This document shows, piece after piece, positions 1 through 64,000 of a DNA stretch of 64,000 nt. The notes below the pieces were generated by a model that did not search any database, was not told the origin of the DNA, and saw nothing but the letters and a program-made list of their open reading frames with translations. The stretch comes from Deltaproteobacteria bacterium (lineage in GTDB: Bacteria > Desulfobacterota > GWC2-55-46). Position numbers and translations under genes: made by a program. The stretch covers positions 50,215 to 114,214 of the forward strand of contig JABTVA010000008.1 in the NCBI GenBank assembly GCA_015075075.1, in the 5' to 3' direction. Within the stretch, counting starts at the first letter, position 1. Each line of letters opens with the position of its first letter.

Positions 1-285
1 AAAGAGCTTAAGCAGCCTAAAGAATGGGTCTATTTTATAGTCCAGGAACGGATCGGAAAAACCGTATCATCCCTCACTGAATTAGGCGAACGCGATATTC
101 AGAAGTTATATCGAATTCTGATGTCTATGGGTAGATAGAAATCGAGTAGCTATAAATCAAAAAGTTATTGATTCTATACCTGCAAGTCCTGCCACATCCA
201 AGCACTTCCCACACGCGCGGCGCGATTTTTAGCATTTCCCCCTAACTTCCTTTAACAATCCCCAATAATCAAGCACGTCGGGATA

Positions 286-1473
286 TTGAGCGCCCTTCCG
301 CACCTCTTCGCCTCCATCATACAACTGAAGGGCCCGGACATAACGGAGAAGCTCCGTTCCCGGAAGCTCGCCGTGGGGCTTTTCATCCTCCTTCAGGCAT
401 TGATGCTCCCGCTGATGGTGGGGAGCTATTTCCTGGGCGACTGGAAGGTCGCGGCCTTCATAGCGGTTGTTGCGCTCTTTACGGCGTTCGGAGCCATCAC
501 GGTGCCGGCATGGGGGAGCCTCATGTCCGATCTGGTCGAGGAAGACAGGAGGGGCGAGTTCTTCGGCTGGCTCCAGAAGATCCTCGCCATAGTAACTGTA
601 TTAGCCACCTTCGTCGCCGGTTTCGTCCTCCACAGGGCCGAGAGGTCGGACGCCTTCTGGGGCTTTGCCGCCATATTCGGGCTTGCCTTCGCCTTCAGGC
701 TCGGCTCGTGGAGATACTTGAGAAAGATGCACGAGCCGCGCCTTGTAAGGAAGGAAGAGGATTACTTCTCTCTCCTGGATTTCGTCTCGAGGCTCCACAA
801 GAGCAACTTCCTCAAGTTCGTGGTCTTTGTCTCGGCCATGAAGTTCGCGGTCAATATCGCCTCCCCGTTCTTCGCGGTCCTGATGCTCAAGAACCTGGGG
901 TTCGGCTACATGACATTCACCCTGGTCACCCTTGCCGCGACAATGGCGACCATACTCTCCATAAAGCGGTGGGGCGTGCACGCGGACAGGGTCGGGAACC
1001 TGAAGGTGCTCCGCTCGACCTCAGTGCTCGTGGCCCTGATACCGCTCTTCTGGCTCGTGAACCAGAACCCCGTCTATCTCTTTTTCGTGCAGGTCTTCTC
1101 CGGGTTTGCGTGGGCCGGCTTCAACCTCTCGGCCTCGAATTTCATATACGACGCCGCGTCGCCCGGGAAAAGGGAGAGGTGCATCGCGTATTACAACTTC
1201 TTCGGGGGCGCGTCGCTCGCCCTCGGCTCTCTTCTCGGCGGCTGGCTTGCATGGGTCCTGCCCACGGGCTTTCTGGAGTTCAGGACCATGAACCTCATAC
1301 TCATATCCGCGATACTCCGCCTGGCGGTCGCGTTCTTCCTGCCTTTCAGGCTGAAGGAGGTGAGGGAGGTGGAGAAGATACGGACGCACGAGCTACTTTT
1401 CAGCATGCTGAGGCTCGGGCCCGCTCTGGCCCGGCTCGGGCGCGGGACAGGGAGGAAGGGGTTTACTTCGTGA
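286..1473 (+). CDS. MFS-type multi-TM transporter
   Basis: 395-aa ORF dominated by hydrophobic helices with MFS-like loop motifs. It is preceded by an AT-rich segment, so the true start is uncertain. Confidence 0.55.
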   Translation: MSALPHLFASIIQLKGPDITEKLRSRKLAVGLFILLQALMLPLMVGSYFLGDWKVAAFIAVVALFTAFGAITVPAWGSLMSDLVEEDRRGEFFGWLQKILAIVTVLATFVAGFVLHRAERSDAFWGFAAIFGLAFAFRLGSWRYLRKMHEPRLVRKEEDYFSLLDFVSRLHKSNFLKFVVFVSAMKFAVNIASPFFAVLMLKNLGFGYMTFTLVTLAATMATILSIKRWGVHADRVGNLKVLRSTSVLVALIPLFWLVNQNPVYLFFVQVFSGFAWAGFNLSASNFIYDAASPGKRERCIAYYNFFGGASLALGSLLGGWLAWVLPTGFLEFRTMNLILISAILRLAVAFFLPFRLKEVREVEKIRTHELLFSMLRLGPALARLGRGTGRKGFTS

Positions 1474-2470
1474 GGTATGAGCCCAGGGTCTCCCTCGTGC
1501 CCTCGAAGGTGGAGACGGTCTTTCTTGCCCACTCGGGCCTGACTTCGTACCCTTTGCTATCGGCGTAGCACGCGTCCACCGCCTCGCGGAGCACTTTGGT
1601 CATCGCGGCGACGTAGCTTTTTGTCCGCTGCCTGCCCTCTATCTTGAGGGCCGAAACGCCCGCGTCCATAAGGCCGGGCAGCACCCGGAGGACGTTCAGC
1701 GATTCCGGTTCCTCGAAGGCGTACTCGTAGCTCCCGCCAGGCGTCACATACCTCCCCTTGCAGCAGGTGGGATACGGCGAGGACTCGTCCTTGCCGAGCC
1801 TGTTGAGAGTGACCCCGTTCAGCGCGATGCTCATTCCGCCGTCCGCGGAAGGGTTGAAGCGGACGAACCTTGAAGGGGAGCACGCCCCTTCCGTATTGGT
1901 GGACGCGCCCGTGACCCAGGAGGAGAGATAGCACCTGCCTTCGATGTTTATGCAGAGGCCGCCGAGGGCGAAGACCTCAATCTCGGCGTCCGTCCTCTCC
2001 TTCAGGCGCTTCATCTCCTCGATTGTGAGCACCCGCGGCAAAACGACCCGTTTTATGCCGAAGTGCTTCCTGTAGAAGTTTATGGATTCGTAATTCGACG
2101 AGCTTGCCTGCGTTGAGAGGTGGAGGACCGAATCCGGGTGGCGCTCCCTGGCGTATTTGAGTATGCCGAGGTTGGCTATTATCACGGCGTCAGCGCCGAG
2201 CTCCACCGCCGCATCAACGGCCTTGTACCATTTGCCGGAGGTATCACCCTGCGGGAAGGTGTTTATCGCCACATAGAATTTCCGCCCCTTCGACCTGACG
2301 TACCCTATGCCGTCGGCTATCTCGGCGGGCGTGAAGTTGAGCCCCTCGAAGTTCCGGGCGTTTGTCGAGTCGCTGAAGCCCAGGTATACGGCGTCGGCCC
2401 CGTTGTCGATAGCGGCCTTAAGCGAGGCCAGGTTCCCGGCAGGGGACACAATCTCCGGTTTCCCTTTCAT
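1463..2470 (-). CDS. Peptidase U32 family (collagenase-like) protein
   Basis: 335-aa ORF with an N-terminal TIM-barrel-like 'GADAVYLG...NARNF' segment and the conserved Cys-rich C-terminal region typical of U32 peptidases. Confidence 0.8.
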   Translation of the reverse strand: MKGKPEIVSPAGNLASLKAAIDNGADAVYLGFSDSTNARNFEGLNFTPAEIADGIGYVRSKGRKFYVAINTFPQGDTSGKWYKAVDAAVELGADAVIIANLGILKYARERHPDSVLHLSTQASSSNYESINFYRKHFGIKRVVLPRVLTIEEMKRLKERTDAEIEVFALGGLCINIEGRCYLSSWVTGASTNTEGACSPSRFVRFNPSADGGMSIALNGVTLNRLGKDESSPYPTCCKGRYVTPGGSYEYAFEEPESLNVLRVLPGLMDAGVSALKIEGRQRTKSYVAAMTKVLREAVDACYADSKGYEVRPEWARKTVSTFEGTRETLGSYLTK

Positions 2471-2620
2471 GTGACCTCCACGCTTTTTTTATGGTACGCA
2501 CCAATATACAATTTCATATATTCCCGGTCAAACGCCGGATTTCCTGAAATATCCTTTATCTGGAGAGAATTGTCAAAGGCGGGTATCCGTGCCGGCAGCC
2601 CGGCACGGACCGAAGATATG

Positions 2621-3034
2621 TCAGAACGGCACGTCGTCTATGTCGCTTGGCGGAACGTCGTCTGCCGAGACGTCGGAGGCTCCCGCGGATGCGCCGGACT
2701 CGCCCCTGGACCCGAGCATCTGCATGATGTTGGCGAGGATCTCGGTCGTGTACTTTTTGTTGCCGTCCTTGTCCTCCCAGCTCCTTGTCTGAATCTTCCC
2801 CTCTATGTAGACCTGCTTGCCCTTGGAGAGGTACTCGCCGCATATCTCGGCGAGCTTGCCGAAGGCCACCACCCTGTGCCATTCGGTCTTGGTCTCCTTC
2901 TGCCCGTCCCTGTTGGCCCTGGTCTCGCTCGTGGCCAGCCTGAAGTTTGCCACCGCCATTCCGCCGGGGGTATAGCGCATCTCCGGGTCCGCGCCCAGGT
3001 TGCCGACCAGGATGACCTTGTTTATGCCTGCCAT
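2621..3034 (-). CDS. ssb: Single-stranded DNA-binding protein
   Basis: 137 aa. N-terminal OB-fold '[25 protein letters not shown]...' and acidic C-terminal tail '...DDVPF' are the canonical SSB signature. Confidence 0.92.
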
Positions 3035-3097
3035 GTGGACGTTCTCCTTTCAGATTGTGCGGCTATTATAACTACCGGCATGGCCGGTTGCAAGCCA

Positions 3098-4609
3098 TTA
3101 TTCCCCGGAGACGGCCCCCCATGCCTCAAGGTCCTTGAGATACCGATAGGCCGCCGGGTCCCCGAGCTCGTGCGCCTTTTTCATGCTGAGATATGAGTTC
3201 CTCCCGTCGCCGAGGTGCATGTAGGCCTTGCCGAGGTCTATGTGCATCGAGGAATCGGAAGGGTCGAGATCCGCTGCCTTCCGGAAGTCTTCGAGGGCGT
3301 CCCCGTACCGGCCCGCGATGGCATGGGCCGTGCCGCGCCCCTTGAACCCCTGTGCGTTGTCCGGGTATAACGCTATCTGGCGGCCCCATAACGTGAGAGA
3401 GTCCTTCCAGACCGCCTGTTGCCTGAATGTCATGGCGGAGAAGATGGCCGAAACCATGAAGACGGCCAGCAGCACTGGGAAGAAGGCCTTCGCGCGCCTC
3501 CGGACCGCCCAACCTGCGCCTGCGGAGGCAAGCATCGCGAAGCCTATGCCGGGGATGTACATGAACCTGTCGGCGGCGGCGTGCATCCCGACCTGCAATA
3601 TGCCGATTATCGGAAGGAGAGTCATAAGGAAGTAGGCCCATACGGAAACACAGACCCTGCTCCACCTGCAAAGATAGACGGCGAGCGCGGTAATCGCCGA
3701 AAGCGCAAGGACGTAAACCGCGAAGAGCGTATCGAGGCCCGCGGGGAAATCGCGGGGATAGAGCGGGGCGAGGTTGACCGGGATAAGCGTTTTATAGATA
3801 TAAAAAAGATAGCCCCTGGCGGTGATGTGCAGGCGGCCCTCAAGCGGGAGCGCTTCCGCGGATATTATGACGCTGTCCACAGTATGAGACCAGACGTTCA
3901 GAAGCCCCGTTGCCATGCTCAACGCGAAGAAGGGGGCCTTCTCCAGCACGAGCCTCTTCCAACCGTCAGTCCTGGACCTCTCAAGGGGGTAGAAGTCGAG
4001 TATGAGTAGCACAAGAGGCATGGTGACGGTCATGGGTTTACTGAGAAGCGACAGGACGAAAAAGACGAGCGTAAGCGCGTAGGATAATGCCTTCCGGCCC
4101 CGTGCATAGCTCAGATAGGCGTGCAGGCCCAGGAGGAAGAAAAAGGCGTTAAGGACGTCCTTCCTTTCGCTCACCCATGCGACCGATTCGACCTTGAGCG
4201 GGTGGAGCCCGAAGAGGAGGCCCGCTGAAAGGGCGATTATGAAGAGCGCCTTCGGCCTGAGGCCGCCCCTTGCTGACGCGAGCCTCGTTGCCAGCAGGGC
4301 CACGAGGAAGGCGTTCGCGCCGTGGAGTATCGCATTTGAAAGGTGGTAGCCGAAAGGGTCGAGGCCCCAGAACGCGTAATCGAGCGAGAAGGAGAGGAGC
4401 GTAACCGGGATCCAGGCGCCGTTCGCGAACGAGGTGAAGACGGCCTCGAGGTTCAGGCCCCGGATAGCCGTGTTGTTATGGACGTACATGAGGTCGTCCC
4501 AGTTGACGAAATCGAACGAGAGGGAGGGAAGGTAGATGACGAAAGAGGCCAGGGCCGATATGAGTGCGGCAACGAGGACTATCTTCGGTTGTCTTCTGTT
4601 TTCATTCAT
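3098..4609 (-). CDS. GT-C-fold (PMT_2/TMTC-like, DUF1736-type) membrane protein with C-terminal TPR repeats, paralog 1
   Basis: 503 aa. Multi-TM N-domain with an 'FDFVNWDD' loop motif (DD/DE motif of PMT/TMTC-type glycosyltransferases). C-terminal soluble TPR repeats ('...GRYGDALEDFRKAADLDP...'). First of four tandem paralogs. Confidence 0.7.
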   Translation of the reverse strand: MNENRRQPKIVLVAALISALASFVIYLPSLSFDFVNWDDLMYVHNNTAIRGLNLEAVFTSFANGAWIPVTLLSFSLDYAFWGLDPFGYHLSNAILHGANAFLVALLATRLASARGGLRPKALFIIALSAGLLFGLHPLKVESVAWVSERKDVLNAFFFLLGLHAYLSYARGRKALSYALTLVFFVLSLLSKPMTVTMPLVLLILDFYPLERSRTDGWKRLVLEKAPFFALSMATGLLNVWSHTVDSVIISAEALPLEGRLHITARGYLFYIYKTLIPVNLAPLYPRDFPAGLDTLFAVYVLALSAITALAVYLCRWSRVCVSVWAYFLMTLLPIIGILQVGMHAAADRFMYIPGIGFAMLASAGAGWAVRRRAKAFFPVLLAVFMVSAIFSAMTFRQQAVWKDSLTLWGRQIALYPDNAQGFKGRGTAHAIAGRYGDALEDFRKAADLDPSDSSMHIDLGKAYMHLGDGRNSYLSMKKAHELGDPAAYRYLKDLEAWGAVSGE

Positions 4610-4635
4610 TTCCGGTCCTGATCATCGGGGCCAGC

Positions 4636-6441
4636 TCATTTACCCGGGCCCTGCGCTTCGAGGTCCTTCAGATACCTTGAAGCCGCCGGGTCCCCGAGGT
4701 CATGGGCCCGCTTCATGCTGAGGTACGAGTTTTCGCTGTCGCCCAGGTGCATGTAGGCCTTTCCGAGGTCTATGTGCGCCGAAGGGTCCGCGGGGTCGAG
4801 CAGGACGGCGTTCTTGAAGTCCTCGACCGCCTTCCCGTACTGGCCTGAGATGGCATGTGCAACGCCGCGGGCCCTGTAAGCGTCCTTGTTCCGGGGGTCC
4901 CCGTCCAGGACGAACGTGAGGTCCGCGATCCCCTCCTCGAACCTGCCGGCGTTTACAAGGGCGCCCCCGCGTTTCATATAGGCGTCGGTCGATACCGGGC
5001 CGAGCTCTATCGCCCGGTCCAGGTTTTCGATGGCAAGGTCGAATTTACCGAGGCTTATATACGCGTTGGCGCGGTTCATGAACCCGCTCGCCGTGTCCGG
5101 GGTGATCCTGCCAAGGTCCTCCATGGCGAGGTCGAGCCTCCCCTGGACGAGATAGGCGTTCCCCCGGTTTACATACCCGTATGGATGGTCCGGGAAGAGC
5201 CTTATCTGCTGGTTCCAGAGTGAGAAAGAGTCCTTCCATACGGATATCTGCTTGAGCGCAAGAATTGAGAGCAATGCCGAGGCCGCGATAATTACAGCCA
5301 GGACCGGCGCGAACGCGCCCTTTTTCCTTTCCGCCAGCCTCCCGGCCCCTGCCGCGACGAGCACGGCGATCCCCATGCCAGGGATATATGTGTACCTGTC
5401 AGCCGCGGCCTGCATCCCCACCTGCACGAGCCCTATTACCGGGATTAGCGTTATCACGAAGTAGGCCCAGACCGCGATGAAGGCCCAGCTCCGCCTCCGA
5501 AGTAAAATCGCGAGCGCGGTCAGGGCCGAAAGCGCGAGCACATAGAGGGCGAAAAGGCCAGGTCCCATAGCGAAGTCGCGGGGGTATACAGGCGCAAGAT
5601 TGACCGGCACGAGGGTCTTGTAGATATAGAAGAGATAGCCCCGGGCCGCGATATGGAGACGGCTCCCGAAGGCAAGCTCTTCTGCCGGGACCATTGCCAT
5701 GGTCTGGGACCACATGGTAGCGAGCACGGCTGCCAGGCTCAATATGATAAAAGGGAGCTTCTCTATTATTAGCCTTTTCCAGCCGTCTTTTCTATGCCTC
5801 CCGAGCGGATACAGGTCGAGTATCAATAAAACCAGCGGCATGGTTACGGTCATGGGCTTGCTGAGGAGCGATAAAACAAAAAAGACGAGCGTCAAAACAT
5901 ATGAGGAAGCCTTTTTGGTTTTGGCGTAGCCGAGATAGGAAAGGACACCCAGGAGGAAAAAGAAGGCGTTAAGGACGTCCTTCCTTTCGCTTATCCAGGC
6001 AACCGACTCTACCCTGAGGGGATGGAGCCCGAATAGGAGCCCGGCTGAAATGGCTATTATGAAGAGCGCCTTTGCATTCGAGCCCCTTGTCCCCGCGAGC
6101 CTTGCCGCGAGCAGGGCCACAAGGAAAACGTTAGCCGCGTGGAGCGCCGAGTTCGTCAGGTGATAGCCCAATGGGTTAAGCCCCCAGAGGGCGTAATCGA
6201 GAGAGAGGGATAGGAACGTTACAGGGACCCACGTCCCGAGGATGACGGATGTAAAGGCCCACTTGAGGCCGGGCCCCTGCAATCGGGGGTTCTCATAGAC
6301 GTAGAGCTGGTCGTCCCAGTTTACGAAATCGAAGCCGAGGGAAGGGAGATAGAGCGCGAATGCGGCTATGGCCGATAAGAGGGCCGCGATGAGGATTATG
6401 TTTTCTGGTTTGCGGTTATCCGGCATACCGGAACGGTCCAT
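4636..6441 (-). CDS. GT-C-fold (PMT_2/TMTC-like) membrane protein with C-terminal TPR repeats, paralog 2
   Basis: 601 aa. Same architecture as paralog 1 ('FDFVNWDD' loop, about 11 TM helices, longer TPR domain). Confidence 0.7.
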   Translation of the reverse strand: MDRSGMPDNRKPENIILIAALLSAIAAFALYLPSLGFDFVNWDDQLYVYENPRLQGPGLKWAFTSVILGTWVPVTFLSLSLDYALWGLNPLGYHLTNSALHAANVFLVALLAARLAGTRGSNAKALFIIAISAGLLFGLHPLRVESVAWISERKDVLNAFFFLLGVLSYLGYAKTKKASSYVLTLVFFVLSLLSKPMTVTMPLVLLILDLYPLGRHRKDGWKRLIIEKLPFIILSLAAVLATMWSQTMAMVPAEELAFGSRLHIAARGYLFYIYKTLVPVNLAPVYPRDFAMGPGLFALYVLALSALTALAILLRRRSWAFIAVWAYFVITLIPVIGLVQVGMQAAADRYTYIPGMGIAVLVAAGAGRLAERKKGAFAPVLAVIIAASALLSILALKQISVWKDSFSLWNQQIRLFPDHPYGYVNRGNAYLVQGRLDLAMEDLGRITPDTASGFMNRANAYISLGKFDLAIENLDRAIELGPVSTDAYMKRGGALVNAGRFEEGIADLTFVLDGDPRNKDAYRARGVAHAISGQYGKAVEDFKNAVLLDPADPSAHIDLGKAYMHLGDSENSYLSMKRAHDLGDPAASRYLKDLEAQGPGK

Positions 6442-6671
6442 ATGAAGATTGTTGAAGGTTTTCAGGAGTTTACCACCGGGGCCCGCCGGTTTGCAAGCCG
6501 ATATTACCTTTGTCCGGCGCCCCTGGCCTCAAGGTCCGAAATGTATCTGGAGGCAGAAGTGTCGCCGAGCTCAAGCGCCTTTCTCATGCTGGCGTATGAT
6601 CTCTCGAAATTGCCGAGGTGCATATATACCTTGCCGAGGTCAATGTGCGCGGACGGGTCCGAGGGGTCGAG
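6371..6671. repeat. Near-identical ~300-bp segmental duplication, copy A (gene 3 end / intergenic / gene 2 start)
   Basis: Direct sequence comparison. Positions 6380-6612 match 8170-8402 exactly, with scattered mismatches beyond. Confidence 0.9.
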
Positions 6672-8228
6672 CGCAATCGCCTTCTGGAAGTCTTTAAGCG
6701 CATCGACGTAACGGCCTGCAAGGGCGTATGCCGTGCCGCGCGCCTTGTATACGGCCTTGCTTTCAGGGTCCGAATCCACTAACACGGTGAGGTCGGCGAT
6801 CCCTTTATCGAGCCTGCCCGCATTTACGAGGGCTACTCCGCGATTGAAATATATCTCGTTTATGAACGAAGGATGGAGGCTTACGCTCTTGTCCAGGTCT
6901 TTGATGGCATCTTCGTACATTCCCTTGGCAAGGTACACGGCGCCGCGGTTTACGTACCCGTATGCATAATCCGGGAAGAGCCTGACCTGATGGCTCCAGA
7001 GGGACAGTGAGTCCTTCCATACTCCAGCCTGCCCGAGCGTAGTGAAAGAGAGAAGGGCCGAGGCCGCTACCACTGAAGCCAGGACCGGCGCGAACGCGCT
7101 CCGGTTCTTTCCCGCGGCCCACCCTGCCCCTGCCGCAGCCAGTACCGCGAGGCCCATCCCCGGAATATAGGTGTATCTGTCGGCCGCGGCCTGCATCCCG
7201 ACCTGCAAAAACCCTATTACCGGGAGGAGCGTTACCGCAAAATAGGCCCAAACGGCTATGAAAACCCCGCTCCGCCTCCTGAGATAGACGGCGAGCGCCG
7301 TAATCGCAAGGAGCGCGAGGGCATAGGCCGCAAAGTGAAGGTTAAGGCCGGTTTGGAAATTCCGCGGGTAAAGTGGGGCGAGGTCCATGGGCGCAAGGGT
7401 CTTGTAGATATAAAAGAGGTAGCCTCTTTCCGCGACATGGAGCCGTCCGCTAAAGACGAGCTCCTGGACCGTGACCATTGCCTTGCTCTGCGACCAGACG
7501 GTGATAAGCCCGGTCGCGAGGCTCAGCATGAAGAAAGGGAGCTTCTCGATAACGGGCCTCGTCCAGCCTTCTTTCCTGAACCTGTCGAATGGGTAGAAGT
7601 CGAGTATCAGGAGCACGAGCGGCATGGTGACGGTCATGGGCTTACTGAGAAGCGAGAGGACGAAAAAGACAAGCGCCAATATATACGACGAGGCTTTTTT
7701 GTGCTTGGCGTAGCCGAGATAGGAAAGGATACCCAGGAGGAAAAAGAACGCGTTCAGGACGTCCTTTCTTTCACTTATCCAGACCACGGACTCTACCCTT
7801 AGCGGATGGAGCCCGAAGAGGAGCCCGGCTGAAAGGGCGATTAAAAATAGCCCCCGTGCCCCGAAGCCGCCTCTTGTCCCCGCGAGCCTCGCGCCGAGCA
7901 AGGCGACAAGAAAGACGTTTGCCGCATGGAGTGCCGAGTTCGTGAGGTGGTATCCCAGCGGGTTCAGTCCCCATATGGCGTAATCGAGCGTGAAGGAGAG
8001 GAAAGTTACTGGCACCCATGTCCCGACCACGACCGAGGTAAAGGCCTGTTTGAGATCCAGGCCCCGGATATCCGGGTTCCCGGTCACGTAGGAAGGGTCG
8101 TCCAGGTCCACGAACTCGAAACCGAGGGAAGGCAGATAGACCGCGAACGAAGCCACGGCCGATAGGAGGGCCGCGATGAGGATTATGTTTTCTGGTTTGC
8201 GGTTATCCGGCATACCGGAACGGTCCAT
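6504..8228 (-). CDS. GT-C-fold (PMT_2/TMTC-like) membrane protein with C-terminal TPR repeats, paralog 3
   Basis: 574 aa. N-terminus identical to paralog 2 ('MDRSGMPDNRKPENIILIAALLSA'). C-terminus identical to paralog 4 ('...SYASMRKALELGDTSASRYISDLEARGAGQR'). Confidence 0.7.
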   Translation of the reverse strand: MDRSGMPDNRKPENIILIAALLSAVASFAVYLPSLGFEFVDLDDPSYVTGNPDIRGLDLKQAFTSVVVGTWVPVTFLSFTLDYAIWGLNPLGYHLTNSALHAANVFLVALLGARLAGTRGGFGARGLFLIALSAGLLFGLHPLRVESVVWISERKDVLNAFFFLLGILSYLGYAKHKKASSYILALVFFVLSLLSKPMTVTMPLVLLILDFYPFDRFRKEGWTRPVIEKLPFFMLSLATGLITVWSQSKAMVTVQELVFSGRLHVAERGYLFYIYKTLAPMDLAPLYPRNFQTGLNLHFAAYALALLAITALAVYLRRRSGVFIAVWAYFAVTLLPVIGFLQVGMQAAADRYTYIPGMGLAVLAAAGAGWAAGKNRSAFAPVLASVVAASALLSFTTLGQAGVWKDSLSLWSHQVRLFPDYAYGYVNRGAVYLAKGMYEDAIKDLDKSVSLHPSFINEIYFNRGVALVNAGRLDKGIADLTVLVDSDPESKAVYKARGTAYALAGRYVDALKDFQKAIALDPSDPSAHIDLGKVYMHLGNFERSYASMRKALELGDTSASRYISDLEARGAGQR

Positions 8229-8461
8229 ATGAAGATTGTTGAAGGTTTTCAGGAGTTTACCACCGGGGCCCGCCGGTTTGCAAGCCGATATTACCTTTGT
8301 CCGGCGCCCCTGGCCTCAAGGTCCGAAATGTATCTGGAGGCAGAAGTGTCGCCGAGCTCAAGCGCCTTTCTCATGCTGGCGTATGATCTTTCGAAATTGC
8401 CGAGGTGCATATATACCTTGCCGAGGTCTATGTGCGCCGAAGGGTCTCCGGGGTCGAGCTC
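8161..8461. repeat. Near-identical ~300-bp segmental duplication, copy B (gene 4 end / intergenic / gene 3 start)
   Basis: See copy A. Includes the identical 62-bp intergenic spacer. Confidence 0.9.
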
Positions 8462-10090
8462 CGCTGCCTTCAGGAAGTCTTCGAGCGCCTCCCCGTATTG
8501 GCCGGAAATGGCGTATGCGGTGCCGCGCGCCCTGAATATGGCCTTGTTCCCCGGGTCTGAATCGAGGACTACAGTAAAATCCGAGATACCTTCCCTGAAC
8601 CTGCCGGCGTTTACGAGGGCGCTCCCGCGGCTTGAGTACGCAGGCAATGTGTTCGGCTCCAGCTCTATGGCCTTATCGAGGTCCGGGATGGCCAGGTCGA
8701 ACCTGCCGAGGGTCAAATAGGCGTTCCCGCGGTTAAAGTACCCGTGGCCGCTTTCAGGAGACATCTTACGGAGGTCCTCTATCGCGGATTCGTTCATGCC
8801 AAGCGCAACATAAGCGGCGCTCCGGTTCACATACCCCTGGCTGTGGGACGGGAAGACCTCTATCTGCCGGCTCCAGAGGGAGACCGGATTTTTCCAGATC
8901 ATTTCCTGCTTGAAGGCGAAAAAGGAGAGTAGCCCCGATGCCGCCAAAACCAGCGCCAAAACGGCCGGGAGACTTTTGCTATTCCTTTTCACAATCCAGC
9001 CTGCCGCGGCGGAAACGAGAATCGCCAGTCCGATGGCCGGAATATATGTATACCTGTCGGCAGCCGCCTGCCTTCCTACCTGCATGAGGCCTATGACAGG
9101 GAGCAGCGTGACCGCGTAGCAGGCCCATGCGGAAATAAAGGCCTTGCTCCATCTACGAAGGTAAAGGGCGAGAATGGTTATGGCTGCAAGCGCCGCGAGG
9201 TAAAGGACCGCCGAAAGGTTAAGGCCTGAGGCGAAGTCGCGGGGGTAGAGGGGCGCAAGGCCGGCCGGGATGACCGACTTGTAAATATAGAATAGATACC
9301 CCCTCGCCGCGATATGGATCCGGTCGGCGAACGGGAGCGCCTCCGGCGGCATCACGGCCTTTCCCTGCGACCAGATGGTCATTAGCCCGGCTGCCAGGCT
9401 CAGCATTAAAAATGGGAGTTTTTCAATTAGCGGCCTCTTCCACCCTTCCCTCTTGAGCCTTTCAAGAGGATAGTAGTCTAATATGAGAAGCACGAGCGGC
9501 ATGGTGACCGTCATGGGCTTACTTAGAAGTGAAAGGACGAAAAGGACGAGCGTCAATACATAGGAGGATGCCTTTTTGTTTTCAGCATACCCGAGATAGG
9601 CGTGGAGGCCGAGGAGAAAGAAGAAGGCGTTCAGGACGTCCTTTCTTTCGCTGACCCATGCCACTGACTCGGCCCTTAGAGGGTGTAGTCCGAAAAGGAG
9701 CCCGGCCGAGAGGGCCATGAGGAATAGCCCGCCTGCCCCGAGACCGCCCCTTCTGCCGGCGAGCCTCGCGGCCAGGAAGGCCACGAGAAAGACGTTGGCG
9801 GAGTGGAGTATCGTGTTCGTGAGGTGGTACCCCAGCGGGTCCAGCCCCCATACGGCGTAATCGAGGGCGAATGACAGGAACGTGAGCGGTATCCAGGTGC
9901 CTACCACGACAGCCGTGAAGGCCCATTTGAGGTCAATGCCCTGGATATCAGGGTTCTCGGATACGTACGCGGGGTCGTCCCAGTCAACGAAATCGAAGCC
10001 CAGGGAAGGGAGATAGAGCGCGAATGCGGCTATAGCGGATATGAGGGCCGCGAGGAAAATAAGTTTAAAAGAATAATCTCTTTCCGGCAT
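8291..10090 (-). CDS. GT-C-fold (PMT_2/TMTC-like) membrane protein with C-terminal TPR repeats, paralog 4
   Basis: 599 aa, same architecture ('FDFVDWDD'). Confidence 0.7.
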   Translation of the reverse strand: MPERDYSFKLIFLAALISAIAAFALYLPSLGFDFVDWDDPAYVSENPDIQGIDLKWAFTAVVVGTWIPLTFLSFALDYAVWGLDPLGYHLTNTILHSANVFLVAFLAARLAGRRGGLGAGGLFLMALSAGLLFGLHPLRAESVAWVSERKDVLNAFFFLLGLHAYLGYAENKKASSYVLTLVLFVLSLLSKPMTVTMPLVLLILDYYPLERLKREGWKRPLIEKLPFLMLSLAAGLMTIWSQGKAVMPPEALPFADRIHIAARGYLFYIYKSVIPAGLAPLYPRDFASGLNLSAVLYLAALAAITILALYLRRWSKAFISAWACYAVTLLPVIGLMQVGRQAAADRYTYIPAIGLAILVSAAAGWIVKRNSKSLPAVLALVLAASGLLSFFAFKQEMIWKNPVSLWSRQIEVFPSHSQGYVNRSAAYVALGMNESAIEDLRKMSPESGHGYFNRGNAYLTLGRFDLAIPDLDKAIELEPNTLPAYSSRGSALVNAGRFREGISDFTVVLDSDPGNKAIFRARGTAYAISGQYGEALEDFLKAAELDPGDPSAHIDLGKVYMHLGNFERSYASMRKALELGDTSASRYISDLEARGAGQR

Positions 10091-10344
10091 TCCTTTTCCC
10101 AGGCTCTTTGCAATAAAGAGCGGCCCTTTCCGGCTGGACTGCTTGCGCGTTAACCGCTTGCAAGCTTTAAGGAAATTGACTCGAGTTCGTCCGTTTAGTC
10201 AGCCAGTATACCATTGCGGGGTTTTGGTTTGCAAGGGTGCCGCGGCCCGGGATTTTTTTGTGCTATTAGGGCGTTTCGCATGATATATTATGACGATTAA
10301 GGACCGAGGAGAGACTCCGCCCCGGCTGGGGCGCGCATTCGCCT

Positions 10345-11058
10345 ATGACCGTTCTGAGGACCCTTGCCGTATGGCTCCTGGGCCTGCCCATAACCATAGC
10401 CCTTTTCATCCTCGTCCTCTTTTCCCTTCCGTTCGAAAGGCAGGGCAGGGCCGTCCATTCGATAGGGGCCTTCTGGTCGAGGGTGGTGCTCGCGCTATCG
10501 GGCGTAAGGGTGGACGTGCAAGGAAGGGAGAACGTCCCTTCGGGCAGGCCTGTTATCTTCGTCTCCAACCACCAGGGCGCCTTTGATATACCCGCGCTCC
10601 AGGCCTTTTTGCCCGTGCAGTTCCGCTGGGTGGCCAAAAAGAGCCTTTTCAGGATACCGGTCATAGGCTGGAGCATGAGCCTTGCCGGGTATGTAGGCAT
10701 CGACAGGGACAACCCGGCGGAGGCCATGAAGAACATGGAAGAGGCCTCGGAAAAGATAAAAAGGGGTACTTCGGTATTGATATTCCCCGAGGGCACGAGG
10801 TCCGGTTCTGTCCGGCTCCTCCCCTTTAAGCGAGGGGCCTTCGTCCTCGCAAAAAAAAGCGGCGTCCCTGTCGTGCCTGTCGCAATAGACGGCACTTCGG
10901 ATATAATGAGGCGTGGGGGCATCCTCATAAGGCCATCGCGTGTCAGGATACGGATAGGCAGGCTCGTGGAAACCGGGCCTCTTGACGAGAAGGAGCTACG
11001 GAACAGGATGAAGAAGGACATAGAAGGACTGTTGCAGGCCGGGGCAGGGAGGCCCTGA
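10345..11058 (+). CDS. plsC: 1-acyl-sn-glycerol-3-phosphate acyltransferase
   Basis: 237 aa. Has the 'NHQGAFD' (HX4D) and 'FPEGTR' acyltransferase motifs and an N-terminal TM anchor. Confidence 0.85.
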   Translation: MTVLRTLAVWLLGLPITIALFILVLFSLPFERQGRAVHSIGAFWSRVVLALSGVRVDVQGRENVPSGRPVIFVSNHQGAFDIPALQAFLPVQFRWVAKKSLFRIPVIGWSMSLAGYVGIDRDNPAEAMKNMEEASEKIKRGTSVLIFPEGTRSGSVRLLPFKRGAFVLAKKSGVPVVPVAIDGTSDIMRRGGILIRPSRVRIRIGRLVETGPLDEKELRNRMKKDIEGLLQAGAGRP

Positions 11059-11067
11059 AGAGGATTC

Positions 11068-12729
11068 ATGGGAGAGCCCCTTAAGATAATCCCGCTCGGC
11101 GGGCTGGGCGAGATAGGCCTTAACATGATGGCCATCGAGTACGGCGACTCCATAATGGTCGTGGACTGCGGCCTCATGTTCCCCGAGGACTACATGCTCG
11201 GGATAGACATCGTCATCCCGGACGTGAGCTATCTTAAGAAGAACGCCGAAAAGGTAAAGGCCTACATAATAACCCACGGCCACGAGGACCACACCGGCGC
11301 CCTGCCTTTCATCCTGCCCCAGGTCGACGCGCCTATATACGGCACCGCCCTCACCATAGGTCTCATAGAGGAAAAGCTCGAGGAGTTCGGACTCGCCAAA
11401 TCGACATTATTCGAGACGGTCCGCCCGAGGGACAGGGTATCCATAGGGCCCTTTGATATAGAATTCATACGCGTCAGCCACTCGATAGTGGACGGCTGCG
11501 GCCTTGCCATAAGGACGCCCGTGGGCACCGTTATCCATACCGGGGACTTCAAGATGGACCAGACCCCGGTGGACGGAGAGGTAATGGACTACGCCCGGTT
11601 CTCGGAATACGGTGAATCCGGGGTGCTCCTTCTCATGTCGGACTCGACGAACGTCGAAAAGGAGGGCTATTCCCTTTCCGAGCGCGAGATAGGGAAAAAC
11701 CTCGAGGAGATATTCAGGAGGTGCGAGGGCAGGATAATAGTCGCCGCCTTCTCCTCCAACATACACCGCATCCAGCAGGTCATGGAAGCCGCCGCAAGGC
11801 ACGGGCGCAGAGTGATACTCAACGGCAAGAGCATGGTCGCCAACGTGCGGATAGCGCACGCCCTCGGGTATCTCAAGTACCCGGAAGGGCTCATGGCCGA
11901 CTTGAAGGAAATAGACTCGATACCCCACGACCAGGTCGTGCTCCTCACTACCGGGAGCCAGGGCGAGCCCATGAGCGCCCTTACCCGCATGGCAATGGAC
12001 AACCACAAGCAGATAAAGGTAAGGAAGGGCGATACCGTCATCCTTTCCTCCAAGTTCATACCCGGCCACGAGAAGGCCATATCCACCATGATGAACCACC
12101 TCTACAGGAGAGGCGCTGACGTCATATACGAGAAGGTCTCGGAGGTGCACGTCTCCGGGCACGCGAGCCAGGAGGAGCTTAAGATAATGCTCAACATGGT
12201 GCGCCCGAAATACTTTATCCCGGTGCACGGCGAGTACAGGCACCTGGTCCTCCATTCGAGGCTCGCCGCGAGGATCGGCATACCTGAAGAGAACGTAATA
12301 ATAGCCGAGGACGGGGACGTGGTCGAGTTCGCCCCTGAAGGCGGGTTCGTGAAGGCCGGGAAGGTCGAGTCCGGGAGGGTATTCGTTGACGGCAAGGGCG
12401 TGGGAGACGTGGGCGAGATGGTATTGAAGGACAGGAACCACCTGGCCCAGGACGGCATGGTGCTCGCCCTCGTTGCCATAAACGCCACGACCGGCGACAT
12501 GGTCTACGGCCCCGAGATAGTGACCCGCGGGCTTGTGCTCGAAGAGGGCAGGCCCGGCCTCATCGAGGAAGCCCGGAAGGTGGTCATAGAGTCGCTCAAC
12601 AGCCTCAATGCCGAGGTAAAGACCGAGCAGCTCGAGATAAAGGAAGAGGTGAGGAGGGCGCTACGCCGTTACTTCAACAGGACGTTGGAGCGGAAACCCG
12701 TCATACTCCCGATGATAATCGAGATATAG
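11068..12729 (+). CDS. rnj: Ribonuclease J (metallo-beta-lactamase/beta-CASP RNase)
   Basis: 553 aa with the 'HGHEDHTGALP' MBL motif and beta-CASP C-terminal domain. Length and motifs are typical of RNase J. Confidence 0.85.
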   Translation: MGEPLKIIPLGGLGEIGLNMMAIEYGDSIMVVDCGLMFPEDYMLGIDIVIPDVSYLKKNAEKVKAYIITHGHEDHTGALPFILPQVDAPIYGTALTIGLIEEKLEEFGLAKSTLFETVRPRDRVSIGPFDIEFIRVSHSIVDGCGLAIRTPVGTVIHTGDFKMDQTPVDGEVMDYARFSEYGESGVLLLMSDSTNVEKEGYSLSEREIGKNLEEIFRRCEGRIIVAAFSSNIHRIQQVMEAAARHGRRVILNGKSMVANVRIAHALGYLKYPEGLMADLKEIDSIPHDQVVLLTTGSQGEPMSALTRMAMDNHKQIKVRKGDTVILSSKFIPGHEKAISTMMNHLYRRGADVIYEKVSEVHVSGHASQEELKIMLNMVRPKYFIPVHGEYRHLVLHSRLAARIGIPEENVIIAEDGDVVEFAPEGGFVKAGKVESGRVFVDGKGVGDVGEMVLKDRNHLAQDGMVLALVAINATTGDMVYGPEIVTRGLVLEEGRPGLIEEARKVVIESLNSLNAEVKTEQLEIKEEVRRALRRYFNRTLERKPVILPMIIEI

Positions 12730-12860
12730 GCTGCTGCTCAAAAAATCCATCTGCGTCGAAGGCTACGTCGCTGGACACTCCGGCGTACGCGAAAAGTACG
12801 CCTCGTTCCTTGCTCCCCTGTTCCTAATGGGGCCTCGCATCCGGAGCTTTTTGAGCAGCC
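12729..12860. mobile_element. MITE-like element, family C (TIR GGCTGCTCAAAAA / TTTTTGAGCAGCC)
   Basis: Terminal inverted repeats. Homologous copies at 24033, 31811, 35350 and 56511. Its 3' end is read through by the artificial N-terminal extension of the next ORF. Confidence 0.7.
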
Positions 12861-12913
12861 TAAGCGAATTTTGTATTTTCCCGCAACCTGTTGGCCGAAG
12901 GGTTTTTATTGAG

Positions 12914-14017
12914 ATGAGCTCGAAAGTCTACTTCGCGGACCTGAGGACCACCCCCAAAAGAAACCTACATAACAAGCTCGACTCCCTCCTTGAGAACGTA
13001 GGCATAAGGGAGAGGTTCAGGAAAGGGCACCTTGTCGCCCTTAAGCTCCATTTCGGGGAAAAGGGCAACGCCTCCTACGTGAGGCCCGTTTTCGTAAGGC
13101 GGATCGTCGAGCGCGTAAGGGAGACAGGCGGAAACCCCTTTCTTACCGACACAAACACCCTTTACGTAGGCACCAGGGGCAACACGGTAGACCACCTGAG
13201 GACCGCCGTCGAGAACGGCTTCGATTTCGCCGTGGTCTCAGCCCCCCTCGTCATAGCCGACGGCTTAAGGGGAGCCTCCGGGACGCCGATAAGGGTAGGG
13301 GGGAAGCACCTCAGGGAAGTAAGCATAGCGAGCGAGATAGTCGCCGCCGACGGGCTCGTGGCGGTGACCCATTTCAAATGCCACGAGCTTTCCGGCTTCG
13401 GGGGCGCGTTGAAGAACGTCGGCATGGGGTGCGCAAGCCGCGAGGGGAAGCTCGCGCAGCACTCGAACTGCTCCCCGATCGTAGACCCCGGAGGCTGCGT
13501 TGCCTGCGGCGACTGCGCCGCCGCGTGCCCCTCGGGGGCCATAACGGTCGGGACCGCCGCAGTCATAGACAAGGAGGCCTGCATAGGATGCGGCCACTGC
13601 ATCGCCGTTTGCCCGGAGGGTACGATAAAGGTAAGCTGGGACGAGTCGTCCGGGAGGCTCCAGGAGAAGATGGTCGAGCACTTCGAGGGGGCCGTCAAGG
13701 GGAAGTCTGGCAGGTGCGTATATATCTCATTCGTGACCCAGGTGAGCCCGGCCTGCGACTGCTACGGCCATAACGACGCCCCCATAGTGCCGGACGCCGG
13801 GGTGCTGGCCTCGATTGACCCGGTGGCCATAGACCAGGCCGCTGCGGACATCGTAAACGGGATGGAAGGGTTCAGGGGGAGCGCCTTAAGGAGCGGGCAC
13901 GGGCCGGGTGGCGACAAGTTCAGGGGGGTCCACCCTTCCGTAGACTGGGAAGTGCAGCTGTCATACGCCGAGGAGAGGGGCCTCGGGTCGAGGGATTACT
14001 CCCTTGTTAAAATCTGA
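12914..14017 (+). CDS. DUF362 domain protein with 2x[4Fe-4S] ferredoxin domain
   Basis: DUF362-like N-region followed by 'CVACGDCAAACP' and 'CIGCGHCIAVCP' cluster motifs. Start was moved to the ATG at 12914, downstream of the MITE-derived extension. Confidence 0.7.
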   Translation: MSSKVYFADLRTTPKRNLHNKLDSLLENVGIRERFRKGHLVALKLHFGEKGNASYVRPVFVRRIVERVRETGGNPFLTDTNTLYVGTRGNTVDHLRTAVENGFDFAVVSAPLVIADGLRGASGTPIRVGGKHLREVSIASEIVAADGLVAVTHFKCHELSGFGGALKNVGMGCASREGKLAQHSNCSPIVDPGGCVACGDCAAACPSGAITVGTAAVIDKEACIGCGHCIAVCPEGTIKVSWDESSGRLQEKMVEHFEGAVKGKSGRCVYISFVTQVSPACDCYGHNDAPIVPDAGVLASIDPVAIDQAAADIVNGMEGFRGSALRSGHGPGGDKFRGVHPSVDWEVQLSYAEERGLGSRDYSLVKI

Positions 14018-14053
14018 TATCATGGGTTTGGCGGTAAGCCGGACGGAGCGGAT

Positions 14054-15921
14054 ATGGCGGTAAAGAAGATAGGCGAGCTCCTGGTCGAATCAGGGCTCAT
14101 AATGAGGACCAGCTCGAAGAGGCCCTTGCCGCGGGCAAGGAGAACAAGGGCACCAGGACAGGCGCCCTGCTCGTAAAGCTCGGGTACGCAACGGAGATTG
14201 ACATAGCCCAGACCCTCTCCTACCAGGTCGGCATCCCCTTCGTGGATATGGCTTCCACGACCGTGGACCCGGAGAGCATCAAGCTGGTCAACGAAAAGCT
14301 CGCCAGGAAGTACCTCCTTGTGCCGCTCTACCATGACAAGAAGGTCCTGAGGGTCGCCATGTCGGACCCGCTGAACCTGAACGCCATAGACGACCTGAGG
14401 TTTTCGACGGGCTTGGAGATACAGCCCTTCATCTCCACGCTCTCGGACATCAACGCCGCGATATCGAGGCACTATCACCTGAACGAGCCCATGATGGACG
14501 AGATACTGGGCGATTTCAAGAAGGACAGGTACGTCGAGGTATTCCACGAGTCCGAATCGAGCAGGGACCTTTCCGAGCAGGTAAAGAAGTCCGCCGCCCC
14601 GCCCATCATAAAGATGGTCGATTCCATCCTGATACACGGCTTCGACAACAGGGCGAGCGACATCCACATCGAGCCGCAGGAAAAGGGCGTGAAGCTCAGG
14701 ATACGGGTGGACGGGCTCATGCGCGAAACCAAGCAGCTCCCCAAATGGGTGCAGGGGCCTGTCGTTTCGAGGATAAAGATAATGGCCCGGATGGACATAG
14801 CCGAGAGGAGGACGGCCCAGGACGGCAGGTTCAAGGTGCGGATAGGGGAAAAGAGCATGGACGTGAGGGTCTCGTCGCTCCCGACCCAGCACGGCGAGAC
14901 GATAGTCATGCGGCTCCTCGACCCCAAGGCCGCCATGATAGACATAGAGGGCATAGGGATAGGAAAGGGTGAGCTCGACCGGGTGCTTGATATCATAGAG
15001 CGCCCCCAGGGGGTCGTGCTCGTCACCGGCCCCACTGGCTCGGGAAAGACCTCGACCCTTTACGCCATGCTCGCCCGCATAAAAAAGGAAGAGATAAACA
15101 TAATCACGATAGAGGACCCGATAGAGTACGAGCTCAAGGACGTAAACCAGGTGGCCGTGAACGACAAGACCGGCCTGACCTTCTCGTACACCCTGAGGTC
15201 GGTACTACGGCAGGACCCGGACGTCATACTCGTCGGCGAGATGAGGGACGCGGAGACGGCCACGATCGCCCACCAGGCCTCCCTTACGGGGCACCTTGTC
15301 TTCTCGACCCTGCACACAAACGACGCGGTATCATCGGTAACGAGGCTCCGTAACCTCGGCGTGCCTTCGTACATGATAGCGTCGGCCCTGAACGGCATAG
15401 TGGCCCAGAGGCTCGTGAGGATGATATGCAAGGGGTGCAGGGAGGAGTACACGCCGACCGGGCAGGAGATACGGAAGGCTGGGCTCAAGTGGTCCGGGAA
15501 GAAGCTCTACAGGGGCGCGGGATGCAGCCTCTGCGCCAATACCGGCTACTCGGGGAGGACCGGGATATTCGAGATAATATCGGTAAACGGCGCGATAAAG
15601 AACCTCATAGCCGCCGACGCCCCCGAGCACGAGATAATCGCCGCCGCCCTGGAAGGCGGCATGACCCCCATGCACATGGACGGGCTCGATAAGGTCTCTT
15701 CCGGCATAACCACGCTCGAAGAGCTCGCTCGGGTCATATACATGGCCAAGGAACCGGTATGCCCGGTTTGCCTTAAGACCGTACCGGCCGGTACGGAGAG
15801 ATGCGGCGAATGCGAAGCTGCCAAGGCCGCCGTCTGTCAATGGTGCGGGAAGGGACGGGAGGAGGGCTGGGTAGCGTGCCCCTGGTGCGCGCACGAGTTC
15901 GCCGCCGCCCCGCTATCATGA
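14054..15921 (+). CDS. MshE/GspE/PilB-family secretion ATPase with N-terminal c-di-GMP-binding MshEN-type domain and extra C-terminal double zinc ribbon; apparent -1 frameshift near 14100
   Basis: Walker A 'VLVTGPTGSGKTSTL' and the canonical tetracysteine 'CKGCREEY...CSLCANTGY'. Upstream, in another frame, 'MAVKKIGELLVESGLI|TEDQLEEAL...LVKLGYATEIDIAQTLSYQ' matches the MshEN motifs. The intact ORF starts at 14242. The C-terminus adds 'CPVCLK...CGECEA...CQWC...CPWCAHEF'. Confidence 0.75.
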
Positions 15922-16055
15922 TGTTGAAAAGCACTTCCTGGACTTTTTCAATCACGGCTTGGCCGGAATAATCCGTCCAAGCCCCGCAAAATGCTCGACC
16001 TTGGACAGTCTTCGCAATTTGGCATCCATCCGTGGATTGCATATCAGGATGTTTT
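15922..16055. repeat. Structured repeat element, family E (copy 1), abutting the stop codon of the ATPase gene
   Basis: About 135 bp with nested inverted repeats (TTGAAAAAGTCC...GGACTTTTTCAA; GGCTTGG...CCAAGCC; GTTGAAAAA...TTTTTCAAC). A second copy at 52580 is about 85% identical. Confidence 0.75.
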
Positions 16056-16213
16056 TCAACACCCTGATAAAGTCCTGATGAGGCCTGCTCCTTTTCGGGG
16101 CTTTCCCTTTTTCCTGCTATCCTGATTTCCATGAGCCAGGCTTTTTTTGGTTTGCGGAAAAGTTCCACTTGTGATATATTCCGGCAATCCACTATGTGAG
16201 CGAGTTCAGGCGG

Positions 16214-16252
16214 GGGCCTTCCCCGAAGGTACCCCCTCGTTTTTAATGCTTC
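16214..16252 (+). terminator. Possible intrinsic terminator
   Basis: GC-rich imperfect hairpin 'GGGGGCCTT...AAGGTACCCCC' followed by 'TCGTTTTTA'. Confidence 0.3.
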
Positions 16253-16276
16253 TTGTTCTGAATCCTCTGCCCTGAG

Positions 16277-16846
16277 ATGCTGAAATCCTCGCTGACCATA
16301 GCGCTCTTTGCCTTGGCTTGCATGCCGGGCTCCGCAATCGGGGAATTCTTTTCAATGGACCCGGCCCCTGCGGACAGGCCGTTCCTGGAACAAAAGAGGA
16401 AGCCGGGCGATATTAAGAAGGACAAGTACGGCCTCCCGGACCCCACTCCAGACGTAATCTCCCTTACGCACCTTCCAAAGGACCGATACGGCTTCGTAGA
16501 CTGGGCCGAGGCCATCTCCACGGGCGTAATCTCGCCGAAATCGTCGATCGACGGCTTGCCCGCAAGGCTCTCTCCCGTTGACAGGGAGAGGTTCGACGGG
16601 GACGTCCTCATAAGGTCCGGGAAGGAATTCATGCCGGACGTGCTCTTCCCGCATTCGGCCCACAACGAGTGGCTCAAGTGCTCCACCTGCCACCCCCGCA
16701 TATTCTCGAAGAAGGCCGGCGCGAGCCGCATTACGATGACGGGGATATGGAAGGGCAGGTTCTGCGGCGTATGCCATGACAAGGTGGCCTTTCCGACGAG
16801 GAACTGCTTCAAATGCCATTCGGTTCGGAAGGACGCGGGGAAATAG
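16277..16846 (+). CDS. Periplasmic triheme c-type cytochrome
   Basis: Signal peptide 'MLKSSLTIALFALACMPGSA'. Three CxxCH motifs (CSTCH, CGVCH, CFKCH). Confidence 0.75.
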   Translation: MLKSSLTIALFALACMPGSAIGEFFSMDPAPADRPFLEQKRKPGDIKKDKYGLPDPTPDVISLTHLPKDRYGFVDWAEAISTGVISPKSSIDGLPARLSPVDRERFDGDVLIRSGKEFMPDVLFPHSAHNEWLKCSTCHPRIFSKKAGASRITMTGIWKGRFCGVCHDKVAFPTRNCFKCHSVRKDAGK

Positions 16847-16869
16847 CATGTATTGTCCAGAGGAACAAC

Positions 16870-17469
16870 ATGCCTTTTGAAGACTTTTCAAAAAAGGAAC
16901 TTATAAGCATCCTGGAGATCATCGAGTCCGCCCAGAAATGCACGGGGGCGGACCAGATAAAGGACCTCATATTGAAGGCGAGGGGCGTCGTAGAGGCCGA
17001 TTACGCCGTCTGCGGACTATTGGGAAAGGAAAAATCAGGGGCGCCATGCATCAGCTCCTATATAAACGGAAATTATTCGGACGAATGGGTCAATAGATAC
17101 ATGAATGAGGGGTATGCCGCCAACGATCCGATAGTCAGGCACATGTCCAAGTATTCACTGAGCCGGTTATGGACCGAAATATTCAAGGAGCACAGGGACC
17201 CCGCCTCAACGAGGCTCCTTAAGGACGCTGAAGACTTCGACCTTAAGTTCGGGGTAACCGGCGGGGTGTTCGTGCCCGAGCTTGACCAGGTGGCCATCTT
17301 CACGTTCGCAGGGGGGAAAGACCGCTTCAGGGCCCACCATAAGAGGATAATGGACATACTCGTCCTCCATCTGCAGAGCGCGCTTGTAACTTCGATTGCG
17401 ACCGACGCAGCACTGGAAAAACTGCCGGACAAGGGGATGCCCAACTGGAGGTGCAAATATGGATTATAG
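16870..17469 (+). CDS. LuxR-type autoinducer-binding domain protein lacking the HTH domain (TrlR-like)
   Basis: Autoind_bind signature 'YSDEWVNRYMNEGYAANDPIVRH'. The protein ends at 199 aa with no LuxR-type HTH in any frame. Its stop overlaps the start of the downstream paralog. Confidence 0.65.
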   Translation: MPFEDFSKKELISILEIIESAQKCTGADQIKDLILKARGVVEADYAVCGLLGKEKSGAPCISSYINGNYSDEWVNRYMNEGYAANDPIVRHMSKYSLSRLWTEIFKEHRDPASTRLLKDAEDFDLKFGVTGGVFVPELDQVAIFTFAGGKDRFRAHHKRIMDILVLHLQSALVTSIATDAALEKLPDKGMPNWRCKYGL

Positions 17470-18200
17470 GAAATTCTCGAAAAAGGAGCTTGGAGATATC
17501 CTCGACCTCATCTAGATGTCCGTTGCGTGCCGGGCAGACGAGGACATCCTGAGATTGACAGGGAAAATAAAGGACCTCGTTTGCGCGGACCAGGGTGTAT
17601 GCGGGCTGGGCGGCATCGTTTCAGGCGAGCTCTCGAATATCATCAAGATAGTGAACTATGACTACTCTACCGAGTGGCTTTCCATGTATGCCGCCGAAAA
17701 ACTGTACAAGAACGATCCGATAATCAGGTACAATTACGAGCGCTTCGAGACGCATTTCTGGTCTGAGGCGATCGAGGCTTTCAATGACGAGTCCAGCAGG
17801 GATTTCATGAGGAAGGCTTCTGATTTCGGACTTGTCCACGGCGTGGCAAGCGGCATGCGCGACGGCGGCTCGAAGGGTTCGATATTTTCGTTCTCAAGCT
17901 CCAAGAACCGTTTCAGTAAACACCACAAGGACGTCCTGGACATACTCACCCCGCACGTCCACATGGCGCTGGCGAGGGTCGGAGGCGTCAGGAGCGAAAA
18001 GAGCGGTCCTCAGATCTCGGAAAGGGAAAAAGAGGTCTTGAACTGGATGAAGGAAGGCAAGACCAACTGGGAGATTTCGGTCATTGAACATCAGCGAAAG
18101 GACGGTCAAGTTCCACGTCCAGAATATAGAAAGAAAGCTCAATGCCGTAAATAAGGCTCGTACGATTGCGATAGCGATGGATATCGGGCTGGTAATGTAA
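17459..18200 (+). pseudogene. LuxR-family regulator (autoinducer-binding + LuxR HTH) interrupted by an in-frame TAG (17513-17515) and a -1 frameshift near 18095
   Basis: Paralog of the upstream gene (MDYRKFSKKELGDILDLI*MSVACRADED... vs MPFEDFSKKELISILEIIESAQKCTGADQ...). It has 'YSTEWLSMYAAEKLYKNDPIIRY'. In the -1 frame, 'NISERTVKFHVQNIERKLNAVNKARTIAIAMDIGLVM*' is the LuxR-type HTH. Confidence 0.55.
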
Positions 18201-18239
18201 GATCCATGCAAGGAGCTCGGTCTTCTGTCCGCGCATAGT

Positions 18240-18789
18240 TCCTCGAAAGACCCCAGTCAAGCTCTATCGCGCCCGCGACTACGCCGTCCGGCATCGTGAC
18301 GAAATCCGCCAGCTGCGTTACCGGGAAGCCGCAGAGCCCTCAAAAGCCTGTAGTATCGCTTGTCCACTACCATGACCATGCGCCTTACGCCTCTCAGGGC
18401 GCTCCAATTGTATATGGCCTTGTAAATCAAGCGGGAGATGAGCGACGCGTTCTTCTCCGCTCCTCTTTACGCAGAGCCGGGTGATTTCAGGCCATGTCCG
18501 TCTTTGCGGAACTCGCCCTCGCCGGCATCATGCAGGCGAACTCCTTTCCACCATGAACGGATAAGGATGCGTTATGAGCCTGGCATGTCCGAGAATGCTC
18601 ATGTCCATCCTGAACACGCCGATGCATTCCGCAAACCTGTCATACTCGTCGGTCTCCATCCCGTCCTGCGAGCACCGCACCCACTTGAGTTCCGGGCGAA
18701 GACCTCATGGCGGAGCTAAGCGCCGCCTCGAATTCCTCAGAGCGGAGATGGTCTTTATTGAACCCGCTATCCTCGAATATCAGTTCCAT
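18240..18789 (-). pseudogene. LuxI-family acyl-homoserine-lactone synthase, multiply frameshifted (not in ORF track)
   Basis: Minus-strand translation across three frames gives MELIFEDSGFNKDHLRSEEFEAA | LRHEVFAR | ELKWV..ETDEYDRFAECIGVF...HARLITHPYPF | TWPEITRLCV | LIYKAIYNWSALRGVRRMVMVVDKRYYRLLRAL | PVTQLADFVTMPDGVVAGAIELD. This is colinear with the LuxI blocks LRYQVFKQRLEWDL..ESDEYD, WELSRFA, LFEAIYKHAV..VTVTSTAIERFLKRI. The 3' boundary is uncertain. Confidence 0.55.
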
Positions 18790-19008
18790 GTCCCTTTTAG
18801 CAGGAAGGGGCGGGGTCACGTAACTGGCAGGCATATCAGTTCACTTTATGCGGCGTAGTTGTAAAATAAAAAATTTAATTCCGGGGACCTGGCCAAAGTG
18901 CAGTGGGACCGGGCGGGTAAATGATGTATAATGCTGCCGTTCCGATTTGAGAGAGGGCAGGGCAAAACCCGGTACTTAAGGCGTGCAGGCATCCTGAAAG
19001 GAGTTTGT

Positions 19009-19719
19009 ATGGACGCTGACTACAGGAGGTGCCGTGAGACCGCTTTCAAGGCGCTCATTGGTCCTCATACGGACTCGCGGAGTTCGGCAGGAACGTCTTC
19101 TGGAGCTAATGGTATCGTACGCAGCGCCCAGGAAAGACGCCCGGACGTCTCCGACAGGCTCCTCAGGAGGTTCAGGGGTTTAAAGGCGCCTCGACGCATC
19201 CCGGAAGAGCTTAAGGCCGAGGGCTCGCTGGGCGACGACGGCATAGTGCTCGTCAAGCTATTCAAGGAGATGGCGGGCGCCTATCTTAAGGAGCGGACGG
19301 TCGGGCAGGATGCCGAGGCCGGCATGGCGGACCTCCTCGACTACCTTTGCCTTACGCTATCCGGCGAGAGGGTCGAGAAGTTCTTAGCGGTATACATGGG
19401 GTTCAGGAAAGAGATAATCTCCATAGACGTTCTGCACGAGGGCACCATAAACCAGACCGTCGTGTATCCGAGGAAGGCCATTGAGATGGCCTTCAGGCAT
19501 AACGCCAGGTCGGTCATCTTCGTCCACAACCACCCGAGCGGCGACCCCACGCCGTCGAGCCAGGACAGGCAGCTTACAAGGGTCCTGGACAGGGCCGCTT
19601 CCGCGGTCGACATACTGGTCCTTGACCACCTGATAATCGGCAGGGACAGGCACTTCAGCGCCAGGGAGAACGGCTGGTCGATGGGGCTTCCCTTCAACTG
19701 CATCGCCGCAAGCCCCTGA
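19009..19719 (+). CDS. radC: RadC-family JAB/MPN domain protein
   Basis: C-terminal 'HNHPSGDPTPSSQD' JAMM motif. RBS AAAGGAG precedes the ATG at 19009. Confidence 0.8.
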   Translation: MDADYRRCRETAFKALIGPHTDSRSSAGTSSGANGIVRSAQERRPDVSDRLLRRFRGLKAPRRIPEELKAEGSLGDDGIVLVKLFKEMAGAYLKERTVGQDAEAGMADLLDYLCLTLSGERVEKFLAVYMGFRKEIISIDVLHEGTINQTVVYPRKAIEMAFRHNARSVIFVHNHPSGDPTPSSQDRQLTRVLDRAASAVDILVLDHLIIGRDRHFSARENGWSMGLPFNCIAASP

Positions 19720-19737
19720 TGTCGACTTAAAAGGCCT

Positions 19738-19880
19738 TTGTTGTCATTGCGGAGCTTTGGCTCGAAGCAATCTCAAATGCCCGATATTCCAAAAAATGAG
19801 AGTGCTTCCCGCCACGCTTCGCTCGCGGCTTCGGCTCACACGCTCGCAATGACGAATATGCGAATCAGTCAGAGCTTCCT
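19738..19880. mobile_element. MITE-like element, family B (degenerate copy)
   Basis: Shares the core 'TTGTCATTGC...GATTGCTTCCCGCCACGCTTCGCTCGCGGCTTCGGCTCACACGCTCGCAATGACGAA' with the copy at 22226. The right TIR is degenerate ('GAATCAGTCAGAGCTTCC'). Confidence 0.65.
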
Positions 19881-19912
19881 TAACTTGGTGCTCTTAAGAA
19901 GAGTCGGCCTGT

Positions 19913-22114
19913 TCAATCCGGCCTCTTTGAGCGTTCGAGCGCCTCTGAAACGGCCTTCAAGAGGCTTCCTACCGAATAGGGCTTGGGGAGAAAGCTGTAG
20001 CCTTTTTCCTTGAGGAGAGGCCTCGATGTCTCCTCGGCGTAGCCGCTCGTTATTACCACCGCCATGCCGGGTTTTTTCGTAAGGAGCTCCTCGGCGAGAT
20101 TGAAACCGCTCTTGTCCTTGAGGACAAGGTCCGAAAATAAGACCTTGAGGTCCGGTTCCCTCTGGAACGCCTCCATCGCCTCTTTCGCGTTCCCGGCCTC
20201 GACGACCTTGAACCCGTTATTCGCAAGCGCTGCCTTCGTGAACTCCCTTACCGGCAGGTCGTCCTCGACGAGAAGGACCTTTTCCCCTCCGCCCTTCAAG
20301 GGCTTAACCTCGCGCGCCTCCTTCTCCGGGAGTGCGGCCGGGAAATAGATCTTGAAAATGGTGCCCCTGCCCGGTTCGCTCTTGACAGATATCCACCCCC
20401 GGTGCTGCTTGACTATGCTGTAGACTATGGAGAGCCCGAACCCCGTCCCCTTGCCGGCCTCCTTGGTGGTAAAGAAAGGCTCGAATATCCTGGACAGGAA
20501 CTCCTTCTCAATGCCCACGCCCGTGTCGGCCACGGTAAGGCAGACCGCCTCCCCGGGGCGGGCGTCAGGTACTGATTTGGCCCGGCGCTCGTCTATGAAG
20601 ACGTTTTCCGTCTTTATGGAGAGCGTCCCGCCCGCGGGCATGGCGTCCTTCGCGTTCAGGGCGAGGTTCATGATGACCTGCTCGATATTGCTCTCGTCGG
20701 CCTCTATGGTACAGAGGTCGGGGGCCAGGTCGGTCGAGATGGTGATGTCCTCCCCGATTATGTGGGTGATCATGACCAGGAGCTCATCGACGAGCTTGTT
20801 CACGTTGAGCGGCACGAGCTCGAAGGGCTGGCCGCGGCTGAAGAGGAGGAGCTGCCGGGTAAGCTTGGAGGCGAGCATCACGGAGTTGACAATGCCGTCA
20901 ACGCGCGGGTATGCAGGGTCGGACTTCTTCATTTCCTCGAGGGCCAGCTCTGCATTGCCCCTTATCGCCGTGAGGATGTTGTTGAAGTCGTGCGATATCC
21001 CTCCCGCGAACCTCCCTATTGCCTCCATCTTCTGCGACTGGCTGAGGCGCGCCTGTATGAGCTCCCTTTCGCGTTCGGCGCGCTTCCTTTCGGTTATGTC
21101 CCGGACCATGCCCGTGAAGTGGAGCACACCGCCGAGGGTGAAGTTATTGAGGGCGAGCTCCAGCGGGAATATCTCTCCGTTTTTCCTCAAGCCTTCGAAT
21201 TCGTGTATCCTGCCCTGTACCGTGCTCTCCCCGGTCCTCAAAAACCTTTCAAGCCCCTCCTTGTGGGCCTTCTTGTATTTGTCAGGGACGAGGACCCCGA
21301 CGTCCTGCCCGATGAGCTCTTCCCTGGGATATCCGAATATCCGGGCCGCGCTCTCGTTGCAGTCGATTATCCTGTCCTTTGCGTCGGCTATGATTATGCC
21401 GTCGAATGCGGTATTGTGGACGAGCCGGTACCTGGTCTCGCTCTCCTTCAGGGCCATCTCGGTCTTCTTCCTCTCGGTTATGTCCTCGCCGGAGCTCAAT
21501 GTGCCGGCTGCGATGCCGCCCTCCATCAGCACGGCGTTGTGCCACAGGACGACCCTTTCCTCGCCGCTTCTCGTCAATACCGGGTTCTCGAAATAGCCCT
21601 CGGCCTCCCTGCCGCCGGAGATGAGCCTGGCGAACTCGAACCGAACCTCTTTTTTGAGCCTGGCCGGCAAGAAGTTCTCGACCCAGTCCCTGCCGAGGAC
21701 CTCTTCCTCCCGGTACCCGAGCGTCTGGCAGGCGTTCCTGTTTATAAGGCGCACCTTCCCTTCCCGGTCAAGGACGACCACCATCACCCCTGCCACATCG
21801 AGGTACTTCTGGAACCGGTCCCTTTCCCTCGAAGCCGTCCTCTCGGCCTCCTCGCGTTTTTCAACGAGCGCCATGAGCGGCCTGAATATGAAGAAATAAA
21901 GGATGGGCGAGAGGATGAGCACAAGGAGCGGGGCGTCTATGAAGATGGCATGGACCGGCTCAAGGAAGTCCCTGTAGAAATAGAAGAGCATCATTATAAA
22001 GGCCTCGACGAAGAAAACCGAAAGGACCAGTATGACGATTATCTTTATCGGCGAATAGGTCCGGGCTTCCGTCCTCTGCTCTGGCCTGCCCTGGCGTGAG
22101 GTCTTCTCTTCCAT
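19913..22114 (-). CDS. Hybrid sensor histidine kinase (TM - PAS x2 - HisKA - HATPase_c - receiver)
   Basis: 733 aa. H-box 'SHDFNNILTAIRGNAELA', an ATPase G-box, and a C-terminal receiver 'KVLLVEDD...'. An N-terminal TM segment is present. Confidence 0.85.
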   Translation of the reverse strand: MEEKTSRQGRPEQRTEARTYSPIKIIVILVLSVFFVEAFIMMLFYFYRDFLEPVHAIFIDAPLLVLILSPILYFFIFRPLMALVEKREEAERTASRERDRFQKYLDVAGVMVVVLDREGKVRLINRNACQTLGYREEEVLGRDWVENFLPARLKKEVRFEFARLISGGREAEGYFENPVLTRSGEERVVLWHNAVLMEGGIAAGTLSSGEDITERKKTEMALKESETRYRLVHNTAFDGIIIADAKDRIIDCNESAARIFGYPREELIGQDVGVLVPDKYKKAHKEGLERFLRTGESTVQGRIHEFEGLRKNGEIFPLELALNNFTLGGVLHFTGMVRDITERKRAERERELIQARLSQSQKMEAIGRFAGGISHDFNNILTAIRGNAELALEEMKKSDPAYPRVDGIVNSVMLASKLTRQLLLFSRGQPFELVPLNVNKLVDELLVMITHIIGEDITISTDLAPDLCTIEADESNIEQVIMNLALNAKDAMPAGGTLSIKTENVFIDERRAKSVPDARPGEAVCLTVADTGVGIEKEFLSRIFEPFFTTKEAGKGTGFGLSIVYSIVKQHRGWISVKSEPGRGTIFKIYFPAALPEKEAREVKPLKGGGEKVLLVEDDLPVREFTKAALANNGFKVVEAGNAKEAMEAFQREPDLKVLFSDLVLKDKSGFNLAEELLTKKPGMAVVITSGYAEETSRPLLKEKGYSFLPKPYSVGSLLKAVSEALERSKRPD

Positions 22115-22225
22115 TTTCCTTTTCCTGGAGAAATGTCGCGCTTCTGATTGACGGGTTGAGGTCTTTCCAGGCTGCTATCCCGTTCCGGGCAGCCTGGCAT
22201 CCCGCCGCGGGAATGGGCTGGTTTA

Positions 22226-22398
22226 GGGAAGGTCTGATTAATTCTGTTTTCTGTTGTCATTGCTTAGGAGCTAAAGCTACGAAGCAATCTCTAAGTGCTT
22301 GATTTTCCAAAAGATAAGATTGCTTCCCGCCACGCTTCGCTCGCGGCTTCGGCTCACACGCTCGCAATGACGAACACATTGAATTAATCAGAGCTTCC
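22226..22398. mobile_element. MITE-like element, family B (TIR GGAAG(G/C)TCTGATTAATTC)
   Basis: About 18-bp TIRs enclose an internal hairpin (ATTGCTTAGGAGC / GCTACGAAGCAAT). It lies in the same orientation as the copy at 19738; the two flank the kinase gene. Confidence 0.7.
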
Positions 22399-22544
22399 TT
22401 AGTTTTGATTTTTATTCCAAAATTCCGGCTTTTCGCGCGTAATCGGAATATTTGCCCGCCCGTCCTGTATACCAGCCTGGCCCTCGGTAGAGCCGGGCAG
22501 AAGGCCTGAACTAAATATTCTGTATTTCTCGGCTTTCGTCAAGC

Positions 22545-22572
22545 TTGACAGGCCTGAATCTCGGTGTAGATT
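22545..22572 (+). promoter_or_regulatory. Sigma70-like promoter (TTGACA-N16-TAGATT)
   Basis: Consensus -35 and a reasonable -10 about 50 bp upstream of the 22621 ORF. RBS 'AAGGAAGGAGAG'. Confidence 0.4.
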
Positions 22573-22620
22573 CAACATAATGCGTTTTAACCCGCCTGAA
22601 ATAAGGAAGGAGAGCGTATT

Positions 22621-23385
22621 ATGAGAAAGGCAGCATATTTCATGTTTTTCGCCATTGCCGCCCCGTCGGTCGCGTTCGCATACCCGAACGGGACCCCCAT
22701 GTACCTTACGGATACCGGCCCGTTTTGCGCATCGTGCCACTCGGCCATGAAGGCCGAGTACATGCCGGAAGCGCCGCCGGATTTCGCGAAGTCCGAGGTG
22801 CCCGAGGCCAAGCACTACGCACTTGTGCGCGCCAAACTCCCGCCTTCTCCTTATATAGAGCTCACGGATGAAGAGAAGGAGGAGGTCATACGGGTAGCCA
22901 GGCTCATCGACTCCAGGTCGTCCGTAACTATTTCTGCCCCGGAAAGCGTAAGGGCCGGGGCGGAGACGGTCGTCGAGGTCAAGGCGAGGGGCGGAAACGG
23001 CCCTGCAATCGGCATCATGCTCGTGGACCGGGCCCTGAGGTTCCAGTCCAGGCCGGTCTCGTCCTCGGGATGGCAGGTGCTGGGCGAACCGGAGGTCAGG
23101 GGGCAGGACGGCAAGCCCCAGAGGAGCTGGTTTGAGAAAAGGTCCGAAGGCCTTCCCGCGAACCTCAACTATGCGGCCGTAGAGGGGCAGGATTTCAACC
23201 TGGAAAGGGACATCCTCCCGGGTGGTACCGTCACTTACAGGCTAAGGGCGCCCCTTGCCCCCGGCGTTTACACTATGTCCGCCGCCTTCCTGTACGGAAC
23301 GGAAAACACGGACAAGGCGGGATTTTTCCAGCGGCCTTCCGGCAGGATACTGTTTTCCGAAGAGATACGGGTGAGGGTCGAGTAA
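22621..23385 (+). CDS. Secreted protein with a single CxxCH heme-binding motif (monoheme cytochrome-like) and a C-terminal beta-rich domain
   Basis: Signal peptide 'MRKAAYFMFFAIAAPSVAFA' and 'CASCHS'. No recognisable family beyond that. Confidence 0.55.
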   Translation: MRKAAYFMFFAIAAPSVAFAYPNGTPMYLTDTGPFCASCHSAMKAEYMPEAPPDFAKSEVPEAKHYALVRAKLPPSPYIELTDEEKEEVIRVARLIDSRSSVTISAPESVRAGAETVVEVKARGGNGPAIGIMLVDRALRFQSRPVSSSGWQVLGEPEVRGQDGKPQRSWFEKRSEGLPANLNYAAVEGQDFNLERDILPGGTVTYRLRAPLAPGVYTMSAAFLYGTENTDKAGFFQRPSGRILFSEEIRVRVE

Positions 23386-23732
23386 AAGTTCAGGGGAGCG
23401 GACTAAAAAAAATTATTTTCAGGACTGAAACCCCTTTTTTTCTATTTACACCGGATATTATTCGGGTTATCCTCGGGTCCATTATTCATACAATTACGGC
23501 ATCTTGCCATTGGTATTCAAATCCTTTTTCGGCGCAGTCCGGCAAAGGATTTTTTATATAAGGGAGAATATATGCGCCTACGGGTTTTGCGAGGTGAAGT
23601 AGGCCCCTTGGGAAGGAGGCGGGTGAATCCTTTCAGGGGGGTTTGAAAAACCGTTGCATCAGGATATTGCCAGGGTAGTCGAACCGGAAGCAAAAAACTT
23701 TCAAGAGGTAAAAACTTTCAAAGGAGAAGAAA

Positions 23733-23942
23733 ATGAAAAAGCTCGGATTCGCCCTCGTTGTAGCGCTCTTCGGACTCTCGATGCTCGTGACTGCCTGCCA
23801 GAAGCAGGAAGCGCCCAAGGAGCAGCCCGCTCCCCCGACAGCTGAGCAGCCGGCCCCTCCGGCTGACCAGCAGCCTCCTGCCGACCAGGCCGCTCCCCCG
23901 GCTGACCAGGCCGCTCCCCCGGCGGGACAGCCCCAGAACTAA
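23733..23942 (+). CDS. Small proline-rich lipoprotein
   Basis: 69 aa. Signal peptide with lipobox 'LVTAC'. Tandem 'PADQAAPP' repeats. RBS 'AAAGGAGAAG'. A strong terminator follows. Confidence 0.55.
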   Translation: MKKLGFALVVALFGLSMLVTACQKQEAPKEQPAPPTAEQPAPPADQQPPADQAAPPADQAAPPAGQPQN

Positions 23943-23984
23943 TCACGAACGGGGCTTAAAGCCGTAATGGTCTGAACCGAAAAA

Positions 23985-24029
23985 CGGCGGATCGGAAGGG
24001 GGTGCCCCGGAACATCCGCCGCTTTTTTT
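23985..24029 (+). terminator. Intrinsic terminator
   Basis: Hairpin 'GGCGGAT...GGGGGTGCCCC...ATCCGCC' followed by T7. Confidence 0.7.
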
Positions 24030-24032
24030 ACA

Positions 24033-24300
24033 GGCTGCTGAAAAAGCCCAATCTGCTGTGTCGTCTTCAAAGTTGGACACTCCGGCGTACAAGAAAAGTA
24101 CGCCTCATTCCTAAGGAAGCTCTGATTAATTCAATGTGTCGTCATTGCGAGCGAAGTTGAAACAATCTTATCTTTGGAAAATCAAGCATTAGAGATTGCT
24201 TCGGAGCTAAAGCTCCTAAGCAATGACAACAGAAAACAGAATTAATCAGACCTTCCCTAATTTTTCGACTCCTTGCATCTTGAGCTTTTTGAGCAGCCTG
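24033..24300. mobile_element. MITE family C copy interrupted by a nested family B MITE (24120-24251)
   Basis: Left part 24033-24119 and right part 24252-24300 match the intact C copies. The inserted B element carries TIRs 'GGAAGCTCTGATTAATTC / GAATTAATCAGACCTTCC'. Confidence 0.75.
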
Positions 24301-24380
24301 AATGTGGGTTTTTGAAGTAATCTTTTAAAGCCCAAGCCGGTTCTGATTTCTGTCCGTCCATCAAGGCCGGGAGGCCTGCC

Positions 24381-25115
24381 ATGGAAGAGAAGGGCGTCTA
24401 CATAGCTACCTCCGGATGGCAGTACGGCCACTGGATAGGGCCATTCTATCCGGAGCATATCGCGAAATCGAAGCTCTTCGAATTCTACGCCACCCGCTTC
24501 AATACCGTCGAGGTCAATAACTCCTTTTACAGGCTCCCCGAGAAGACCACCTTCGCCCGCTGGAAGGAAAAAAGCCCTGAAAAGTTCATCTTCGCCCTCA
24601 AGGCGAGCCGCTTCATAACCCATGTGAAAAGGCTCAAGGACCCGGTGGAGCCGGTCAGGAACTTTATGGACCGGGCCGTGGCGCTCGGAGAAAAGTTAGG
24701 GCCCATCCTATTCCAGCTGCCGCCCAGGTGGAACCTAAATATCGAACGGCTCGCCATTTTTCTCGAGGCCCTTCCCAGGAATTTCAGGTTCGCGTTCGAG
24801 TGCAGGGACCCGAGCTGGTTCCATCCCGAGGTCTACGGGCTTCTTAAGGAGCATAACTCAGCCTTTTGCATATTCGATTTCGATTTCCTCCTCTCGCCCA
24901 GGGAGGTCACGGCGGACTTCATCTACATCAGGCTCCACGGCCCGGCAGGCAAATACAGGGGGCAGTATTCGGAGGAAACGCTCCGGGACTGGGCCGGGTT
25001 CATAAGGAAATGGAAGGGGAAGACCAAGGCCGTTTACTGCTATTTCGACAACGACGAGGCCGGGTACGCGGCAGCGGACGCACAGAGGCTCAAGAATATT
25101 CTGCGCCTTGAATAG
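24381..25115 (+). CDS. DUF72 family protein
   Basis: 244 aa with the conserved DUF72 blocks ('YIATSGWQY', 'TVEVNNSFYRLP', 'QLPPRW'). Confidence 0.7.
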   Translation: MEEKGVYIATSGWQYGHWIGPFYPEHIAKSKLFEFYATRFNTVEVNNSFYRLPEKTTFARWKEKSPEKFIFALKASRFITHVKRLKDPVEPVRNFMDRAVALGEKLGPILFQLPPRWNLNIERLAIFLEALPRNFRFAFECRDPSWFHPEVYGLLKEHNSAFCIFDFDFLLSPREVTADFIYIRLHGPAGKYRGQYSEETLRDWAGFIRKWKGKTKAVYCYFDNDEAGYAAADAQRLKNILRLE

Positions 25116-25131
25116 CGCGAGCCCCTGCCCC

Positions 25132-26000
25132 TCAATGCGACGTCTTCCTCAGCACGCCGCCGTTACAGAGCTTCAAGGCCCTCAGGAGCTCTATAGTCCT
25201 CCGAGCGGCCTCCTCTGGCCTCCGGGGGTCGTAGAGGTCCACTGTAATGAAGCCCCGGTACGAGCGCCTTTCGAATAAAGAGAAGAGCCCCTTCAGGTCC
25301 ATCTCGGCGGCATCAGGGATGAGGCGCAGGCGTTTTCTGCCTGAGAGGTCCTCGATATGGACGTGGAATATCCTGCCGTCAAGGAGGTTTACCGTGGACT
25401 CCGGCTCCTCGCCGAGGGCAAAGCTGTGCCCCAGGTCAAGGTTGGCGCCCAGGAAGCGCGAGCCTATCTCGCTTATGAGGCACGATAGCTCGGAGCCGGA
25501 CTCGATAAGTAGCCCCGGCTCGTACTCAAGGCCTATGAAGACCCTCTTCTCCTCGGCGTAGCGCATGATGTCCTTAAGCGAGCCCTTCAGGAACTCTATC
25601 CCCTCCTCGGGGGTCGTCTCGGGCTGTATCGGCCCGGAGGTAACGCTTACATTGGATGAGCCGAGCGCCTTCGCGAGGTCTATGCACTTTTTGGTGTAGT
25701 CAACCCGCCATGCCCTTACGCCGGGGTCGGGGTCCGCGAGGCACGGCTCGAAGAGCGGCTCGTTGGCCCCCGATTCGTAGTACCCCCGGACCGTGTTCGC
25801 GTTTATGTTCGAGACCTGGATGCCGGTCCGCGCAAGCACCGCCTTGAGCCTCTTGAGCTCGGGCTCCTTAAGGCTGTGCATGTATAGGTGGGGGATGTCC
25901 GCGAGTATCTCGACCCCCTCGTACCCTGCGGCGGCTATCTTTTCCACGGCCTCGAATACGGAGTAGTCTGTGAACGCGTTAGTGCTGAAGGAGAACCTCA
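25132..26000 (-). CDS. Sugar phosphate isomerase/epimerase (xylose-isomerase-like TIM barrel)
   Basis: 289 aa starting 'MRFSFSTNAFTDYSVFEAVEKIAAAGYEGVEI'. Its start ATG overlaps the stop of the upstream ino1-like gene (ATGA). The longer 517-aa ORF in the track is an artificial upstream extension. Confidence 0.7.
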
Positions 26001-27206
26001 TGTGTGCACCCCGCTCTCTTTTGCTTTTTCCGCGTACCTGAAGAGCATCTCGGCCTGCTTGAAATAACGGTGTTCGTCCACGCCGACCGGCGCCTTGAAG
26101 AAAGAGGCGAGGTGGGTCATGGGGCCGCCCTCGCCCCTCCTTTTCGAGAGATCTGAAAGCCTCACGAGGTCGAGTATGAGAGGGGCCGCGAGCAGGGAAT
26201 CGTACCCCTGCCAGATGAACTGCATGGTCATCCGCGAGCCGAGGAAACCCCTGAAGTGGATGAAGTTCCACGCGGTCTTCACATCGTCGAGCGAGGGGAC
26301 GAAGTCGATGCGGACCCTTGAGTGGGGGGCGTATCCGAGGACCTTGTGGAGAATGCCGTCCTTGCTGATTATCTTCGATTCCCTGTTCTCCGGGTCGCTT
26401 AAGACCCTTCCGTCCATGTTCCCCAGGAGATTGACCCCCTCCCAGCTCAGCACCTCGAGGTTCCTGTAGAGGAACATCGGCGCGAGGGCGGACTTTACGA
26501 GCGTTTCCCCGGTCTTCCCGTCGTTTCCCATGACCGGCACGCCGTTTTTCCGGGCAAGCTCGACGAGGGCGGGTACAAGGGCGTTCGAGGGCGTGAAGTT
26601 TATGTAAGGGCAGCCCTCGAGAATGGCGGCGTAGGCGTAGATGGCCGATGCCCGGACCTCTTCCGAACGGTCCTCCATGACGCATTCCTCGAAGCCGTCC
26701 GGTGTTTCATGCGAGGGCCTCGCCTCAAGGGGCGGCTCGGTCGAGGCGAGGTTCACGACGACCACGCAGTCGAGCGAATTCTTTTCCCTGAAACCGGCTA
26801 TGTCCTTCCTGAGCTTCAGCGCCTGCGCTTCGAGGGTCATGGCCCGCTCTGTCGCGGTATCAGCCGAAAGGAGCTCTATCGTCCTCCCGCAGTTGGTGGT
26901 TATGCCGTGGCAGATGTTCGGCGAGACCTCGATGAGGCCGCCTTCGATGGCGGAGAGGAGCTCGGATGGAAGCCCGGCGGACTTGAAAAGGGAGACGGCG
27001 CTCTCGAGAGGCGAGCCGGTCCTTATGTCCCATCCGCCGAAGGCCATATCCGCGGGCTCCGCGAGCGCGAGACCATTGAAGTGCGGAAGCTCCGTGACCA
27101 TGCCGGTCCTGTCGGAAAGCCCCTTTTTAAGGGCCAGGGCCCCGGCGATGACGGCGGTGGCTATATAGCCCGAGACGCCTATGAAGAACACCCCTGTCTT
27201 ACCCAC
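25998..27206 (-). CDS. myo-Inositol-1-phosphate synthase family (archaeal/bacterial short type)
   Basis: 402 aa. Has an N-terminal Rossmann segment 'GVFFIGVSGYIATAVIAG' and the conserved MIPS catalytic core. Confidence 0.75.
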   Translation of the reverse strand: MGKTGVFFIGVSGYIATAVIAGALALKKGLSDRTGMVTELPHFNGLALAEPADMAFGGWDIRTGSPLESAVSLFKSAGLPSELLSAIEGGLIEVSPNICHGITTNCGRTIELLSADTATERAMTLEAQALKLRKDIAGFREKNSLDCVVVVNLASTEPPLEARPSHETPDGFEECVMEDRSEEVRASAIYAYAAILEGCPYINFTPSNALVPALVELARKNGVPVMGNDGKTGETLVKSALAPMFLYRNLEVLSWEGVNLLGNMDGRVLSDPENRESKIISKDGILHKVLGYAPHSRVRIDFVPSLDDVKTAWNFIHFRGFLGSRMTMQFIWQGYDSLLAAPLILDLVRLSDLSKRRGEGGPMTHLASFFKAPVGVDEHRYFKQAEMLFRYAEKAKESGVHT

Positions 27207-27579
27207 GGCAAGGGCGCGCCTTCAGGACAGGACCAGCGGTGACGGCCAGCATAAGAAATCGTACCATCCCGGCCTCCTCTTTTTTCAGGCACCGGGCCCG
27301 TTTTTCCAGGGCCCCTTCCGCCTTTGGGACCAGGCAGGGCCGGTCATTTTTTCTGTGGGGTTTTAAGGATCGCGTCCGGTAAAGTGCCGGACCGGACGCA
27401 GTCTTCCTGGGCTGGCTGCCGGATAAGGCCCGGCTCGGTTACCCTTATTGGATTCTATGGCAAGAACGGTGTTTGTCAAGAAGCCGGGAATGCATTCTGC
27501 AGCGTGGAAAGGATGGCGAGCGCGGGGCCTCTACGGGCGCCGCCGCGCTTGAGGGCCAGGAGTGACCGGGCCTGAAGAC

Positions 27580-27759
27580 TCAGGCGTTCCCGCCTTTTTC
27601 GAGGTTCTTTATCATGTCCGTGAACATGGTGCCCCGTATCGTGGTCTGCTCTCCGCACTTGGGGCATTTTATGACTGCGCCGTCCTTCAATTCGCGCGCC
27701 TTCTTCTTGAAGACGTTCTCGCATACAGGGCAGGTTATGTCTATTATTACGTCGGCCAT
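27580..27759 (-). CDS. Small zinc-ribbon protein
   Basis: 59 aa 'MADVIIDITCPVCENVFKK...IKCPKCGE'. RBS GAAGGGAG precedes the ATG. Confidence 0.5.
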   Translation of the reverse strand: MADVIIDITCPVCENVFKKKARELKDGAVIKCPKCGEQTTIRGTMFTDMIKNLEKGGNA

Positions 27760-27906
27760 TTCAGGGGCTCCCTTCAAACGATTTCAGCGTTATTTTTTTT
27801 ACCATAAAAGGGGGCGGGAGGCAACAGCGGTACGGGCTCCCGGCAACGTCCCCGGGACGTGAGCGGGTTTAACATGTCAAAGAAGAATTCAAAGCCGATT
27901 ACATGT

Positions 27907-27935
27907 TTGACACCCTGGCGAGATGGTGTTAGCAT
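27907..27935 (+). promoter_or_regulatory. Sigma70-like promoter (TTGACA-N17-TAGCAT) for the glycosylation gene cluster
   Basis: Perfect -35 with 17-bp spacing to a 4/6 -10, about 45 bp upstream of the 27981 ORF. Confidence 0.4.
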
Positions 27936-27980
27936 TTCGGAATCCTGAATACAATCGGTGCCCTCTGGGGTTGACGAGAC

Positions 27981-29543
27981 GTGTTTTGCCTGACCCGAAA
28001 GACGAGTCCGCGGGGACTGGCCGTAAAGGCGCTCTTCGCATTGAGCCTCCTCCTCGTAGCGTTCGCGGGCGCAAAGGGCTTTTACGGGCCGGTAAGCGAG
28101 ATGCACGGCTTCCGGCAGGCCCAGACCGCCATATCCGCAAGCTACATCCTCAATGGCGGGCCGTGGCTTGCCTACGAGACCCCGGTCCTGGGGCCGCCCT
28201 GGCCGATACCGTTCGAGTTTCCTCTTTACCAGTGGGCGGTCGCGCTTGCCGCCAAGACCGGCCTTTTTCCGCTCGTCCAGTCCGGCAGACTGGTAAGCAT
28301 ACTTTTTTTCCTTTCGTCACTCGTCCCGCTCTACGGGATACTGCGGGTTCTCAATCTCGGCAAAAACCAGGCCCTGGCAATCCTCTCCCTCTATTGCGTA
28401 AGCCCTCAGTACCTCTTCTGGTCGCGCACCCTCATGATAGAGTCTGCCGCCCTGGCCCTCGCGCTTTATTATATATGGTCCGTTATGCTCTATTCGGAAG
28501 GGCGGGCTGCGAGCGCCGGTAAATGGGCGCTACTGGGTTTCGCGGCGGCCATAGGGGCGCTTGCCGGGATGGTCAAGGTGACCACCTTCGGGGCTTTCTG
28601 GGCCGCGGCGCTCGTTGTGCTCGGAATCCGCGTCCTTAGCGACTTAAGGAAAGGCCATGCTTTTCTCGGGAACTGGCGCCTCCTTCTATTCGGCGCCATA
28701 GTCCCGGTAATGGCAGTATACCTCTGGACCTCATACGCCGATTCCAATAAGGCGCTTAACCCATTCGGGGCGCACCTGACCTCTTCAGCGCTCAAGGCCT
28801 GGAACTTCGGGACATTGAAGCAGAGGCTCTCGGTCGGGACTTACGAGACGTTCTGCCTGAGGGACCTGACCAACATCATGGGTTCGTATCTGCTTATCGT
28901 CCCGGCGATTATTGCGGGCCTTTTTTGCGGGCTGGAAAGGCGGAAGACGGCGCTTATCCTCTCGGCCCTCTTTGCCATGCCGTTTTTCGTATTCACGAAT
29001 CTTTATTTCGTGCACGATTATTATGCTTACGCAAACGGCGTTTTCCTCCTGGCCGCAATCGGAGTTGTGTGCGCCGGCCTAACGGAGTCGGGCAGCCGCC
29101 TTAAATGGACCTCAGGCGTCCTCCTTTTCTCGCTTGTATACGCCTCTTCCGCATACCACTACGCCGCCAGGTACTGGCCTGTCCAGGGGACGGGCTACAG
29201 CTATTCTGATATGAAGGGGGATTTCGAGGCTTACACGCATGCCGACGACGTGATAATCGCATTTGGAGCCGACTGGTCGTCAGAGGCCCCGTTCTACCTC
29301 GAGAGGCGCGGCCTCATGATGGCGGATTGGATGAGAAGACGGACCCCAGGCATGGGTCTCGGGGACATATCCCGGAACCTTGCCGGATACAGGGCAGGTG
29401 CCGTCCTTTTCTGCGGAAAAGCCAGGAGCGACAAGTCTTTTCAGGAGGAGGCGCTCTCCGGGCTCGGCCTGGCCGGATACAAAAAGGTTGTGGAATATGA
29501 GCGCTGCAAGGTTTATTATATGCCGGGACCGGACAACGCGTGA
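27981..29543 (+). CDS. GT-C superfamily membrane glycosyltransferase-like protein (ArnT/PMT-like)
   Basis: 520 aa with about 12 TM helices and a large first periplasmic loop. It sits in a cluster with UDP-sugar-modifying enzymes and a DPM1-like GT2. Confidence 0.6.
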   Translation: MFCLTRKTSPRGLAVKALFALSLLLVAFAGAKGFYGPVSEMHGFRQAQTAISASYILNGGPWLAYETPVLGPPWPIPFEFPLYQWAVALAAKTGLFPLVQSGRLVSILFFLSSLVPLYGILRVLNLGKNQALAILSLYCVSPQYLFWSRTLMIESAALALALYYIWSVMLYSEGRAASAGKWALLGFAAAIGALAGMVKVTTFGAFWAAALVVLGIRVLSDLRKGHAFLGNWRLLLFGAIVPVMAVYLWTSYADSNKALNPFGAHLTSSALKAWNFGTLKQRLSVGTYETFCLRDLTNIMGSYLLIVPAIIAGLFCGLERRKTALILSALFAMPFFVFTNLYFVHDYYAYANGVFLLAAIGVVCAGLTESGSRLKWTSGVLLFSLVYASSAYHYAARYWPVQGTGYSYSDMKGDFEAYTHADDVIIAFGADWSSEAPFYLERRGLMMADWMRRRTPGMGLGDISRNLAGYRAGAVLFCGKARSDKSFQEEALSGLGLAGYKKVVEYERCKVYYMPGPDNA

Positions 29544-29589
29544 AACCGGCCGGCCTCTGCCTTTGATTACGGAATTCGAGGAGTCCTGA

Positions 29590-30789
29590 ATGGAACGAAA
29601 AGGGAGCGGACACGATATCTGCATAGTCGGCGGGCTCGGGCACGTGGGCCTGCCGCTCGGCATAGCCTTTGCCAGGGCCGGACGGAAGGTAGTCCTCTAT
29701 GACATAGACAAGAAGGCGAGCGAGCTGGTCCTCGGCGGCAAGCTCCCCTTCAAGGAGGCAGGCGGCGAGGAGGCGCTGAAGCCCGTCCTCGGCAAAACGC
29801 TCTTCATATCCAACGACAAAGGTTCGATCTCTGAGAGCCATTTCGTCATTATAGTAATCGGCACCCCGGTCGACGAGCACCTGAACCCCAAGTTCACGAT
29901 ATTCAAGAAGTTCTTTGACGATATAGCCGCGCACGTAAGGGACGGCCAGCATGTAATCCTACGGAGCACCGTTTACCCTGGCACGACGGAGCTCGTCGAG
30001 AAGCTCCTCAGGGAAGCGGGGAAGAAGGTCAGGGTCTCCTACTGCCCGGAGAGGATAGCGCAGGGGAACGCACTCGAGGAGCTTAAGACCCTGCCGCAGA
30101 TAGTCTCGTCATTCGACGAGGAGGCCCGGGCCGAGGCAGGCGGGCTCTTCGGCGACATAGCCCTGGAGATAATACGCCTTTCCCCGCCGGAAGCGGAGCT
30201 TGCGAAGCTGTTTACGAACGTCTGGAGGTACATGCAGTTCGCCATCTCCAACCAGTTCTACCAGGTGGCGACCCAGTACGGCCTCGATTTCTACAGGATA
30301 TACGACGCGATCACGCACAAGTACCCGCGCGCGAAGAGCTTCCCCTCGGCCGGGTTCGCCGCAGGGCCGTGCCTGTTCAAGGACACCATGCAGCTCGCCG
30401 CCTTCAACAACAACAATTTCTTCATGGGCCACGCGGCCATGCTCATAAACGAGGGCCTCCCGAACTTCATCGTGCAGAGGATAAAGGAGAGGCACGGCCT
30501 CAAGGACAAGACCGTCGGGGTGCTCGGCATGGCGTTCAAGGCGAATAACGACGACAAGCGCGAGTCCCTCTCCTACAAGCTCAAGAAGATCCTCGAGGTC
30601 GAGGCGAGGGAGGTCGTCTGCTCGGACGTGTACATCAAGGAGGACGGGTTCGTATCCGTCGACGAGCTCGTAAGGAGGTCAGACATTGTGATACTCGGCA
30701 CGCCCCACCGCGAGTACAAGGGGCTCGACATATCCGGCAGGATGCTCGTTGACATCTGGAACTTTTTCGGAAAGGGAGGGCTTTTCTGA
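29590..30789 (+). CDS. Nucleotide-sugar (UDP-glucose/UDP-ManNAc) 6-dehydrogenase family
   Basis: 399 aa. N-terminal NAD fold 'ICIVGGLGHVGLPLG' and the catalytic Cys region 'AGFAAGPCLFKD'. Confidence 0.8.
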   Translation: MERKGSGHDICIVGGLGHVGLPLGIAFARAGRKVVLYDIDKKASELVLGGKLPFKEAGGEEALKPVLGKTLFISNDKGSISESHFVIIVIGTPVDEHLNPKFTIFKKFFDDIAAHVRDGQHVILRSTVYPGTTELVEKLLREAGKKVRVSYCPERIAQGNALEELKTLPQIVSSFDEEARAEAGGLFGDIALEIIRLSPPEAELAKLFTNVWRYMQFAISNQFYQVATQYGLDFYRIYDAITHKYPRAKSFPSAGFAAGPCLFKDTMQLAAFNNNNFFMGHAAMLINEGLPNFIVQRIKERHGLKDKTVGVLGMAFKANNDDKRESLSYKLKKILEVEAREVVCSDVYIKEDGFVSVDELVRRSDIVILGTPHREYKGLDISGRMLVDIWNFFGKGGLF

Positions 30790-31808
30790 TGAGGATACTC
30801 GTTACCGGCGCCGCCGGTTTCATAGCGGGCTACGTGGTGGAGGAGCTCCTTAACAAGGGCCACGAGGTAGTGGGCATAGACAACTACTCCAAGTACGGCA
30901 AGGTGGAGAAGAGCTACGACAGCCACCCGAAGTACGCCTTCCGGGAGGGCGACGCAAAGGACACGGCCCTCATGAAGGAGCTAATATCCGACTGCGACCA
31001 TGTGCTGGCGGGCGCCGCCATGATAGGCGGCATTTCCTATTTCCACGAGTTCGCCTACGACCTCCTGGCCGAGAACGAGAGGATAGCGGCCTCCACGTTC
31101 GACGCCGCCATATGGGCGCACAAGCACCGGAAATTGAAGAAGATAAACGTCCTTTCCTCCTCGATGGTCTTCGAGAACTCGGATACCTTCCCCACGCCGG
31201 AAGGAGAGCAGTTGAGGTGCCCGCCGCCTCTTTCGACCTACGGCTTCCAGAAGCTCGCCTGCGAATACTTCGCAAGGGGCGCGAACGAGCAGTACGGCCT
31301 TCCTTACACCATCATAAGGCCTTTCAACTGCGTGGGCACAGGCGAGAAGAGGGCCCTTTCTGACAGGGAGATAATGTCGGGGAACGTGAGCATGGCAATG
31401 AGCCACGTCGTCCCTGACCTCGCGCAGAAGATATTGAAAGGGCAGGACCCGCTCCACATACTCGGCGATGGAAGACAGGTCCGCCATTATACGTACGGAG
31501 GCGATTTGGCGGAGGGCATAAGGCTCTGCATAGAGAGCGAAAAGGCAATAAACGACGACTTCAACCTCTCGACACCGGTCTCTACGAGCGTCATCGAGCT
31601 TGCCGAGCTTATCTGGAAGAAGATAAAGGGAGACGTCCCGTTCAGGTACACATCGGACCCGCCCTTCAGGTACGACATAAGGAAAAGGGTCCCTTCGGTG
31701 GAGAAGGCGAAAAGGGTCTTGGGCTTCGAGGCGAAGACCTCGTTATCAGAGGCCCTGGACGAGATAATACCGTGGATAGAGAAGCAGATAGCCGTGGGCG
31801 GGATATAG
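30789..31808 (+). CDS. NAD-dependent epimerase/dehydratase (extended SDR; UDP-glucuronate 4-epimerase/decarboxylase-like)
   Basis: 'GAAGFIAGYV' glycine motif and the 'YGFQK' catalytic YxxxK. The start overlaps the upstream stop (ATGA). Confidence 0.75.
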   Translation: MRILVTGAAGFIAGYVVEELLNKGHEVVGIDNYSKYGKVEKSYDSHPKYAFREGDAKDTALMKELISDCDHVLAGAAMIGGISYFHEFAYDLLAENERIAASTFDAAIWAHKHRKLKKINVLSSSMVFENSDTFPTPEGEQLRCPPPLSTYGFQKLACEYFARGANEQYGLPYTIIRPFNCVGTGEKRALSDREIMSGNVSMAMSHVVPDLAQKILKGQDPLHILGDGRQVRHYTYGGDLAEGIRLCIESEKAINDDFNLSTPVSTSVIELAELIWKKIKGDVPFRYTSDPPFRYDIRKRVPSVEKAKRVLGFEAKTSLSEALDEIIPWIEKQIAVGGI

Positions 31809-31810
31809 CG

Positions 31811-31958
31811 GGCTGCTGAAAAAGCCCAATCTGCTGTGTCGTCTTCAAAATTCGTCATTGCAGCGTACAAAAAAGTACGCCTCATTCCTCATTTTTCGAC
31901 TCCTTGCATCTTGGACTTTTTGAGCAGCCTGGATGTGATTTTTGAGTTTTTCAGCAAT
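31811..31958. mobile_element. MITE family C (intact copy)
   Basis: TIR GGCTGCTGAAAAAG...CTTTTTGAGCAGCC, plus the conserved tail GAGTTTTTCAGCAATCT. Confidence 0.75.
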
Positions 31959-31985
31959 CTTTAGATAGCCGTGGGCGGGATATAG

Positions 31986-32124
31986 GCAACCCTGAAAATT
32001 GATCTTTTCCCCGGACTCTGCGTCAGTCCGGGAATAAAAATGCTCACATATTATCCATATATGCTCCGCTTTTTATTCCCGGCCTTCCGGGAAAAGCGGG
32101 AAATCTCTAATTTTTAAGGTTGCC
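31986..32124. mobile_element. MITE family D (TIR GGCAACCYCTAAA / TTTARAGGTTGCC)
   Basis: About 140 bp. Core 'TTTTCCCCGGACTCTGCG...GGGAATAAAAATGCTCACATATT...ATATGCTCCGCTTTTTATTCCCGGCCTTCCGGGAAAAGCGGGAAA'. Four copies in the window. Confidence 0.75.
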
Positions 32125-32140
32125 TACATGGTATCCAGAG

Positions 32141-32199
32141 CCTTGCATCTTGGACTTTTTGAGCAGCCTGGATGTGGTTTTGAGTTTTTCAGCAATCTG
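32141..32199. mobile_element. Partial MITE family C (3' half)
   Basis: Matches the 3' terminal ~60 bp of C copies. Confidence 0.6.
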
Positions 32200-32218
32200 T
32201 TAGAAGGCAGGGTGTCAT

Positions 32219-32965
32219 TTGAAGAGCCGTAAGAGGCAGGGCGGGATATCCATCGTCATCCCCGTGTATAACGAGGGCGGCAACATCAGGGCGGCCCTGG
32301 CCGAGATAAAGGCCAAGGTCAGGACCCCGCACAATGTCCTCATAGTCTACGATTTCGAGGAGGACAATACCCTCCCGGTCGTAAGGGAGATGGCGGCCAG
32401 GGGCGAGGTCGCCGGGCTCGCCCTTGTAAGGAACAAGTACGGCAGGGGCGTCTTGAACGCCATAAAGACCGGTTTCGAGAGCGCGGATAGGGAGGCGGTC
32501 CTGGTCGTAATGGCCGACCTTTCCGACGACCTCGCGGTGGTCGACGGGATGTACGCGAAACTAAAGGCCGGCTACGGCGTCGTCTGCGGCTCGCGCTACA
32601 TGAAAGGCGGAAGGCAGATAGGCGGCCCCTTCCTCAAGAAGGCCCTTTCAAGGACAGCCGGGCTTACCCTTCACCTCATCGCCGGCATCCCCACCCACGA
32701 CGCCACGAACAGCTTCAAGATGTATTCGAAAGAGCTCCTTGATAACATTGAAATAGAAAGCACCGGCGGCTTCGAGCTCGGGATGGAACTGGTCATAAAG
32801 GCCCATTTCAAGGGCTACGGCGTAACCGAGGTCCCTTCCACCTGGAAAGACAGGGTGGAGGGCGAGTCCAGGTTCATGCTCATGAAATGGCTCCCGAGAT
32901 ACCTGCACTGGTACTTCTTCGCCTTCAGGAACGCGGCCTTCGGGAAGAGGCCGGGGAAGGCGTAA
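32219..32965 (+). CDS. GT2 polyprenyl-phosphate glycosyltransferase (DPM1/ArnC/GtrB-like)
   Basis: 'ISIVIPVYNEGGNI' start motif, a DxD region 'VVMADLSDD', and a C-terminal amphipathic region. The track ORF uses a TTG start; the true start is uncertain. Confidence 0.75.
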   Translation: MKSRKRQGGISIVIPVYNEGGNIRAALAEIKAKVRTPHNVLIVYDFEEDNTLPVVREMAARGEVAGLALVRNKYGRGVLNAIKTGFESADREAVLVVMADLSDDLAVVDGMYAKLKAGYGVVCGSRYMKGGRQIGGPFLKKALSRTAGLTLHLIAGIPTHDATNSFKMYSKELLDNIEIESTGGFELGMELVIKAHFKGYGVTEVPSTWKDRVEGESRFMLMKWLPRYLHWYFFAFRNAAFGKRPGKA

Positions 32966-32974
32966 CCGGGGCCG

Positions 32975-34204
32975 ATGGCAATAGGCGTCCGGGATATCGC
33001 CTGGAGGGCCCTCGTATTCGCCGCGCTCGCGGCTCCACCGGTCTATTTCTTTTCGATAATCCATAAATACGCAGCTAACGTCCCCTACGGGGACGACTAT
33101 TCCGCTATCCTCGATTTCCTTTTAAGATACCAGGACGCCGACGGCGCTCTCCAGAAGCTCGGAATGCTCTTCGCCCAGCATAACGAGCACAGGATAGCGT
33201 TCGGCAATCTCGCGACCGTCGCCATGTATAAGCTCACCGGCACGGTTGACTTCCGGTCCATGATATTCTTCGGGAACGCCGCGCTCCTGGGGCTCGTCCT
33301 GGTATTCTACCGCATGTTCCATGCGTCCGGGAGAAAGCCCCTGTACTTCATCCCCGTGGTCTTATTCCTTTTCCAGTTCCAGTTCGGGCATACGATATTC
33401 TGGGCCAGGCATCGGTCTCGAACTTCTACGTGCTCCTCTTCACTTTCTTCGCTTCTCGTGCTGGAGAGGGGGCGGCCTTTTACATGGCGGCCTTTCTCCT
33501 GGCCGCGCTCGCGTCGGTCACGCAGGAGCGGCATATTCGCCTCGTCTCGTGCGCGCTGCTCCCTGCACTGAAAAGAGACTTAGGGACTGCCGCCTGGGCG
33601 CGCTCTCAGCGTTGTGCTGGCCCTGTTTCGGTTTTACGAGAAGCCACCTGAGCACCCGAGCATGGCCGAGGCTGTTTTTGAAGAGCCGGTCAATACCATC
33701 AGATATTTCTTCACGCTCGCAGGCGCGTCTTTCCCGTTCCCGTTTTTGGCGGGCCTCGTATTCGCCGCCCTTTTCATCGTCCTTACCTTAAAGGGCCATT
33801 ACCGGAAAAACCCGGCGCTCTACTGCGGCATCGTCTATGTCTTCCTTACGGTTGCCGCGACCTCGCTCGCACGTTCTGGCCTTGGAATAGAAGGGGCGCT
33901 CTCGTCGAGGTACAAGATAGTCTCGGCCCTTTTCCCCGTCCTCCTGTACATGGCTTTTTTCGAGCACAAGACGCCCTGGAAGCGGATATTCTTCCCGGCG
34001 GTCCTTGCCGGGGCGCTCGTATTCAATATCCATGCGAATATCATGGAGACGCACAAGGCCCGGAACCTGTCTTATTTGCTGACCGAAGGCATGAAATGGT
34101 GGGCGACCGGGGCGCCGTCGCTAAAGTACCCCGACCAGGAAACGGCCAACCGGATACTCGTCGAGTCCATCAAGCGCGGCATTTACAAGCCGGGTTTCAG
34201 GTAA
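32975..34204 (+). CDS. Integral membrane protein (possible acceptor-side glycosyltransferase), with two compensating frameshifts between ~33400 and ~33600
   Basis: The N-part 32975-33400 and C-part 33614-34204 are in the same frame and hydrophobic. The stretch between reads as membrane-like sequence only in the -1 frame ('...NFYVLLFTFFASRAGEGAAFYMAAFLLAALASV...'). Confidence 0.5.
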
Positions 34205-34291
34205 AAAGCGCATTCCGTATTTTCCCTTGCTTCTTTTTTATCTGTCGAATTTCCCTAAAGCCCCCTCCTCTCATTTCCGATAAGGTACCGT

Positions 34292-35347
34292 ATGATAATA
34301 GCGGGTTCAGACATACAGATGGGCGCTGCCCGTTCCCGGGCCGAGCACAGGGAGACAAGGAACGAGCTGAAGGTCTGGCTTGGCCCCAGGCCCCCTGAAG
34401 GCGGAAGGGGAGCGGCCCGTCCGCTTCCGGCGCGCGACGTCCTCAACATCTCCGGCGAGGCCAGGGCCAGGTTCGAGTCCGTCAAGAACAAGTCCAGGTC
34501 CCTCTACAAAGGCATGGAGAGGAAGATAGATATCGAGGGTGGCGTGGACCACCAGACCTTCATAAGGAAGCTCCTCATAGAGGCGCTCACGGGCGCGAAG
34601 ATAAATATAAAGGAACTGGTCACGAAAGCGCCTGAAAAGACCGAAGCGGAAGAACCGCAAACCCGCGAGGCCGGCAGGGGCGGCGAATGGGGCATGTCCT
34701 ACGAATCAAGCACCGTCTCCGCGAGCTTCGAGGCCGTCACCATCAGCGCCTCAGGCACCATAAAGACAGCGGACGGGGCCGAGATAGGCTTCTCGCTCGA
34801 GCTTGTGATGGCCAGGGCCTCGATAACCATGACCGACACTACCGTAAGGGCCGGTAACGCGGTCGACCCGCTTGTCATAAACTACGGGGGCAAGGCCGCG
34901 GACCTTACCTCCATGCGCTTCTCGTTCGACCTCGACGCAGACGGCAACCAGGAGCTTATCCCCTTTGCCGGACACGGCTCCGGGTTCCTGGCTCTGGATA
35001 AGAACGGCGACGGGGTAATAAACGACGGCCGGGAGCTCTTCGGCCCCACGACGGGCCACGGCTTCAGGGAGCTTCTGCAATACGACTCCGACGGGAACAA
35101 CTGGATAGACGAGGCCGACCCTGTATTCAAGGACCTCCGCGTCTGGACCAAGGACGCGCCCGGTAACGACACCTTCCTAAGCCTTGCTGAACTCGGCATC
35201 GGGGCCATTTACCTGGGCTATGCCGAAGGGGACTTCGACGTCAGGGACCAGGGCGATAACCCCCTCGGACAGGTAAGGCGTACCGGCCTCTTTGTCTCTG
35301 AAGACCTGACACCCGGCACTGTCCAGCAGATAGACCTCATAATCTGA
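34292..35347 (+). CDS. Hypothetical protein with three EF-hand-like DxDxDG calcium-binding loops
   Basis: 351 aa with no signal peptide. C-terminal half carries 'DLDADGNQE', 'DKNGDGVINDGRE' and 'DSDGNNWIDEADP'. Confidence 0.5.
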   Translation: MIIAGSDIQMGAARSRAEHRETRNELKVWLGPRPPEGGRGAARPLPARDVLNISGEARARFESVKNKSRSLYKGMERKIDIEGGVDHQTFIRKLLIEALTGAKINIKELVTKAPEKTEAEEPQTREAGRGGEWGMSYESSTVSASFEAVTISASGTIKTADGAEIGFSLELVMARASITMTDTTVRAGNAVDPLVINYGGKAADLTSMRFSFDLDADGNQELIPFAGHGSGFLALDKNGDGVINDGRELFGPTTGHGFRELLQYDSDGNNWIDEADPVFKDLRVWTKDAPGNDTFLSLAELGIGAIYLGYAEGDFDVRDQGDNPLGQVRRTGLFVSEDLTPGTVQQIDLII

Positions 35348-35349
35348 CA

Positions 35350-35495
35350 GGCTGCTCAAAACGCCCTTGAATGCGTCGTCTTCAAATTGGCAACTCCGGC
35401 GTACAGGAAAGTACGACTCATTCCTCATTTTTCGACCCCTTGCATCTTGGACTTTTTGAGCAGCCTGAACGTGCCATGAGTTTTTCAGCAACCTG
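35350..35495. mobile_element. MITE family C
   Basis: TIRs GGCTGCTCAAAA...CTTTTTGAGCAGCC and the tail GAGTTTTTCAGCAACCT. Confidence 0.7.
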
Positions 35496-35621
35496 CTAAG
35501 AATTCTTCCGACACCCCTTTCCTCACGTTTTACATAGCAATTCCTGCTTCCGGCCATTCCAAAGACGCCTTCTTTTTGTTATACTCTTAATCGTCGTTTC
35601 GATTAAAGGAGAGTCCGCATA

Positions 35622-36425
35622 ATGAGAAGGAATAAGAGGTCCAGGCCAAAGGCGGAGCCCCCGGCAGTCAGCCGGAACATATCGATAGTGCTGGTAGAGC
35701 CGCAGAGCTCAGGCAACGTCGGAAGCACTGCCCGGGCCATGAGAAACACGGGTTTTTCCGACCTGGTGCTCATAAACCCGTGCGAATACAAAAATAACGA
35801 GTCCTATTCAATGGCCTGCAAGGCCGACGGCGTGCTTGAGACGGCCCGGGTCTTCCCTGACCTTGAAAGCTACATCCCCGAGCCGCGCGTCCTCGTCGGG
35901 ACGACCCGGAGGATAGGCAGGCACAGGTACCCGGTCCTGACCCTTTCCGAGGCGGTCCCGGAGATCCTCAGGCTTGCGGCTTCCAACAGGGTGGCCATAC
36001 TCTTCGGCAGGGAGGACAAGGGGCTCCTTAACGAGGAGATACCGCTTTGCGACATGCTCGTTGAGATACCCACATCCGACGATTACCCCTCCATAAACCT
36101 CTCGCACGCGGTCTTTACGGTCTGCCACCACCTCTACACCGCCGCCGCGCCCAAGGCGCCTGCCATAAAGGTAGCGCCGAGAGGCGAACTCGAGCGGATG
36201 TACGAGCACATGGAGAGGACGCTCCGGGGAATAGGCTACGGCGACAAGGGCGGGGAATATCTCCTCGAAGCAATGATGCGGAGCTTCAGGCGCCTCTTCG
36301 GCAGGACAGGCCTCATGGAAAAGGAGGTCAACATGCTCCGGGGAGTATTCACGCAGATAGAGGCCCGGACGATAAACCCTGAAGAGGACGGGGGAAACAG
36401 GCATGCAGGAGCAGGAGCTCAATAG
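35622..36425 (+). CDS. SpoU/TrmH-family RNA 2'-O-methyltransferase (TrmJ-like)
   Basis: SPOUT motifs 'VLVEPQSSGNVGSTARAM', 'ILFGREDKGL' and 'SINLSHAVFTVCHHL'. Confidence 0.75.
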   Translation: MRRNKRSRPKAEPPAVSRNISIVLVEPQSSGNVGSTARAMRNTGFSDLVLINPCEYKNNESYSMACKADGVLETARVFPDLESYIPEPRVLVGTTRRIGRHRYPVLTLSEAVPEILRLAASNRVAILFGREDKGLLNEEIPLCDMLVEIPTSDDYPSINLSHAVFTVCHHLYTAAAPKAPAIKVAPRGELERMYEHMERTLRGIGYGDKGGEYLLEAMMRSFRRLFGRTGLMEKEVNMLRGVFTQIEARTINPEEDGGNRHAGAGAQ

Positions 36426-37320
36426 AAAAATGCTCGAAAGCGCTTCCGCGGCCCTGAAGGACGCGAGGGCCGAAGCGCTCCTCCTTTTTGTCGACGCGGC
36501 GGAGGACAAGACCTTCTGGCGGAGGTCCAGGGCCAGGAAAAAGTTCATCCTCGTCACGCAGGACGCCGAGACCGCCTCGGCCCTTGAATGCTTCAGAAAA
36601 GAGGTCAAGGCCATCCTCAAGCTCCCTGTCGTAAGGCTCACCAGGGTAGGCCAGGTAAAGCTCTCCCTCATCATGGGCGTGACCGAAGGGCTTATAAAAA
36701 GCTCGGACAAGGTCGTATGCGTGGCGGGCCTCCCTGTCCACGGCGTCCTCGATACCCTCATGATAATAGACCTCGAGCGCGAGGCCGAGGTCTTCAGCGC
36801 CATGGGCATCTCAATGGACCTTCTGAAAAAGGTCAAGCCAGAGGTGCTCGAAGCGGTCTTGAACATCGCGCTCGAGCTATCGAGCGAGGGCCGCGAAGGG
36901 AGGACCGTCGGCACGACCTTCGTCATAGGCGACAACGACAAGGTCATGGAGCTATCGCGTCCGCTCATAATGAACCCCTTCAAGGGCTATCCCGAGGAGG
37001 CCCGGAACATACTCGACGAGGCGGTCCACGAGACCATAAAGGAATACTCCCTCCTTGACGGCGCGTTCGTCATAAGGGAGGACGGGGTCGTCATGGCCGC
37101 CGGCATCCACCTGGACGCTGCCCTCAAGGAAGAGGGGCTCATGCCTGGGCTCGGCTGCAGGCACATGGCAGCCGCGGGCATAACCGACGTGACCGGGGCC
37201 GCGGCCATAACCATCTCCGGCTCAACGGGCATAGTCCGAATATTCAGGAAAGGCAAGGTCCTCCTCGAGCTTGAAAAGCCGCTCGCCAAGCCCGTAAACA
37301 AATCCGTATCCGCGCCTTGA
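36403..37320 (+). CDS. Diadenylate cyclase (DAC/DisA_N) domain protein with N-terminal uncharacterised domain
   Basis: C-terminal 'DGAFVIREDGVV..AAG' and 'LGCRHMAAAGITDVTGAAAITISGSTGIVRIF'. These correspond to the DGA and (T)RHRAA motifs of c-di-AMP synthases. Confidence 0.6.
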   Translation: MQEQELNRKMLESASAALKDARAEALLLFVDAAEDKTFWRRSRARKKFILVTQDAETASALECFRKEVKAILKLPVVRLTRVGQVKLSLIMGVTEGLIKSSDKVVCVAGLPVHGVLDTLMIIDLEREAEVFSAMGISMDLLKKVKPEVLEAVLNIALELSSEGREGRTVGTTFVIGDNDKVMELSRPLIMNPFKGYPEEARNILDEAVHETIKEYSLLDGAFVIREDGVVMAAGIHLDAALKEEGLMPGLGCRHMAAAGITDVTGAAAITISGSTGIVRIFRKGKVLLELEKPLAKPVNKSVSAP

Positions 37321-37689
37321 GCCTTGCGCTTGACAAGCGGCTCCAAGCCGGGTAGGGTGGACACAGCCCACCATTTCTCTGAGGTACAGGGCGACAGAAG
37401 AATCTCGTATTCAAGCCTCGTCGAAAAAGACCTTATAACGCGCTGCCGCGCTCTTTTTGGGCATGAGGCTCCGCGCCCTTTCCGCCTCCATCCTCCGGGC
37501 TCGGCCCTTAAGTCGCTCGGCCTTCGGCCTCGCTCCTAACAGCCCCGCCTCGCCCGCCCCGCCCCCATCCCCATGTTCGCTCCGCCTCATGCCCCCGGGG
37601 TTGTTTAAAAACAAACCAGCGCCTTCCTTGAGCTTGACAAGCGGCTCATGGAAATGCAATCATCATCCTGGAAATAGAAATGACATGTC

Positions 37690-37845
37690 CTGGTCAAGGG
37701 AATCCCGTGATCCGCCTGGGTGCGGAGAATCGGGAACGGACCCGCCACTGTGAGCGGATACGAAACCCGCACGAGCCACTGGCCTTAAGGCCGGGAAGGC
37801 GCGGGGAGTAGGTTGTTAATCCGCAAGTCAGGAGACCTGCCAGGA
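37690..37845 (+). promoter_or_regulatory. Cobalamin (AdoCbl) riboswitch
   Basis: 'AAGGGAATCCCGTGATCCGCCTGGGTGCGGAGAATCGGGAACGGACCCGCCACTGTGAGCGG' matches the 5' consensus, including the GCCACTG core. The B12 box 'AAGTCAGGAGACCTGCC' lies at 37825-37841. Confidence 0.8.
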
Positions 37846-37911
37846 TATGCCTCACGGATCTTCGATGGTAAAGAAGGTGAGGGCGGTTGCACTGGTTTTT
37901 CGAGTCTCCGC

Positions 37912-37950
37912 AGACCCTCCCTTCGCAAGAAGAGAGGGTTTTTTTATTTT
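37912..37950 (+). terminator. Riboswitch expression-platform terminator
   Basis: 'CCCTCCCTTCGCAAGAAGAGAGGG' hairpin followed by T7ATTTT. Confidence 0.6.
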
Positions 37951-38021
37951 CAAGCGGTCATGGCGGTTTTGTTCGAGAGCGCCGGTTTCCCGGGCGTACA
38001 TCTGAAACGGAGCATGTTGCG

Positions 38022-39050
38022 ATGTCTGATGCGAGAGGGTCAAAGGCCGTATTGCTTCTCGGCCACGGGAGCAAGGCCGACGAGGCCAACGAGACGCTTA
38101 GAAGGATTGCGAAGGCCGTGAAGGAGGCGGGCGGGTACGGCATAGTCCAGCCGGCCTTTCTCCAGATGGAGAGCCCGGACTTCCAGGAGGCCGTGGATAT
38201 GATGGTCGGGAGGGGGTTTACGGATATTACGGTCATGCCGTATTTCCTCTACATGGGCCTCCATGTGACAAAGGACCTGCCCGATGAGATAGAGCGGGCA
38301 AAGACGAGGCACAAGGGCCTCAGGATTTCAGTCAAGGACAACCTGGGCTTCCATGAAAAGCTCGTTGACATAACAATAGAGCGGATAGAGGCGGGGGCTA
38401 CCCGGGACGCGGGCGTGCCCAGCCAGCACCCGATAGAAAAAGAGAGCTTCAGGATATTGTCGTCCGAGATGGACGATAGCGCTTTTTCCTCCCTCGAACT
38501 CCCGATAATAAAGAGGGTCGTACACTCGACCGCCGATTTCGAGTACAAGGACCACGTGGGTTTCAGCCCTGGCGCTGTGGAGGCCGGCATAGAGGCCCTG
38601 AGGGCCGGGCGGGACATAATAACGGACGTAAGGATGATAGAGGCCGGGATATCGAAGGCTCGATTAACTCCCTTCGGTTCCGCCGTCCGCTGTTTCTCAT
38701 CTGACAGGGACGTGGCCGTGATTGCGGAGAAGGAGGGGCTTACCAAGACCGCGGCCTCCATGAGAAAGGCCTCGAAGCGGATGGACGGCTCGATAGTGGC
38801 GATAGGGAACGCGCCGACCGCGCTACAGGAGCTTCTGAAAATCGTCAAGGAAGGCGGGCCGAGGCCAGCCCTCGTCATAGGCGTGCCCGTCGGCTTCGTC
38901 GGCGCGGTCGAATCCAAGGAAGAGCTCGCGAAGAGCGGCATTCCTCATATACTCACGAGAGGGCGTAAGGGCGGGAGCACGGTCGCCGTGGCCATAGTGA
39001 ACGCACTTGCGATACTCGCCTCCGAGCTCGTGGAGGGTAGCGTCAAATAA
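38022..39050 (+). CDS. cbiC: Fused sirohydrochlorin cobaltochelatase (CbiX-small) / precorrin-8X methylmutase (CbiC)
   Basis: N-terminal CbiX signature 'VLLLGHGSKADEANE...MPYFLYMGLHV'. C-terminal CbiC/CobH domain with the conserved His-containing 'VVHSTADFEY' segment. Lies downstream of the B12 riboswitch. Confidence 0.75.
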   Translation: MSDARGSKAVLLLGHGSKADEANETLRRIAKAVKEAGGYGIVQPAFLQMESPDFQEAVDMMVGRGFTDITVMPYFLYMGLHVTKDLPDEIERAKTRHKGLRISVKDNLGFHEKLVDITIERIEAGATRDAGVPSQHPIEKESFRILSSEMDDSAFSSLELPIIKRVVHSTADFEYKDHVGFSPGAVEAGIEALRAGRDIITDVRMIEAGISKARLTPFGSAVRCFSSDRDVAVIAEKEGLTKTAASMRKASKRMDGSIVAIGNAPTALQELLKIVKEGGPRPALVIGVPVGFVGAVESKEELAKSGIPHILTRGRKGGSTVAVAIVNALAILASELVEGSVK

Positions 39051-39067
39051 CTGAAATACGGTTGTTT

Positions 39068-39351
39068 GCAACCTCTAAAAATTGCTATTTTCCCCGGACT
39101 CTGCGTAGTGCGGGAATAAAAATGCTCACATATTCAAAATATATGCTCCGCTTTTTATTCCCGCCTTTCCGGGAAAAGCGGGAAAAATCTCTAAGGAACC
39201 TCTGATTAATTCATGTGTTCGTCATTGCGAGCGAAGCGAAGCAATCTTATCTTTTGGAAAATCAAGCGCTTAGAGATTGCTTCGGAGCTGAAGCTCCGCA
39301 ACGACAAGAAACGAGAATTAATCAGAGCTTCTCTAATTTTTAGAGGTCGCC
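39068..39351. mobile_element. MITE family D with a nested family B MITE (39200-39327)
   Basis: Left D TIR 'GCAACCTCTAAAAATT' at 39068 and right D TIR 'TTTTTAGAGGTCGCC' at 39337-39351. The B element 'CTCTGATTAATTC...GAATTAATCAGAG' is inserted just before the right TIR. Confidence 0.75.
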
Positions 39352-39395
39352 TTGAATCAGCCTTTTGCCTCTTTCGATCTCAATGGGGAGCGAGA

Positions 39396-40367
39396 ATGCA
39401 CATACCTGACGGATACCTGAGCCCGGCGACCTGCGGCGTTTTTTACGCGGCAATGGCCCCGGTCTGGTACTTCGCCTCGAAGAGGGCGGAGAAGGTCCTT
39501 AAGCTCAGGGAGATGCCGTTACTTGCGCTCGGCGCGGCCTTCGTCTTCGTCATCATGATGTTCAACATCCCGCTCCCCGGCGGCTCTTCAGGGCACATGG
39601 CGGGCGGGGCGGTCGTGGCCATAGCGCTCGGGCCCTGGGCCGGGATAATCGCCATGAGCCTCGCGCTCGCGCTCCAGGCATTCCTCTTCGGCGACGGCGG
39701 CATCATGACGCTTGCGGCCAATTGCTTCAACATGGCCGTCATAATGAGCCTTTCGGGATACGGCATTTACCGGGCGCTCGCCTTCGGGGAGCCCGGCGCC
39801 GGAAGAAGGTTTTTCGCCGCCGCGGTTGCGGCATACGTCGCCGTCAACCTGGCCGCGCTCGCGGTGGCAGTGGAGCTGGGCATGCAGCCTCTTCTGGCAG
39901 CCGGGGCTGACGGCAGGCCGCTCTACGCGCCGTACCCGCTCTCCATCGCGGTGCCGGCGATGATGATCCCGCACCTCTTCTTTTTCGGGCCTGTCGAGGC
40001 TGTCGGGACGGCCCTTGTGGTATCCTATGTGCACTGGATGGATAGGGGCCTCCTCCACAAGGGGAAGGGGTCGCTTAAGCCCTTATGGATCGCGTTGTCC
40101 GTTCTTGCAGTGCTTACGCCCGCAGGGCTTATCGCGTCTGGCACGCCCTGGGGCGAATGGGGAAAGGATGAGCTTATGGAGCTCATAGGCTATGTGCCCG
40201 CCGGGATGGAGAAGTACGGGGAGACATGGAAGGGGTTTGTCCCGGATTACAGCCTCCCGCGGATGAGCGGCTTGCCTGAGCCCGTTATCTATATGCTCTC
40301 GGCCCTCCTTGGGAGCGCGCTCCTGGTCGCGGCCGTATACGCGTGGGGCAGGCTATGGCGGAGGTGA
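39396..40367 (+). CDS. cbiM: Cobalt ECF transporter S component CbiM fused to CbiN
   Basis: Starts 'MHIPDGYLS...' (CbiM N-terminal His motif). The C-terminal extension carries a CbiN-like TM pair. Confidence 0.8.
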   Translation: MHIPDGYLSPATCGVFYAAMAPVWYFASKRAEKVLKLREMPLLALGAAFVFVIMMFNIPLPGGSSGHMAGGAVVAIALGPWAGIIAMSLALALQAFLFGDGGIMTLAANCFNMAVIMSLSGYGIYRALAFGEPGAGRRFFAAAVAAYVAVNLAALAVAVELGMQPLLAAGADGRPLYAPYPLSIAVPAMMIPHLFFFGPVEAVGTALVVSYVHWMDRGLLHKGKGSLKPLWIALSVLAVLTPAGLIASGTPWGEWGKDELMELIGYVPAGMEKYGETWKGFVPDYSLPRMSGLPEPVIYMLSALLGSALLVAAVYAWGRLWRR

Positions 40368-41224
40368 TCCTGCCGGAGTGGCTCAAGGGCCGGGAAGAGG
40401 CGCCCGCCTCCTTGAGGGCCGGGAGCGCAGGCTTCATTGAAAGGAGCCTCGTTAACTTCGCCTCAACGATGAAAAGGCTCTATGTTGACGGAGACTACTC
40501 TTCTAAAAAAGGCGCGCTCCAGGCGATAGAGCCCAGGGCGAAGCTTGCGGGGTTTTTCTTCATCATAATAGCCGCCTCGCTTGCCCATAGCGCGGTCTTT
40601 CTGGGAGGGGTGCTCGTACTGGCCTTTGCCCTTTCATTTGTATCGCGGATAGGGCCGGGCCCCCTCGCGAAGAGGACGTTTCCGGCGTTCGTATTTACGT
40701 CCGTCATAGTCATACCCGTTATATTCGGCGCGGTCACGCCCGGAAGGGAAGTGCTGGACGTTTTCGGGGCGTCGGTCACTGGAGAGGGGCTCCGTAGCGC
40801 GGGTTTCTTCCTCGTGAGGGTCGCTGCCATGGTCTCGACTGCGATGCTCCTTTCGCTTACGACCAGGGAGGCGGATTTCTTCCGCGGGCTCGGCAGGTTC
40901 GTCCCGTCGTTTTTCGCCACCGCGCTCTTTTTGACCTTCAGGTACGCGTTCGTGCTTATAAAGACCGCCGAGGACTCGGCCCTCGCGATGAAGGCGAGGA
41001 CCATAGCAGGGGCCCGCGCAGTCGAGTCCCGGACTTGGTTCGCTGGAAGGGCAGCGTTACTTCTGAAAAAGGCATACGGCGTTGCCGAAGAGGTTGGCAT
41101 GGCGATGGTATCGAGGGGCTTTGACGGGAAGCTTAAGGGTGCAGCGGCCCGGGCGCTCCGGGGAAGGGACTACATCTGGCTCGGGTTCGCGAGCTTCGTC
41201 CTCTTCCTCTCCTTCGGAGCGTGA
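40343..41224 (+). CDS. cbiQ: Cobalt ECF transporter T component
   Basis: Polytopic membrane protein in the position of the EcfT/CbiQ family, between cbiMN and cbiO. Confidence 0.75.
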   Translation: MGQAMAEVILPEWLKGREEAPASLRAGSAGFIERSLVNFASTMKRLYVDGDYSSKKGALQAIEPRAKLAGFFFIIIAASLAHSAVFLGGVLVLAFALSFVSRIGPGPLAKRTFPAFVFTSVIVIPVIFGAVTPGREVLDVFGASVTGEGLRSAGFFLVRVAAMVSTAMLLSLTTREADFFRGLGRFVPSFFATALFLTFRYAFVLIKTAEDSALAMKARTIAGARAVESRTWFAGRAALLLKKAYGVAEEVGMAMVSRGFDGKLKGAAARALRGRDYIWLGFASFVLFLSFGA

Positions 41225-42042
41225 GCCGCGTAGCGGAAGAGGTCCTGGGGGCCGAAGGAGTAAGCTTCTCATACGGCCCGGCCCCGGCCCTCTCCAACGT
41301 AAGCTTAAGCGTCGCCAAAGGCGAATGCCTGGCCATACTCGGGGCGAACGGGAGCGGGAAGTCGACTCTCCTTAAGCTCCTGGACGGCCTCATATTCCCG
41401 TCCGCCGGATGTGTTTTCTTCGAGGGCAGGCCGATAACGGAAGAGGCCTTGAAGGGCGAGTTCCTCGTCCGCTTGAGGTCCGGCCTGGGCTTCCTCTTCC
41501 CCGAGCCGGACGTGCAGCTCTTCTGCCCTACGGTCTTCGACGAGCTGGCGTTCGGCCCGCTCCAGCTCGGGCTCGGGGCAGAGGAGGCTGCAAAGAGGGC
41601 GGGGGACCTCCTCCGTATGCTCGGGATAGAGGCGCTAAGGGACAGGCCGCCCTACTCCCTTAGCGGAGGAGAGAAGAAAAAGGTGGCGATAGCGTCGGTC
41701 CTGGCGATAAATCCAGGGGTGCTACTGCTGGATGAGCCCACGAACGGGCTCGACCCGAGAAGCCAGGTCTGGCTCTACGAGCTCCTTCTCTCCTTGAGGG
41801 GCCACGGGAAAACGGTTATAATCGCAACCCATGACCTGAGCCTCGCTGGCGACCTCTCGGAAAGGGTCTTGGTGCTGGACGAATCGCATGCGGTAGCGGC
41901 GGACGGGCCGGCAGGCGAGATACTGAAGGACAAGGGCCTGCTACTTAAGGCTAACATCATACACGAGCACGAGCACAGGCACGGCGATGTAGTGCACAGG
42001 CACAGCCACGGGCCGTTCTCCACTCACGACGAGCACGATTAG
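41221..42042 (+). CDS. cbiO: Cobalt ECF transporter ATPase with His-rich C-terminal tail
   Basis: Walker A 'GANGSGKST', signature 'LSGGEKKK' and Walker B 'LLLDEPT'. Tail 'HEHEHRHGDVVHRHSHGPFSTHDEHD'. Confidence 0.85.
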   Translation: MSRVAEEVLGAEGVSFSYGPAPALSNVSLSVAKGECLAILGANGSGKSTLLKLLDGLIFPSAGCVFFEGRPITEEALKGEFLVRLRSGLGFLFPEPDVQLFCPTVFDELAFGPLQLGLGAEEAAKRAGDLLRMLGIEALRDRPPYSLSGGEKKKVAIASVLAINPGVLLLDEPTNGLDPRSQVWLYELLLSLRGHGKTVIIATHDLSLAGDLSERVLVLDESHAVAADGPAGEILKDKGLLLKANIIHEHEHRHGDVVHRHSHGPFSTHDEHD

Positions 42043-42099
42043 GGCCTGAGCCCGCATTGATAACACAAACGAGGTCAAATCAAAAAGGAGGCAGCAGAT

Positions 42100-42270
42100 A
42101 TGGAAAGGACACTTGAAAGGGGCGGCATGGACGCGCTCATACCGGGCATCGTACTCGTGGCCCTGGCGTTCGCGATGGTGGTTATCGCCTTCGGTATGGA
42201 GTCGATAGCGCCCGGGGTGCACGACACCCTACACGACTTCAGGCATGTTCTCGGAATGCCGTGCCACTGA
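42100..42270 (+). CDS. CbtB-like small membrane protein (single TM + His-rich C-terminus)
   Basis: 56 aa 'MERTLERGGMDALIPGIVLVALAFAMVVIAFGMESIAPGVHDTLHDFRHVLGMPCH'. Strong RBS AAAAAGGAGG. Below the ORF-track size cut-off. Confidence 0.55.
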   Translation: MERTLERGGMDALIPGIVLVALAFAMVVIAFGMESIAPGVHDTLHDFRHVLGMPCH

Positions 42271-42281
42271 CCGGAGGTGCC

Positions 42282-42704
42282 ATGATCTCTCTCAAGAACA
42301 GCCTAAAGGCCGGCGCCATAGCCGGGGTCCTCTGGGGGTGGCTCTGCTACCTCGCGAACTTCGTAAGCGGCGTTTTCCCCTTTGAAGGGAGCTTCGCGCA
42401 GAACTTCATCACCTTCTCGTTCGGCGGGGCCGTCTTCGGAGTGGTCACGGGCGGCCTCCTGGCCGTGGTCGGGAGGTTCCTGCCGTTCAGGAAGACTGTC
42501 TTCAGGGCCGTCTTCATCTCGGCGGCGCTCTGGGTCGTCCTTCGCCTTGCCGGGGACTTCCTCTCGATGATGGAGCCCGAGAGATACCATCTCGTGAAGC
42601 CGGAGACGGTGCAGGGGTTCTTCCTTGCGCTCGCGCTCGGCGCCATACTCGGGCTACTCCTTAAGAAGGACGAGAGGGCAACGGCAGGGAATGCCCGGGC
42701 GTAA
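42282..42704 (+). CDS. Small 4-TM membrane protein (possible CbtA-like partner)
   Basis: About 140 aa, hydrophobic. Its start overlaps the stop of the CbtB-like ORF. Function inferred from context only. Confidence 0.4.
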   Translation: MISLKNSLKAGAIAGVLWGWLCYLANFVSGVFPFEGSFAQNFITFSFGGAVFGVVTGGLLAVVGRFLPFRKTVFRAVFISAALWVVLRLAGDFLSMMEPERYHLVKPETVQGFFLALALGAILGLLLKKDERATAGNARA

Positions 42705-43776
42705 GCTCAGGAAAGGGTATACGACAGGGACTTGCGCCGCTGCCGGGGCAAAGGCAGCGGCGCTCTTGCTTCTGGGCGGCCTGAGGCCGGGACACGTGGA
42801 TGTGCCGCTGCCGCGCGGCGGGATCTTGAGGGTGCCGGTAAAGTCGGTTGCCGGCGGAAAGGGTTTTGCGAGGGCCGTAATAGTGAAAGACGCCGGCGAC
42901 GACCCGGATGTGACGGACAAGGCCGAGTTCGTGGCCGAGGTCGAGATGCTCGGCGAGAACGCCAGGCGCGCGTCCGTAAGGGTGAGGGGCGGTAAGGGGG
43001 TAGGGGTCGTTACGAAACCCGGGCTAAAGGTCAGGCCCGGAAAACCCGCCATAAACCCCGTGCCGCTTTCGATGATACGGAAGGCGGTAAGGGAAGCTGC
43101 GGCCCGTTATCATAAGAAGGCGTCCTTCCTCGTGACCATATCCGTGCCGCTTGGAGCAGAGCTTGCCGCCAGGACCATGAACCCCAGGCTCGTCATCGTC
43201 GGCGGCATCTCGATTTTAGGCACTACCGGCATAGTCGAGCCCATGTCCCTTGCCGCGTACACCCATTCCATCTCGTGCGGCGTGAGCGTGGCCGTGGCAA
43301 GCGGACTTCAAGATGTGGTGTTCTCGACCGGCCGGTCGAGCGAAAAGGCCGTGGAGAAAAGGCTCAAGGTCCCGGAGGCGGCCTGCGTACTTACAGGCGA
43401 CCACATGGGCTATGCGCTCAGGGACGCGGCCACGAGGCCGGAAATAAAAAAGGTGGTCGTCGCCGGCCAGTTCGGGAAATTCACCAAGCTCGCCGCTGGG
43501 CGCTTCGAGACGCACTGCGACGACGCGCCCATAGAGCTCGATTTCCTGGCCGGGCTTTGCGAAAGGCTCGGCGCAGGGAAGGCGCTGGCCGGGCGGATAA
43601 GAGAGGCAAATACCGCGAGGCATGCGTTTTTCATGCTAAAGGAAAGCGGCCTTGAGAAGGCGCTGGACGAGGTCTCTATCCTGGTGAAAAGGAATGCGGA
43701 AAGGATACTCGGCAAGGGGAAGTCCGTGACCGCGGTCCTCGTCGGGTATGACGGGGACATAGCTTCGATAAGATGA
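42691..43776 (+). CDS. cbiD: Cobalt-precorrin-5B (C1)-methyltransferase
   Basis: 'LRKGYTTGTCAAAGAKAA' N-terminal signature. Length and order fit CbiD. Confidence 0.85.
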   Translation: MPGRKLRKGYTTGTCAAAGAKAAALLLLGGLRPGHVDVPLPRGGILRVPVKSVAGGKGFARAVIVKDAGDDPDVTDKAEFVAEVEMLGENARRASVRVRGGKGVGVVTKPGLKVRPGKPAINPVPLSMIRKAVREAAARYHKKASFLVTISVPLGAELAARTMNPRLVIVGGISILGTTGIVEPMSLAAYTHSISCGVSVAVASGLQDVVFSTGRSSEKAVEKRLKVPEAACVLTGDHMGYALRDAATRPEIKKVVVAGQFGKFTKLAAGRFETHCDDAPIELDFLAGLCERLGAGKALAGRIREANTARHAFFMLKESGLEKALDEVSILVKRNAERILGKGKSVTAVLVGYDGDIASIR

Positions 43777-44987
43777 TATACGTAATAGGTATAGGGATAC
43801 AGGGCAGAGATAGCCTCCTTCCAGAGGCGCTCGGCATAATAGAAAAGGCGGGCTTGCTTGTCGGAGGGAAAAGGCACCTTTCGGAATTCCCGGGGAGCGG
43901 AGCTATTAAAGTCCAGCTGGGAGGTCTTGAAGAGGCCGCGCGCGAGATGGAAAAGTATCTCGGAAGGAAGGACAGGCGGCCCGTCGCGGTCCTTGCGACC
44001 GGCGACCCGCTCATCTTCGGCATAGGCTCGTTCATCATAAGGAGATTCGGGAAGAGACGCGTCCGGGTGATTCCGAACGTGAGCGCGATACAGGAGGCCT
44101 TCTCGCGCATAAAAGAGGACATGAACGGGGTAAAGCTCCTGAGCGTCCACGGGAGGGAAGCGGATTACGCGCTACTCTCGAAAGAGGCGATGTCGAATGA
44201 GAAGCTCGCCCTCTTTACAGACATGGTCAACACCCCGGCCCGGATATGCCGGGAACTTATAGGGCGCGGCCTGGAAGGCTTCAGGGCCTTTGTCTGCGAG
44301 TCCCTCGGGGCAAATGAAAGGATGACCGAAGGCACGCTCGAATCGATCTCCAAAAGAAGGTCCTTTGCCCCGCTCAACGTCCTGGTTCTCATAAAAGATC
44401 CAAGACCCGCTGCCCGTGAAACCGGTTTCGGCATCCCGGACAGCCTCTTTTCGCATGCAGGCGGGATGATAACAAAAGAGGAGTTCAGGGTCGTTTCCCT
44501 ATCCAAGCTCGGTTTGTCCGAAGGCAGTGTTGTCTGGGACATAGGCGCCTGCTCCGGGTCGGTCGCCAGAGAGGCCGCGCTTCTTACAGGCGGAAAGGTC
44601 TTCGCCATAGAGCGCGACAGAAAACGCATTTCCGACATACGCGAGAACAAGGGCCGCTTCGGCTGCGCCAACCTCAGGGTAATTGAGGGCGAGGCGCCGG
44701 GGGCGCTTAAGGGCCTTCCTGCGCCTGACGCGGTATTCGTGGGCGGCGGCGGAAAAGGCATAAGGGCGATACTCTCCTATGCGGCAAACAGGCTTAAGCC
44801 TGGGGGCAGGGTCGTTGTGAACGCGGTTACGATCGAGACCGCCTCTGCCGCGTTCGAGTTCTTCGGGAAAAAGGGCTGGGAAAAGGGGCTTATACAGATG
44901 TCGATTTCCAAGGCAAGGCCCGCGGGCGGTTTGAATATGCTCGCCGCCTGCAACCCGGTATTCATAATAAGCGGGAAAAAACCTTGA
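43773..44987 (+). CDS. cbiET: Cobalt-precorrin-6Y C5,15-methyltransferase/decarboxylase (CbiE-CbiT fusion)
   Basis: N-terminal tetrapyrrole methylase fold 'MIYVIGIGIQGRD'. C-terminal SAM-MTase 'VVWDIGACSGSVA'. Confidence 0.8.
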   Translation: MIYVIGIGIQGRDSLLPEALGIIEKAGLLVGGKRHLSEFPGSGAIKVQLGGLEEAAREMEKYLGRKDRRPVAVLATGDPLIFGIGSFIIRRFGKRRVRVIPNVSAIQEAFSRIKEDMNGVKLLSVHGREADYALLSKEAMSNEKLALFTDMVNTPARICRELIGRGLEGFRAFVCESLGANERMTEGTLESISKRRSFAPLNVLVLIKDPRPAARETGFGIPDSLFSHAGGMITKEEFRVVSLSKLGLSEGSVVWDIGACSGSVAREAALLTGGKVFAIERDRKRISDIRENKGRFGCANLRVIEGEAPGALKGLPAPDAVFVGGGGKGIRAILSYAANRLKPGGRVVVNAVTIETASAAFEFFGKKGWEKGLIQMSISKARPAGGLNMLAACNPVFIISGKKP

Positions 44988-45700
44988 AGAAGGCTGGCGT
45001 ATTCTACGGAATAGGCGTCGGGCCGGGCGACCCGGAGCTACTTACCCTTAAGGCCGTGAGGGTAATAGGCGCGGCCGGGGTGCTCGCGGTGCCGAAATCA
45101 GAGGGAGGGGAGGATAGCCTCGCCCTCTCGATAGTCAGGAAGGCCGTCGACCTTGACGGGAAGGAGGTCCTTTTGCTTCCCTTCCCCATGACAAGGGACC
45201 CCGAGGCCCTCAAGGAATCGAGGAGGAGCGCGGCCCGGCTCATATCGGCAAGACTCAATCAAGGCATTGACGCGGCCTTCGTGACCCTGGGCGACCCGCT
45301 CAGATATTCTACCTTCAGCTATCTCATGCCATTCGTAAAGGAGTTCTCGCCGGGCTCGGAGATAAGGGTCGTGCCAGGTGTCGCCTCCTTCTCGGCCTCT
45401 GCCGCCGCGCTCCCTGTTGCCCTTGCGGAAACCTCCGAGAGGGTTATAATTATACCTGCGGCCTACGAGCTCGATAAGGTGAGAGATGCGCTCGGCTCTG
45501 CCGAGACGATAGTTTTGATGAAGGTGAACAGGGCCGTTGACGGGGTGATCGACCTCTTGACAGAAGCCGGGCTTCTGGAGAGGTCTTTTTTCGTCTCAAG
45601 GGCGGGCTGGCCCGGGGAAGAGCTTGTTACCGACTTGAGGGCCGTCAAGGGGAGCAAGCCCGATTATTTTTCCATGATAATAGTGAGAAGGAATGCCTGA
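44984..45700 (+). CDS. cbiL: Cobalt-factor II / precorrin-2 C20-methyltransferase
   Basis: 'VFYGIGVGPGDPELLTLKA' tetrapyrrole-methylase motif, about 238 aa. Confidence 0.8.
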   Translation: MKKAGVFYGIGVGPGDPELLTLKAVRVIGAAGVLAVPKSEGGEDSLALSIVRKAVDLDGKEVLLLPFPMTRDPEALKESRRSAARLISARLNQGIDAAFVTLGDPLRYSTFSYLMPFVKEFSPGSEIRVVPGVASFSASAAALPVALAETSERVIIIPAAYELDKVRDALGSAETIVLMKVNRAVDGVIDLLTEAGLLERSFFVSRAGWPGEELVTDLRAVKGSKPDYFSMIIVRRNA

Positions 45701-46469
45701 GGATAATAATAGAGAGCCTTCCAGGGTATGGTTCGTGGGCTCAGGCCCCGGCGACCCGGAGCTTATAACGGTAAAGGGGATGAGGCTCCTCAGGGACGCC
45801 GACGTCGTCATTTACGCCGGGTCGCTCGTGAGAGAGAAGGTATTGGAGTGGTGCGAAAAGGGCCCTGAGGTGCATAACAGCGCCTCAATGGACCTCGGAG
45901 CCATAGTCTCTCTCATGATAGACGCATCCAGAAAGGGCAGGAAGGTAGTGAGGCTCCACACCGGCGACCCCTCTCTCTACGGGGCGTTGAGGGAGCAGAC
46001 CGAGGCCCTGGAAAAGGCGGGCGTCCCCTATGGCATAGTGCCGGGCGTCTCGTCGGCCTTTGCCTCGGCAGCGGCCCTCAAAAGGGAGCTTACGCTCCCG
46101 GGCGTTACGCAGACGGTCGTTTTTACGAGGCTCGAGGGCAGGACCCCTGTGCCGGAGAAGGAGCGCCTGGGCTCGCTTGCCGCGCACGGCGCGACCATCT
46201 GCATATTCCTGAGCGTTTCCATGATGGACGAGGTCGTAAGGGAGCTTAGTTGCGGCTACCCGCCGGAAACGCCTGTCGCGGTCGTATACAGGGCCTCGTG
46301 GGAGGACGAGCTTGTGGTAAAGGGCACTCTCGCTGACATAAAAGAGAAGGTCGGGGAGTCCGGTATTAAAAGGCAGGCCATGATAATAGTCGGAAAGGCC
46401 ATAGGCGACGGCCCGGTCGAGCAATCGAGGCTCTACGACCCGGGCTTCAGCCACGGGTTCAGGAAGTGA
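45693..46469 (+). CDS. cbiF: Cobalt-precorrin-4 C11-methyltransferase
   Basis: 'VWFVGSGPGDPELITVKG' and 'LHTGDPSLYGA' motifs. Confidence 0.8.
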   Translation: MPEDNNREPSRVWFVGSGPGDPELITVKGMRLLRDADVVIYAGSLVREKVLEWCEKGPEVHNSASMDLGAIVSLMIDASRKGRKVVRLHTGDPSLYGALREQTEALEKAGVPYGIVPGVSSAFASAAALKRELTLPGVTQTVVFTRLEGRTPVPEKERLGSLAAHGATICIFLSVSMMDEVVRELSCGYPPETPVAVVYRASWEDELVVKGTLADIKEKVGESGIKRQAMIIVGKAIGDGPVEQSRLYDPGFSHGFRK

Positions 46470-46861
46470 GCGCGTTCCGGGGCTGGGGGCCGGTGCTGCC
46501 GTATGCCCTCCTCATAATAGCGCTCTCGCTTCTGCCGTCATCCGAGGCCGAGGAGCACATCATCGGGATGGACAAGGTCTACCACGCGCTCGCCTATGGA
46601 GGCCTGGCCTGGCTCCTCATGAGGGCGCTCTCCGCTTCGATGCCGGGCCGGAAGGCCCCAGCGGTCCTGGCGGCCTTTTTGGCGGCTTCCGTCTTCGGGG
46701 CGTTCATGGAGTTCCTCCAGTCCGCCCTGACAACGACCCGTACGGGCGACCTCTATGACGCGCTCGCTAACGGGGTCGGCGCGGCCCTGGGCTTGATAGC
46801 GTACCAGCTTGCAAAGCCACTCAGGAGATCCTCCCTGACGAGCCCCGAGGCCCGAAGGTGA
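46466..46861 (+). CDS. VanZ-family membrane protein
   Basis: 131 aa, 4 TM, VanZ-like 'YHALAYGGLAWLL' segment. Confidence 0.5.
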   Translation: MSAFRGWGPVLPYALLIIALSLLPSSEAEEHIIGMDKVYHALAYGGLAWLLMRALSASMPGRKAPAVLAAFLAASVFGAFMEFLQSALTTTRTGDLYDALANGVGAALGLIAYQLAKPLRRSSLTSPEARR

Positions 46862-46908
46862 TAAAATTGGCCCCTTAAAGGGAAGCCGTATTCGAAGGAG
46901 GTGACGCC

Positions 46909-47625
46909 ATGCTCCTCGGCGAGTTGACGATGAAGGAATTCAAGAGGCTTGTGCCCAAGGCGACCCTTGTCGTGCCGTTCGGCACGATCGAGGCCCACGG
47001 CACGCACCTCCCGTTGAATACAGATACGCTCATAATACGCGAGACGGTGCGGAAGGTCGCTTCCGAAAGAAAGGACGTGATAATGGCGCCGCCTCTCCAG
47101 TACGGCGTCTGCACCTCGACAGCGGAGCACCCCGGCACGATCGGGATAAGCGCGCCGACCCTGAGGGCGTTCGTGACGGATACGGTACGTGGCGCCTATG
47201 AGCAGGGGTTCAGGAAGATGATCCTCGTCTCCGGTCACGGCGGCGGGATCCATGTGTCTGCCATGAAGGAGGCTTCCGAGGGGCTCGTAAAGGAGCTTCC
47301 CGGTTTGAGGCTTGCCGCCTTCTCGATATACGAGGTCCTCGGAAAGGAAGCGGGCGAGATAGCCGAGACAAGGAACGACTCCCATGCGGGCGAGATGGAG
47401 ACCTCCCTCATGCTCCACCTCGCGCCGGGACTCGTAAACGGCAGGGCAAAAGAAGAGTACCCGGCGTTCCCGAAGCCCCTTGTCGTAAAAGACAAGCTCA
47501 AATACTGGCCAGGCGCGGTCTGGGGAAACCCGGCAAAGGCGACAAAGGAAAAAGGCGAGAGGCTATTCAGGCTCATGACCGGAAGACTCGAAGAGGCGAT
47601 ACGGGCAGTTGAGCGGGCGCGCTGA
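46909..47625 (+). CDS. Creatininase-family amidohydrolase
   Basis: Metal-binding motifs 'GTIEAHGTHLPLNTD' and 'SGHGGG...HAGEMETS'. RBS GAAGGAGG. Confidence 0.7.
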   Translation: MLLGELTMKEFKRLVPKATLVVPFGTIEAHGTHLPLNTDTLIIRETVRKVASERKDVIMAPPLQYGVCTSTAEHPGTIGISAPTLRAFVTDTVRGAYEQGFRKMILVSGHGGGIHVSAMKEASEGLVKELPGLRLAAFSIYEVLGKEAGEIAETRNDSHAGEMETSLMLHLAPGLVNGRAKEEYPAFPKPLVVKDKLKYWPGAVWGNPAKATKEKGERLFRLMTGRLEEAIRAVERAR

Positions 47626-48674
47626 TGAAAGGGCCGGGATAGCCGTATTCGCGGTGACCCAAAGGGGGCTTAAGGTCTCCAAGAGGCTTGAAGCCGCCCT
47701 TAACGGCGTCAAGGTCTTTTCACCGGAAGAGCTCAAGGACAAGGGCTTGAGGAAAATGGCCGCTTTTGCCTTCAAGCGCTCCGGGGCGCTCGTCTTCGTC
47801 TCTGCGGCGGGCATTGCGATAAGGGCCATAGCCCCGCTCGTCAAGGCCAAGCACCTCGACCCCGCGGTCGTGGTCGTCGACGAGCGGGCGCGTTTCTCAA
47901 TAAGCCTCCTTTCCGGCCACCTCGGCGGCGCCAACAGGCTCGCAGCGGAAATAGCCGCCGCGATCAGGGCGACTCCGGTCATAACGACGGCGACCGAGCT
48001 ATGGGGCCTCCCCTCGGCAGAGGATATCGCGGGGGCCTTCTCGCTCTCGATCGAAAACCCGGGCGGCATAAAGGCCGTAAACTCCGCCATACTGGGAGGC
48101 AGGACCGTCCATGTGGTGGATACCGACATGGCCCGGCTCAAGGCCATTAAGAAGCGGTTCGGGAAGGGCGGTTTCAAATTCACGAAGGGCGCGCCCCGGC
48201 GGCTAAAAGAGGGCGAGGCAATAATACGCGTAACGAGCGGGGCCCGGAAAAACTCCGGTCCGGAAGCAAGGCGTACCCTGATATTTAGGCCCAGGGATGT
48301 CGTCGCGGGCATAGGCTGCGTGAAAGGGCGTCCCTAAAGAGGAATTGAAAAGCCTCAGGGCCGCTCTGAGGAAAGTCGGTATATCGCCGCTTTCGATAAA
48401 GGGCTTCGCTACGATAGAGCTTAAGAGGGGCGAAAAGGGGATAACGGCGCTCGCCAAGGAGATGCGGGTAAGCGTTGAGTATTTCGGGAGCGCGCGGCTT
48501 AAAAAGGTAAAAACCCCTTCTCCGCGCTCCGTTTTCGTAAAAAAGATAACAGGCACGTGGGGGGTGGCCGAGCCTGCCGCCCTCATCTCATCAGGGGCAA
48601 AGGAGCTATGCTTAAGGAAGATAAAGCGCGGCAGGGTGACGGTGGCGCTGGCAAGGGCGCCGTTTACATCATAG
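47609..48674 (+). CDS. cbiG: Cobalt-precorrin-5A hydrolase CbiG, split by an apparent +1 frameshift near 48330
   Basis: N-terminal and middle CbiG domains in 47609-48337 ('...GIGCVKGRP*'). The C-terminal domain continues in another frame at 48345-48674 ('...EELKSLRAALRKVGISPLSIKGFATIELK...'). Confidence 0.65.
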
Positions 48675-49411
48675 GCATAGGGCCGGGAGGGCCCGGGCAC
48701 CTTACCGGAAGGGCCCTTGAGATGATCGAGGCCGCCGACTGCGTCGTAGGCTATACGAGATATGTCGGCCTCATTAAACACCTCACAGAGGGGAAGAAGG
48801 TCTTCTCAACGGGCATGACCCATGAGGTCGAGCGCTGCGCCCAGGCGATCGAGTTCGCCAGGGAAGGGAAGAAGGTGGCGGTCGTCTCCTCGGGCGACGC
48901 GGGCATATACGGGATGGCGGGGCTCGTATTCGAGCTCCTTGCCGCTTCGGGAAACGAGGAGATGGAGATAGAGGTAGTCCCTGGAGTCCCGGCCTTTGTC
49001 GCGGCGTCGGCCCTTTTAGGCGCGCCCCTCATGCACGACTTCGCGTCCATCTCGCTTTCAGACCTTCTTACTGACTGGAAGGTCATAGAGGAAAGGCTCG
49101 ATGCGGCTGCCCGGGCCGACTTCGTCCTCGTGCTCTATAACCCGAAGAGCTCTAAAAGGGTCGAGGGCCTCGGCAAGGCCCTTTCCATCATAGGACGCCA
49201 CAGGAAGGGCTCGACCCCGGTCGGGATCGTCCGTAACGCCTCGCGCGCCGACGAAGACGCGGTTTTGACTACCCTTGATAACGTCAGCGCCCTATACGAC
49301 AGGATAGACATGCTTACCATCCTCATAATAGGGAATTCATCCACCTTCTTAGCGCTGGGGAGGATGGTTACGCCGCGCGGCTACAGGCTCCAGGGAGGGG
49401 CCGGGGGCTGA
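48608..49411 (+). CDS. cbiH: Cobalt-factor III / precorrin-3B C17-methyltransferase
   Basis: 'VYIIGIGPGGPGHLTGRALEMIEAADCVVGY' methylase signature. The start is uncertain (ATG 48608 or a downstream GTG). Confidence 0.8.
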   Translation: MLKEDKARQGDGGAGKGAVYIIGIGPGGPGHLTGRALEMIEAADCVVGYTRYVGLIKHLTEGKKVFSTGMTHEVERCAQAIEFAREGKKVAVVSSGDAGIYGMAGLVFELLAASGNEEMEIEVVPGVPAFVAASALLGAPLMHDFASISLSDLLTDWKVIEERLDAAARADFVLVLYNPKSSKRVEGLGKALSIIGRHRKGSTPVGIVRNASRADEDAVLTTLDNVSALYDRIDMLTILIIGNSSTFLALGRMVTPRGYRLQGGAGG

Positions 49412-50583
49412 TGCCGCTTTTCGACCGGGTAATCATTATAGTGTTCGACGGCCTGGGAATGGCGAGCTCCCTGACGCGAAGGCGCAGGCGACGAAGGCCC
49501 CATACGCTCGACAACACCTCCCGCGCGGTCAACGGGCTCAAGGCGCCTGTTCTCGCATCGCTCGGCCTCGGGCACATCGAGGGCGTAAGCGAGATACCGC
49601 GCGTTGAGAGGCCTGCCGCCTCCTTTGGCCGGATGCGCGAGGCCTCGCCCGGGAAGGACACCGCGACCGGACACTGGGAGATGGCGGGGGTCGTGCTCGA
49701 TAAGCCCTTCCCGGTATTCCCCCAGGGCTTCCCGCCCGAGATAATGGAATCGTTTACGAACGAGACCGGCTGGGGCTGGCTCTGGGGCAAGACCGCCTCG
49801 GGCACCGACATTATCGAGCGCTTCGGCGAGGAGCACCTTAGGACCCGCAAACTCATAGTCTACACCTCGGCTGACAGCGTCTTCCAGATAGCCGCCCACG
49901 ATAGCGTGCTGCCCGTGGAAGGACTATACAGGGTATGCGAAAAGACGAGGCTCATTGCTGACTCCTACAATATCGGGCGCGTCATAGCGCGCCCGTTCAC
50001 CGGTCCGCCCGGGGCCTTCACAAGGCTCCCGGCAAGGAAGGACTTTTCGGTCCCGCCGCCGCACGAGACCCTCCTCGACAACATAGCCGAAGCAGGGCTC
50101 GATGTGACGGGCATCGGAAAGATCGGCGACATATTCGTCCACAAAGGCATAACCAGCGAGGTCCACACATCGAGCAACGACGACGGCATGGACAGGACCA
50201 TCGAGGCGATGGAGCGGAAGTCGCGCGGGCTCGTATTCACGAACCTCGTGGACTTCGATACCTACTACGGCCACAGGAACGACGCCAACGGGTTCGCGGA
50301 GGCCCTGGGCCGCATGGATGCCCGCCTCCCTGAGATAATGGAAAGGCTCGGCCCCCGCGATGTGCTTTTCATTACCGGGGACCACGGCTGCGACCCCACG
50401 ACCCCCTCGACCGACCATTCAAGGGAGCATGTACCGCTACTCGTATACGGCGATGCGGTCCGGCCCGGAGTTGACCTCGGCACAAGGCAGACATTCGCAG
50501 ACCTGGGTGCGACGATCGCCTCCGCGCTCGGGGTAAGAGCCCCCAGGAACGGAATTTCTTTCCTCGACCATATCCTCAAGTAG
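49411..50583 (+). CDS. deoB: Phosphopentomutase, with a local frame disruption at ~49455-49500
   Basis: 'TGHWEMAG' and 'ITGDHGCDPT' signatures. The aberrant 'SSLTRRRRRRRP' stretch is replaced by DeoB-like 'GELPDAKA...' in the +2 frame. Confidence 0.8.
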   Translation: MPLFDRVIIIVFDGLGMASSLTRRRRRRRPHTLDNTSRAVNGLKAPVLASLGLGHIEGVSEIPRVERPAASFGRMREASPGKDTATGHWEMAGVVLDKPFPVFPQGFPPEIMESFTNETGWGWLWGKTASGTDIIERFGEEHLRTRKLIVYTSADSVFQIAAHDSVLPVEGLYRVCEKTRLIADSYNIGRVIARPFTGPPGAFTRLPARKDFSVPPPHETLLDNIAEAGLDVTGIGKIGDIFVHKGITSEVHTSSNDDGMDRTIEAMERKSRGLVFTNLVDFDTYYGHRNDANGFAEALGRMDARLPEIMERLGPRDVLFITGDHGCDPTTPSTDHSREHVPLLVYGDAVRPGVDLGTRQTFADLGATIASALGVRAPRNGISFLDHILK

Positions 50584-50722
50584 CTGTTCTTATTATATTT
50601 TTAAACCTGCAGGCACAACCATCCCGTTTTTCCTGAGACTTCCCTTGATTTTTTTACGATATGGTACTAAGCTATGTGACTCGCTATAGCATATGCTTGG
50701 GCCTAAGGGGGGATGGCTGGAT

Positions 50723-51166
50723 ATGGGTCCTGATGATATCAAGCGTTTGCGGTATTTATTCGGGTGGTCGCAGGAGAGGCTGGCGCGGGAGCTGGGGGTC
50801 AGCTTCTCGACGGTTAACAGGTGGGAGAAGGGCAGGTCAAGGCCGAGCCCGCTGGCAATAAGCACATTGGCAACTCTGGGTGCGGGCTTCTCGGTGAACA
50901 AGAGGTCGTCACCGAGGTTCGCCTCCGGGCTTCCGCTGGATTTTAGAATAGCGGGCCATGCGGTCTCTTTCAGCTCGGTAATCGAGAACATAAGCTCAGG
51001 GGGGCTCATGTTCAATACCGCCGAGGAGCTTGGCCCGGGAGACCTGCTGACCCTCGGGTTCAGCCCGGACAGCGGCCCGCAGAGGTTCCTCGATGCGGAT
51101 GTGGTCTGGGTAAGGGAAAACGGCGGGAGCAGGCGCGTCGGGGTGCGCTTCCACCCGGGGCTTTGA
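50723..51166 (+). CDS. XRE-family HTH fused to a PilZ domain (putative c-di-GMP-responsive regulator)
   Basis: HTH 'LRYLFGWSQERLARELGVSFSTVNRWEKGRSRPS'. PilZ motifs 'RSSPR' (RxxxR) and 'ENISSGG' (D/NxSxxG). Confidence 0.65.
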   Translation: MGPDDIKRLRYLFGWSQERLARELGVSFSTVNRWEKGRSRPSPLAISTLATLGAGFSVNKRSSPRFASGLPLDFRIAGHAVSFSSVIENISSGGLMFNTAEELGPGDLLTLGFSPDSGPQRFLDADVVWVRENGGSRRVGVRFHPGL

Positions 51167-51208
51167 TCCACTTCCTATAATTGTATTTCCATACAAAGGT
51201 AAACGAAG

Positions 51209-52585
51209 ATGTTGAAGGAAGGCAGCATCAGCCTCGACAGGCAGGGGCGCATAATAAGGTTCAGCAACAGCCTCGAGGAGATGCTCGGCTACTCGCCGGA
51301 CGAGGTGATGGGAAGGGAGTTCTCCATCTTTGTCCCGCCAGGAGCGGAATCCCCTGTAGAGGCCTTTCTCAGCGGCCCCGAGGAGGAGCCGCACCACGCG
51401 TCCAGGAAGACCGGCATACTCCGGAAGGACGGGACTCTCTCCGAGCCGTACATGTCAATACACCCTTTGAGGGACCGCACGGGCGCGCTCTATTCCGTCC
51501 TCCTTACGCTCTCTGTCAGGAAGAGCGGCCTTCCTGCCTTCCTTACCGAGGAGTTCAGGCGCATATTCAAGTTCTCCAACGACGGGGTCGCCATAACCGA
51601 CCGGGACGGCTCGATAATAGACGTAAACCCCGCTTTCCTCGAGACCTACGGCTATCAAAGGCACGAGGTCCTTGGAAAGAACCCGAGGATACTCAAGTCC
51701 TGCCATTCCACAAGGGACCTCTATGAGAGGATGTGGCAGGACATACTCGACCCCGCGAAAGGCTTCTGGAGGGGCGAGATAATCAACATGGCGCGGGACG
51801 GCTCCGAGGTGCCGGTGCTCCTTTCGATAAACGCGATAAAGGACGAGCACGGGGATATAAGGAACTTCCTCGGCATAACCTTCAACATGACGAGGGAGAA
51901 AAAGCTCGAGAAGCTCCGGAAGATGTACATCGACCATATCGTCCATGACATAAGGGGCCCTCTTACCTCGATATCCATAAATTCCGAGCTCCTACTCATG
52001 GGCCAGGAGCTTCCTGAAAAGGCCAGGAAGAAGCTGGACGTTATCCTCTCCTCGGCCCAGAGGATAGAGTCCATGACCTCCGACATACTCGATTTCAGCA
52101 GGGCCGAGAACGGGAAGCTCGTTTTGAGGAGGGAGGCCGTAATGCTCTCGGAAACAGTCAGGGACGCGGCCCTTCCTTTCGAGGGCTCGGGGAAGAAGCT
52201 CCTCGTCAATGGCGCGCCCATGTCCGACGGGGCCCTCGATTTCGAGGTCTTCGCGGACGAGGACAAGCTGAGGAGGGTCATATACAACCTCTTGAGCAAT
52301 GCCTTCAAGCACGCCTCCGAAATCGTGGACATCTCGGCCGAGGCCGGCGCCGAGGGCCTCAGGTTCACGGTCTGGAACGACGGGAGGGGCATTGCCCAGG
52401 AGGAGGCGGAAAGGATCTTCGACGCCTTCTTCCAGACCGCCGAAGGCGTAAAGACCGGCGGGGCAGGGCTGGGCCTTAGCATCGTCAAGAGCTTTGTAGA
52501 GGCCCACGGCGGAAGGGTCTGGGTCGAGGCCGGAAAAGAGAGGGGAGTTACCTTCGGCTTCACGATACCTTTAGCAGGATGTTGA
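51209..52585 (+). CDS. Cytoplasmic PAS-PAS sensor histidine kinase
   Basis: Two PAS segments, H-box 'HDIRGPLTSISINSELL', and N/G boxes 'YNLLSNAFKHA' and 'GGAGLGLSIVK'. No TM helices. Confidence 0.85.
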   Translation: MLKEGSISLDRQGRIIRFSNSLEEMLGYSPDEVMGREFSIFVPPGAESPVEAFLSGPEEEPHHASRKTGILRKDGTLSEPYMSIHPLRDRTGALYSVLLTLSVRKSGLPAFLTEEFRRIFKFSNDGVAITDRDGSIIDVNPAFLETYGYQRHEVLGKNPRILKSCHSTRDLYERMWQDILDPAKGFWRGEIINMARDGSEVPVLLSINAIKDEHGDIRNFLGITFNMTREKKLEKLRKMYIDHIVHDIRGPLTSISINSELLLMGQELPEKARKKLDVILSSAQRIESMTSDILDFSRAENGKLVLRREAVMLSETVRDAALPFEGSGKKLLVNGAPMSDGALDFEVFADEDKLRRVIYNLLSNAFKHASEIVDISAEAGAEGLRFTVWNDGRGIAQEEAERIFDAFFQTAEGVKTGGAGLGLSIVKSFVEAHGGRVWVEAGKERGVTFGFTIPLAGC

Positions 52586-52715
52586 AAAAGTCCTTCCTGG
52601 ACTTTTTCAACCACGGCTTGGCCGGAATGAATACGACCAAGCCTTGCAAATTGCCCGACTTGAATAGTCTTCGCAATTTGGCAAATCCATCCGTGGTTGC
52701 CTGACAGGATGTTTT
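52580..52715. repeat. Structured repeat element, family E (copy 2); supplies the TGA stop of the kinase gene
   Basis: About 85% identical to the copy at 15922, with the same nested inverted repeats. Confidence 0.75.
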
Positions 52716-52849
52716 TCGACACCCTGTTAGAGGGGGCGAGCTTAAGCGCGCCTTGACTCTTACGCATCCTCCGTGTTAACATTTTTTACCGAAGGGCCGG
52801 TTTCTCTCTCAATATAGGCCCCGGGTATTAGATTTCCTAAAATCAAATA

Positions 52850-53005
52850 GAAACGATCTCCGAGCCATCCTGCCTAAAGCCGGTCCTTTTCATGGCCGCG
52901 CAACGGGGGGTGGCCGATAGGGCCCTGCTGGAAACGGTTTGGCCTCCCCACTGGAAAGGAGATTGACAGTGCCAACCCCTTTCCGTGGCGGTTGGTTTTT
53001 TTTTG
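52850..53005 (+). promoter_or_regulatory. Molybdenum-cofactor (Moco) riboswitch-like leader with terminator
   Basis: 'CTCCGAGCCATCCTGCC..AAAGCCGG...GGAAACGG...GGCCTCCCCACTGGAAAGGAGA' matches hallmark blocks of the Moco RNA motif. It is followed by hairpin 'CCAACC...GGTTGG' plus T9, immediately upstream of modABC. Confidence 0.55.
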
Positions 53006-53023
53006 CTTACTGAGGGGCGTGCC

Positions 53024-53791
53024 ATGATGCTCAGGTCTGTATTACTTTCATTCCTTTTTTTAGCGCAAATAATATGCCCGTTTCCCTCTGTAGCCGGAGA
53101 CCGGCAGCTTACTGTCGCGGGCGCATCGGACCTGGCATTCGCCTTCAAGGAGATAGCCGCGCTGTTCGAGAAGGAGACGGGCTGGAAGGTGGTGCTCTCT
53201 ATGGGCTCGACCGGGATGCTCGCCAAGCAGATAGAGCACGGCGCGCCTTTCGATGCGTTTTTCGCCGCCAACAAGAGCTATATAGACGGCCTTGCAGATA
53301 AGGGGAAGGTCATATCCGAGACCGTCGGACTATACGCGAGAGGGAGGATAGTCCTCGCCGTTCGGAAGGGGTCGGAGATGAAGCCCGAGGGGCTTCAAGG
53401 CCTCGTCAGCGGTTCATACAGGATAGCCATCGCCAACCCGGACCACGCGCCTTATGGCAAGGCCGCGATGGAAGCCATGAAGGCCGCCGGTGTCTGGGAC
53501 AAGGTGAAAACCAGGCTCGTCTACGGAGAGAACATAAGGCAGGCCCTCCAGTTCGTCCAGTCAGGGAACGCCCCTGTCGGGGTAGTGGCGCTATCTGTCG
53601 CCGACGTGCCGGAGATAGACTACATTCTCATACCCGAAGAGCTGCATGCCCCCATAGACCAGGCCGCGGCAGTGGTGACCGCGTCGAAGAACGGGCAGGC
53701 TGCAAGGGACTTCATAAGGTTCGTCAACGGGCCCTGGGGCGCCCCGATAATGGAAAAATACGGGTTCATGCTTCCGGGGGTGCTTGAATAA
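53024..53791 (+). CDS. modA: Molybdate/tungstate ABC transporter periplasmic binding protein
   Basis: Signal peptide 'MMLRSVLLSFLFLAQII' and ModA-family motifs ('SMGSTG', 'ANPDHAPYG'). Start set at the ATG after the leader terminator. Confidence 0.8.
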   Translation: MMLRSVLLSFLFLAQIICPFPSVAGDRQLTVAGASDLAFAFKEIAALFEKETGWKVVLSMGSTGMLAKQIEHGAPFDAFFAANKSYIDGLADKGKVISETVGLYARGRIVLAVRKGSEMKPEGLQGLVSGSYRIAIANPDHAPYGKAAMEAMKAAGVWDKVKTRLVYGENIRQALQFVQSGNAPVGVVALSVADVPEIDYILIPEELHAPIDQAAAVVTASKNGQAARDFIRFVNGPWGAPIMEKYGFMLPGVLE

Positions 53792-54448
53792 GTGGATTTG
53801 TTCCCTTTATACATAACCGTAAAGGTCTCGCTCACGGCGACGGTAATAACCGTCGCCGTAGGCCTTGTTCTCGCCTGGGTCATGGCAAAGCGGGAATTTT
53901 TCGGTAAAAGCATCGTGGACGTAGTGATAATGCAGCCGCTCGTCATCCCGCCCACGGTTCTCGGCTACTACCTCCTTGTAGCCTTCGGGAAATCGAGCTG
54001 GTTAGGGCAGTTCCTCTCCGACGGATTGGGCATCGAGCTCGTCTTTACCTGGAAGGGGGCGGTCATCGCAGCCTTCATCTCGTCGCTTCCCCTTTTCGTC
54101 AAGCCCGCGAGGGCAGCGCTCGAAGGCGTGGGCTCGGAGCTCGAGGACGCGGCAAGGCTCCTCGGGAAGACCGAGCTGCAGGTCATAACGACCATAACCC
54201 TGCCGCTTGCGTGGCGGGGGCTATTCGCGGGCGCGGTCATGGCCTTTGCGCGCGCGACCGGCGAGTTCGGCGCGACCCTAATGATAGCGGGGAACATCCC
54301 GGGCCTTACCCAGACCTTGCCCATAGCCATATACGACGCGGTGCAGGCAGGGGACTACGCGACAGCCAACCTGCTCGTCGGCATAATAACGCTATTCTCC
54401 TTCACGGTCCTCTTCATAGCCGGGAGGTTCAGCCGGGTGAGGTTCTGA
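53792..54448 (+). CDS. modB: Molybdate ABC transporter permease
   Basis: EAA loop region 'ARATGEFGATLMIAGN', about 218 aa with 5 TM. Confidence 0.8.
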   Translation: MDLFPLYITVKVSLTATVITVAVGLVLAWVMAKREFFGKSIVDVVIMQPLVIPPTVLGYYLLVAFGKSSWLGQFLSDGLGIELVFTWKGAVIAAFISSLPLFVKPARAALEGVGSELEDAARLLGKTELQVITTITLPLAWRGLFAGAVMAFARATGEFGATLMIAGNIPGLTQTLPIAIYDAVQAGDYATANLLVGIITLFSFTVLFIAGRFSRVRF

Positions 54449-54449
54449 G

Positions 54450-55460
54450 ATGCTGGACATATCCCTGAGAAAAAGGCTCCCCGGCTTCAATGTGGAGGTG
54501 GACCTCTCCGTGGACGAGGAGCTCCTTGTGCTCTTCGGCCCGTCCGGCGCCGGAAAGAGCCTGGTACTCAAGATGATATCCGGCATCGTCGAGCCTGACG
54601 CGGGCCGGGTGGCTGTTGCCAACGAAACGCTCTTCGATTCGGGCATTGGCGTAAACCTCCCCATGAGGATGAGGAAGGTAGGGCACCTCTTCCAGGACTA
54701 CGCGCTTTTCCCGCACATGACCGTATCGGAGAACATAGCCTACGGCATAGGGGGCGGGAACAAGGACGAGGCCCGTAAGAAGGTAGGGGAGCTCATTACC
54801 GTGATGAGGCTTTCGGGGCTTGAAAAGAGGTACCCGCAGGAGCTTTCGGGCGGGCAGAAGCAGAGGACCGCCCTTGCGAGGACCCTTGCGGCAGGGCCCA
54901 GGGTACTCCTCCTTGACGAGCCCTTCTCGGCCCTCGATTATCAGGTCAGGGAAAAGCTCAGGGCCGACCTCCTCAATATCCACCGCATCTACCCGATTAC
55001 GACCGTACTCGTAACGCACGACCTCGAAGAGGCCTTCATGCTGGGCAAAAGGATAGCGGTCATAAATAACGGGACTATCGAGCAGGCCGGCACCCAGGAG
55101 GACGTCTTCTACAGGCCCCTTACGAGGAACGTGGCCCGGTTCATGGGCGTGCGTAATATCTTCTCAGGAAAAGTTGCCGCCCTGGAAGGGGCGCACCTCG
55201 TCATAGACAACCCGGACATAGGCATGGTCAAGGCCCCATTGCCGCCCGGCCCGGCCTTGAGCCCCGGGACTGAAGTCTCTTTCTGCATACGCCCCGAGGA
55301 GATACTCGTCATTAGGCCCGACAGGGTGCTCGGGAAGGTCCAGGACAACATACTGGAATGCATGATAACGGGCACTGTCGGCAGGGGCCTGACCACATAC
55401 TCTACCTGGACGGCAGGAGGGCAGTACCGCCAAAGGCGGAGCTTCCAATTTTGTGCTTAG
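54450..55460 (+). CDS. modC: Molybdate ABC transporter ATPase with C-terminal TOBE-like domain
   Basis: Walker A 'GPSGAGKS', signature 'LSGGQKQR', Walker B 'LLLDEPF'. The last ~25 aa may be frame-disturbed. Confidence 0.8.
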   Translation: MLDISLRKRLPGFNVEVDLSVDEELLVLFGPSGAGKSLVLKMISGIVEPDAGRVAVANETLFDSGIGVNLPMRMRKVGHLFQDYALFPHMTVSENIAYGIGGGNKDEARKKVGELITVMRLSGLEKRYPQELSGGQKQRTALARTLAAGPRVLLLDEPFSALDYQVREKLRADLLNIHRIYPITTVLVTHDLEEAFMLGKRIAVINNGTIEQAGTQEDVFYRPLTRNVARFMGVRNIFSGKVAALEGAHLVIDNPDIGMVKAPLPPGPALSPGTEVSFCIRPEEILVIRPDRVLGKVQDNILECMITGTVGRGLTTYSTWTAGGQYRQRRSFQFCA

Positions 55461-55543
55461 AAAACTTGGACGTGCGGCCAGCGTATCAGTTGTTGAAAAA
55501 GGAGAATATTTGGGTAATAAGATAAAACCCTGAAAAGGTTTCA

Positions 55544-56491
55544 ATGGACACACACCGGCACGACACTCACGGGCATGAGGTTGAAGCCGACTCCGGCCTC
55601 AAAAGGCGCCTCCTCGTATCCATAACGCTTACGAGCGTAATCTTCATTGCCGAGCTCATAGGCGGTTTCCTTACGAACTCGCTCGCCCTCATGACCGACG
55701 CGGCGCACGTCTTCATGGACGTCTTCGCGCTTTCGCTCTCCCTATTCGCCATATACATAGCCGAGCTTCCGCCGACCGAGAAAAGGACCTACGGCTTCCA
55801 CAGGGTCGAGGTCTTCGTGTCGTTCATAAATAGCTTCGTCCTCGTCCTCATAACCGCCTTCATCTTCTACAAGGGCTTCCTCCGGTTCTTCAACCCCGAG
55901 CCGGTCGAGAGCGCCGGGGTGCTCATCGTGGGCTCCATAGGCCTGGTCGTTAACCTGATGGTCGCGAAATGGCTGCACGGCCACGCAAAGTCCGACCTGA
56001 ACGTCAGGAGCGCCTTCATACACGTCGTGGGCGACGCTGCGGCCTCGGTGGGAGTCATAATCTCGGCTGTCGTAATATATTATACTGGATGGTATCCCAT
56101 CGACCCGCTCATAAGCATGGCCATCTGCGCGCTTATCATAAACGGGGCGGTTAAGATAATAAGGGAGTCCTCGCACATACTCCTTGAGGGTGTGCCGAGG
56201 GAGATAGATTTCGGGAGGGTCAGGGACGACATACTCTCGCCCGAGGGCGTAACAGGCGTGCACAGCCTGCACATCTGGTCAATATGCCACAACGTCTACG
56301 CCCTTAGCGCGCACGTGGACATAATCCCGACCCAGAGGTGGAGGATGGGGGAGATATTCAGCGAGATAAACGAGAAGCTCGCGCATGACCACCATATCTT
56401 CTACACCACCCTGCAGGCCGAATGCTCAGGATGCGAGCCGAATGACATATTCCGGAAGATAGCCCACAGGGGGCGCGGACACCTGCATTGA
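55544..56491 (+). CDS. Cation diffusion facilitator family transporter (CzcD/ZitB-like)
   Basis: N-terminal His-rich 'HRHDTHGHE', about 6 TM with 'HVFMD' and 'HVVGD' metal sites, and a C-terminal cytoplasmic domain. Confidence 0.8.
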   Translation: MDTHRHDTHGHEVEADSGLKRRLLVSITLTSVIFIAELIGGFLTNSLALMTDAAHVFMDVFALSLSLFAIYIAELPPTEKRTYGFHRVEVFVSFINSFVLVLITAFIFYKGFLRFFNPEPVESAGVLIVGSIGLVVNLMVAKWLHGHAKSDLNVRSAFIHVVGDAAASVGVIISAVVIYYTGWYPIDPLISMAICALIINGAVKIIRESSHILLEGVPREIDFGRVRDDILSPEGVTGVHSLHIWSICHNVYALSAHVDIIPTQRWRMGEIFSEINEKLAHDHHIFYTTLQAECSGCEPNDIFRKIAHRGRGHLH

Positions 56492-56497
56492 CGTGCG

Positions 56498-56781
56498 GCA
56501 ACCTCTAACAGGCTGCTGAAAAAGTCGTTCTCCGTCGAAGGCTACGTCGCTCGTCACTGCGGCGTACAAGAAAAGTACGCCTCATTCCTCGCTCCTCGAC
56601 GCCTCGCATCTGGAGCTTTTTGAGCAGCCTGAACAAAAACGGAGTTTTTCAGCAAGCTGCCAAGAAAGGATCTTTTCCCCGGACTCTGCTTCGGGCCGGG
56701 AATAAAATGCTATATGCTCCGTTTTTTATTCCCGGCCTTCCGGGAAAAGCGGGAAAAATCTCTGATTTTTTAGAGGTTGCC
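56498..56781. mobile_element. MITE family D with a nested family C MITE (56511-56658)
   Basis: D left TIR 'GGCAACCTCTAACA' at 56498. Directly followed by C 'GGCTGCTGAAAAAG...GAGTTTTTCAGCAAGCTG'. The D body then runs to the right TIR 'TTTTTAGAGGTTGCC' at 56781. Confidence 0.7.
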
Positions 56782-56833
56782 GCCTTATGATATAATTGAA
56801 TGCAGGCCCACAATTCCAGCCCAGGGGGGTGCC

Positions 56834-59277
56834 ATGCCCAGAGAGAAGCGGTTGCCGGTCGAAGAGCTCGCCTGGAGGTGCAGCCCCGAGAGGTTCTCCT
56901 TCGCGACTACTAACGAGCTCGCGTCCCTCCAGGAGATAATAGGCCAGGACAGGGCGCTCCGCTCCATCCAGTTCGGCCTCGGAATAACAAACCACAACTA
57001 TAACATCTTCGTCCTGGGCGACACAGGGGTGGGGAAATCCACCTCGATAAAGGAGATCATAGAGGCCAGGGCCAAGGGCGAGCCCGTGCCGGACGATTGG
57101 TGCTATGTCTTCAACTTCGAGGACGTGGACACGCCGACGGCCATAAGCCTGCCGCCCGGCAGGGGCGCCGACTTCGCCGCCGAAATGGACGAGCTCGTGG
57201 AGACGCTGCTGCGCGACATACCCAAAGTCTTCGAGTCAAAGGACTACGAGAAGCACAGGGACGAGATAATCGAGGGGCAGCAGGAACGGACGAGGTCTCT
57301 CTTTTTCAGGCTCGAGCAGAGGGCCATGGAAAGGGGGCTCGTCCTCAAGAAGACCGTTAGCGGCTTAGCGGTAGTGCCTGCCAAGAACGGCAAGCCCATG
57401 AGCCAGGAGGAGTTCGAGTCCCTGCCGCCAGAGCGGAGGGCCATGATAGAGCAGGACCTGGCCGTCATGCAGGACAAGCTCTCGGACGCCGTCAGGGAGG
57501 CCCGGAACATAGAGAAGGAGACCAAGGAGCGGATAAACGCCCTCGACAGGGAGGTCGTCCAATACGTGGTGAACCCCGCGATAAACGAGCTCCTCGATAA
57601 GTTCAAGGAGTTCAAGGGGGTTGTGGACTACCTCTACAAGGTCAAGGAGAATATCCTGAATAACATCGACGACTTCAGGCCCAAGGAGGAGGTCCCGCTC
57701 GCCATCGGGGGCCTCCGGCTCCAGAAGCCCGAGCCCTCCTTCGAGCGCTACAAGGTGAACCTCTTCGTCGGCAACAGGGAGTCCGAGGGCGCGCCTGTCG
57801 TGTACGAGTCCAACCCCACATACACCAACCTCTTCGGGAGGATCGAGTACAAGGTGCAGCTCGGGGCCGCCACCACCGACTTCACCATGGTAAAGCCCGG
57901 GAGCGTGCACAAGGCAAACGGCGGCTATCTCATCGTCAACGCCCTTGACATACTACGGAACATATTCGTATACGATTCTCTGAAGAGGATGATAAAGAAC
58001 AGGGAGGCGCGCATAGAGGACCCGTGGGAGCAGTACAGGATCGTATCCGCCACGACTTTAAAGCCGGCGCCCATCCCCGTGAACATAAAGCTCGTCATCA
58101 TAGGCGAGCCGTTCATCTACTACCTCCTCTACAACCTCGATACCGAATACAGGAAGTCTTCAAGGTCAAGGCCGACTTCGATACCGTCATGCCGAGGACC
58201 GACGCGAATATCGAGAAGTACGCGTATCATCGCCACCTGGTGCAGGAGGAGGGGCTCATACCCTTCGACAGGACCGGTGTGGGAAAGGTCGTGGAGTTCG
58301 GCGCGCGGCTTGCCGGCGACAGGGAGAAGCTCTCGGCCAGATTTAACGAGGTGACGAACATCATCGTGGAGGCGAGCTACTGGGCCGGTGTCGAGGGGTC
58401 CGGGACCGTCTCGGCCTCGCACGTGGAGAAGGCCGATTCAGAGCGGGTCTACAGGAACTCGAAGTTATCCGATGGAGCCCGACTACATAAGGGAAGATAC
58501 GCTTATGGTCGCCACCGTTGGAAAGATGGCTGCAGGTGAACGGCCTTGCCATCCTCGACCTGGGCGACTACGCCTTCGGCAAGCCTTCGAGGGTAACGGC
58601 CAGGGTCTTCATGGGAGATGCCGGGGTCGTCAACATAGAGCGGGAAGTGAAGATGAGCGGCCGCATACACAACAAGGCCCTCATGATATTCACGAGCTTT
58701 CTGGGCGAGAGGTTCGCCCAGAGTTCCTCTCACCCTCTCGGCGTCCATAACCTTCGAGCAGCTTTATGGAGGATAGAGGGCGACAGCGCGACATGCACGG
58801 AGATATCGCTCCTTATTTCGCCTCTGGCGTGCCTCTGACCAGGACATAGCGGTAACCGGCTCAATGAACCAGCGGGGCGAGGTCCAGCCCATAGCGGCGT
58901 GAACGAGAAGATAGGCGATTTTCGAGATATAAGCGCTGGCGGGCTCACCGGCGGACGGGGTCATAATACCCAGAAGGAACGTCAAGAACCTGATGTCAGA
59001 GGAGGTAATATAGAGGGCAGCGACGGCAAGTTCGCGATATACCCCATAGAGCACGTTGACGAGGGTCTCGAGATATTGACCGGCATGCCGGTCGGGGAAA
59101 GGGACGAGAAGGGAGGCTTCCCTGAGGGGAGCGTGAACCGGCTTGTCGAGGCGAGGCTGGGTCGCCGCTAAGAGCTTCAAGGAGTTCGGAAGGCCCCCGC
59201 CAAAGGAACTGGCCGGCGGCGGAATGGGAGAGGCCGCGAAGGGCACGGACAAGAAGGACGGGAAGGACGGGAAATAA
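56834..59277 (+). pseudogene. Lon-like AAA+ protease (LonB/LonC-type), C-terminal half disrupted by >=6 frameshifts
   Basis: Intact N-part to ~58150 has Walker A 'VLGDTGVGKST'. Downstream Lon S16 blocks are scattered over three frames, e.g. 'LAILDLGDYAFGKPSRVTARVFMGDAGVVNIEREVKMSGRIHNKALMI' and 'PLTQDIAVTGSMNQRGEVQPI'. Confidence 0.6.
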
Positions 59278-59281
59278 GAAG

Positions 59282-59900
59282 ATGCTGGTCTATGAGATAT
59301 TCAAGAGTATCCAGGGGGAGTCGGCCGGCGCTGGCTCCCTGTGTTTTCATAAGGCTTGCGGGCTGCAACCTCGGGTGCAGGTGGTGCGACACCCCTTACG
59401 CCAGGGTCCCTGACGGCGAATGAGCTTCGATAGACGAGGTCATGAGGAGGTTACGCCTACGGGACTGCAGGCTGGTCGAGATAACGGGGCGCCGCTCCAG
59501 GAGGAGACGAAAGAGCTGGCCCGATGCTCGCAGGACAGGGGCGGACCGTGCTCATGGAGACCAACGGCTCCGTGCCGGTCTCAGGCCTCGACGAGAGGGT
59601 CATAAAGATAGTCGATGTGAAGTGCCCGTCCAGCGGGCACGCCGGCTCCTTTCTCCTGAAAACCTCTCCCACATAACCCCGGAGGACGAGGTAAAGCTCG
59701 TGGTCGCGGACAGGGGCGACTACGACTGGGCCAAGGAGTTCATTGAAGAGGTGCTAGGGAAGGAACCGAAAAGTGCTTTTGCGCCCGTGAGGCCCCGATC
59801 TAATCCCAGTGACCCGCCGCCTGATACTTAGGACGGCTGCGGGTCAGTCAGCTCCAGCCCATTCCCACATATGGCCGGAAGAGCGCGGCAGGGCTTTACT
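59282..59900 (+). pseudogene. queE: 7-carboxy-7-deazaguanine synthase, multiply frameshifted
   Basis: '[13 protein letters not shown]..' continues in other frames as '[21 protein letters not shown]', 'VEITGGEP.LQEETKELARCSQDRG' and 'VLMETNGSVPVSGLDERVIKIVDVKCPSSGHAG'. Confidence 0.55.
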
Positions 59901-59930
59901 TTCGGCCTCAATCTGTAAAATCCCTGATAT

Positions 59931-60066
59931 GGCAACCTCTAAAGTGATCTTTTCCCCGGATCTCTTAGTCAGGCCGGAAATAAAATGCTCACATATTGTC
60001 ATATATGCTCCGCTTTTATTCGGCCTTCCTCGATTGTGAGGAAAATCTCCAATTTTAGAGGTTGCC
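59931..60066. mobile_element. MITE family D (intact, perfect TIRs GGCAACCTCTAAA / TTTAGAGGTTGCC)
   Basis: Perfect 13-bp TIRs. The body is homologous to the other D copies. Confidence 0.8.
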
Positions 60067-60157
60067 ATGAATGATATGAACGGAGCCGTCCGGCTTCCTG
60101 CATAGCATCGGGCCCGGCCTGCCGGGTCCGGACACTTAGGAGAGTGTTGGCAGCACG

Positions 60158-60925
60158 ATGAAGCCGTTCCTTATAGCCGCAATTACACTCTATGCCCTGA
60201 GCGTAATCACCGTCGTAATCCACCACGCCTCCGGCTCGGAAAAAGCTCGGGAGCGCGTCCAAATGGCCTCGTCCTGGGCCTCCTTTCGTCCATTCTGGGC
60301 CTAATCGAGCGCATCGTAACAACGGGGCATGCGCCGATGGCCTCCATGTACGAAACGCTCGTCTTTTTCAGCTGGACGACCGTGCTCGTGAGCGCGGTCG
60401 TGATATTCAGGTACGACGAGCGGGAGACCGAGGTCATAACCCTGCCCGTAGCCGTCCTCGCCTCTCTTCTTCGCCCTCGAACGAGAAACCGGGCCGCTTA
60501 CGCTCGTCCTCCGCACCGTCTGGTTCCGAGACGCATCGCTATCCTCCTCGCGGCCTACGCGCTTACCGCGCCTTCTCCGAGCGGTCATATACTTCTGGAA
60601 GAATGAAGGGGTCCGGGCGGAGGACATAAAGAAGTTCCAGGAGATAGCCGCAAAGAGCATATTATGGGGCTTCTTTTTCTTCTCGGCCTCCATGTTCGCC
60701 GGCGCGGTATGGGCGTATCTCGCCTGGGGCACCTACTGGCTCTGGGAGCCTAAGGTAATATGGTCGTTCATAGTCTGGTTCTATTACGCGGGGGCCATGC
60801 ACGCGTGGTACGTGAGGGAGTGGCGCGGCGTGGGGCTCTCCATCGCTACGGTCCTGGGCTTTTTCGTCGTCCTCTTCACCTACCTCGGCGTATCGCTCCT
60901 CATGAAGAGCAGCCACAGCTTCTGA
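60158..60925 (+). pseudogene. ccsA: Cytochrome c-type biogenesis protein CcsA (system II), frameshifted at >=3 sites
   Basis: WWD-type tryptophan-rich motif 'WAYLAWGTYWLWEPKV' with conserved His residues. The N-terminal and middle TM segments lie in different frames (ORFs 60337-60606 and 60692-60925). Confidence 0.55.
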
Positions 60926-60947
60926 GCGCGCGAAACCACCAGCGCGC

Positions 60948-61700
60948 CTATTTTGCCCTCCCCTTCCTCCACCACATGACAGCCGACCTCTTGTGGAACT
61001 TCGCAAGCAGCACGCCCTTTTTCCTGACGAGCTTGCCTCCGAGATAGTCCCTTAATTTCCTGTCGTGCTCCTCGGTCACGATGCCGATGTACTCCTTCCA
61101 GAACTCGATTGCCTCGTCCAGGCTCTCGAAAGGCTGGTCGAAATCGTATTCGATTATCTCGACGTTCGCAAAGACGCCGAGCGAGTGGAGCGCGGAGTAG
61201 GTCTTGAAGTAGTCGGCCCTCTCGCCGAAGGGCTTGTTGAAGAGTAGCGGATAGAGCTCCCTGTAGTAGAACTTGTCGGCCGTGGGGTCTGCGTTCTCGA
61301 TGATGAATACGGCCTTCCTCGCAAGGCGGTCCATCTCCTTGAGGTTCGCCTCGGGCTCGGCGAGTAGCGTGGGGACGTTCGCGCAGATGACCGCGTCGTG
61401 CTGCCTGATCTCCACCTTCCCCCATTCCGCCTGCACAGGCCTTATGTTCCGTATCTTGTCCCTCGCCATGTCCTCCCTGAGTATCTCGATCATGGCAGCC
61501 GACGAGTCGAGCGCCGTAACGCTTTTCCCGGCCTTTGCAAGCGGCATGGCAAGAGTACCGCACCCCGCGCCTATGTCGAGGAAGGTCTTCGCGTCAGCGG
61601 CCCTCGGGAGTATCACAGAGAGCGCCTTCTCGGGAAAATCGGTGTAATCCAGCCCTTTCCTGTACCAATTGGCCTTCAGCCTGTTCCAGAAACCCTGCAT
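60948..61700 (-). CDS. Class I SAM-dependent methyltransferase
   Basis: Motif I 'LDIGAGCGTLA', 250 aa. Confidence 0.75.
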   Translation of the reverse strand: MQGFWNRLKANWYRKGLDYTDFPEKALSVILPRAADAKTFLDIGAGCGTLAMPLAKAGKSVTALDSSAAMIEILREDMARDKIRNIRPVQAEWGKVEIRQHDAVICANVPTLLAEPEANLKEMDRLARKAVFIIENADPTADKFYYRELYPLLFNKPFGERADYFKTYSALHSLGVFANVEIIEYDFDQPFESLDEAIEFWKEYIGIVTEEHDRKLRDYLGGKLVRKKGVLLAKFHKRSAVMWWRKGRAK

Positions 61701-61718
61701 GGGAGACTGCCCTCCTTC

Positions 61719-64000
61719 TTATTCGAATAGCCTGAACGGGGCCCTCAAAAGCCTCTCGATGATGCCGAAGACGTTCCTTCTTATGGATTTTACCGGCAAC
61801 GGCGTGACCGACGGCTTCCTCAGGTCGCCTTCCATTTCGAAATAGAGGCTCACGGCGCTGTCATTGTCGCCTGTTATCACCCAGCCCGCAAGCGGTATGT
61901 TGGATATGAGCCTGTCCAGGGTGACGAAGGGATGGAGCGCGATTGTAGCGTCTATGGCCAGCGCCGGGGTGTTTATCTCGCCGACCGCGGACATGCGCAT
62001 GACGTTGCTGTCGAGGAAGAGGTCGTCCGTCGAGATAACGCCGTCCGTCATCGTGAATCTTCCCTCTATGCCCCTGTGCGGCAGGCCCGAGCCGCGCAGC
62101 AGCTCGTCTATCGTGAGTATGTTCACTATGGCGAAGATGTCGGATATGAAGCCGAAACGCCAGAGCCTGCCGCCTCCAGTGGAGAGGGCCGCGTAGCCGT
62201 TAAGGCCCTGCCGGAAGGGCTCTGCCCCCCTCGTGCCCGAAAGGAGCAGGCTTCCGCCGAGGGCGCCGGAGAGGACCCTCCTTTTCACGCCAAAGGCCTC
62301 GATCATGCTCCTCGTCTCGACGTTGGCAAGGTTGAGGTCCGTCGTGAAGACGAGGGGCTCGTCCTTGTCGATAAAGTATATCGCGCTCCCTGAAACCGTG
62401 CCCTCGTGCATTTTGACGGACGCCGGGTTGAAAATGGCGATATTCCTCCCGAGCTCGACGTTTGTCGAAAAGGACTCGAACCGGTGCCCCCAGAGTGTCC
62501 CTTCCGCCGCGCTTATCGAGCCCGCGCCATTGAGCTTCACCGCTTCCTTTCGGAGCCTTTCCCGGAACCCCTCCCCTCCGTCCTCCTTCTCCTCCCTCTT
62601 CCTCGGGAGGACGTCCGTTATATGGAAGCCTGGGAAGTCTATTGAGAAGCCCACGATCCTTTCAGCTATATTGACGAGGTCTACCCTCCCGTTCATGCGC
62701 GTTGAGCCCGTAGCGACGTTCCCGATGATGAGAGAGGCGCTGTTGCCCTTGAGCTCGGCTCGCACCTCCACGTTCTCTATCGGGTTTTTAAAGAGCCTGG
62801 TTTCGAACCGGCCTTCCCTTATGCCGAGCGCTCCTTCATAAACCGGCTTTTCACCGGGCGCCTTTTGAGTCCTTACGGAAAAAGAAACGAGGCCCGAGGA
62901 GGGGAAGTCCTTCCTGAGGAGCGGGGATACCTCGTCAAGGTCGGCTATGAGAAGCCCGTCGGATTCGAGGGATAGGGCGTAGCCGCCCTCGCCCCTGAAC
63001 GAGCCGCTCCCGCTTACAGCCGACCCCCCTATGTTCACGCGCGCCTCTTCGACAACCATCTCCCCGTTCCTCCGCCCTCCGGCGGCAAAGACCCGGAGCG
63101 GGAAGCCTTCGGCCTTCTCGACCAGCCTCCCGAAGGATACCCGGGAGCCTGTCGCGTCGACCTCGGCCCTTGCGCTCCAGTCTTTTGGCCTGCCCTCAGC
63201 CGTCAGGGAGAATGGCATTGCTCCGGCGACCATGATTTCGCCGTCCCTTTTTAAAAACGCCTTGAGCGCTTCGGCATTCAGGCCGCCGCTCGCAGCCAGG
63301 TTAAAGCGCGGGCCGGGCATCCTGTAGCCTTCGACGACGCCGGAAAGGGCGACGGTCGAGCCCTCGACAATCGCCCTCGCTTCATGGACGCGGAGAGTGT
63401 CTTTGTCAAACGAGGCGTTTGCGTCAAGGGAGCTTATTTTCGCGGGTATGCCCTCGTAGGAGAGCGCGCCTTCGTTTATTACGGCATCCCCGGCGTAGTC
63501 AAGCGGGATCCTTTTCCGAAGCGCCCCTGAAAGGGTGGCGTTTAAAAGCATGCTCCCTTTAACGTCAGCCTTTGCGAGCCTTTTTTTAACCTCCCCTTTG
63601 GTAAAGCCCTGTATGAGGCCTGCGGTCTCTTCCATGTCCATCGAGGCCTCGAACGAGGCGTCAAACGGGGCATCGCCTGAGAGGTCCCTTGCCGTGCCGC
63701 CGAGGCTCCTTATTATTTCTTTTCCGTACCGTCCGGAAAAGCCGGATACGGTCAGGACCGAGTCCTTGAAGGAGACCTTCCCGGAGACGTCCTGGAAGGG
63801 CCTTTCGAGCCCCTTGTACCTGAACGCGGCGTTGTCGATGGACGCGGAAGCTGACGCGCTTACCTGTCCCTCGAGTAGAGGCTTCAATTTAAGCCCGTCG
63901 AGGCGGCCTTTCATCCTTAGCTCGTCAAGCGTTATGGTGCCGCCGAGCGGCAGGACCGTCGCTATCCTTTCGGCGGCCCTTGCGGGCATGGCCCTTACAG
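61719..64000 (-). CDS. AsmA/TamB-like (DUF3971-type) envelope protein, N-terminus beyond window
   Basis: 756+ aa beta-rich protein with repetitive Gly/Ser-rich segments. The reading frame is open past the listed Met to the window edge. Confidence 0.5.
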   Translation of the reverse strand, partial: VRAMPARAAERIATVLPLGGTITLDELRMKGRLDGLKLKPLLEGQVSASASASIDNAAFRYKGLERPFQDVSGKVSFKDSVLTVSGFSGRYGKEIIRSLGGTARDLSGDAPFDASFEASMDMEETAGLIQGFTKGEVKKRLAKADVKGSMLLNATLSGALRKRIPLDYAGDAVINEGALSYEGIPAKISSLDANASFDKDTLRVHEARAIVEGSTVALSGVVEGYRMPGPRFNLAASGGLNAEALKAFLKRDGEIMVAGAMPFSLTAEGRPKDWSARAEVDATGSRVSFGRLVEKAEGFPLRVFAAGGRRNGEMVVEEARVNIGGSAVSGSGSFRGEGGYALSLESDGLLIADLDEVSPLLRKDFPSSGLVSFSVRTQKAPGEKPVYEGALGIREGRFETRLFKNPIENVEVRAELKGNSASLIIGNVATGSTRMNGRVDLVNIAERIVGFSIDFPGFHITDVLPRKREEKEDGGEGFRERLRKEAVKLNGAGSISAAEGTLWGHRFESFSTNVELGRNIAIFNPASVKMHEGTVSGSAIYFIDKDEPLVFTTDLNLANVETRSMIEAFGVKRRVLSGALGGSLLLSGTRGAEPFRQGLNGYAALSTGGGRLWRFGFISDIFAIVNILTIDELLRGSGLPHRGIEGRFTMTDGVISTDDLFLDSNVMRMSAVGEINTPALAIDATIALHPFVTLDRLISNIPLAGWVITGDNDSAVSLYFEMEGDLRKPSVTPLPVKSIRRNVFGIIERLLRAPFRLFE

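Follow-up and report, generated by a model that had tools for sequence, protein, structure and literature searches.

A probable LuxI/LuxR signalling locus with a conserved additional HTH-less receptor in an uncultured Thermodesulfobacteriota bacterium

Is a LuxI/LuxR-type locus whose synthase gene is scattered over several reading frames decaying, or is it intact and hidden by errors of the sequence? This question is raised by a stretch of DNA of 64,000 nucleotides, referred to here as the window. The initial annotation had described in it an acyl-homoserine-lactone (AHL) type LuxI/LuxR locus adjoining a triheme cytochrome and had left open which of the two cases applies. The description itself was borne out; every feature that it named lies where it had been placed. 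The explanation that we favour as a whole, with a probability of about 80%, comprises an intact locus, an error patch of the assembly and the circuit proposed below; on this view the locus looks like a working LuxI/LuxR signalling system, includes a conserved additional HTH-less receptor and belongs to an uncultured Thermodesulfobacteriota bacterium. The gene order is cytochrome c7, luxRN and luxR on the plus strand, a convergent luxI on the minus strand and a divergent radC on the plus strand, with the following features:

16152..16180, plus strand: sigma-70-type promoter (TTGCGG, 17 nt, extended -10 TG-n-TATATT), conserved upstream of the cytochrome gene (cyt)
16277..16846, plus strand: cyt, periplasmic c7-type triheme cytochrome of 189 aa (Pfam Cytochrome_C7, 4.4e-12; TIGR04257)
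16870..17469, plus strand: luxRN, encoding LuxR-N, a LuxR-type autoinducer-binding protein of 199 aa without HTH (Autoind_bind only, 8.3e-20)
17459..17515, plus strand: original 5' end of luxR, MDYRKFSKKELGDILDLI, ending in a premature TAG at 17513-17515
17516..18200, plus strand: body of luxR (Autoind_bind and GerE HTH), with ATG 17516 directly after the TAG
18082..19802: error-dense stretch, 28 indel events in 1.72 kb
18139..18789, minus strand: luxI, predicted LuxI-family acyl-homoserine-lactone synthase (Autoind_synth), disrupted in the window by 14 indels, all private (net -15 nt)
18822..18841: Box A, 20-bp lux-box-type palindrome AACTG-N10-CAGTT, invariant and at fixed spacing in ten loci
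18889..18903: Box B remnant, true sequence CCCTGTACCAAAGTGCAGTG, core CTGTAC-N4-GTGCAG
19010..19719, plus strand: radC, RadC-like JAB domain protein (Pfam RadC, 7.7e-36), divergent from luxI

Origin of the frameshifts

Five further assemblies of the species, two of them NCBI MAGs and three assembled independently from read sets, served for comparison with the window. Loci of this species are referred to as L001, L003, L012, L013 and L015, those of relatives as L008 and L010 and that of a close relative as L021. Over 12.5 kb, the window differs from L001 by 29 indel events (26 deletions and 3 insertions), 28 of which fall between 18082 and 19802, with a single one in the flanking 10.8 kb from which the background indel rate was taken. 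Look-ups of two more distant proteins of the window (43773-44987 and 39213-40367), intended to extend this rate, returned no record. Runs of identical bases are the usual context, 21 of the 29 events being located in runs of at least two and 15 in runs of at least three. All indels of the window are private and the five other assemblies agree with one another. The natural variant strain L015 shows 12 SNPs and no indels, i.e. variation within the species is SNP-only.

The patch extends beyond luxI, as the intergenic DNA between luxI and radC and the 5' part of radC are also garbled, up to 19802. In detail, the left half of Box B is destroyed in the window, with private errors at 18890-18892, and five private indels at 19066-19199 scramble codons ~45-90 of radC (counted from its annotated start, 18931). 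The true start of radC is ATG 19010, which follows an AAGGAG Shine-Dalgarno sequence; its relatives begin with MDAD. In luxR, two nucleotides (AT) are missing after 18082, again a deletion private to the window. The initial annotation had noted a second LuxR paralog with a TAG and a frame change before the HTH, and both are indeed present, with GerE detected only past ~18082; the apparent frame change, by which the two domains are split, results from this 2-nt deletion. Further private differences in luxR are two substitutions at 18160 and 18162 and the loss of a G from the stop codon. No public record was returned when the truncated LuxR ORF product of the window (17516-18154) was looked up as an exact match, which fits errors private to the window.

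The LuxI peptide blocks quoted earlier are all present on the minus strand between 18139 and 18789, distributed over three frames. The fragmentation of luxI had been recognised properly, with the corrections that it is caused by 14 indel events and not by about five frameshifts and that the gene ends at 18789 and not at 18810. Even a crude stitched translation of the window matches Autoind_synth (PF00765) with 5.9e-15 and 55.7 bits (gathering score 24). The true sequence of luxI comprises 666 nt (221 aa), of which ~60 nt are shared with the 3' end of luxR. Both MAGs and all three read-set assemblies of the species contain this intact 221-aa LuxI together with an in-frame LuxR, and the product is recorded in L001, L012, L013 and L003. 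It reaches 66.1 bits with Autoind_synth.

Genuine decay in the strain of the window, with luxI, the luxR HTH and the 5' end of radC as true pseudogenes that accumulated frameshifts, would account for the frameshifts that do stand in the sequence, and the disabling TAG at 17513 is both real and common to several assemblies. We nevertheless regard decay as very improbable. Within the 1.72 kb, 28 indels are opposed to about a dozen substituted columns and, outside, to one indel in 10.8 kb; deletions exceed insertions by 26:3, mostly in homopolymers, intergenic DNA and radC are struck equally, and natural variation in this species involves SNPs only. None of the indels occurs in the five other assemblies of the species. 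Whereas the members of a pseudogene cluster would have disabling changes in common between independent assemblies, the only shared one is the TAG.

From the comparison of assemblies we conclude that the "breakage" of luxI is a local sequencing-error artefact and that only the premature stop in luxR is real. The patch would thus consist of uncorrected, deletion-biased errors, which make luxI, the luxR HTH, one lux box and the 5' end of radC look broken. Of the two cases left open at first, errors hold for luxI and for the frame change in luxR, and the TAG is a genuine allele. The end of the patch coincides with a ~150-nt interspersed repeat. A multiply frameshifted "cryptic" gene in an otherwise clean sequence can accordingly be a local assembly defect, a matter that independent assemblies decide fast.

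The TAG allele of luxR

The original start of luxR at 17459 is preceded by a GGAGG Shine-Dalgarno sequence and gives an 11-nt overlap with the luxRN stop. The window and four other assemblies have T at position 17513, and L015 has C, which makes the codon CAG (Gln). The relatives L008 and L010 read ...DLIQMSVACR at this site, both with CAG, and a sense codon, either CAG or another, is found here in all related species. By sequence comparison, the TAG at codon 19 is shown to be a real CAG-to-TAG allele which is polymorphic within the species and which leaves the strain of the window without a full-length luxR ORF. Recoding or read-through was rejected, as TAG terminates 8 of 40 long ORFs, including luxRN. 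Downstream of it, luxR in the other assemblies is continuous over 228 aa from ATG 17516, with matches to Autoind_bind (PF03472, 4.9e-19) and GerE (1.7e-21), and in both L001 and L015 the two domains (~5e-19 and ~2e-21) are found in one ORF.

The strain of the window would make LuxR either from the ATG after the TAG (TAGATG), without helix alpha-1, or not at all, and in the latter case it would be a signal-producing but signal-blind variant. The DNA-binding receptor may therefore be non-functional in this strain owing to the premature TAG. We put it at slightly below even odds that the TAG is a luxR null allele, i.e. that the strain makes the signal but cannot respond and that LuxR-N is the sole AHL-binding protein remaining. 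The loss of codons 1-19, corresponding to helix alpha-1 (the model of the paralog places a confident helix at residues 8-22), speaks for a null allele, as do the normal function of TAG as a stop codon here and the finding that no Shine-Dalgarno sequence is located within 20 nt of ATG 17516. However, the adjacency of TAG and ATG and an 18-codon leader with a strong GGAGG Shine-Dalgarno sequence favour termination-reinitiation. In addition, the ORF beyond the TAG is intact in five assemblies and differs from that of the CAG strain by four synonymous changes and only one non-synonymous change.

The synthase and the HTH-less receptor

Every LuxI member tested has its best Pfam match in Autoind_synth, with 62-69 bits in the relatives. 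Known active-site residues are R25, F29, W35, D46, D49, R70, E101 and R104 in LuxI numbering (PMC12781772); in the present protein R28, F32, W38, D49, D52, R72, E104 and R107 were found with matching spacing. Across 27 members of the clade, each of the eight is either invariant or conserved to at least 90%, and all of them align to LasI. A profile of this clade, searched against the PDB, found seven solved AHL synthases (4e-11 to 7e-7), including LasI, EsaI, TofI, BjaI and RpaI, as the only solved structures matched; FeeM was not found. Identity to any solved LuxI is at most ~25%, and the cut-offs of the NCBIfam AHL-synthase equivalog and subfamily models are not reached (NF010408, 78.6 vs 292; NF052393, 75.8 vs 250). 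Judged by these profiles and residues, the luxI product is a divergent branch of the LuxI family.

This divergence could also be taken to mean that the enzyme is another N-acyltransferase, either FeeM-like (an N-acyl amino acid synthase) or of the TIGR03694 type with an EpsA-like regulator, and that it makes another N-acyl signal. Indeed, the best NCBIfam match of LuxR is EpsA (TIGR03020, 106 bits, cut-off 170), and LuxI shows weaker matches to TIGR03694 (49 bits, cut-off 112) and to Pfam FeeM (25-36 bits, gathering score 27), in addition to staying far below the AHL-synthase cut-offs and at the low identity mentioned. Both halves of an EpsA and acyltransferase pair of the PEP-CTERM/exosortase type thus fall short of their cut-offs, and among the called neighbours within ~5 kb no exosortase or PEP-CTERM genes were found at any locus. 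As, moreover, Autoind_synth prevails in every member, the SAM/acyl-site residues are invariant or nearly so, the profile finds AHL synthases and not FeeM, and the AHL-pocket residues are kept in both receptors, we consider another acyltransferase unlikely and continue with LuxI as a predicted AHL synthase.

The first LuxR paralog, LuxR-N, had been recognised as a protein without HTH, and Autoind_bind is indeed its sole match. Its relatives form ten clusters of 195-201 aa with identities down to 45%, all matching PF03472 only; orthologs of 194-201 aa occur in at least ten lineages and the gene was found in every relative examined. When a genome collection was scanned with the LuxR-N alignment, matches came from five related species, the species of the window not being among them. 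The dN/dS ratio of luxRN is 0.11-0.13, pointing to purifying selection, and LuxR-N is ~30% identical to the neighbouring LuxR (28-41% across loci). In the AF2 model of LuxR-N (pLDDT 84.8), the last helix of the ligand-binding domain (155-182) is followed only by a disordered tail (184-199), and the best Foldseek matches of the model are the ligand-binding domains of CviR, CepR2, LasR, RhlR and SdiA, suggesting that LuxR-N folds as a LuxR ligand-binding domain. The 17-residue C-terminal tail differs between lineages.

The conserved residues of the AHL pocket are W57, Y61, D70, P71, W85 and G113 in TraR numbering (PMC11655674). Their counterparts W73, Y77, D86, P87 and W101 are kept in luxRN of all loci and the motif W-x3-Y-x8-DP-x13-W in LuxR of all loci except L010, where Pro is replaced by Ala; a Gly 27 residues after W101 matches the position of the pocket G, so that LuxR and LuxR-N both show the pocket. 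The TrlR likeness of LuxR-N proposed earlier holds for its domain content, but a recent TrlR-like truncation was rejected in view of the 28-41% identity to LuxR, the wide conservation and a dN/dS of ~0.1. A search for an HTH remnant downstream of luxRN found none. On the sequence evidence, luxRN is shown to be an old HTH-less paralog under purifying selection with a retained AHL pocket.

Predicted circuit, probable exchange of the cassette and known systems

The triheme cytochrome named in the initial annotation has a signal-like N-terminal segment and three CXXCH motifs, with CSTCH, CGVCH and CFKCH at the C-terminal end; its c7 type follows from TIGR04257 (62.5 bits, cut-off 40) and PF14522 (46 vs 24.8). 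It is identical in four other assemblies, shows a dN/dS of 0.14-0.21 and is located directly 5' of luxRN in all relatives, with gaps of -1 to 35 nt in all loci. This adjacency could be plain synteny inside a narrow clade. In an alignment of eight relatives, the only conserved blocks upstream of cyt are TTTGC and TGTGaTAttAT, and no lux box was found there. The promoter at 16152..16180 likely drives a cyt-luxRN-luxR operon.

Two 20-bp CTG-N10-CAG palindromes, at fixed spacing to -10-like hexamers, were shown by alignment to lie between luxI and radC and constitute the predicted operators. Box A is separated by 21-22 nt from a -10-like TAAAAA on the minus strand (luxI side) and by 21 nt from TAnAAT on the plus strand; a plus-strand promoter near it, TTCACT-17-TAAAAT, was also called by a consensus scan. 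For Box B, the hexamer is TATAAT, oriented towards radC and 21-22 nt downstream of the box; Box B is conserved in ten loci according to the alignment and a table of spacings. The predicted boxes of all ten loci have class-II spacing. In the 64-kb window, the Box A pattern has no further match, so that additional regulon members cannot be named there, and the Box B pattern has none because the copy in the window is damaged.

We propose that cyt, luxRN and luxR are transcribed from the conserved sigma-70 promoter and that LuxI makes an AHL. The two boxes, whose centres each lie ~43 nt upstream of a presumed start site, would be bound by LuxR carrying AHL, which would activate luxI, in a positive feedback, as well as radC. 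LuxR-N would bind the same AHL, pair with LuxR through the ligand-binding domain and titrate or modulate its DNA binding, as TrlR does with TraR and CerN with CerM, whereby the response threshold would be set. The signal, the regulon and the LuxR-N/LuxR interaction are all predicted from sequence.

LuxR-N might instead leave LuxR alone and either sequester AHL inside the cell or relay the signal elsewhere, e.g. to a cytochrome-linked step. The disordered tail, variable between lineages, and the conserved predicted co-transcription with the cytochrome are in line with such a role. We find it doubtful, however, as both characterised HTH-less LuxR proteins work by binding a full-length LuxR (PMC11655674, PMC13043044). 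Moreover, the cytochrome is periplasmic and LuxR-N cytoplasmic, luxRN appears to be exchanged jointly with luxR and luxI as one cassette, and luxRN overlaps or abuts luxR, which makes translational coupling of the two likely.

The module of cytochrome c7, luxRN, luxR, convergent luxI and divergent radC is shown by sequence comparison to be conserved across related species. The cassette is present in at least ten loci, including the complete genome CP129479.1; radC adjoins luxI in every cassette-bearing locus, the 3' ends of luxR and luxI overlap by ~52-62 nt in all of them, and dN/dS of the cassette genes is 0.08-0.21 for unsaturated pairs. Between L001 and L021, flanks of 91-96% identity enclose, with sharp boundaries, a triad that is only 48% (LuxR-N), 55% (LuxR) and 55% (LuxI) identical, which suggests that the triad was exchanged as a unit. 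Tentatively, and with less than even odds, LuxR-N, LuxR and LuxI may form a co-adapted signal-specificity cassette which is recombined among Thermodesulfobacteriota lineages at a fixed chromosomal site, with constant operators, LuxR HTH, cytochrome and radC target. This would amount to a pherotype-like AHL diversification outside the Proteobacteria with the HTH-less receptor as an obligatory third component.

The locus is significant as a complete LuxI/LuxR system with a DNA-binding-domain-less receptor in an uncultured Thermodesulfobacteriota lineage of groundwater and sediment, and as a three-gene signalling unit that appears to be swapped between close relatives. If this is true, it would provide a natural set of allelic circuits to study the tuning of an AHL response by an HTH-less receptor, and the defined operator pair and the luxR nonsense allele could be used to study signal-blind variants in natural populations. 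To our knowledge, TrlR and CerN, both from Alphaproteobacteria, are the only HTH-less LuxR proteins characterised.

TrlR (TraS) of octopine-type Agrobacterium Ti plasmids consists of the ligand-binding domain only; by pairing with the full-length receptor into inactive heterodimers, it acts as a dominant-negative anti-activator (PMC13043044, PMC11655674). LuxR-N likewise is a ligand-binding domain without HTH. However, TrlR is a recent truncated copy of TraR with 88% identity, and LuxR-N is not such a near-identical copy but an old paralog (~30%, 194-201 aa, dN/dS ~0.1). In Cereibacter sphaeroides, the LuxR homolog CerN lacks an HTH and has the conserved AHL pocket WYDPWG; its gene adjoins those of a full-length LuxR paralog (~31% identical) and a luxI; AHL-bound CerN binds CerM and disturbs its DNA binding (PMC11655674). 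LuxR-N shares with CerN the properties of an old HTH-less paralog with an intact pocket and a gene beside a full-length luxR and luxI, and LuxR-N and LuxR are ~30% identical, adjacent and both equipped with the pocket residues. Likened to it by its published description, CerN (WP_009563908.1) would be the closest functional precedent of LuxR-N. The Cereibacter system (CerN/CerM with CerR/CerI) differs in its alphaproteobacterial host, its two full-length LuxRs and the binding of DNA by CerM without AHL, whereas at the present locus a single full-length luxR is accompanied by a convergent luxI that overlaps it and by a cytochrome gene predicted to be co-transcribed.

Convergent luxR and luxI genes with overlapping 3' ends, as seen here, are also found in EsaR/EsaI of Pantoea and ExpR/ExpI of Pectobacterium. 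Receptors of the EsaR type act as repressors that AHL releases, and their linker and C-terminus are extended; the box positions of the present locus fit activation.

The canonical LuxI/LuxR circuits with a lux box (Vibrio fischeri and the las/rhl boxes of Pseudomonas) are similar in the active-site residues of the synthase, in a LuxR composed of Autoind_bind and GerE and in 20-bp CTG-N10-CAG palindromes ~43 nt upstream of presumed start sites. They differ in that the host here belongs to the Thermodesulfobacteriota and not to the Proteobacteria, that LuxI is at most ~25% identical to the solved synthases and that the present locus has an additional HTH-less receptor, two boxes with different half-sites and radC as a predicted second target. 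The lux box of V. fischeri has the sequence ACCTGTAGGATCGTACAGGT, to which Box B as found in the relatives (tCCTGTACCTTGGTACAGtc) is closely similar.

Integrity of the locus in the window and in other assemblies

Genes at the locus as they read in the window (window positions)
16277-16846, + strand: cytochrome c7-type protein, 189 aa, three CXXCH motifs (Pfam Cytochrome_C7, 4.4e-12; TIGR04257, 62.5 bits, cut-off 40)
16870-17469, + strand: luxRN, 199 aa; autoinducer-binding domain as sole match (8.3e-20), no HTH
from 17459, + strand: luxR, the second paralog; in-frame TAG at 17513-17515, continuing from ATG 17516; GerE HTH behind a frame change near 18082
18139-18789, - strand: luxI, in blocks spread over three frames

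The initial annotation had described a triheme cytochrome, a first LuxR paralog without HTH, a second one with an in-frame TAG and its HTH behind a frame change, and a fragmented luxI on the minus strand, and all of these were recovered, including every peptide block quoted for luxI. It had left open whether the circuit is decaying or is hidden by sequence errors; the second possibility holds, the decay of luxI does not.

An exact-sequence look-up with the cytochrome and the HTH-less receptor returned the same locus in two NCBI MAGs (GCA_048500075.1, 182-kb contig; GCA_023384475.1, 476-kb contig) and in four further public read-set assemblies. LuxR-N to radC is fully covered in four of these assemblies, namely the two MAGs and two of the read-set assemblies; the contig L004/L014 stops inside luxR and L015 inside luxI. 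In the spanning assemblies the genes are intact, with LuxR-N of 199 aa, LuxR of 228 aa carrying Autoind_bind and GerE, and a convergent LuxI of 221 aa with Autoind_synth, followed by radC. The window is 99.6% identical to the 12.5-kb reference locus L001 and differs from it by 29 indel events (26 deletions and 3 insertions in the window), 28 of which fall inside 18082-19802 (1.72 kb) and only one, at 14103, in the remaining 10.8 kb. Runs of at least two identical bases account for 21 indels and runs of at least three for 15, e.g. T7 to T3 at 18465, and at all indel positions the five other assemblies are concordant and the window is the odd one.

Since the patch is deletion-biased, centred on homopolymers and sharply bounded, it is best read as uncorrected consensus error; as judged from these comparisons, the frameshifts are private errors of the window's assembly and the decaying cryptic luxI is an artefact. 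The damage also reaches beyond genes under possible relaxed selection, as it extends across the luxI-radC intergenic region and scrambles RadC residues ~45-90, which are well conserved in relatives. Genuine decay of the circuit in the window's strain is hardly credible given this clustering and the absence of every indel from the five other assemblies, and also because natural divergence, as seen in the variant strain L015 (SRR32233572), consists of 12 mostly synonymous SNPs and zero indels. An exact-product look-up found no public record of the window's truncated LuxR product. Unpolished long-read fill is a possible cause of the patch.

The patch ends at the first copy, ~150 nt long, of an interspersed intergenic repeat family (~100-180 nt, 81-96% alike) with direct and inverted copies at 19739-19882, 22223-22401, 24112-24260 (-) and 39238-39336 (-). 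The private 1-nt deletion at 14103 (CATAATAGAGG to CATAAT-GAGG), the sole indel outside the patch in the 12.5 kb compared, removes the N-terminal MshEN part of a type II/IV secretion ATPase gene (14242-15921), leaving an ORF of 559 aa from a GTG in the window versus 622 aa in three other assemblies.

The TAG in luxR is of a different kind. At 17513 the window and four other assemblies have T and L015 has C, the resulting CAG (Gln) giving L015 a 247-aa LuxR, and related species read ...DLIQMSVACR at this site; the CAG-to-TAG nonsense change at luxR codon 19 is therefore genuine and polymorphic within the species, a naturally segregating nonsense allele. In this genome TAG serves as a normal stop codon and closes 8 of 40 long ORFs, luxRN among them. 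With an ATG directly behind the stop (TAGATG) and a GGAGG Shine-Dalgarno sequence for the 18-codon leader, the allele could allow termination-reinitiation and so yield a LuxR lacking residues 1-19, which correspond to helix alpha-1, confidently modelled in the paralog LuxR-N (residues 8-22). The allele would be either hypomorphic or null.

Identity of the synthase

The search against Pfam Autoind_synth, proposed earlier as a check, gives 55.7 bits (threshold 24) even for the crude translation stitched from the window and 66 bits for the intact protein (62-69 bits in relatives), matches to Acetyltransf_5 and FeeM being weaker. PMC12781772 lists eight LuxI active-site residues; the protein has every one of them at the expected spacing (R28, F32, W38, D49, D52, R72, E104, R107), and across 27 clade members they vary little or not at all. 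In addition, when a profile of the clade was run against solved structures, the significant acyltransferase hits were all AHL synthases (LasI, EsaI, TofI, BjaI, RpaI and one more; E = 4e-11 to 7e-7). The proteins belong to the LuxI and LuxR families by scores above the Pfam thresholds and by active-site and pocket residues, with scores below the NCBIfam equivalog cut-offs (78.6 vs 292 for LuxI; for LuxR the best match is EpsA, below the EpsA cut-off).

These low equivalog scores and the EpsA match would be in line with a synthase that makes another N-acyl signal instead of AHL. We consider this improbable, as Autoind_synth is the best match, the active site is kept and the profile finds AHL synthases alone among solved structures; the protein is filed here as LuxI-family, with AHL as its presumed product. 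The family, a divergent branch, comprises 52 clusters, most without a source name; the named sources are MAGs of uncultured Thermodesulfobacteriota/'Deltaproteobacteria' or an unclassified bacterium. Its most distant relative (260 aa, 40% identical; locus L025, SRR33956869) adjoins a radical-SAM/SPASM gene, without the cytochrome cassette, and has a perfect 20-bp palindrome, ACCTGTCAATTCTGACAGGT, in the short spacer (~80 nt) 5' of luxI.

Predicted operators and promoters

Conserved non-coding elements (window positions)
16152-16180: sigma-70 promoter with extended -10, the sole conserved element upstream of the cytochrome
18822-18841: Box A, AACTG-N10-CAGTT, intact in the window; 21-22 nt from TAAAAA on the luxI strand and, on the other strand, 21 nt from TAnAAT
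luxI-radC region: Box B, core CTGTAC-N4-GTACAG, tCCTGTACCTTGGTACAGtc in relatives; 21-22 nt from TATAAT facing radC; left half destroyed in the window by private errors at 18890-18892

Strong conservation of non-coding sequence is confined to blocks in the luxI-radC intergenic region (alignment A2), which holds two lux-box-type palindromes whose geometry is identical across ten loci. Box B of the relatives is similar to the V. fischeri lux box. With boxes of 20 bp and a spacing of 21-22 nt, each box centre would lie ~43 nt upstream of the presumed start site, which is the position of a class-II activator, as far as spacing tells. The luxI ATG follows the TAAAAA hexamer by 6-22 nt. A gap of just 6-7 nt, counted in five loci and seen at L001 8531-8544 and the equivalent sites of L005, L008, L018, L021 and L023, suggests a leaderless luxI mRNA in these lineages; L006, L016, L017 and L020 have a leader of 17-22 nt with GGAGG instead.

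radC most likely begins at the ATG at 19010, preceded by AAGGAG and in agreement with the MDAD... start of the relatives. The annotated RadC start (MLPFRFERG...; 18931-19009) has no counterpart in relatives and coincides in part with the conserved TATAAT hexamer. No lux box was found upstream of the cytochrome. The short or overlapping gaps (-1 to 35 nt between cytochrome and luxRN; an 11-nt overlap of luxRN and luxR in the window) argue for a single cytochrome-luxRN-luxR operon. The cytochrome may be tied to the circuit in function, by being co-transcribed, or its adjacency may be no more than synteny within a narrow clade. Just past radC lies a 733-aa hybrid PAS/PAS histidine kinase with a receiver domain (19913-22114, -), a position kept in most relatives.

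Conservation of the module and proposed role of LuxR-N

Cytochrome c7, luxRN and luxR with a convergent luxI and a divergent radC were present in every relative fetched, the 3' ends of luxR and luxI overlapping by ~52-62 nt. Among these relatives are the complete 2.75-Mb genome CP129479.1, a JGI metagenome contig with different outer flanks, and MAGs from groundwater and sediment that carry the label Deltaproteobacteria or Thermodesulfobacteriota. The dN/dS ratios of unsaturated pairs (luxRN 0.11-0.13, luxR 0.08, luxI 0.21, cytochrome 0.14-0.21) point to purifying selection on the module genes.

Protein identities between CP129479.1 (L021), a close relative of the window's organism, and L001
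Flanking genes: DUF362 96%, T2SSE 95%, cytochrome 92%, RadC 95%, PAS kinase 91%
Triad: LuxR-N 48%, LuxR 55%, LuxI 55%

Nucleotide identity between the two loci drops from ~93% to ~58% exactly at the luxRN start and rises again within luxI, ~80 nt from its 5' end (window 16870 to ~18710). The nearest counterpart of the L021 triad is in the more distant L006 (55, 65 and 71%), whose flanks are just 63-75% identical. This incongruence between triad and flanks and the sharp boundaries are best explained by joint replacement of the three genes through recombination, i.e. a three-gene core swapped cassette-wise between close relatives. Box B is identical in L001 and L021, the Box A half-sites are kept and the LuxR HTH hardly varies within the clade. 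Exchange of the triad as a unit supports the placement of LuxR-N in the same functional signal-receptor set.

The HTH-less receptors form ten 90%-identity clusters (195-201 aa, PF03472 only, identity down to 45%). The AlphaFold2 model of LuxR-N (pLDDT 84.8) has the LuxR ligand-binding fold and ends after a long last helix (155-182) with a disordered tail; structurally it is closest to the ligand-binding domains of CviR, CepR2, LasR, RhlR, SdiA and QscR. In nearly all loci LuxR and LuxR-N alike retain the pocket motif W-x3-Y-x8-DP-x13-W, which matches the AHL-pocket set W57/Y61/D70/P71/W85 (PMC11655674). The likeness to TrlR seen in the initial annotation stands for the ligand-binding domain without HTH. 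A recent truncation of the TrlR type was rejected: LuxR-N is only 28-41% identical to the neighbouring LuxR, so that the duplication predates these species, and its HTH-less family is conserved across them. In architecture and age it resembles CerN.

TrlR complexes with TraR, and CerN-AHL complexes with CerM, change receptor DNA binding (PMC13043044, PMC11655674). By analogy, LuxR-N may be a signal-binding modulator of LuxR DNA binding, a reading to which we give a probability of about one half. The locus would then operate as a LuxI/LuxR circuit to which an HTH-less modulator is added: LuxI would make AHL, AHL-LuxR would act through Box A and Box B to activate luxI and radC, and LuxR-N would bind the same signal and, via the ligand-binding-domain interface, form complexes with LuxR that alter its DNA binding, thereby setting a threshold or damping feedback. 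A role of LuxR-N independent of LuxR, as a signal sink or with another partner, seems rather unlikely, with about half the weight of the modulator reading, and the remainder goes to other roles. In uncultured Thermodesulfobacteriota, the locus would represent an AHL-type circuit built on a conserved three-gene core.

Two LuxR-N clusters (P0008 and P0009) have Phe in the W73 column, EEF for EEW, in the LuxR-N alignment (A1), the same change as the W57F reported in CerM (PMC11655674).

Follow-up and report, generated by a model that had tools for sequence, protein, structure and literature searches.

A candidate periplasmic glycosylation cluster combining a conserved sugar-donor cassette with two GT-C-fold membrane proteins

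Does the five-gene cluster between positions 27907 and 34204 of this 64,000-nt stretch of DNA (hereafter the window) encode a route by which a sugar is activated in the cytoplasm, loaded onto a lipid and transferred beyond the inner membrane, and which of its parts form the conserved core? We consider it probable (about 0.65) that the cluster specifies an extracytoplasmic (periplasmic) glycosylation pathway that proceeds via a lipid-linked monosaccharide. A sequence-only reading had described a co-directional cluster, and all five ORFs were found on the plus strand, where that reading had placed them. The features referred to below are as follows.

3098-10090, strand opposite to the cluster: four tandem TPR-containing membrane proteins, 18-25 kb away
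27907..27935, + strand: promoter-like site, TTGACA, 17-nt spacer and TG-extended TAGCAT, about 45 nt 5' of the first gene
27981..29543, + strand: MP1, a 520-aa polytopic membrane protein of GT-C fold (AF2 and Foldseek)
29590..30789, + strand: NDP-sugar 6-dehydrogenase, 399 aa, with all three UDPG_MGDP_dh domains (PF03721, PF00984, PF03720)
30789..31808, + strand: extended SDR, 339 aa (PF01370, 2e-38)
31809..31962: MITE-like element A, with terminal inverted repeats GGCTGCTGAAAAAGCCCAA and TTGGACTTTTTGAGCAGCC; repeat family D3
31986..32125: MITE-like element B, with imperfect terminal inverted repeats of 26-32 nt; inverted repeat I1
32141..32204: partial copy of element A (right end), just 5' of the GT2 start and 95% identical to 31902-31965
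32219..32965, + strand: GT2, 248 aa, TTG start, of DPM1/GtrB/ArnC type (PF00535, 5e-17)
32975..34204, + strand: MP2, a compact membrane protein of GT-C fold; the intact form has 415 aa, and the copy in the window is broken

Promoter, gene junctions and inserted elements

The cluster had been credited with its own promoter, and a consensus scan of the site at 27907-27935 found agreement at 10 of 12 positions as well as the TG. Its TTGACA and TAGCAT hexamers are kept in three related genomes (L001, L007 and L008) with a divergent spacer between them, in line with the claim; in L008 the same promoter stands directly before the dehydrogenase gene, and synteny with L001 breaks off at 27904, just 5' of the site. 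The dehydrogenase/SDR junction, previously read as an ATGA overlap, is in fact TGATG, an overlap of 1 nt, and 9 nt lie between the GT2 stop and the MP2 start. The SDR and GT2 genes are separated by a 410-nt spacer with strong predicted hairpins, so their co-transcription is not assured.

That spacer had been reported to hold two MITEs, and both are real: each has terminal inverted repeats, a predicted hairpin and further copies within the window, and a partial third copy lies beside them. Element A sits between two 23-nt direct copies (31786-31808 = 31963-31985), a duplication that takes in the SDR stop codon; the element recurs at 35350-35494 (81%) and at 24033-24112 plus 24256-24315, and its predicted hairpin has an energy of -44.9 kcal/mol (z -4.1). 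Element B recurs at 39068-39194 (89%), 59926-60066 (82%) and 56551-56781, with a predicted hairpin of -51.6 kcal/mol (z -6.8), and is common to the window and L001, an 84%-identity relative, at the same site. L001 has no element A, its SDR stop codon adjoining element B directly; judged from this comparison, the insertion of element A is specific to the lineage of the window.

The earlier description of MP2 as frameshifted proved too simple. Compared with L002, a 99.6%-identical public assembly, the window is missing 18 single bases within 33407-33631 (225 bp), and the 62 indel columns seen when the two are compared over 21.5 kb are all confined to three short stretches. L002 carries an intact 415-aa MP2 ORF (14995-16242) identical to P0121, the cluster of which has six member sequences from two contigs. 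As the 18-base loss is absent from so close an assembly, the break is probably an assembly artefact rather than a biological one.

A candidate lipid-sugar synthase and two membrane proteins of GT-C fold

The GT2 had been assigned to the DPM1/ArnC type, and its affinities place it among the polyprenyl-phosphate sugar synthases. All seven of its PDB matches are polyprenyl-phosphate glycosyltransferases, among them PfDPMS (5mlz, 6.9e-21), GtrB (sll0501) and ArnC, and its best NCBIfam matches, each under its cut-off, are dolichyl-P-hexose transferase, PgfS, AglJ, PpgS and ArnC. The alignment with E. coli ArnC (23% identity, E 3e-11) spans the whole catalytic domain. Two features count against such a role: the protein reads MAD where DPMS, GtrB and ArnC read DAD, and no transmembrane helix was found in it (maximum 19-residue hydropathy 1.39). 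From its matches, it is most likely a polyprenyl-phosphate sugar synthase, a putative role.

Structural comparison also bears out the proposal that the ORF at 27981 is a GT-C membrane transferase. The AF2 model of MP1 (pLDDT 94.6, pTM 0.93) retrieved ArnT first from the PDB in Foldseek (5f15, E 3e-8, TM 0.62), with GT-C enzymes making up all 40 of the top matches, and the predicted architecture is ArnT-like, with a membrane domain followed by an alpha/beta domain of about 110 aa at the C-terminus. No Pfam or NCBIfam model matched MP1 and its profile found no sequence homology with E. coli ArnT, whose RYA and YFEKP motifs (PMC5377068) are replaced by FRQ and PFEFP. A point against the assigned role is that the first external loop has no invariant Asp, E66 and E79 alone being conserved there. 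Among 65 MP1 homologs, 20 match PMT_2, 11 match PMT weakly and three are fused to a GT2. A GT2 of about 250 aa is the neighbour of an MP1 homolog in L005 and in L017, and in L016 the two are joined in one protein; these arrangements point to a functional link. We take MP1 to be a putative glycosyltransferase of the periplasm, one that would use a polyprenyl-phosphate sugar.

The second membrane protein is likewise GT-C by its structural matches, as had been supposed. The AF2 model of MP2 (pLDDT 95.9) has Pmt2, ALG3, ALG12, GPI mannosyltransferase I, PimE and AftB among its best structural relatives, and no sequence-level homology was detected between MP2 and the related Pmt2, ALG3, ALG12 and PimE families. 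The MP2 family itself comprises 6852 cluster representatives, and neither Pfam nor NCBIfam has a model for it. Directly after TM1 stand two acidic residues, D40 (invariant) and D41 (nearly so); GT-C enzymes carry their catalytic acid at this point (PMC11127046). MP2 is retained and duplicated in L001, L007 and L008, and it is probably the transferase that belongs with the cassette.

The comparison of metagenome loci separates the constant from the variable parts. Among loci with enough flank, a dehydrogenase homolog lies directly 5' of the SDR in 50 of 56, and a GT2 homolog directly 3' in 44 of 47. Of 37 loci, 20 have a multi-TM ORF next after the GT2, which in six belongs to the MP2 family, and the remaining 17 have no large membrane ORF directly after the GT2; several of the non-MP2 ORFs have acidic motifs past the first helix, and one resembles YfhO. 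The dehydrogenase-SDR-GT2-MP2 block recurs in a distant organism (L006). The conserved unit is thus a dehydrogenase-SDR-GT2 donor cassette, present in many phyla, with variable, interchangeable GT-C partners.

MP1 is accessory to this core. It is missing from L008, an otherwise syntenic close relative that has both promoter and cassette, and a homolog is found in only one of 80 cassette loci (L050). MP1 may use a different donor. It is conceivable, though we lean against it, that MP2 alone acts in the cassette pathway and that MP1 is an independent GT-C enzyme, supplied with another lipid-linked donor from elsewhere in the genome and merely placed behind the same promoter here. The MP1 homologs that elsewhere adjoin other GT2s, GDP-Man-dehydratase-type SDRs and methyltransferases are consistent with such independence. 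Against it, in the window as in L001, L002 and L007 the conserved promoter leads first into MP1, which lies 46 nt from the dehydrogenase gene. The GT2 domains fused N-terminally to MP1 homologs in P0064, P0077 and P0090 are homologous to the window GT2 over its full length (E ~1e-32), and the window GT2 is the sole protein of its kind found in the 64 kb. The Rgt system, moreover, has several GT-C enzymes working on one donor (PMC7663294).

We regard it as unlikely that the same logic serves a protein acceptor, in the manner of PMT/TMTC-like O-glycosylation of periplasmic or surface proteins, with the upstream TPR membrane proteins possibly sharing the donor. The PMT and PMT_2 matches of the MP1 homologs would suit such a role, as would the FDFVNWDD-type motif past TM1 in the four tandem TPR proteins and the TPR membrane protein homolog that adjoins the cassette in L026. 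The best match of MP1, however, is the lipid-A-modifying ArnT, those of MP2 (AftB, ALG3, ALG12 and PimE) mostly use lipid-linked or polysaccharide acceptors, and the TPR genes are distant and on the other strand.

Predicted sugar chemistry of the donor cassette

The dehydrogenase passes TIGR03026 (250 bits; cut-off 189.8) and reached the cut-off of no equivalog model. In the PDB it matches 3vtf and 4r16 best (~1e-39), with Cap5O next, and it is closer to the UDP-ManNAc/archaeal-type dehydrogenases than to the E. coli-type Ugd; the label of UDP-sugar 6-dehydrogenase given to it previously therefore stands at the family level and not beyond. The translation contains the catalytic-Cys motif GPCLFKD, and the predicted product is most likely a nucleotide-activated uronic acid.

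The SDR, which is 70-87% identical in 80 metagenome loci across phyla, has GalE-like epimerases as its best PDB matches (4zrm, 3.5e-29), with lower scores for UXS and ArnA. It is 26% identical to the C-terminal domain of ArnA, and in the BLASTP alignment T432-S433-E434 of ArnA stand opposite its S-S-M, which lies within one of two segments, SSSMVFE and YGFQK, that are invariant in 26 orthologs. Because it lacks the Glu on which catalysis by ArnA and UXS depends, the SDR is epimerase-like rather than a decarboxylase, and by its sequence it is of epimerase type, neither dehydratase nor decarboxylase. An epimerised or decarboxylated sugar had been envisaged; the epimerised branch is retained and the decarboxylated one disfavoured.

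These features make an Arn-like pentose pathway very improbable. In such a pathway the SDR would oxidatively decarboxylate UDP-glucuronate, as do ArnA and UXS, so that the lipid would carry a pentose (such as xylose or an arabinose derivative); the gene order does resemble Ugd-ArnA-ArnC-ArnT, and besides the ArnA similarity there is a UXS1 match of ~3e-17. Met nevertheless replaces the Glu of the catalytic T-S-E motif, epimerases are the better matches, and the aminotransferase, formyltransferase, deformylase and ArnE/F are absent from the cluster.

A conventional cytoplasmic capsule, O-antigen or EPS locus, in which a UDP-uronic acid feeds a Leloir GT2 building repeat units and the membrane proteins are of Wzy/WaaL type or transporters, is hardly likely: such loci commonly contain GT2 domains and uronic-acid genes, two MP2-family members match Wzy_C weakly (best E 8.5e-4) and distant MP2 relatives sit within large glycan clusters, but the SDR and dehydrogenase genes are tightly linked to the GT2 and not to Leloir genes of capsule or O-antigen type, genes for an initiating phosphoglycosyltransferase, Wzx, Wzz or export are absent from the cluster, the GT2 matches polyprenyl-phosphate synthases best, MP1 and MP2 resemble classical GT-C transferases rather than transporters, and the GT2-GT-C fusions suit a donor synthase paired with its transferase.

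Proposed pathway and comparison with known systems

The logic proposed earlier, from UDP-sugar to uronate to lipid-phosphate sugar to GT-C transfer, is supported by the affinities of GT2, MP1 and MP2 and by the gene linkage. Each of the computational checks suggested with that reading favoured it. From the folds, family affinities, fusions, linkage and promoter conservation established computationally, we infer the individual catalytic steps, the sugar, the sharing of its donor by MP1 and the acceptor as follows. In the cytoplasm, the dehydrogenase would oxidise a UDP-hexose or UDP-N-acetylhexosamine at C6 to give a uronic acid, which the SDR would epimerise, most likely at C4, with neither decarboxylation nor dehydration. 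The soluble, DPM1-like GT2 would then move the sugar onto polyprenyl (undecaprenyl) phosphate at the inner membrane face. The genes from 27907 to 35347 include no flippase candidate of GtrA, SMR or MATE type, and the lipid-linked sugar would be flipped by a factor encoded outside the cluster; nor is a flippase gene known to have been assigned in the Rgt system. At the outer face, two GT-C-fold enzymes would pass the sugar to acceptors, with MP2, translationally adjacent to the GT2, as the cognate transferase and the ArnT-shaped MP1 as an accessory second one, probably with a different acceptor or site. The acceptor may be the lipid A or core part of LPS, some other glycan or lipid of the envelope, or a protein. 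The cluster would represent a familiar type of pathway assembled from uncharacterised components.

Among the Dol-P-Man and polyprenyl-P-Man systems (PfDPMS, DPM1, mycobacterial Ppm1 with PimE, ALG3/9/12, PMT), PfDPMS is the best solved relative of the GT2, and the structural relatives of MP2 come from the same systems (Pmt2, ALG3, ALG12, GPI mannosyltransferase I and PimE). Eukaryotic DPM1, like the GT2 here, is a catalytic subunit that lacks a TM helix. The linked dehydrogenase and SDR, by contrast, imply a uronic or epimerised sugar rather than mannose, and MP2 has no sequence-level homology with these GT-C families.

The three-component systems of extracytoplasmic glycosylation comprise GtrA/GtrB/GtrC O-antigen glucosylation and the GT136 systems, the latter built from an undP-pentofuranose synthase, a MATE flippase and a GT136 GT-C (PMC11127046). 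The concept is shared with this cluster: the sugar donor is a polyprenyl monophosphate, a GT-C acts as transferase, and an auxiliary epimerase is optional. The GT136 systems also pair a conserved donor module with GT-C partners of low sequence similarity (PMC11127046). Here, however, the donor synthase is a GT2 that lacks a TM helix, neither the membrane-anchored GtrB nor a PRPP-dependent synthase; the sugar passes through a 6-dehydrogenase, no flippase gene lies in the cluster, and there are two GT-C proteins, both outside Pfam and NCBIfam families.

The parallel drawn earlier with the Arn and Rgt systems holds for the logic and fails for membership. Like the Arn pathway (Ugd, ArnA, ArnB, ArnC, ArnD, ArnT and ArnE/F, acting on lipid A with Ara4N), the cluster has a dehydrogenase, an SDR, an ArnC-like GT2 (23% identity) and a GT-C, and ArnT is the closest solved structure to MP1. 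It differs in the SDR, which lacks the ArnA catalytic Glu, in MP1, which lacks ArnT sequence homology (FRQ/PFEFP versus RYA/YFEKP; PMC5377068), and in the absence both of ArnB, ArnD and ArnE/F and of aminotransferase, formyltransferase, deformylase and flippase genes.

In the rhizobial Rgt system, LpsL is a UDP-GlcA 4-epimerase, RgtE a bactoprenyl-P-GalA synthase and RgtA-D/F are GT-C enzymes that transfer GalA to lipid A and core (PMC7663294). Unlike in Rgt, the genes of this cluster are compact and include the dehydrogenase, a membrane anchor is absent from the GT2, and neither GT-C fits the ArnT-family sequence motifs. The likeness lies in the roles described for Rgt: a nucleotide-linked uronic acid is made and epimerised, a GT2 loads it onto polyprenyl phosphate, and more than one GT-C uses it in the periplasm (PMC7663294).

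Gene layout, spacer elements and the break in the MP2 gene

The five open reading frames (ORFs) of the cluster all lie on the plus strand at the positions that the sequence-only reading had assigned to them, and a predicted promoter-like site precedes them, in agreement with the proposal that this co-directional unit carries its own promoter. The features of the cluster are as follows.

27907-27935, plus strand: promoter-like site TTGACA-17-TAGCAT with a TG extension (consensus scan)
27981-34204, plus strand: the five ORFs
27981-29543, plus strand: MP1, membrane protein, 520 aa
29590-30789, plus strand: dehydrogenase, 399 aa, three UDPG_MGDP_dh domains
30789-31808, plus strand: extended SDR, 339 aa (PF01370, 2e-38)
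31809-31962: MITE-like element A, 19-nt terminal inverted repeats
31986-32125: MITE-like element B, imperfect terminal inverted repeats of 26-32 nt
32141-32204: partial copy of element A
32219-32965, plus strand: GT2, 248 aa (PF00535, 5e-17)
32975-34204, plus strand: MP2, second membrane protein

Both hexamers of the promoter-like site are kept in three related genomes, among which the spacer sequence differs, and in the close relative L001 (84% identity) synteny ends at 27904, directly 5' of the site. The junction of the dehydrogenase and SDR genes reads TGATG, a 1-nt overlap rather than the ATGA overlap originally described.

The MP2 gene, previously called frameshifted, in reality lacks 18 single bases within 33407-33631 relative to L002 (GCA_048500075.1), a public assembly that is 99.6% identical to the window; the comparison spans 21.5 kb. 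All 62 indel columns between the two fall within three short stretches (18082-19802, 24138-24188 and 33407-33631), the window being the one that misses the base in 57 of them, and all but 5 of the 16 mismatches are within these stretches as well. The L002 gene is an intact 415-aa ORF identical to protein P0121, whose cluster holds six member sequences from two contigs. A true pseudogene is rejected on this confinement of every indel to three short clusters; because the indels cluster and the L002/P0121 ORF is intact, the break is treated here as a local consensus or assembly error, a practical warning that an apparent pseudogene can be an assembly artefact. The 18082-19802 stretch contains 40 indel columns and 24138-24188 contains four, nearly all of them bases absent from the window. 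The L002 counterpart of the former encodes a LuxI-type autoinducer synthase, the end of a LuxR-type regulator and RadC, and a similar assembly error has likely damaged these ORFs in the window.

The 410-nt spacer between the SDR and GT2 genes is made up of three pieces: element A, element B and the partial copy of A. The two MITEs reported here were both recovered, with terminal inverted repeats and further copies in the window. A 23-nt direct duplication (31786-31808, repeated at 31963-31985) flanks element A and takes in the SDR stop codon. Because element B directly abuts the SDR stop in L001, B is the older element and the insertion of A is specific to the window's lineage. Both are predicted to form long hairpins (−45 kcal/mol, z −4.1 for A; −52 kcal/mol, z −6.8 for B), and an Rfam scan of the cluster and MITEs matched no known RNA. 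Further copies of the two families occur at 24033-24315 (interrupted by an insert of ~143 nt), 35350-35494, 39068-39194, 56551-56781 and 59926-60066, and a short repeat pair lies in inverted orientation at ~22223-22326 and ~24157-24260.

The putative donor-making enzymes and their distribution

The dehydrogenase carries PF03721, PF00984 and PF03720, scores 250.1 bits against TIGR03026 (cut-off 189.8) and contains the catalytic Cys motif GPCLFKD in its translation. Its assignment as a UDP-sugar 6-dehydrogenase thus holds at the family level, but does not extend to Ugd specifically: scores against the equivalogs Ugd PRK15057, TuaD and AglM (48, 105 and 116 bits) fall below their cut-offs (757, 700 and 670). 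UDP-ManNAc and archaeal-type dehydrogenase models score above the E. coli-type Ugd, with no equivalog cut-off reached.

For the SDR, both epimerase and decarboxylase activities had been put forward. Its nearest solved relatives are GalE-like epimerases, with UXS and ArnA farther away, and the epimerase half of the assignment is retained. The catalytic residues tested for on the decarboxylase side were those of the ArnA-type oxidative decarboxylases, T432-S433-E434 and R619. In a BLASTP alignment with ArnA, the residues S-S-M stand opposite T432-S433-E434, replacing the Glu with Met. Given the established mechanism of SDR enzymes, this missing acid speaks for an epimerase and against a decarboxylase or 4,6-dehydratase. 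The motifs SSSMVFE and YGFQK are invariant among orthologs. Conservation of the protein is high, with more than 120 clusters 76-87% identical and nearly all exactly 339 aa long; their source names include Thermodesulfobacteriota, Nitrospirae, Thermodesulfovibrionales, Dissulfurispiraceae, Anaerolineales and Saganbacteria. The functional names attached to SDR homologs are generic (epimerase, oxidoreductase) and do not settle the substrate.

The GT2 had been described as DPM1/ArnC-type, and its placement in the polyprenyl-phosphate synthase clade is borne out by both searches: all seven PDB sequence matches are polyprenyl-phosphate glycosyltransferases (PfDPMS at 6.9e-21, GtrB sll0501 and ArnC only), as are the best five NCBIfam matches, each below its equivalog cut-off. 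Identity to E. coli ArnC is 23% across the catalytic domain. M-A-D in the GT2 aligns with D-A-D of PfDPMS, so that the second Asp alone is retained. The C-terminal transmembrane anchor of the GtrB/ArnC/PfDPMS type is missing from the 248-aa protein, which is devoid of hydrophobic segments (maximum 19-residue hydropathy 1.39); short members of the clade do exist, the NCBIfam models for the Halo dolichyl-P-hexose transferase and PpgS having 213 and 226 positions, respectively.

Gene order in L001, L002 and L007 (a complete 2.75-Mb Thermodesulfobacteriota genome) is the same as in the window, with MP2 tandemly duplicated in L001 and L007. L008 (UBA5799) has the same promoter, the dehydrogenase-SDR-GT2 cassette and two MP2 copies, with MP1 absent, and a distant metagenome contig (L006) carries a dehydrogenase-SDR-GT2-MP2 block with an MP1 homolog ~3 kb upstream. 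More than 570 metagenome stretches encode the SDR, and 80 loci found with it (L019-L098) were kept for a census. Where enough flank was present, the dehydrogenase lies directly upstream of the SDR in 50 of 56 loci, the GT2 directly downstream in 44 of 47, and a membrane ORF (≥300 aa, ≥6 TM) starts within 1.2 kb past the GT2 in 20 of 37. Of these 20 membrane ORFs, six are members of the MP2 family; the rest are diverse: in several the first helix is followed by D/E motifs, and one resembles YfhO. Five further loci have MP2 relatives on the upstream side of the dehydrogenase. Compared with the window, the SDR shows a median identity of 73%, the dehydrogenase and the GT2 each show 55%, and MP2 relatives range over 25-45%; across the 80 loci the SDR (70-87% identity) is far more conserved than the dehydrogenase, the GT2 or the GT-C proteins. 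Such conservation across assemblies named for several phyla suggests unusually strong constraint, or else a cassette that is often transferred horizontally. Literature searches returned no paper describing a dehydrogenase-SDR-GT2 cassette.

The two membrane proteins

The AF2 model of MP1 (pLDDT 94.6, 65-sequence alignment) supports the earlier assignment of a GT-C membrane transferase, for which structural comparison with ArnT and PMT had been proposed. The predicted fold is GT-C, with ArnT as the top Foldseek match in the PDB (5f15, E 3e-8, TM 0.62/0.60) and with ranks 2-40 all occupied by GT-C enzymes (AglB, PglB, STT3, ALG9/12, DPY19, AftA/B/D, Emb, Pmt and PimE). No Pfam or NCBIfam match was obtained for MP1 itself; in its family (n = 65) there are weak PMT_2 matches in 20 members and PMT matches in 11. 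The family profile run against the sequences of solved structures gave ATP13A2 matches only, judged spurious, leaving the fold comparison alone as informative. Conserved residues of the loop that follows TM1 are E79 (invariant) and E66 (≥90%), together with F44, R45, Q46 and Q48, and the 65-sequence alignment has no invariant Asp in this first extracytoplasmic loop. ArnT bears the signature motifs RYA and YFEKP in its first periplasmic loop (PMC5377068); at comparable places MP1 has FRQ and PFEFP, with the essential Lys changed to Phe. The hhalign probability between the MP1 profile and E. coli ArnT is 2%. Judged by its sequence, the MP1 family is not ArnT (GT83).

In the fusion proteins P0064, P0077 and P0090, a GT2 domain (residues 3-232, E ~1e-32 to the window GT2) lies N-terminal to the MP1 domain, and these fusions fix the orientation of MP1, with a cytoplasmic N-terminus and an external first loop. 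MP1 homologs in other genomes likewise adjoin, or are fused to, a GT2 of ~250 aa, with other SDRs and methyltransferases as neighbours. N-terminal extensions of 205-250 aa occur in the MP1 homologs P0005, P0009, P0011, P0015 and P0017 (712-726 aa) and in P0136 (761 aa) and P0195 (657 aa). They have no similarity to the window GT2 and no Pfam match (P0136 and P0195 by scanning, the MP1 group by precomputed annotation); in these MP1 and MP2 homologs they are fused domains.

MP2, modeled from its intact form P0121 (pLDDT 95.9, 80 sequences), likewise has a predicted GT-C fold. Foldseek E-values are weak, and GT-C enzymes are the sole matches with a probability near 1. Just past TM1 (helix 3-32), by 8-9 residues, D40 is invariant and D41 ≥90% conserved (n = 80); the catalytic Asp of GT-C enzymes sits at this position (PMC11127046). 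The fold and the conserved Asp together mark this second large membrane protein as a putative GT-C transferase. Neither MP2 nor diverse relatives match a Pfam or NCBIfam model, the family profile matched nothing among solved-structure sequences, and the hhalign probability against E. coli ArnT is 0.2%. The family comprises 6852 cluster representatives (E ≤ 1e-3; 50% identity), and a genome scan with a 12-sequence MP2 alignment found six loci only, the distant ones without the cassette. Tandem MP2 duplicates are located at L001:14760-17486, L007:8669-11263 and L008:10001-12636, with paralogs ~62-67% identical to the window MP2, which is single-copy, as in L002. Profile-profile comparison gave no significant homology between MP1 and MP2. 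The GT2 fusions and the gene adjacency point, indirectly, to a lipid-phosphate-linked sugar as the donor of the putative MP1 and MP2 transferases on the extracytoplasmic side.

Interpretation, neighboring genes and comparison with known systems

The cluster is best read as a polyprenyl-phosphate-sugar-dependent extracytoplasmic glycosylation pathway, for which we infer every catalytic step. Its core would be the conserved donor cassette dehydrogenase-SDR-GT2, with MP2 as the cognate GT-C and MP1 as an accessory second GT-C. The earlier model is changed accordingly in four respects: the core unit is redefined, MP1 is made accessory, decarboxylation is disfavored and the pseudogene becomes an artefact. 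An epimer of a hexuronate or N-acetylhexosaminuronate is the probable sugar, and lipid A or core, a different glycan or lipid, or protein could serve as the acceptor.

Four tandem paralogous membrane proteins of 503-601 aa with C-terminal TPR repeats are encoded at 3098-10090 on the minus strand. They carry a conserved FDFVNWDD-type motif directly after the first helix, resembling TMTC/PMT-clan GT-C enzymes, and could be additional users of a lipid-linked sugar; profile-profile comparison of a TPR protein with MP1 gave no significant homology. In the metagenome locus L026 a homolog adjoins the cassette.

Upstream of the cluster, the minus strand at 25132-27206 carries a divergent pair, a myo-inositol-1-phosphate synthase (MIPS, 25998-27206) and a xylose-isomerase-like TIM-barrel protein (25132-26001; the listed 517-aa ORF, 25132-26685, extends too far). 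All four close relatives have the pair beside the cluster, but the 80 other cassette loci all lack it there. An inositol-lipid acceptor, suggested by this divergent operon and by the likeness of MP2 to PimE/GPI mannosyltransferase, was dropped as unsupported, since MIPS, the TIM-barrel gene, DUF72, the SPM protein and SpoU occur near 0 of 80 cassette loci. Between the divergent operons, the minus strand (27580-27759) encodes a zinc-ribbon-like protein of 59 aa that has two CxxC pairs and is kept in all close relatives, in which it gives faint DUF7836 matches. A 351-aa protein at 34292-35347, PF26745 (SPM) by precomputed annotation, comes after the MP2 gene (or gene pair) in each close relative and has no cassette linkage elsewhere; the copy of element A at 35350-35494 begins directly past its stop. 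Farther downstream are a cobalamin riboswitch (37674-37858, 108 bits) ahead of cbi genes and a Moco/tungsten riboswitch (52846-52977, 58.5 bits).

Glycosylation outside the cytoplasm by polyprenyl-phosphate sugars shapes lipid A charge, O-antigen serotypes, cell-wall arabinan and protein O-mannosylation. To our knowledge, characterization has so far reached only a few donor sugars and GT-C families. The locus is a real and coherent member of this known kind of pathway, without prior characterization. A wider proposal, which we advance tentatively and with the odds against it, is that the cassette is widespread and horizontally shared, and makes an undescribed polyprenyl-phosphate sugar (not GalA, Ara4N, Glc, Man or pentofuranose) that interchangeable GT-C enzymes of two or more families lacking in Pfam and NCBIfam (MP1 and MP2) deliver to envelope targets in many anaerobic phyla. 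Examples of such a sugar would be an N-acetylhexosaminuronic acid or an uncommon uronate epimer from the SSSMVFE-type SDR with its exceptional conservation. The main value of the locus lies in a widely conserved donor cassette together with two sizeable GT-C families for which Pfam and NCBIfam offer no model, and the natural GT2-GT-C fusions offer a direct handle for biochemistry. Once identified, the sugar and acceptor would define a new envelope modification for Thermodesulfobacteriota, Nitrospirota-type and other poorly studied phyla, and could found new CAZy GT families.

Among known systems, the cluster is alike in logic to the Arn pathway, but is without the ArnA-type catalytic residues and without ArnB, ArnD and ArnE/F. 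With the E. coli arn locus as the gene-content reference, ORFs and Pfam matches across 27200-35400 revealed no ArnB aminotransferase, ArnA formyltransferase domain, ArnD deformylase or ArnE/F flippase. MP1 shares the GT-C fold of ArnT, whereas neither MP1 nor MP2 shows sequence homology to it. Three-component systems of synthase, flippase and GT-C (PMC11127046) are similar in working, except that the cluster has no flippase gene, with no ORF or Pfam match of the GtrA, SMR or MATE type within 27200-35400. The description of the locus as an Arn/Rgt-like module therefore fails as membership in Arn and ArnT, on residues, motifs and gene content, and stands as a statement of pathway logic. In that respect the cluster would also work similarly to Gtr and, likened by documented roles only, is similar to the Rgt system of RgtE, RgtA-D/F and LpsL with its GalA donor (PMC7663294).

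Follow-up and report, generated by a model that had tools for sequence, protein, structure and literature searches.

We analysed a 64,000-nucleotide stretch of DNA (the window) from an uncultured member of the Desulfobacterota, UBA5799 group. The locus described here is the start of its cobalamin (anaerobic-pathway) biosynthesis and cobalt-uptake operon: an ordinary vitamin-B12-sensing RNA switch and its operon, into which two MITEs, one nested in the other, have inserted apparently without harm. Related loci are designated by L numbers.

The gene upstream of the operon (36403–37320, + strand) encodes a DacZ-type diadenylate cyclase (DAC) consisting of a DacZ_P sensor domain and a DAC domain (Pfam PF21755 and PF02457), and ends with the TGA stop codon at 37318–37320. 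NCBIfam DacZ is the top match of the protein, yet the match stays under the family's cut-off. The exact protein is present in GCA_048500075.1 and in Logan runs. Two NCBI MAG assemblies, GCA_048500075.1 and GCA_023384475.1, have the same arrangement of the whole locus, each with one base different from the window. Both sides of a 282-bp insert described below are reached independently by Logan unitigs from SRR11593520, SRR21762700 and SRR30765736, and likewise in three further samples, which share L082. An assembly artefact as the source of the arrangement is ruled out by the two MAGs and the several Logan runs.

The leader of the operon folds into a cobalamin riboswitch (37674–37858, + strand). 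Rfam model RF00174 matches this segment over its full length (1–189 of 189) and scores 108.4 bits (gathering score 31.5; E=3e-26). The match encloses the span 37690–37845 for which the sequence-only reading had proposed an AdoCbl riboswitch, and an AdoCbl-type switch with a terminator, governing the fusion gene behind it, is supported. The B12 box AGTCAGGAGACCTGCC is situated in the 3' part of the aptamer, where AGUCAGGAGACCUGCC (37826–37841) aligns to the consensus AGCCAGGAGACCuGCC. The aptamer lies on the same strand as the B12 genes, in the 5' leader ahead of cbiX-cbiC, and all 16 relatives scanned have an RF00174 match ahead of cbiXC.

The aptamer is followed by an expression platform (37850–37945, + strand) composed of a hairpin, a complementary segment and an intrinsic terminator. 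The hairpin (37850–37882) pairs CCUCAC with GUGAGG and CUUC with GAAG, and the 5' arm of the terminator has its complement in the segment GAAGGUGAGGG (37873–37883). The terminator itself (37915–37945), already suspected from the sequence, reads CCCUCCCUUC-GCAA-GAAGAGAGGG followed by U7; its stem is formed by 37915–37924 and 37929–37938 around the GCAA loop, and the T7 run occupies 37939–37945. A simple scanner misses this terminator because its stem is bulged. Hairpin, terminator and U-run are also present 3' of the aptamer in L001–L007, and the switching logic that we propose is read from this conserved anatomy. With corrinoid bound to the riboswitch, the terminator would form and the operon would be off; without corrinoid, GAAGGUGAGGG would pair with the 5' arm of the terminator and RNA polymerase would continue into cbiX-cbiC. 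In its full-length match, B12 box, strand and terminator, the leader resembles the RF00174 transcription-termination riboswitches that precede cbi/cob and cobalt-transport operons, and nothing essential is different, although the window aptamer is without the variable P2 hairpin and the extension that its nearest relatives carry. Riboswitches of this kind were reportedly described by comparative genomics by Vitreschak and Rodionov in 2003.

The gene behind the riboswitch (38022–39050, + strand; RBS GGAG at 38009–38012) is a cbiX(small)-cbiC fusion, as the sequence-only reading had suggested. It joins a sirohydrochlorin cobaltochelatase domain (Pfam CbiX PF01903, residues 15–118) and a cobalt-precorrin-8 methylmutase domain (CbiC PF02570, residues 138–330) in one polypeptide, and the same architecture occurs in all of the best 120 protein clusters (54–99% identical). 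NCBIfam NF004449 (PRK05782), the 'bifunctional sirohydrochlorin cobalt chelatase/precorrin-8X methylmutase' family, shares the CbiX(small)-CbiC two-domain order and aligns end to end (residues 8–333 versus profile positions 4–330), but the window protein scores 166.1 bits against a curated equivalog cut-off of 298. Since 166 bits is below 298, we assign to the fusion the same architecture and not membership of the equivalog. Close homologues in Desulfobacterota MAGs that come with a source name are labelled merely 'precorrin-8X methylmutase'.

Downstream lie cbiM-PDGLE (39396–40367), cbiQ (40355–41224 in the public assemblies, with the longest open frame starting at 40343) and cbiO (41221–42042), all on the + strand and identified by Pfam CbiM, CbiQ and ABC_tran. 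Together they encode an ECF cobalt transporter made of CbiM, which has the MHIPDG motif in its N-terminus MHIPDGY, the T component CbiQ and the ATPase CbiO. CbiM scores 296.9 with NCBIfam NF008873 (cut-off 225), and CbiQ, scanned in the frame from 40343, scores 114 with TIGR02454 (cut-off 111.8). The transporter had initially been named cbiMN-Q-O; cbiM, cbiQ and cbiO are indeed there, whereas 'cbiMN' is CbiM with a C-terminal extension that matches PDGLE (PF13190) and not a canonical CbiN fusion, CbiN (Pfam PF02553) not having been found. Behind the transporter genes, which overlap one another, come cbtB, cbiD, cbiET and more cbi genes. The order cbiXC then cbiM is seen in 13 relatives, in 7 of which the spacer measures 0–37 nt. 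Genes cbiM, cbiQ, cbiO and cbiD are intact, with dN/dS of 0.14–0.20 in comparison with L096; the level is the same for cbiXC, upstream of the MITEs, and for comparisons with the MITE-free L101. Judged by these ratios, the downstream genes are under purifying selection.

Upstream of the riboswitch, the 15-mer CTTGACAAGCGGCTC occurs exactly twice in the window, at 37329 and 37633, with a spacing of 304 nt; the sequence-only reading had recognized both copies, with the first misplaced at 37328 and the spacing given as 305. The chance expectation for such a 15-mer, with two mismatches allowed, is 0.19 per window. The repeat extends beyond the 15-mer: 16 nt are exact, 21 of 22 are identical between 37322–37343 and 37626–37647, and up to 32 nt can be aligned with one 3-nt gap. 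A degenerate third copy of the box, TCCTCGAGCTTGAAAAGCCGCTCGCCAAGCC, is located inside the coding end of the DAC gene (37262–37291, + strand), where it encodes LLELEKPLAK. It is 20/23 identical to copy 2, with an alignment score that none of 500 shuffles reached, and may have been a source of microhomology.

Copy 2 belongs to the native promoter (37626–37663, + strand), which is the sole 10/12 sigma-70-like site in 37000–39700 in a scan with a sigma-70-type consensus. Its –35 element TTGACA (37634–37639) is separated by an 18-nt spacer from an extended –10 element, TGc-AATCAT (37655–37663). The promoter keeps its place in the eight relatives read there. The arrangement CTTGACA-N17/18-TGnAATCAT recurs, with its distance to the aptamer unchanged, in L001–L007, L096, L101 and L103, and CTTGACA alone is invariant within the box. 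The TTGACA of the box, proposed earlier as –35-like, is a genuine –35 hexamer. From its conservation, we infer that transcription would start at this sigma-70 promoter, with copy 2 as its –35 element.

Copy 1, CCTTGCGCTTGACAAGCGGCTC (37322–37343, + strand), follows the DAC stop codon immediately, in the original orthologous position. As far as ...GCGGCTCC it does not differ from the one box of L101, and it can be aligned with the one box present in each of L001, L096 and L103. Its TTGACA (37330–37335) is followed after 17 nt by TAGGGT (37353–37358), which takes the place of the conserved –10 element. The sigma-70 scan did not report copy 1; by eye, its –10 matches at 3/6 positions and is without TG. 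A complete promoter duplication, one of two ideas put forward earlier, is not what we find: only the –35 side is doubled, and the conserved extended –10 element and aptamer distance are kept by copy 2 only. For the other idea, an operator shared with the DAC gene, we see no sign, the invariance within the box being confined to CTTGACA.

The two copies enclose 282 bp (37344–37625) that have no match in the orthologous sites of relatives. The segment is C-rich on the + strand (37460–37600 has 74% G+C and 50% C) and is absent from L001, L096, L101, L103, L004, L006 and L007. A single box is found in the four nearest relatives (L001, L096, L101 and L103; 83–89% nucleotide identity) and, directly after the DAC gene, also in the three more distant ones (L004, L006 and L007). 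When L001, L096 and L101 are aligned by BLAST to the left and right flanks of the insert, the alignments share 14–26 nt on one box. L103 has one CTTGACA between the DAC gene and the riboswitch, and the multiple alignment opens a gap of ~304 nt in L001, L004, L006 and L007. The empty site of L101 is identical to copy 1 as far as GCGGCTCC, beyond which comes the –10 element found after copy 2. Because the four nearest relatives have one box, we interpret 37344–37625 as an insertion into the promoter region with a duplicated target, and this is why the window has two box copies. The comparison with the four near relatives shows that copy 1 exists through this lineage-specific insertion. The 282 bp entered just downstream of the –35 element, duplicating a target of ~22–32 nt that takes in both the –35 box and the stop codon of the DAC gene. 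The event rebuilt the native promoter intact on the right side and left the other copy as an orphan –35 element facing new sequence.

The opposite polarity, in which the two-box state is ancestral and the relatives lost a 304-bp unit when its direct repeats recombined, poses no mechanistic difficulty for repeats of 16–22 nt and would leave exactly one box. We nevertheless regard it as extremely improbable, as it needs independent identical losses in L001/L103, L096 and L101 as well as in the distant L004, L006 and L007, and no relative retains a trace of the 282 bp.

There is no second copy of the 282 bp in the window or in 80 loci, an ORF search against 5.8 billion proteins returned only this locus itself, no match was obtained with Rfam or Pfam or to plasmids or viruses, and the fold z-score is ~0 on both strands. 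The insert does not resemble a MITE or an IS-type element: it is without terminal inverted repeats, it is single-copy wherever searched and its flanking repeat is 22–32 nt. Flanking repeats of this length exceed classical target-site duplications.

The two boxes might still work as a pair. They may be tandem promoters, in which case copy 1 with TAGGGT would drive either a short RNA transcribed from the insert or a long leader, or they may be two operators through which one regulator links the DAC gene to the B12 operon. The TTGACA of copy 1 is perfect and has TAGGGT at 17-nt spacing, so that it may act as a weak promoter; the 11 nt of GCTTGACAAGC form a palindrome; and a weak hairpin with a T-run (GCGC-TGCC-GCGC-TCTTTTT, 37441–37459) follows ~90 nt downstream. 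Against this, the nearest relatives manage with a single box, conservation limited to CTTGACA marks a –35 hexamer rather than an operator, the –10 of copy 1 is as poor as described above, and the insert has neither an Rfam match nor a fold better than random. We consider a functional pair very unlikely.

The spacer between cbiXC and cbiM contains a MITE composite (39068–39351, + strand) in which a family B element is nested in a family D element, as initially proposed; the copies of both families and the series of orthologous loci described below confirm it. The left part of the family D MITE (39068–39191) has the left terminal inverted repeat GCAACCTCTAAAAATT. It is followed by the family B MITE (39192–39336), which has inverted repeats TAAGGAACCTCTGATTAATTC and GAATTAATCAGAGCTTCTCTAA and TAA on both sides, and by the right end of family D (39337–39351), TTTTTAGAGGTCGCC. 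Both families are short and non-coding: family D measures ~140 bp and has ends GCAACCTCTAAAAATT and AATTTTTAGAGGTCGC that are complementary at 15/16 positions, and family B measures ~145 bp with inverted repeats of ~21 nt. The window has four copies of family D (the others near 31986, 56669 and 59932), with two more in L001, two in L096 and one in L014. Family B likewise has four copies in the window (the others near 19739, 22223 and 24111), and one in L006. Further MITEs occur in the same operon in relatives: L096 has a family D copy between cbiD and cbiET, and L005 has MITEs in the leader and in the cbiXC–cbiM spacer.

In L101, both MITEs are absent and the spacer measures 29 nt. L096 has an uninterrupted family D element alone at the same site with identical junctions; there is no family B, and window position 39194 joins 39332. 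Between the L096 copy and the window copy, identity is 94%, and the two have private substitutions in common. TAA (or TA) flanks family B on both sides, and the uninterrupted family D copies have a single TAA there; the TAA may, however, belong to the terminal repeat of family B. For family D at this site, no clear target duplication is visible. The series empty (L101), D only (L096) and D plus B (window) shows the order of insertion: the spacer first received the family D MITE, and in the lineage of the window family B later inserted into it at TAA.

How the genes behind the composite are transcribed had been left between read-through across the MITEs and a promoter supplied by them. On the + strand of 39040–39420 there is no sigma-70-like site of at least 9/12 in the consensus scan, which a weak or alternative-sigma promoter in the MITEs would escape; the composite has no hairpin with a U-run of the terminator type, and Rfam gives nothing credible for the spacer. 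The locus has one RF00174 match and one promoter-like site. Because the MITEs are without promoter-like or terminator-like motifs and the downstream genes appear to be under purifying selection, we infer that read-through is the best reading for cbiM and the later genes. These would still be transcribed from the riboswitch-controlled promoter, and the nested hairpins of the MITEs would be carried as a structured intercistronic segment of a polycistronic mRNA. Promoter use, termination and read-through are all predictions from the DNA. Taken as a whole, this explanation, comprising a riboswitch operon, a 282-bp insertion, nested MITEs and read-through, is probably correct.

Outward promoters are documented for several MITEs, namely Correia, MITEAba12, BrickBuilt, QMITE1 and SonMITE_1 (PMC10969869), and a weak 8/12 site, TTGCGA-17-TATCTT (39225–39253), is present inside family B. 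A promoter of this kind would make cbiM–cbiQ–cbiO and the later cbi genes independent of the riboswitch, as in a Correia-like arrangement. The Correia elements of Neisseria, in which promoters, IHF sites and RNase III targets occur (PMC10969869), are the model behind this suggestion; they too are MITEs situated just upstream of genes, but the copies of D and B here are without a sigma-70-like promoter motif. Moreover, it would be costly for ~15 B12 biosynthesis genes to escape B12 feedback, and neither gene order nor the level of selective constraint is different in L096 (D only) and L101 (empty). The ancestral spacers of 0–37 nt have no room for a separate promoter, and co-transcription is therefore the ancestral state. 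We judge a MITE promoter to be quite unlikely.

Read-through is also compatible with a composite that is not neutral. The similarity of 94% between the family D copies of two lineages stands beside a dS of 0.36–0.56 in neighbouring genes, which could mean a role beyond passive read-through.

REP/BIME intercistronic hairpins modulate relative expression within operons, for example malE–malF in E. coli. The composite is similar in being a stable hairpin-forming repeat in a predicted polycistronic transcript. Its hairpins might be cut by RNase III or RNase E, hold up 3' exonucleases or serve as a partial pause or attenuator, and would then shift the balance between cbiXC and the downstream transporter and cbi genes, as REP/BIME do in enterobacterial operons. 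The spacer RNA folds at –121.7 kcal/mol (z = –7.5), but any MITE would fold well through its terminal inverted repeats. The flanking genes are 85–89% identical at the nucleotide level between the window and L096, below family D; gene conversion or recent re-insertion of near-consensus copies could account for this similarity. Eight of nine family D copies lie on the strand of the cbi operon as drawn (the direction of flanking genes was checked for some), a count that is small and comes from regions nearly all transcribed one way. The additional family D copy between cbiD and cbiET of L096 would fit a regulatory role, whereas L101 and most relatives have no element at the cbiXC–cbiM site. On balance, we think a non-neutral composite unlikely, if conceivable.

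It is quite unlikely that the locus holds something new, either as the insert being the footprint of an uncharacterised insertion mechanism or as the family D MITE being a co-opted operon regulator. In the first case, the mechanism would target the –35 region of promoters and duplicate 22–32 nt, far above classical transposases, in an event closer to an att-type or repair-templated one, and the orphan –35 element of copy 1 would now drive a new short transcript. In the second, a family D MITE kept 94% identical at the same junction in two lineages would have been co-opted as a structured intercistronic regulator of the riboswitch-controlled operon.

[quoted passage not shown] As far as that account goes, it resembles our elements in being a small, many-copy element with terminal inverted repeats in an intercistronic operon spacer of a deltaproteobacterium-like genome, with the genes intact. 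It differs in its sequence family, and the window pair is nested, sits in a riboswitch-controlled operon and has an order of events drawn from orthologous loci. The pneumococcal BOX, RUP and SPRITE repeats also insert within each other (Croucher et al. 2011, as presented in PMC10969869); by that description, they share with our composite the nesting of one small repeat in another in intergenic DNA, but are unrelated elements from an unrelated host.

The operon starts with a cobalamin riboswitch. The sequence-only reading had claimed an AdoCbl riboswitch at this position and, in agreement with it, the Rfam model RF00174 matches over its full length at 37674–37858 on the forward strand (108.4 bits; gathering score 31.5), with the B12 box at 37826–37841. 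It is the only cobalamin riboswitch found by Rfam in the window. Beyond the aptamer, a hairpin formed by CCUCAC/GUGAGG and CUUC/GAAG pairing (37850–37882) is followed by the intrinsic terminator that had also been proposed, CCCUCCCUUC-GCAA-GAAGAGAGGG with seven U (37915–37945). The hairpin, with loop GAAGGUAAA or one closely similar, the terminator and the U-run are likewise present 3' of the aptamer in the related loci L001–L007, and a scan of 16 relatives found RF00174 5' of cbiX-cbiC in every one. On the strength of the Rfam score, the shared expression platform and this distribution, the riboswitch is real, ordinary and conserved. Since GAAGGUGAGGG (37873–37883) could base-pair with the 5' terminator arm, to which it is complementary, it is a plausible candidate antiterminator, and it is from this pairing that we infer the switching logic.

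Upstream of the riboswitch, a 15-mer had been noted to occur twice, 305 bp apart. There are indeed two exact copies, at 37329 and 37633, 304 nt apart, and the repeat is longer than 15 nt: a 16-mer is exact, a 22-mer (37322–37343 and 37626–37647) agrees at 21/22 positions and 32 nt can be aligned with one 3-nt gap. Promoter prediction over 2.7 kb yields a single strong sigma-70-like site (TTGACA, an 18-nt spacer and TGc-AATCAT), whose −35 hexamer falls within copy 2. The pattern CTTGACA-N17/18-TGnAATCAT lies at the same distance to the aptamer in L001–L007 and in three further relatives, L096, L101 and L103. Because this distance is constant and CTTGACA is the only part of the box that is invariant across relatives, the conservation is that expected of a promoter rather than an operator.

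The nearest genomes other than those of the same arrangement are L001 and L096 (MAGs labelled Deltaproteobacteria/Desulfobacterota UBA5799) and L101 and L103 (Logan assemblies), which share 83–89% nucleotide identity with the window in common genes. All four carry a single box, at the position of copy 1 directly 3' of the stop codon of the upstream diadenylate cyclase (DAC) gene, and none has a counterpart of the 282 bp between the two copies (37344–37625). BLAST alignments of L001, L096 and L101 to both sides of the window overlap on the single box, and L103 has one CTTGACA at this position. The empty site of L101 reads CCTTGAGCCTTGCGCTTGACAAGCGGCTCC joined to GAGAAATGCAATCAT, the left part being identical to copy 1 and the right part being the −10 element that follows copy 2. 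The more distant L004, L006 and L007, which also have DAC upstream, carry a single box each. Single boxes in the relatives and the L101 junction indicate that the window lineage acquired 282 bp just 3' of the −35 hexamer, by an insertion that duplicated its target. To the right of the insert, the native promoter is intact; the box to the left is an orphan −35, with TAGGGT 17 nt further on. The attractive reading of the box pair as a duplicated promoter or an operator shared with DAC is corrected by this comparison: the two boxes are the flanks of a lineage-specific insertion and hence its by-product.

A degenerate third copy of the box is located in the 3' coding end of DAC (37262–37291, forward strand; 20/23 identical to copy 2). 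It is followed by CAAGCC, which matches the first bases of the insert, and may have provided microhomology for the insertion. The leader also shows a second lineage-specific rearrangement, the lack of P2 in the aptamer. This region (37690–37700) comprises 2 nt in the window versus approximately 88 nt in the nearest relatives, where it forms a hairpin, GCCC-GCAA-GGGC, with a variable extension (L001, 9583–9670; L096, 5558–5640; L101, 3215–3306); Rfam nevertheless scores the aptamer of the window at 108 bits.

An assembly artefact is ruled out, as two NCBI MAGs show the identical arrangement. The window matches contig JASNYS010000004.1 (GCA_048500075.1) with 99.86% identity and also matches JAHDWX010000002.1 (GCA_023384475.1); within the studied locus, the window shows one base difference to either contig (position 38554 for GCA_048500075.1). 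In separate runs, Logan unitigs span the left junction of the insert and extend into its right part, and the exact repeat shared by the boxes (16 nt) is shorter than the k-mers used by assemblers, which also argues against an artefact. Unitig ends occur at 37464 and 37504, with a new start at 37531, in a tract with 74% G+C and 50% C; a drop in coverage or micro-heterogeneity may be responsible for the breaks. These breaks lie just upstream of a G-quadruplex motif with short loops within the insert (GGGGATGGGGGCGGGGCGGG, 37553–37572, reverse strand; a C-run tract on the forward strand), which is one of ten such motifs in the 64-kb window and therefore not exceptional.

The insert itself does not qualify as a MITE or as a member of a repeat family. 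Neither the window nor any of the 80 loci compared contains a second copy of it, terminal inverted repeats are lacking, and on both strands the fold is no better than random (z-scores of 0.13 and 0.21); the flanking repeat also exceeds the length of classical target duplications. When the internal inverted repeat of the insert, GGGCATGAGGC...GCCTCATGCCC, was used to scan metagenomes, the matches were seven unrelated repeats of the GGCATGA type. A known RNA was rejected, with no Rfam match at E-values up to 10 and no tRNA, and so was a gene fragment: the three open frames have no Pfam match, and the longest (71 amino acids, minus strand) retrieves only the same locus in GCA_023384475.1 from 5.8 billion proteins. 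Neither a BLAST search of plasmids with the insert nor a search of viral contigs with two of its 21-mers gave a match. A relocated P2 extension of the aptamer was also dismissed, there being no significant similarity.

The upstream gene (36403–37320, forward strand) encodes a DacZ-type diadenylate cyclase with a DacZ_P sensor domain and a DAC domain. Its best match, the NCBIfam DacZ model, has 'Halo' (haloarchaeal) in its name; here, in a bacterial lineage of the Desulfobacterota, the gene is conserved beside the B12 operon. The first gene of the operon (cbiXC, 38022–39050) encodes the CbiX-CbiC fusion that had been proposed, with CbiX at residues 15–118 and CbiC at residues 138–330. This architecture is common, both domains being present in all 120 best-scoring clusters (54–99% identical to the query). 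NF004449, the NCBI model for 'bifunctional sirohydrochlorin cobalt chelatase/precorrin-8X methylmutase', matches from end to end with a score below the cut-off. The next gene (39396–40367) had been called cbiMN; CbiM holds and CbiN does not, since the C-terminal domain is PDGLE in place of Pfam CbiN. CbiQ, CbiO, CbtB, CbiD, CbiET and further cbi genes follow 3' of cbiM. In two close relatives, L001 (UBA5799 MAG DIDN01000105; 11003–11260) and L103 (Logan contig from SRR23814899; 5238–5604), a decayed 3' piece of cbiO separates cbiXC from cbtB. As cbiM-PDGLE and cbiQ are lost there together with the 5' portion of cbiO, the sequences indicate that the cobalt transporter is dispensable or replaced in this sublineage.

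The spacer between cbiXC and cbiM measures 345 nt and consists of 17 nt, a 284-nt composite (39068–39351) and 44 nt. The outer element belongs to MITE family D, with terminal repeats GCAACCTCTAAAAATT and AATTTTTAGAGGTCGC, and the inner one to family B, with TAAGGAACCTCTGATTAATTC and the complement of this sequence. Besides copies in relatives, three more of each family are found elsewhere in the window. The order cbiXC–cbiM is kept in 13 relatives, and the spacer is only 0–37 nt long in seven of them. In L101, it comprises 29 nt and no element, and L096 carries D alone with the same junctions, window positions 39194 and 39332 meeting there at a single TAA. The claimed nesting of B within D is thereby borne out, and the three states (L101 empty, L096 with D, window with D and B) indicate that D entered an empty site and that B was then inserted into D. 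The D copies of the window and L096 are the most similar pair of all D copies (133/141 or 131/139 identical positions, depending on the alignment) and have private substitutions in common, which argues for one ancestral D insertion.

These two D copies (window, 39068–39351; L096, 7017–7158) are 94% identical, whereas the flanking genes share 85–89% of their nucleotides with a dS of 0.36–0.56; constraint, gene conversion or re-insertion could account for this. Together with the very stable fold of the spacer RNA (z = −7.5), the conservation relative to synonymous sites would be consistent with a possible role of the composite in RNA processing or stability. Eight of the nine D copies lie on the strand of the cbi operon as drawn; we dropped this bias as evidence since nine copies are too few and the sample is mostly one-directional. 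Between cbiD and cbiET, L096 carries another D copy (11591–11715), and L005 has elements of a family with ends GCTGCTCAAAAAG...CTTTTTGAGCAGC between terminator and cbiXC start (∼9830–9960) and between cbiXC and cbiM (11020–11168). Yet another MITE-like family in the window, with ends GCTGCTGAAAAAG and CTTTTTGAGCAGCC (12733–12890, 24033–24311, 31811–32181, 35384–35495 and 56512–56660), often adjoins D or B copies, so that clustered small repeats crowd the intergenic regions of this genome. Ends of Logan unitigs fall within such clusters, at 35445 and 39315.

For the transcription of cbiM, the sequence-only reading had offered read-through across both MITEs or a promoter supplied by the MITE. 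No sigma-70-like site in the composite reaches 9/12, one weak 8/12 site being present inside B, and the locus has a single strong promoter-like site; the ancestral spacers leave no space for a separate promoter. No hairpin with a U-run is present in the composite. A second riboswitch or regulatory RNA before cbiM was ruled out, as Rfam yields only chance-level matches in the spacer, far below gathering scores. The genes cbiM, cbiQ, cbiO and cbiD are intact, with dN/dS values of 0.14–0.20 between the two D-carrying lineages; the value for cbiXC, 5' of the MITE, is 0.14, and comparisons with MITE-free L101 give 0.12–0.23. MITEs are also located inside this operon in L096 (cbiD–cbiET) and L005 (leader and cbiXC–cbiM spacer). 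Given the missing promoter site and room, the lack of a terminator-like hairpin, the constrained genes and these relatives, read-through from the riboswitch-controlled promoter is the best-supported reading, and a MITE promoter is disfavored.

Control of cbi and cobalt-transport operons by B12 riboswitches is well documented, and nothing in this locus departs from known kinds: riboswitch, promoter, fusion enzyme and transporter are all of textbook type, with the riboswitch and the gene order seen again in the relatives examined. The observations of the sequence-only reading are confirmed and its interpretation was partly right. Novelty is limited to new MITE families and their tidy evolutionary series in an uncultured lineage. 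One operon junction presents a clean natural series (empty, one MITE, nested pair), throughout which the downstream genes stayed functional, as the selection analysis shows. The series lends support to the idea that a MITE can reside in a bacterial operon without disrupting it, and the locus is a test case for whether such hairpins change expression in a riboswitch-controlled polycistron. [quoted passage not shown]

Elsewhere in the window, a molybdenum cofactor riboswitch (RF01055, 58.5 bits) is located at 52846–52977 on the forward strand. Four tandem repeats of approximately 1.8 kb each, with 63–83% mutual identity (3100–10050), have the appearance of paralogous genes arrayed in tandem.
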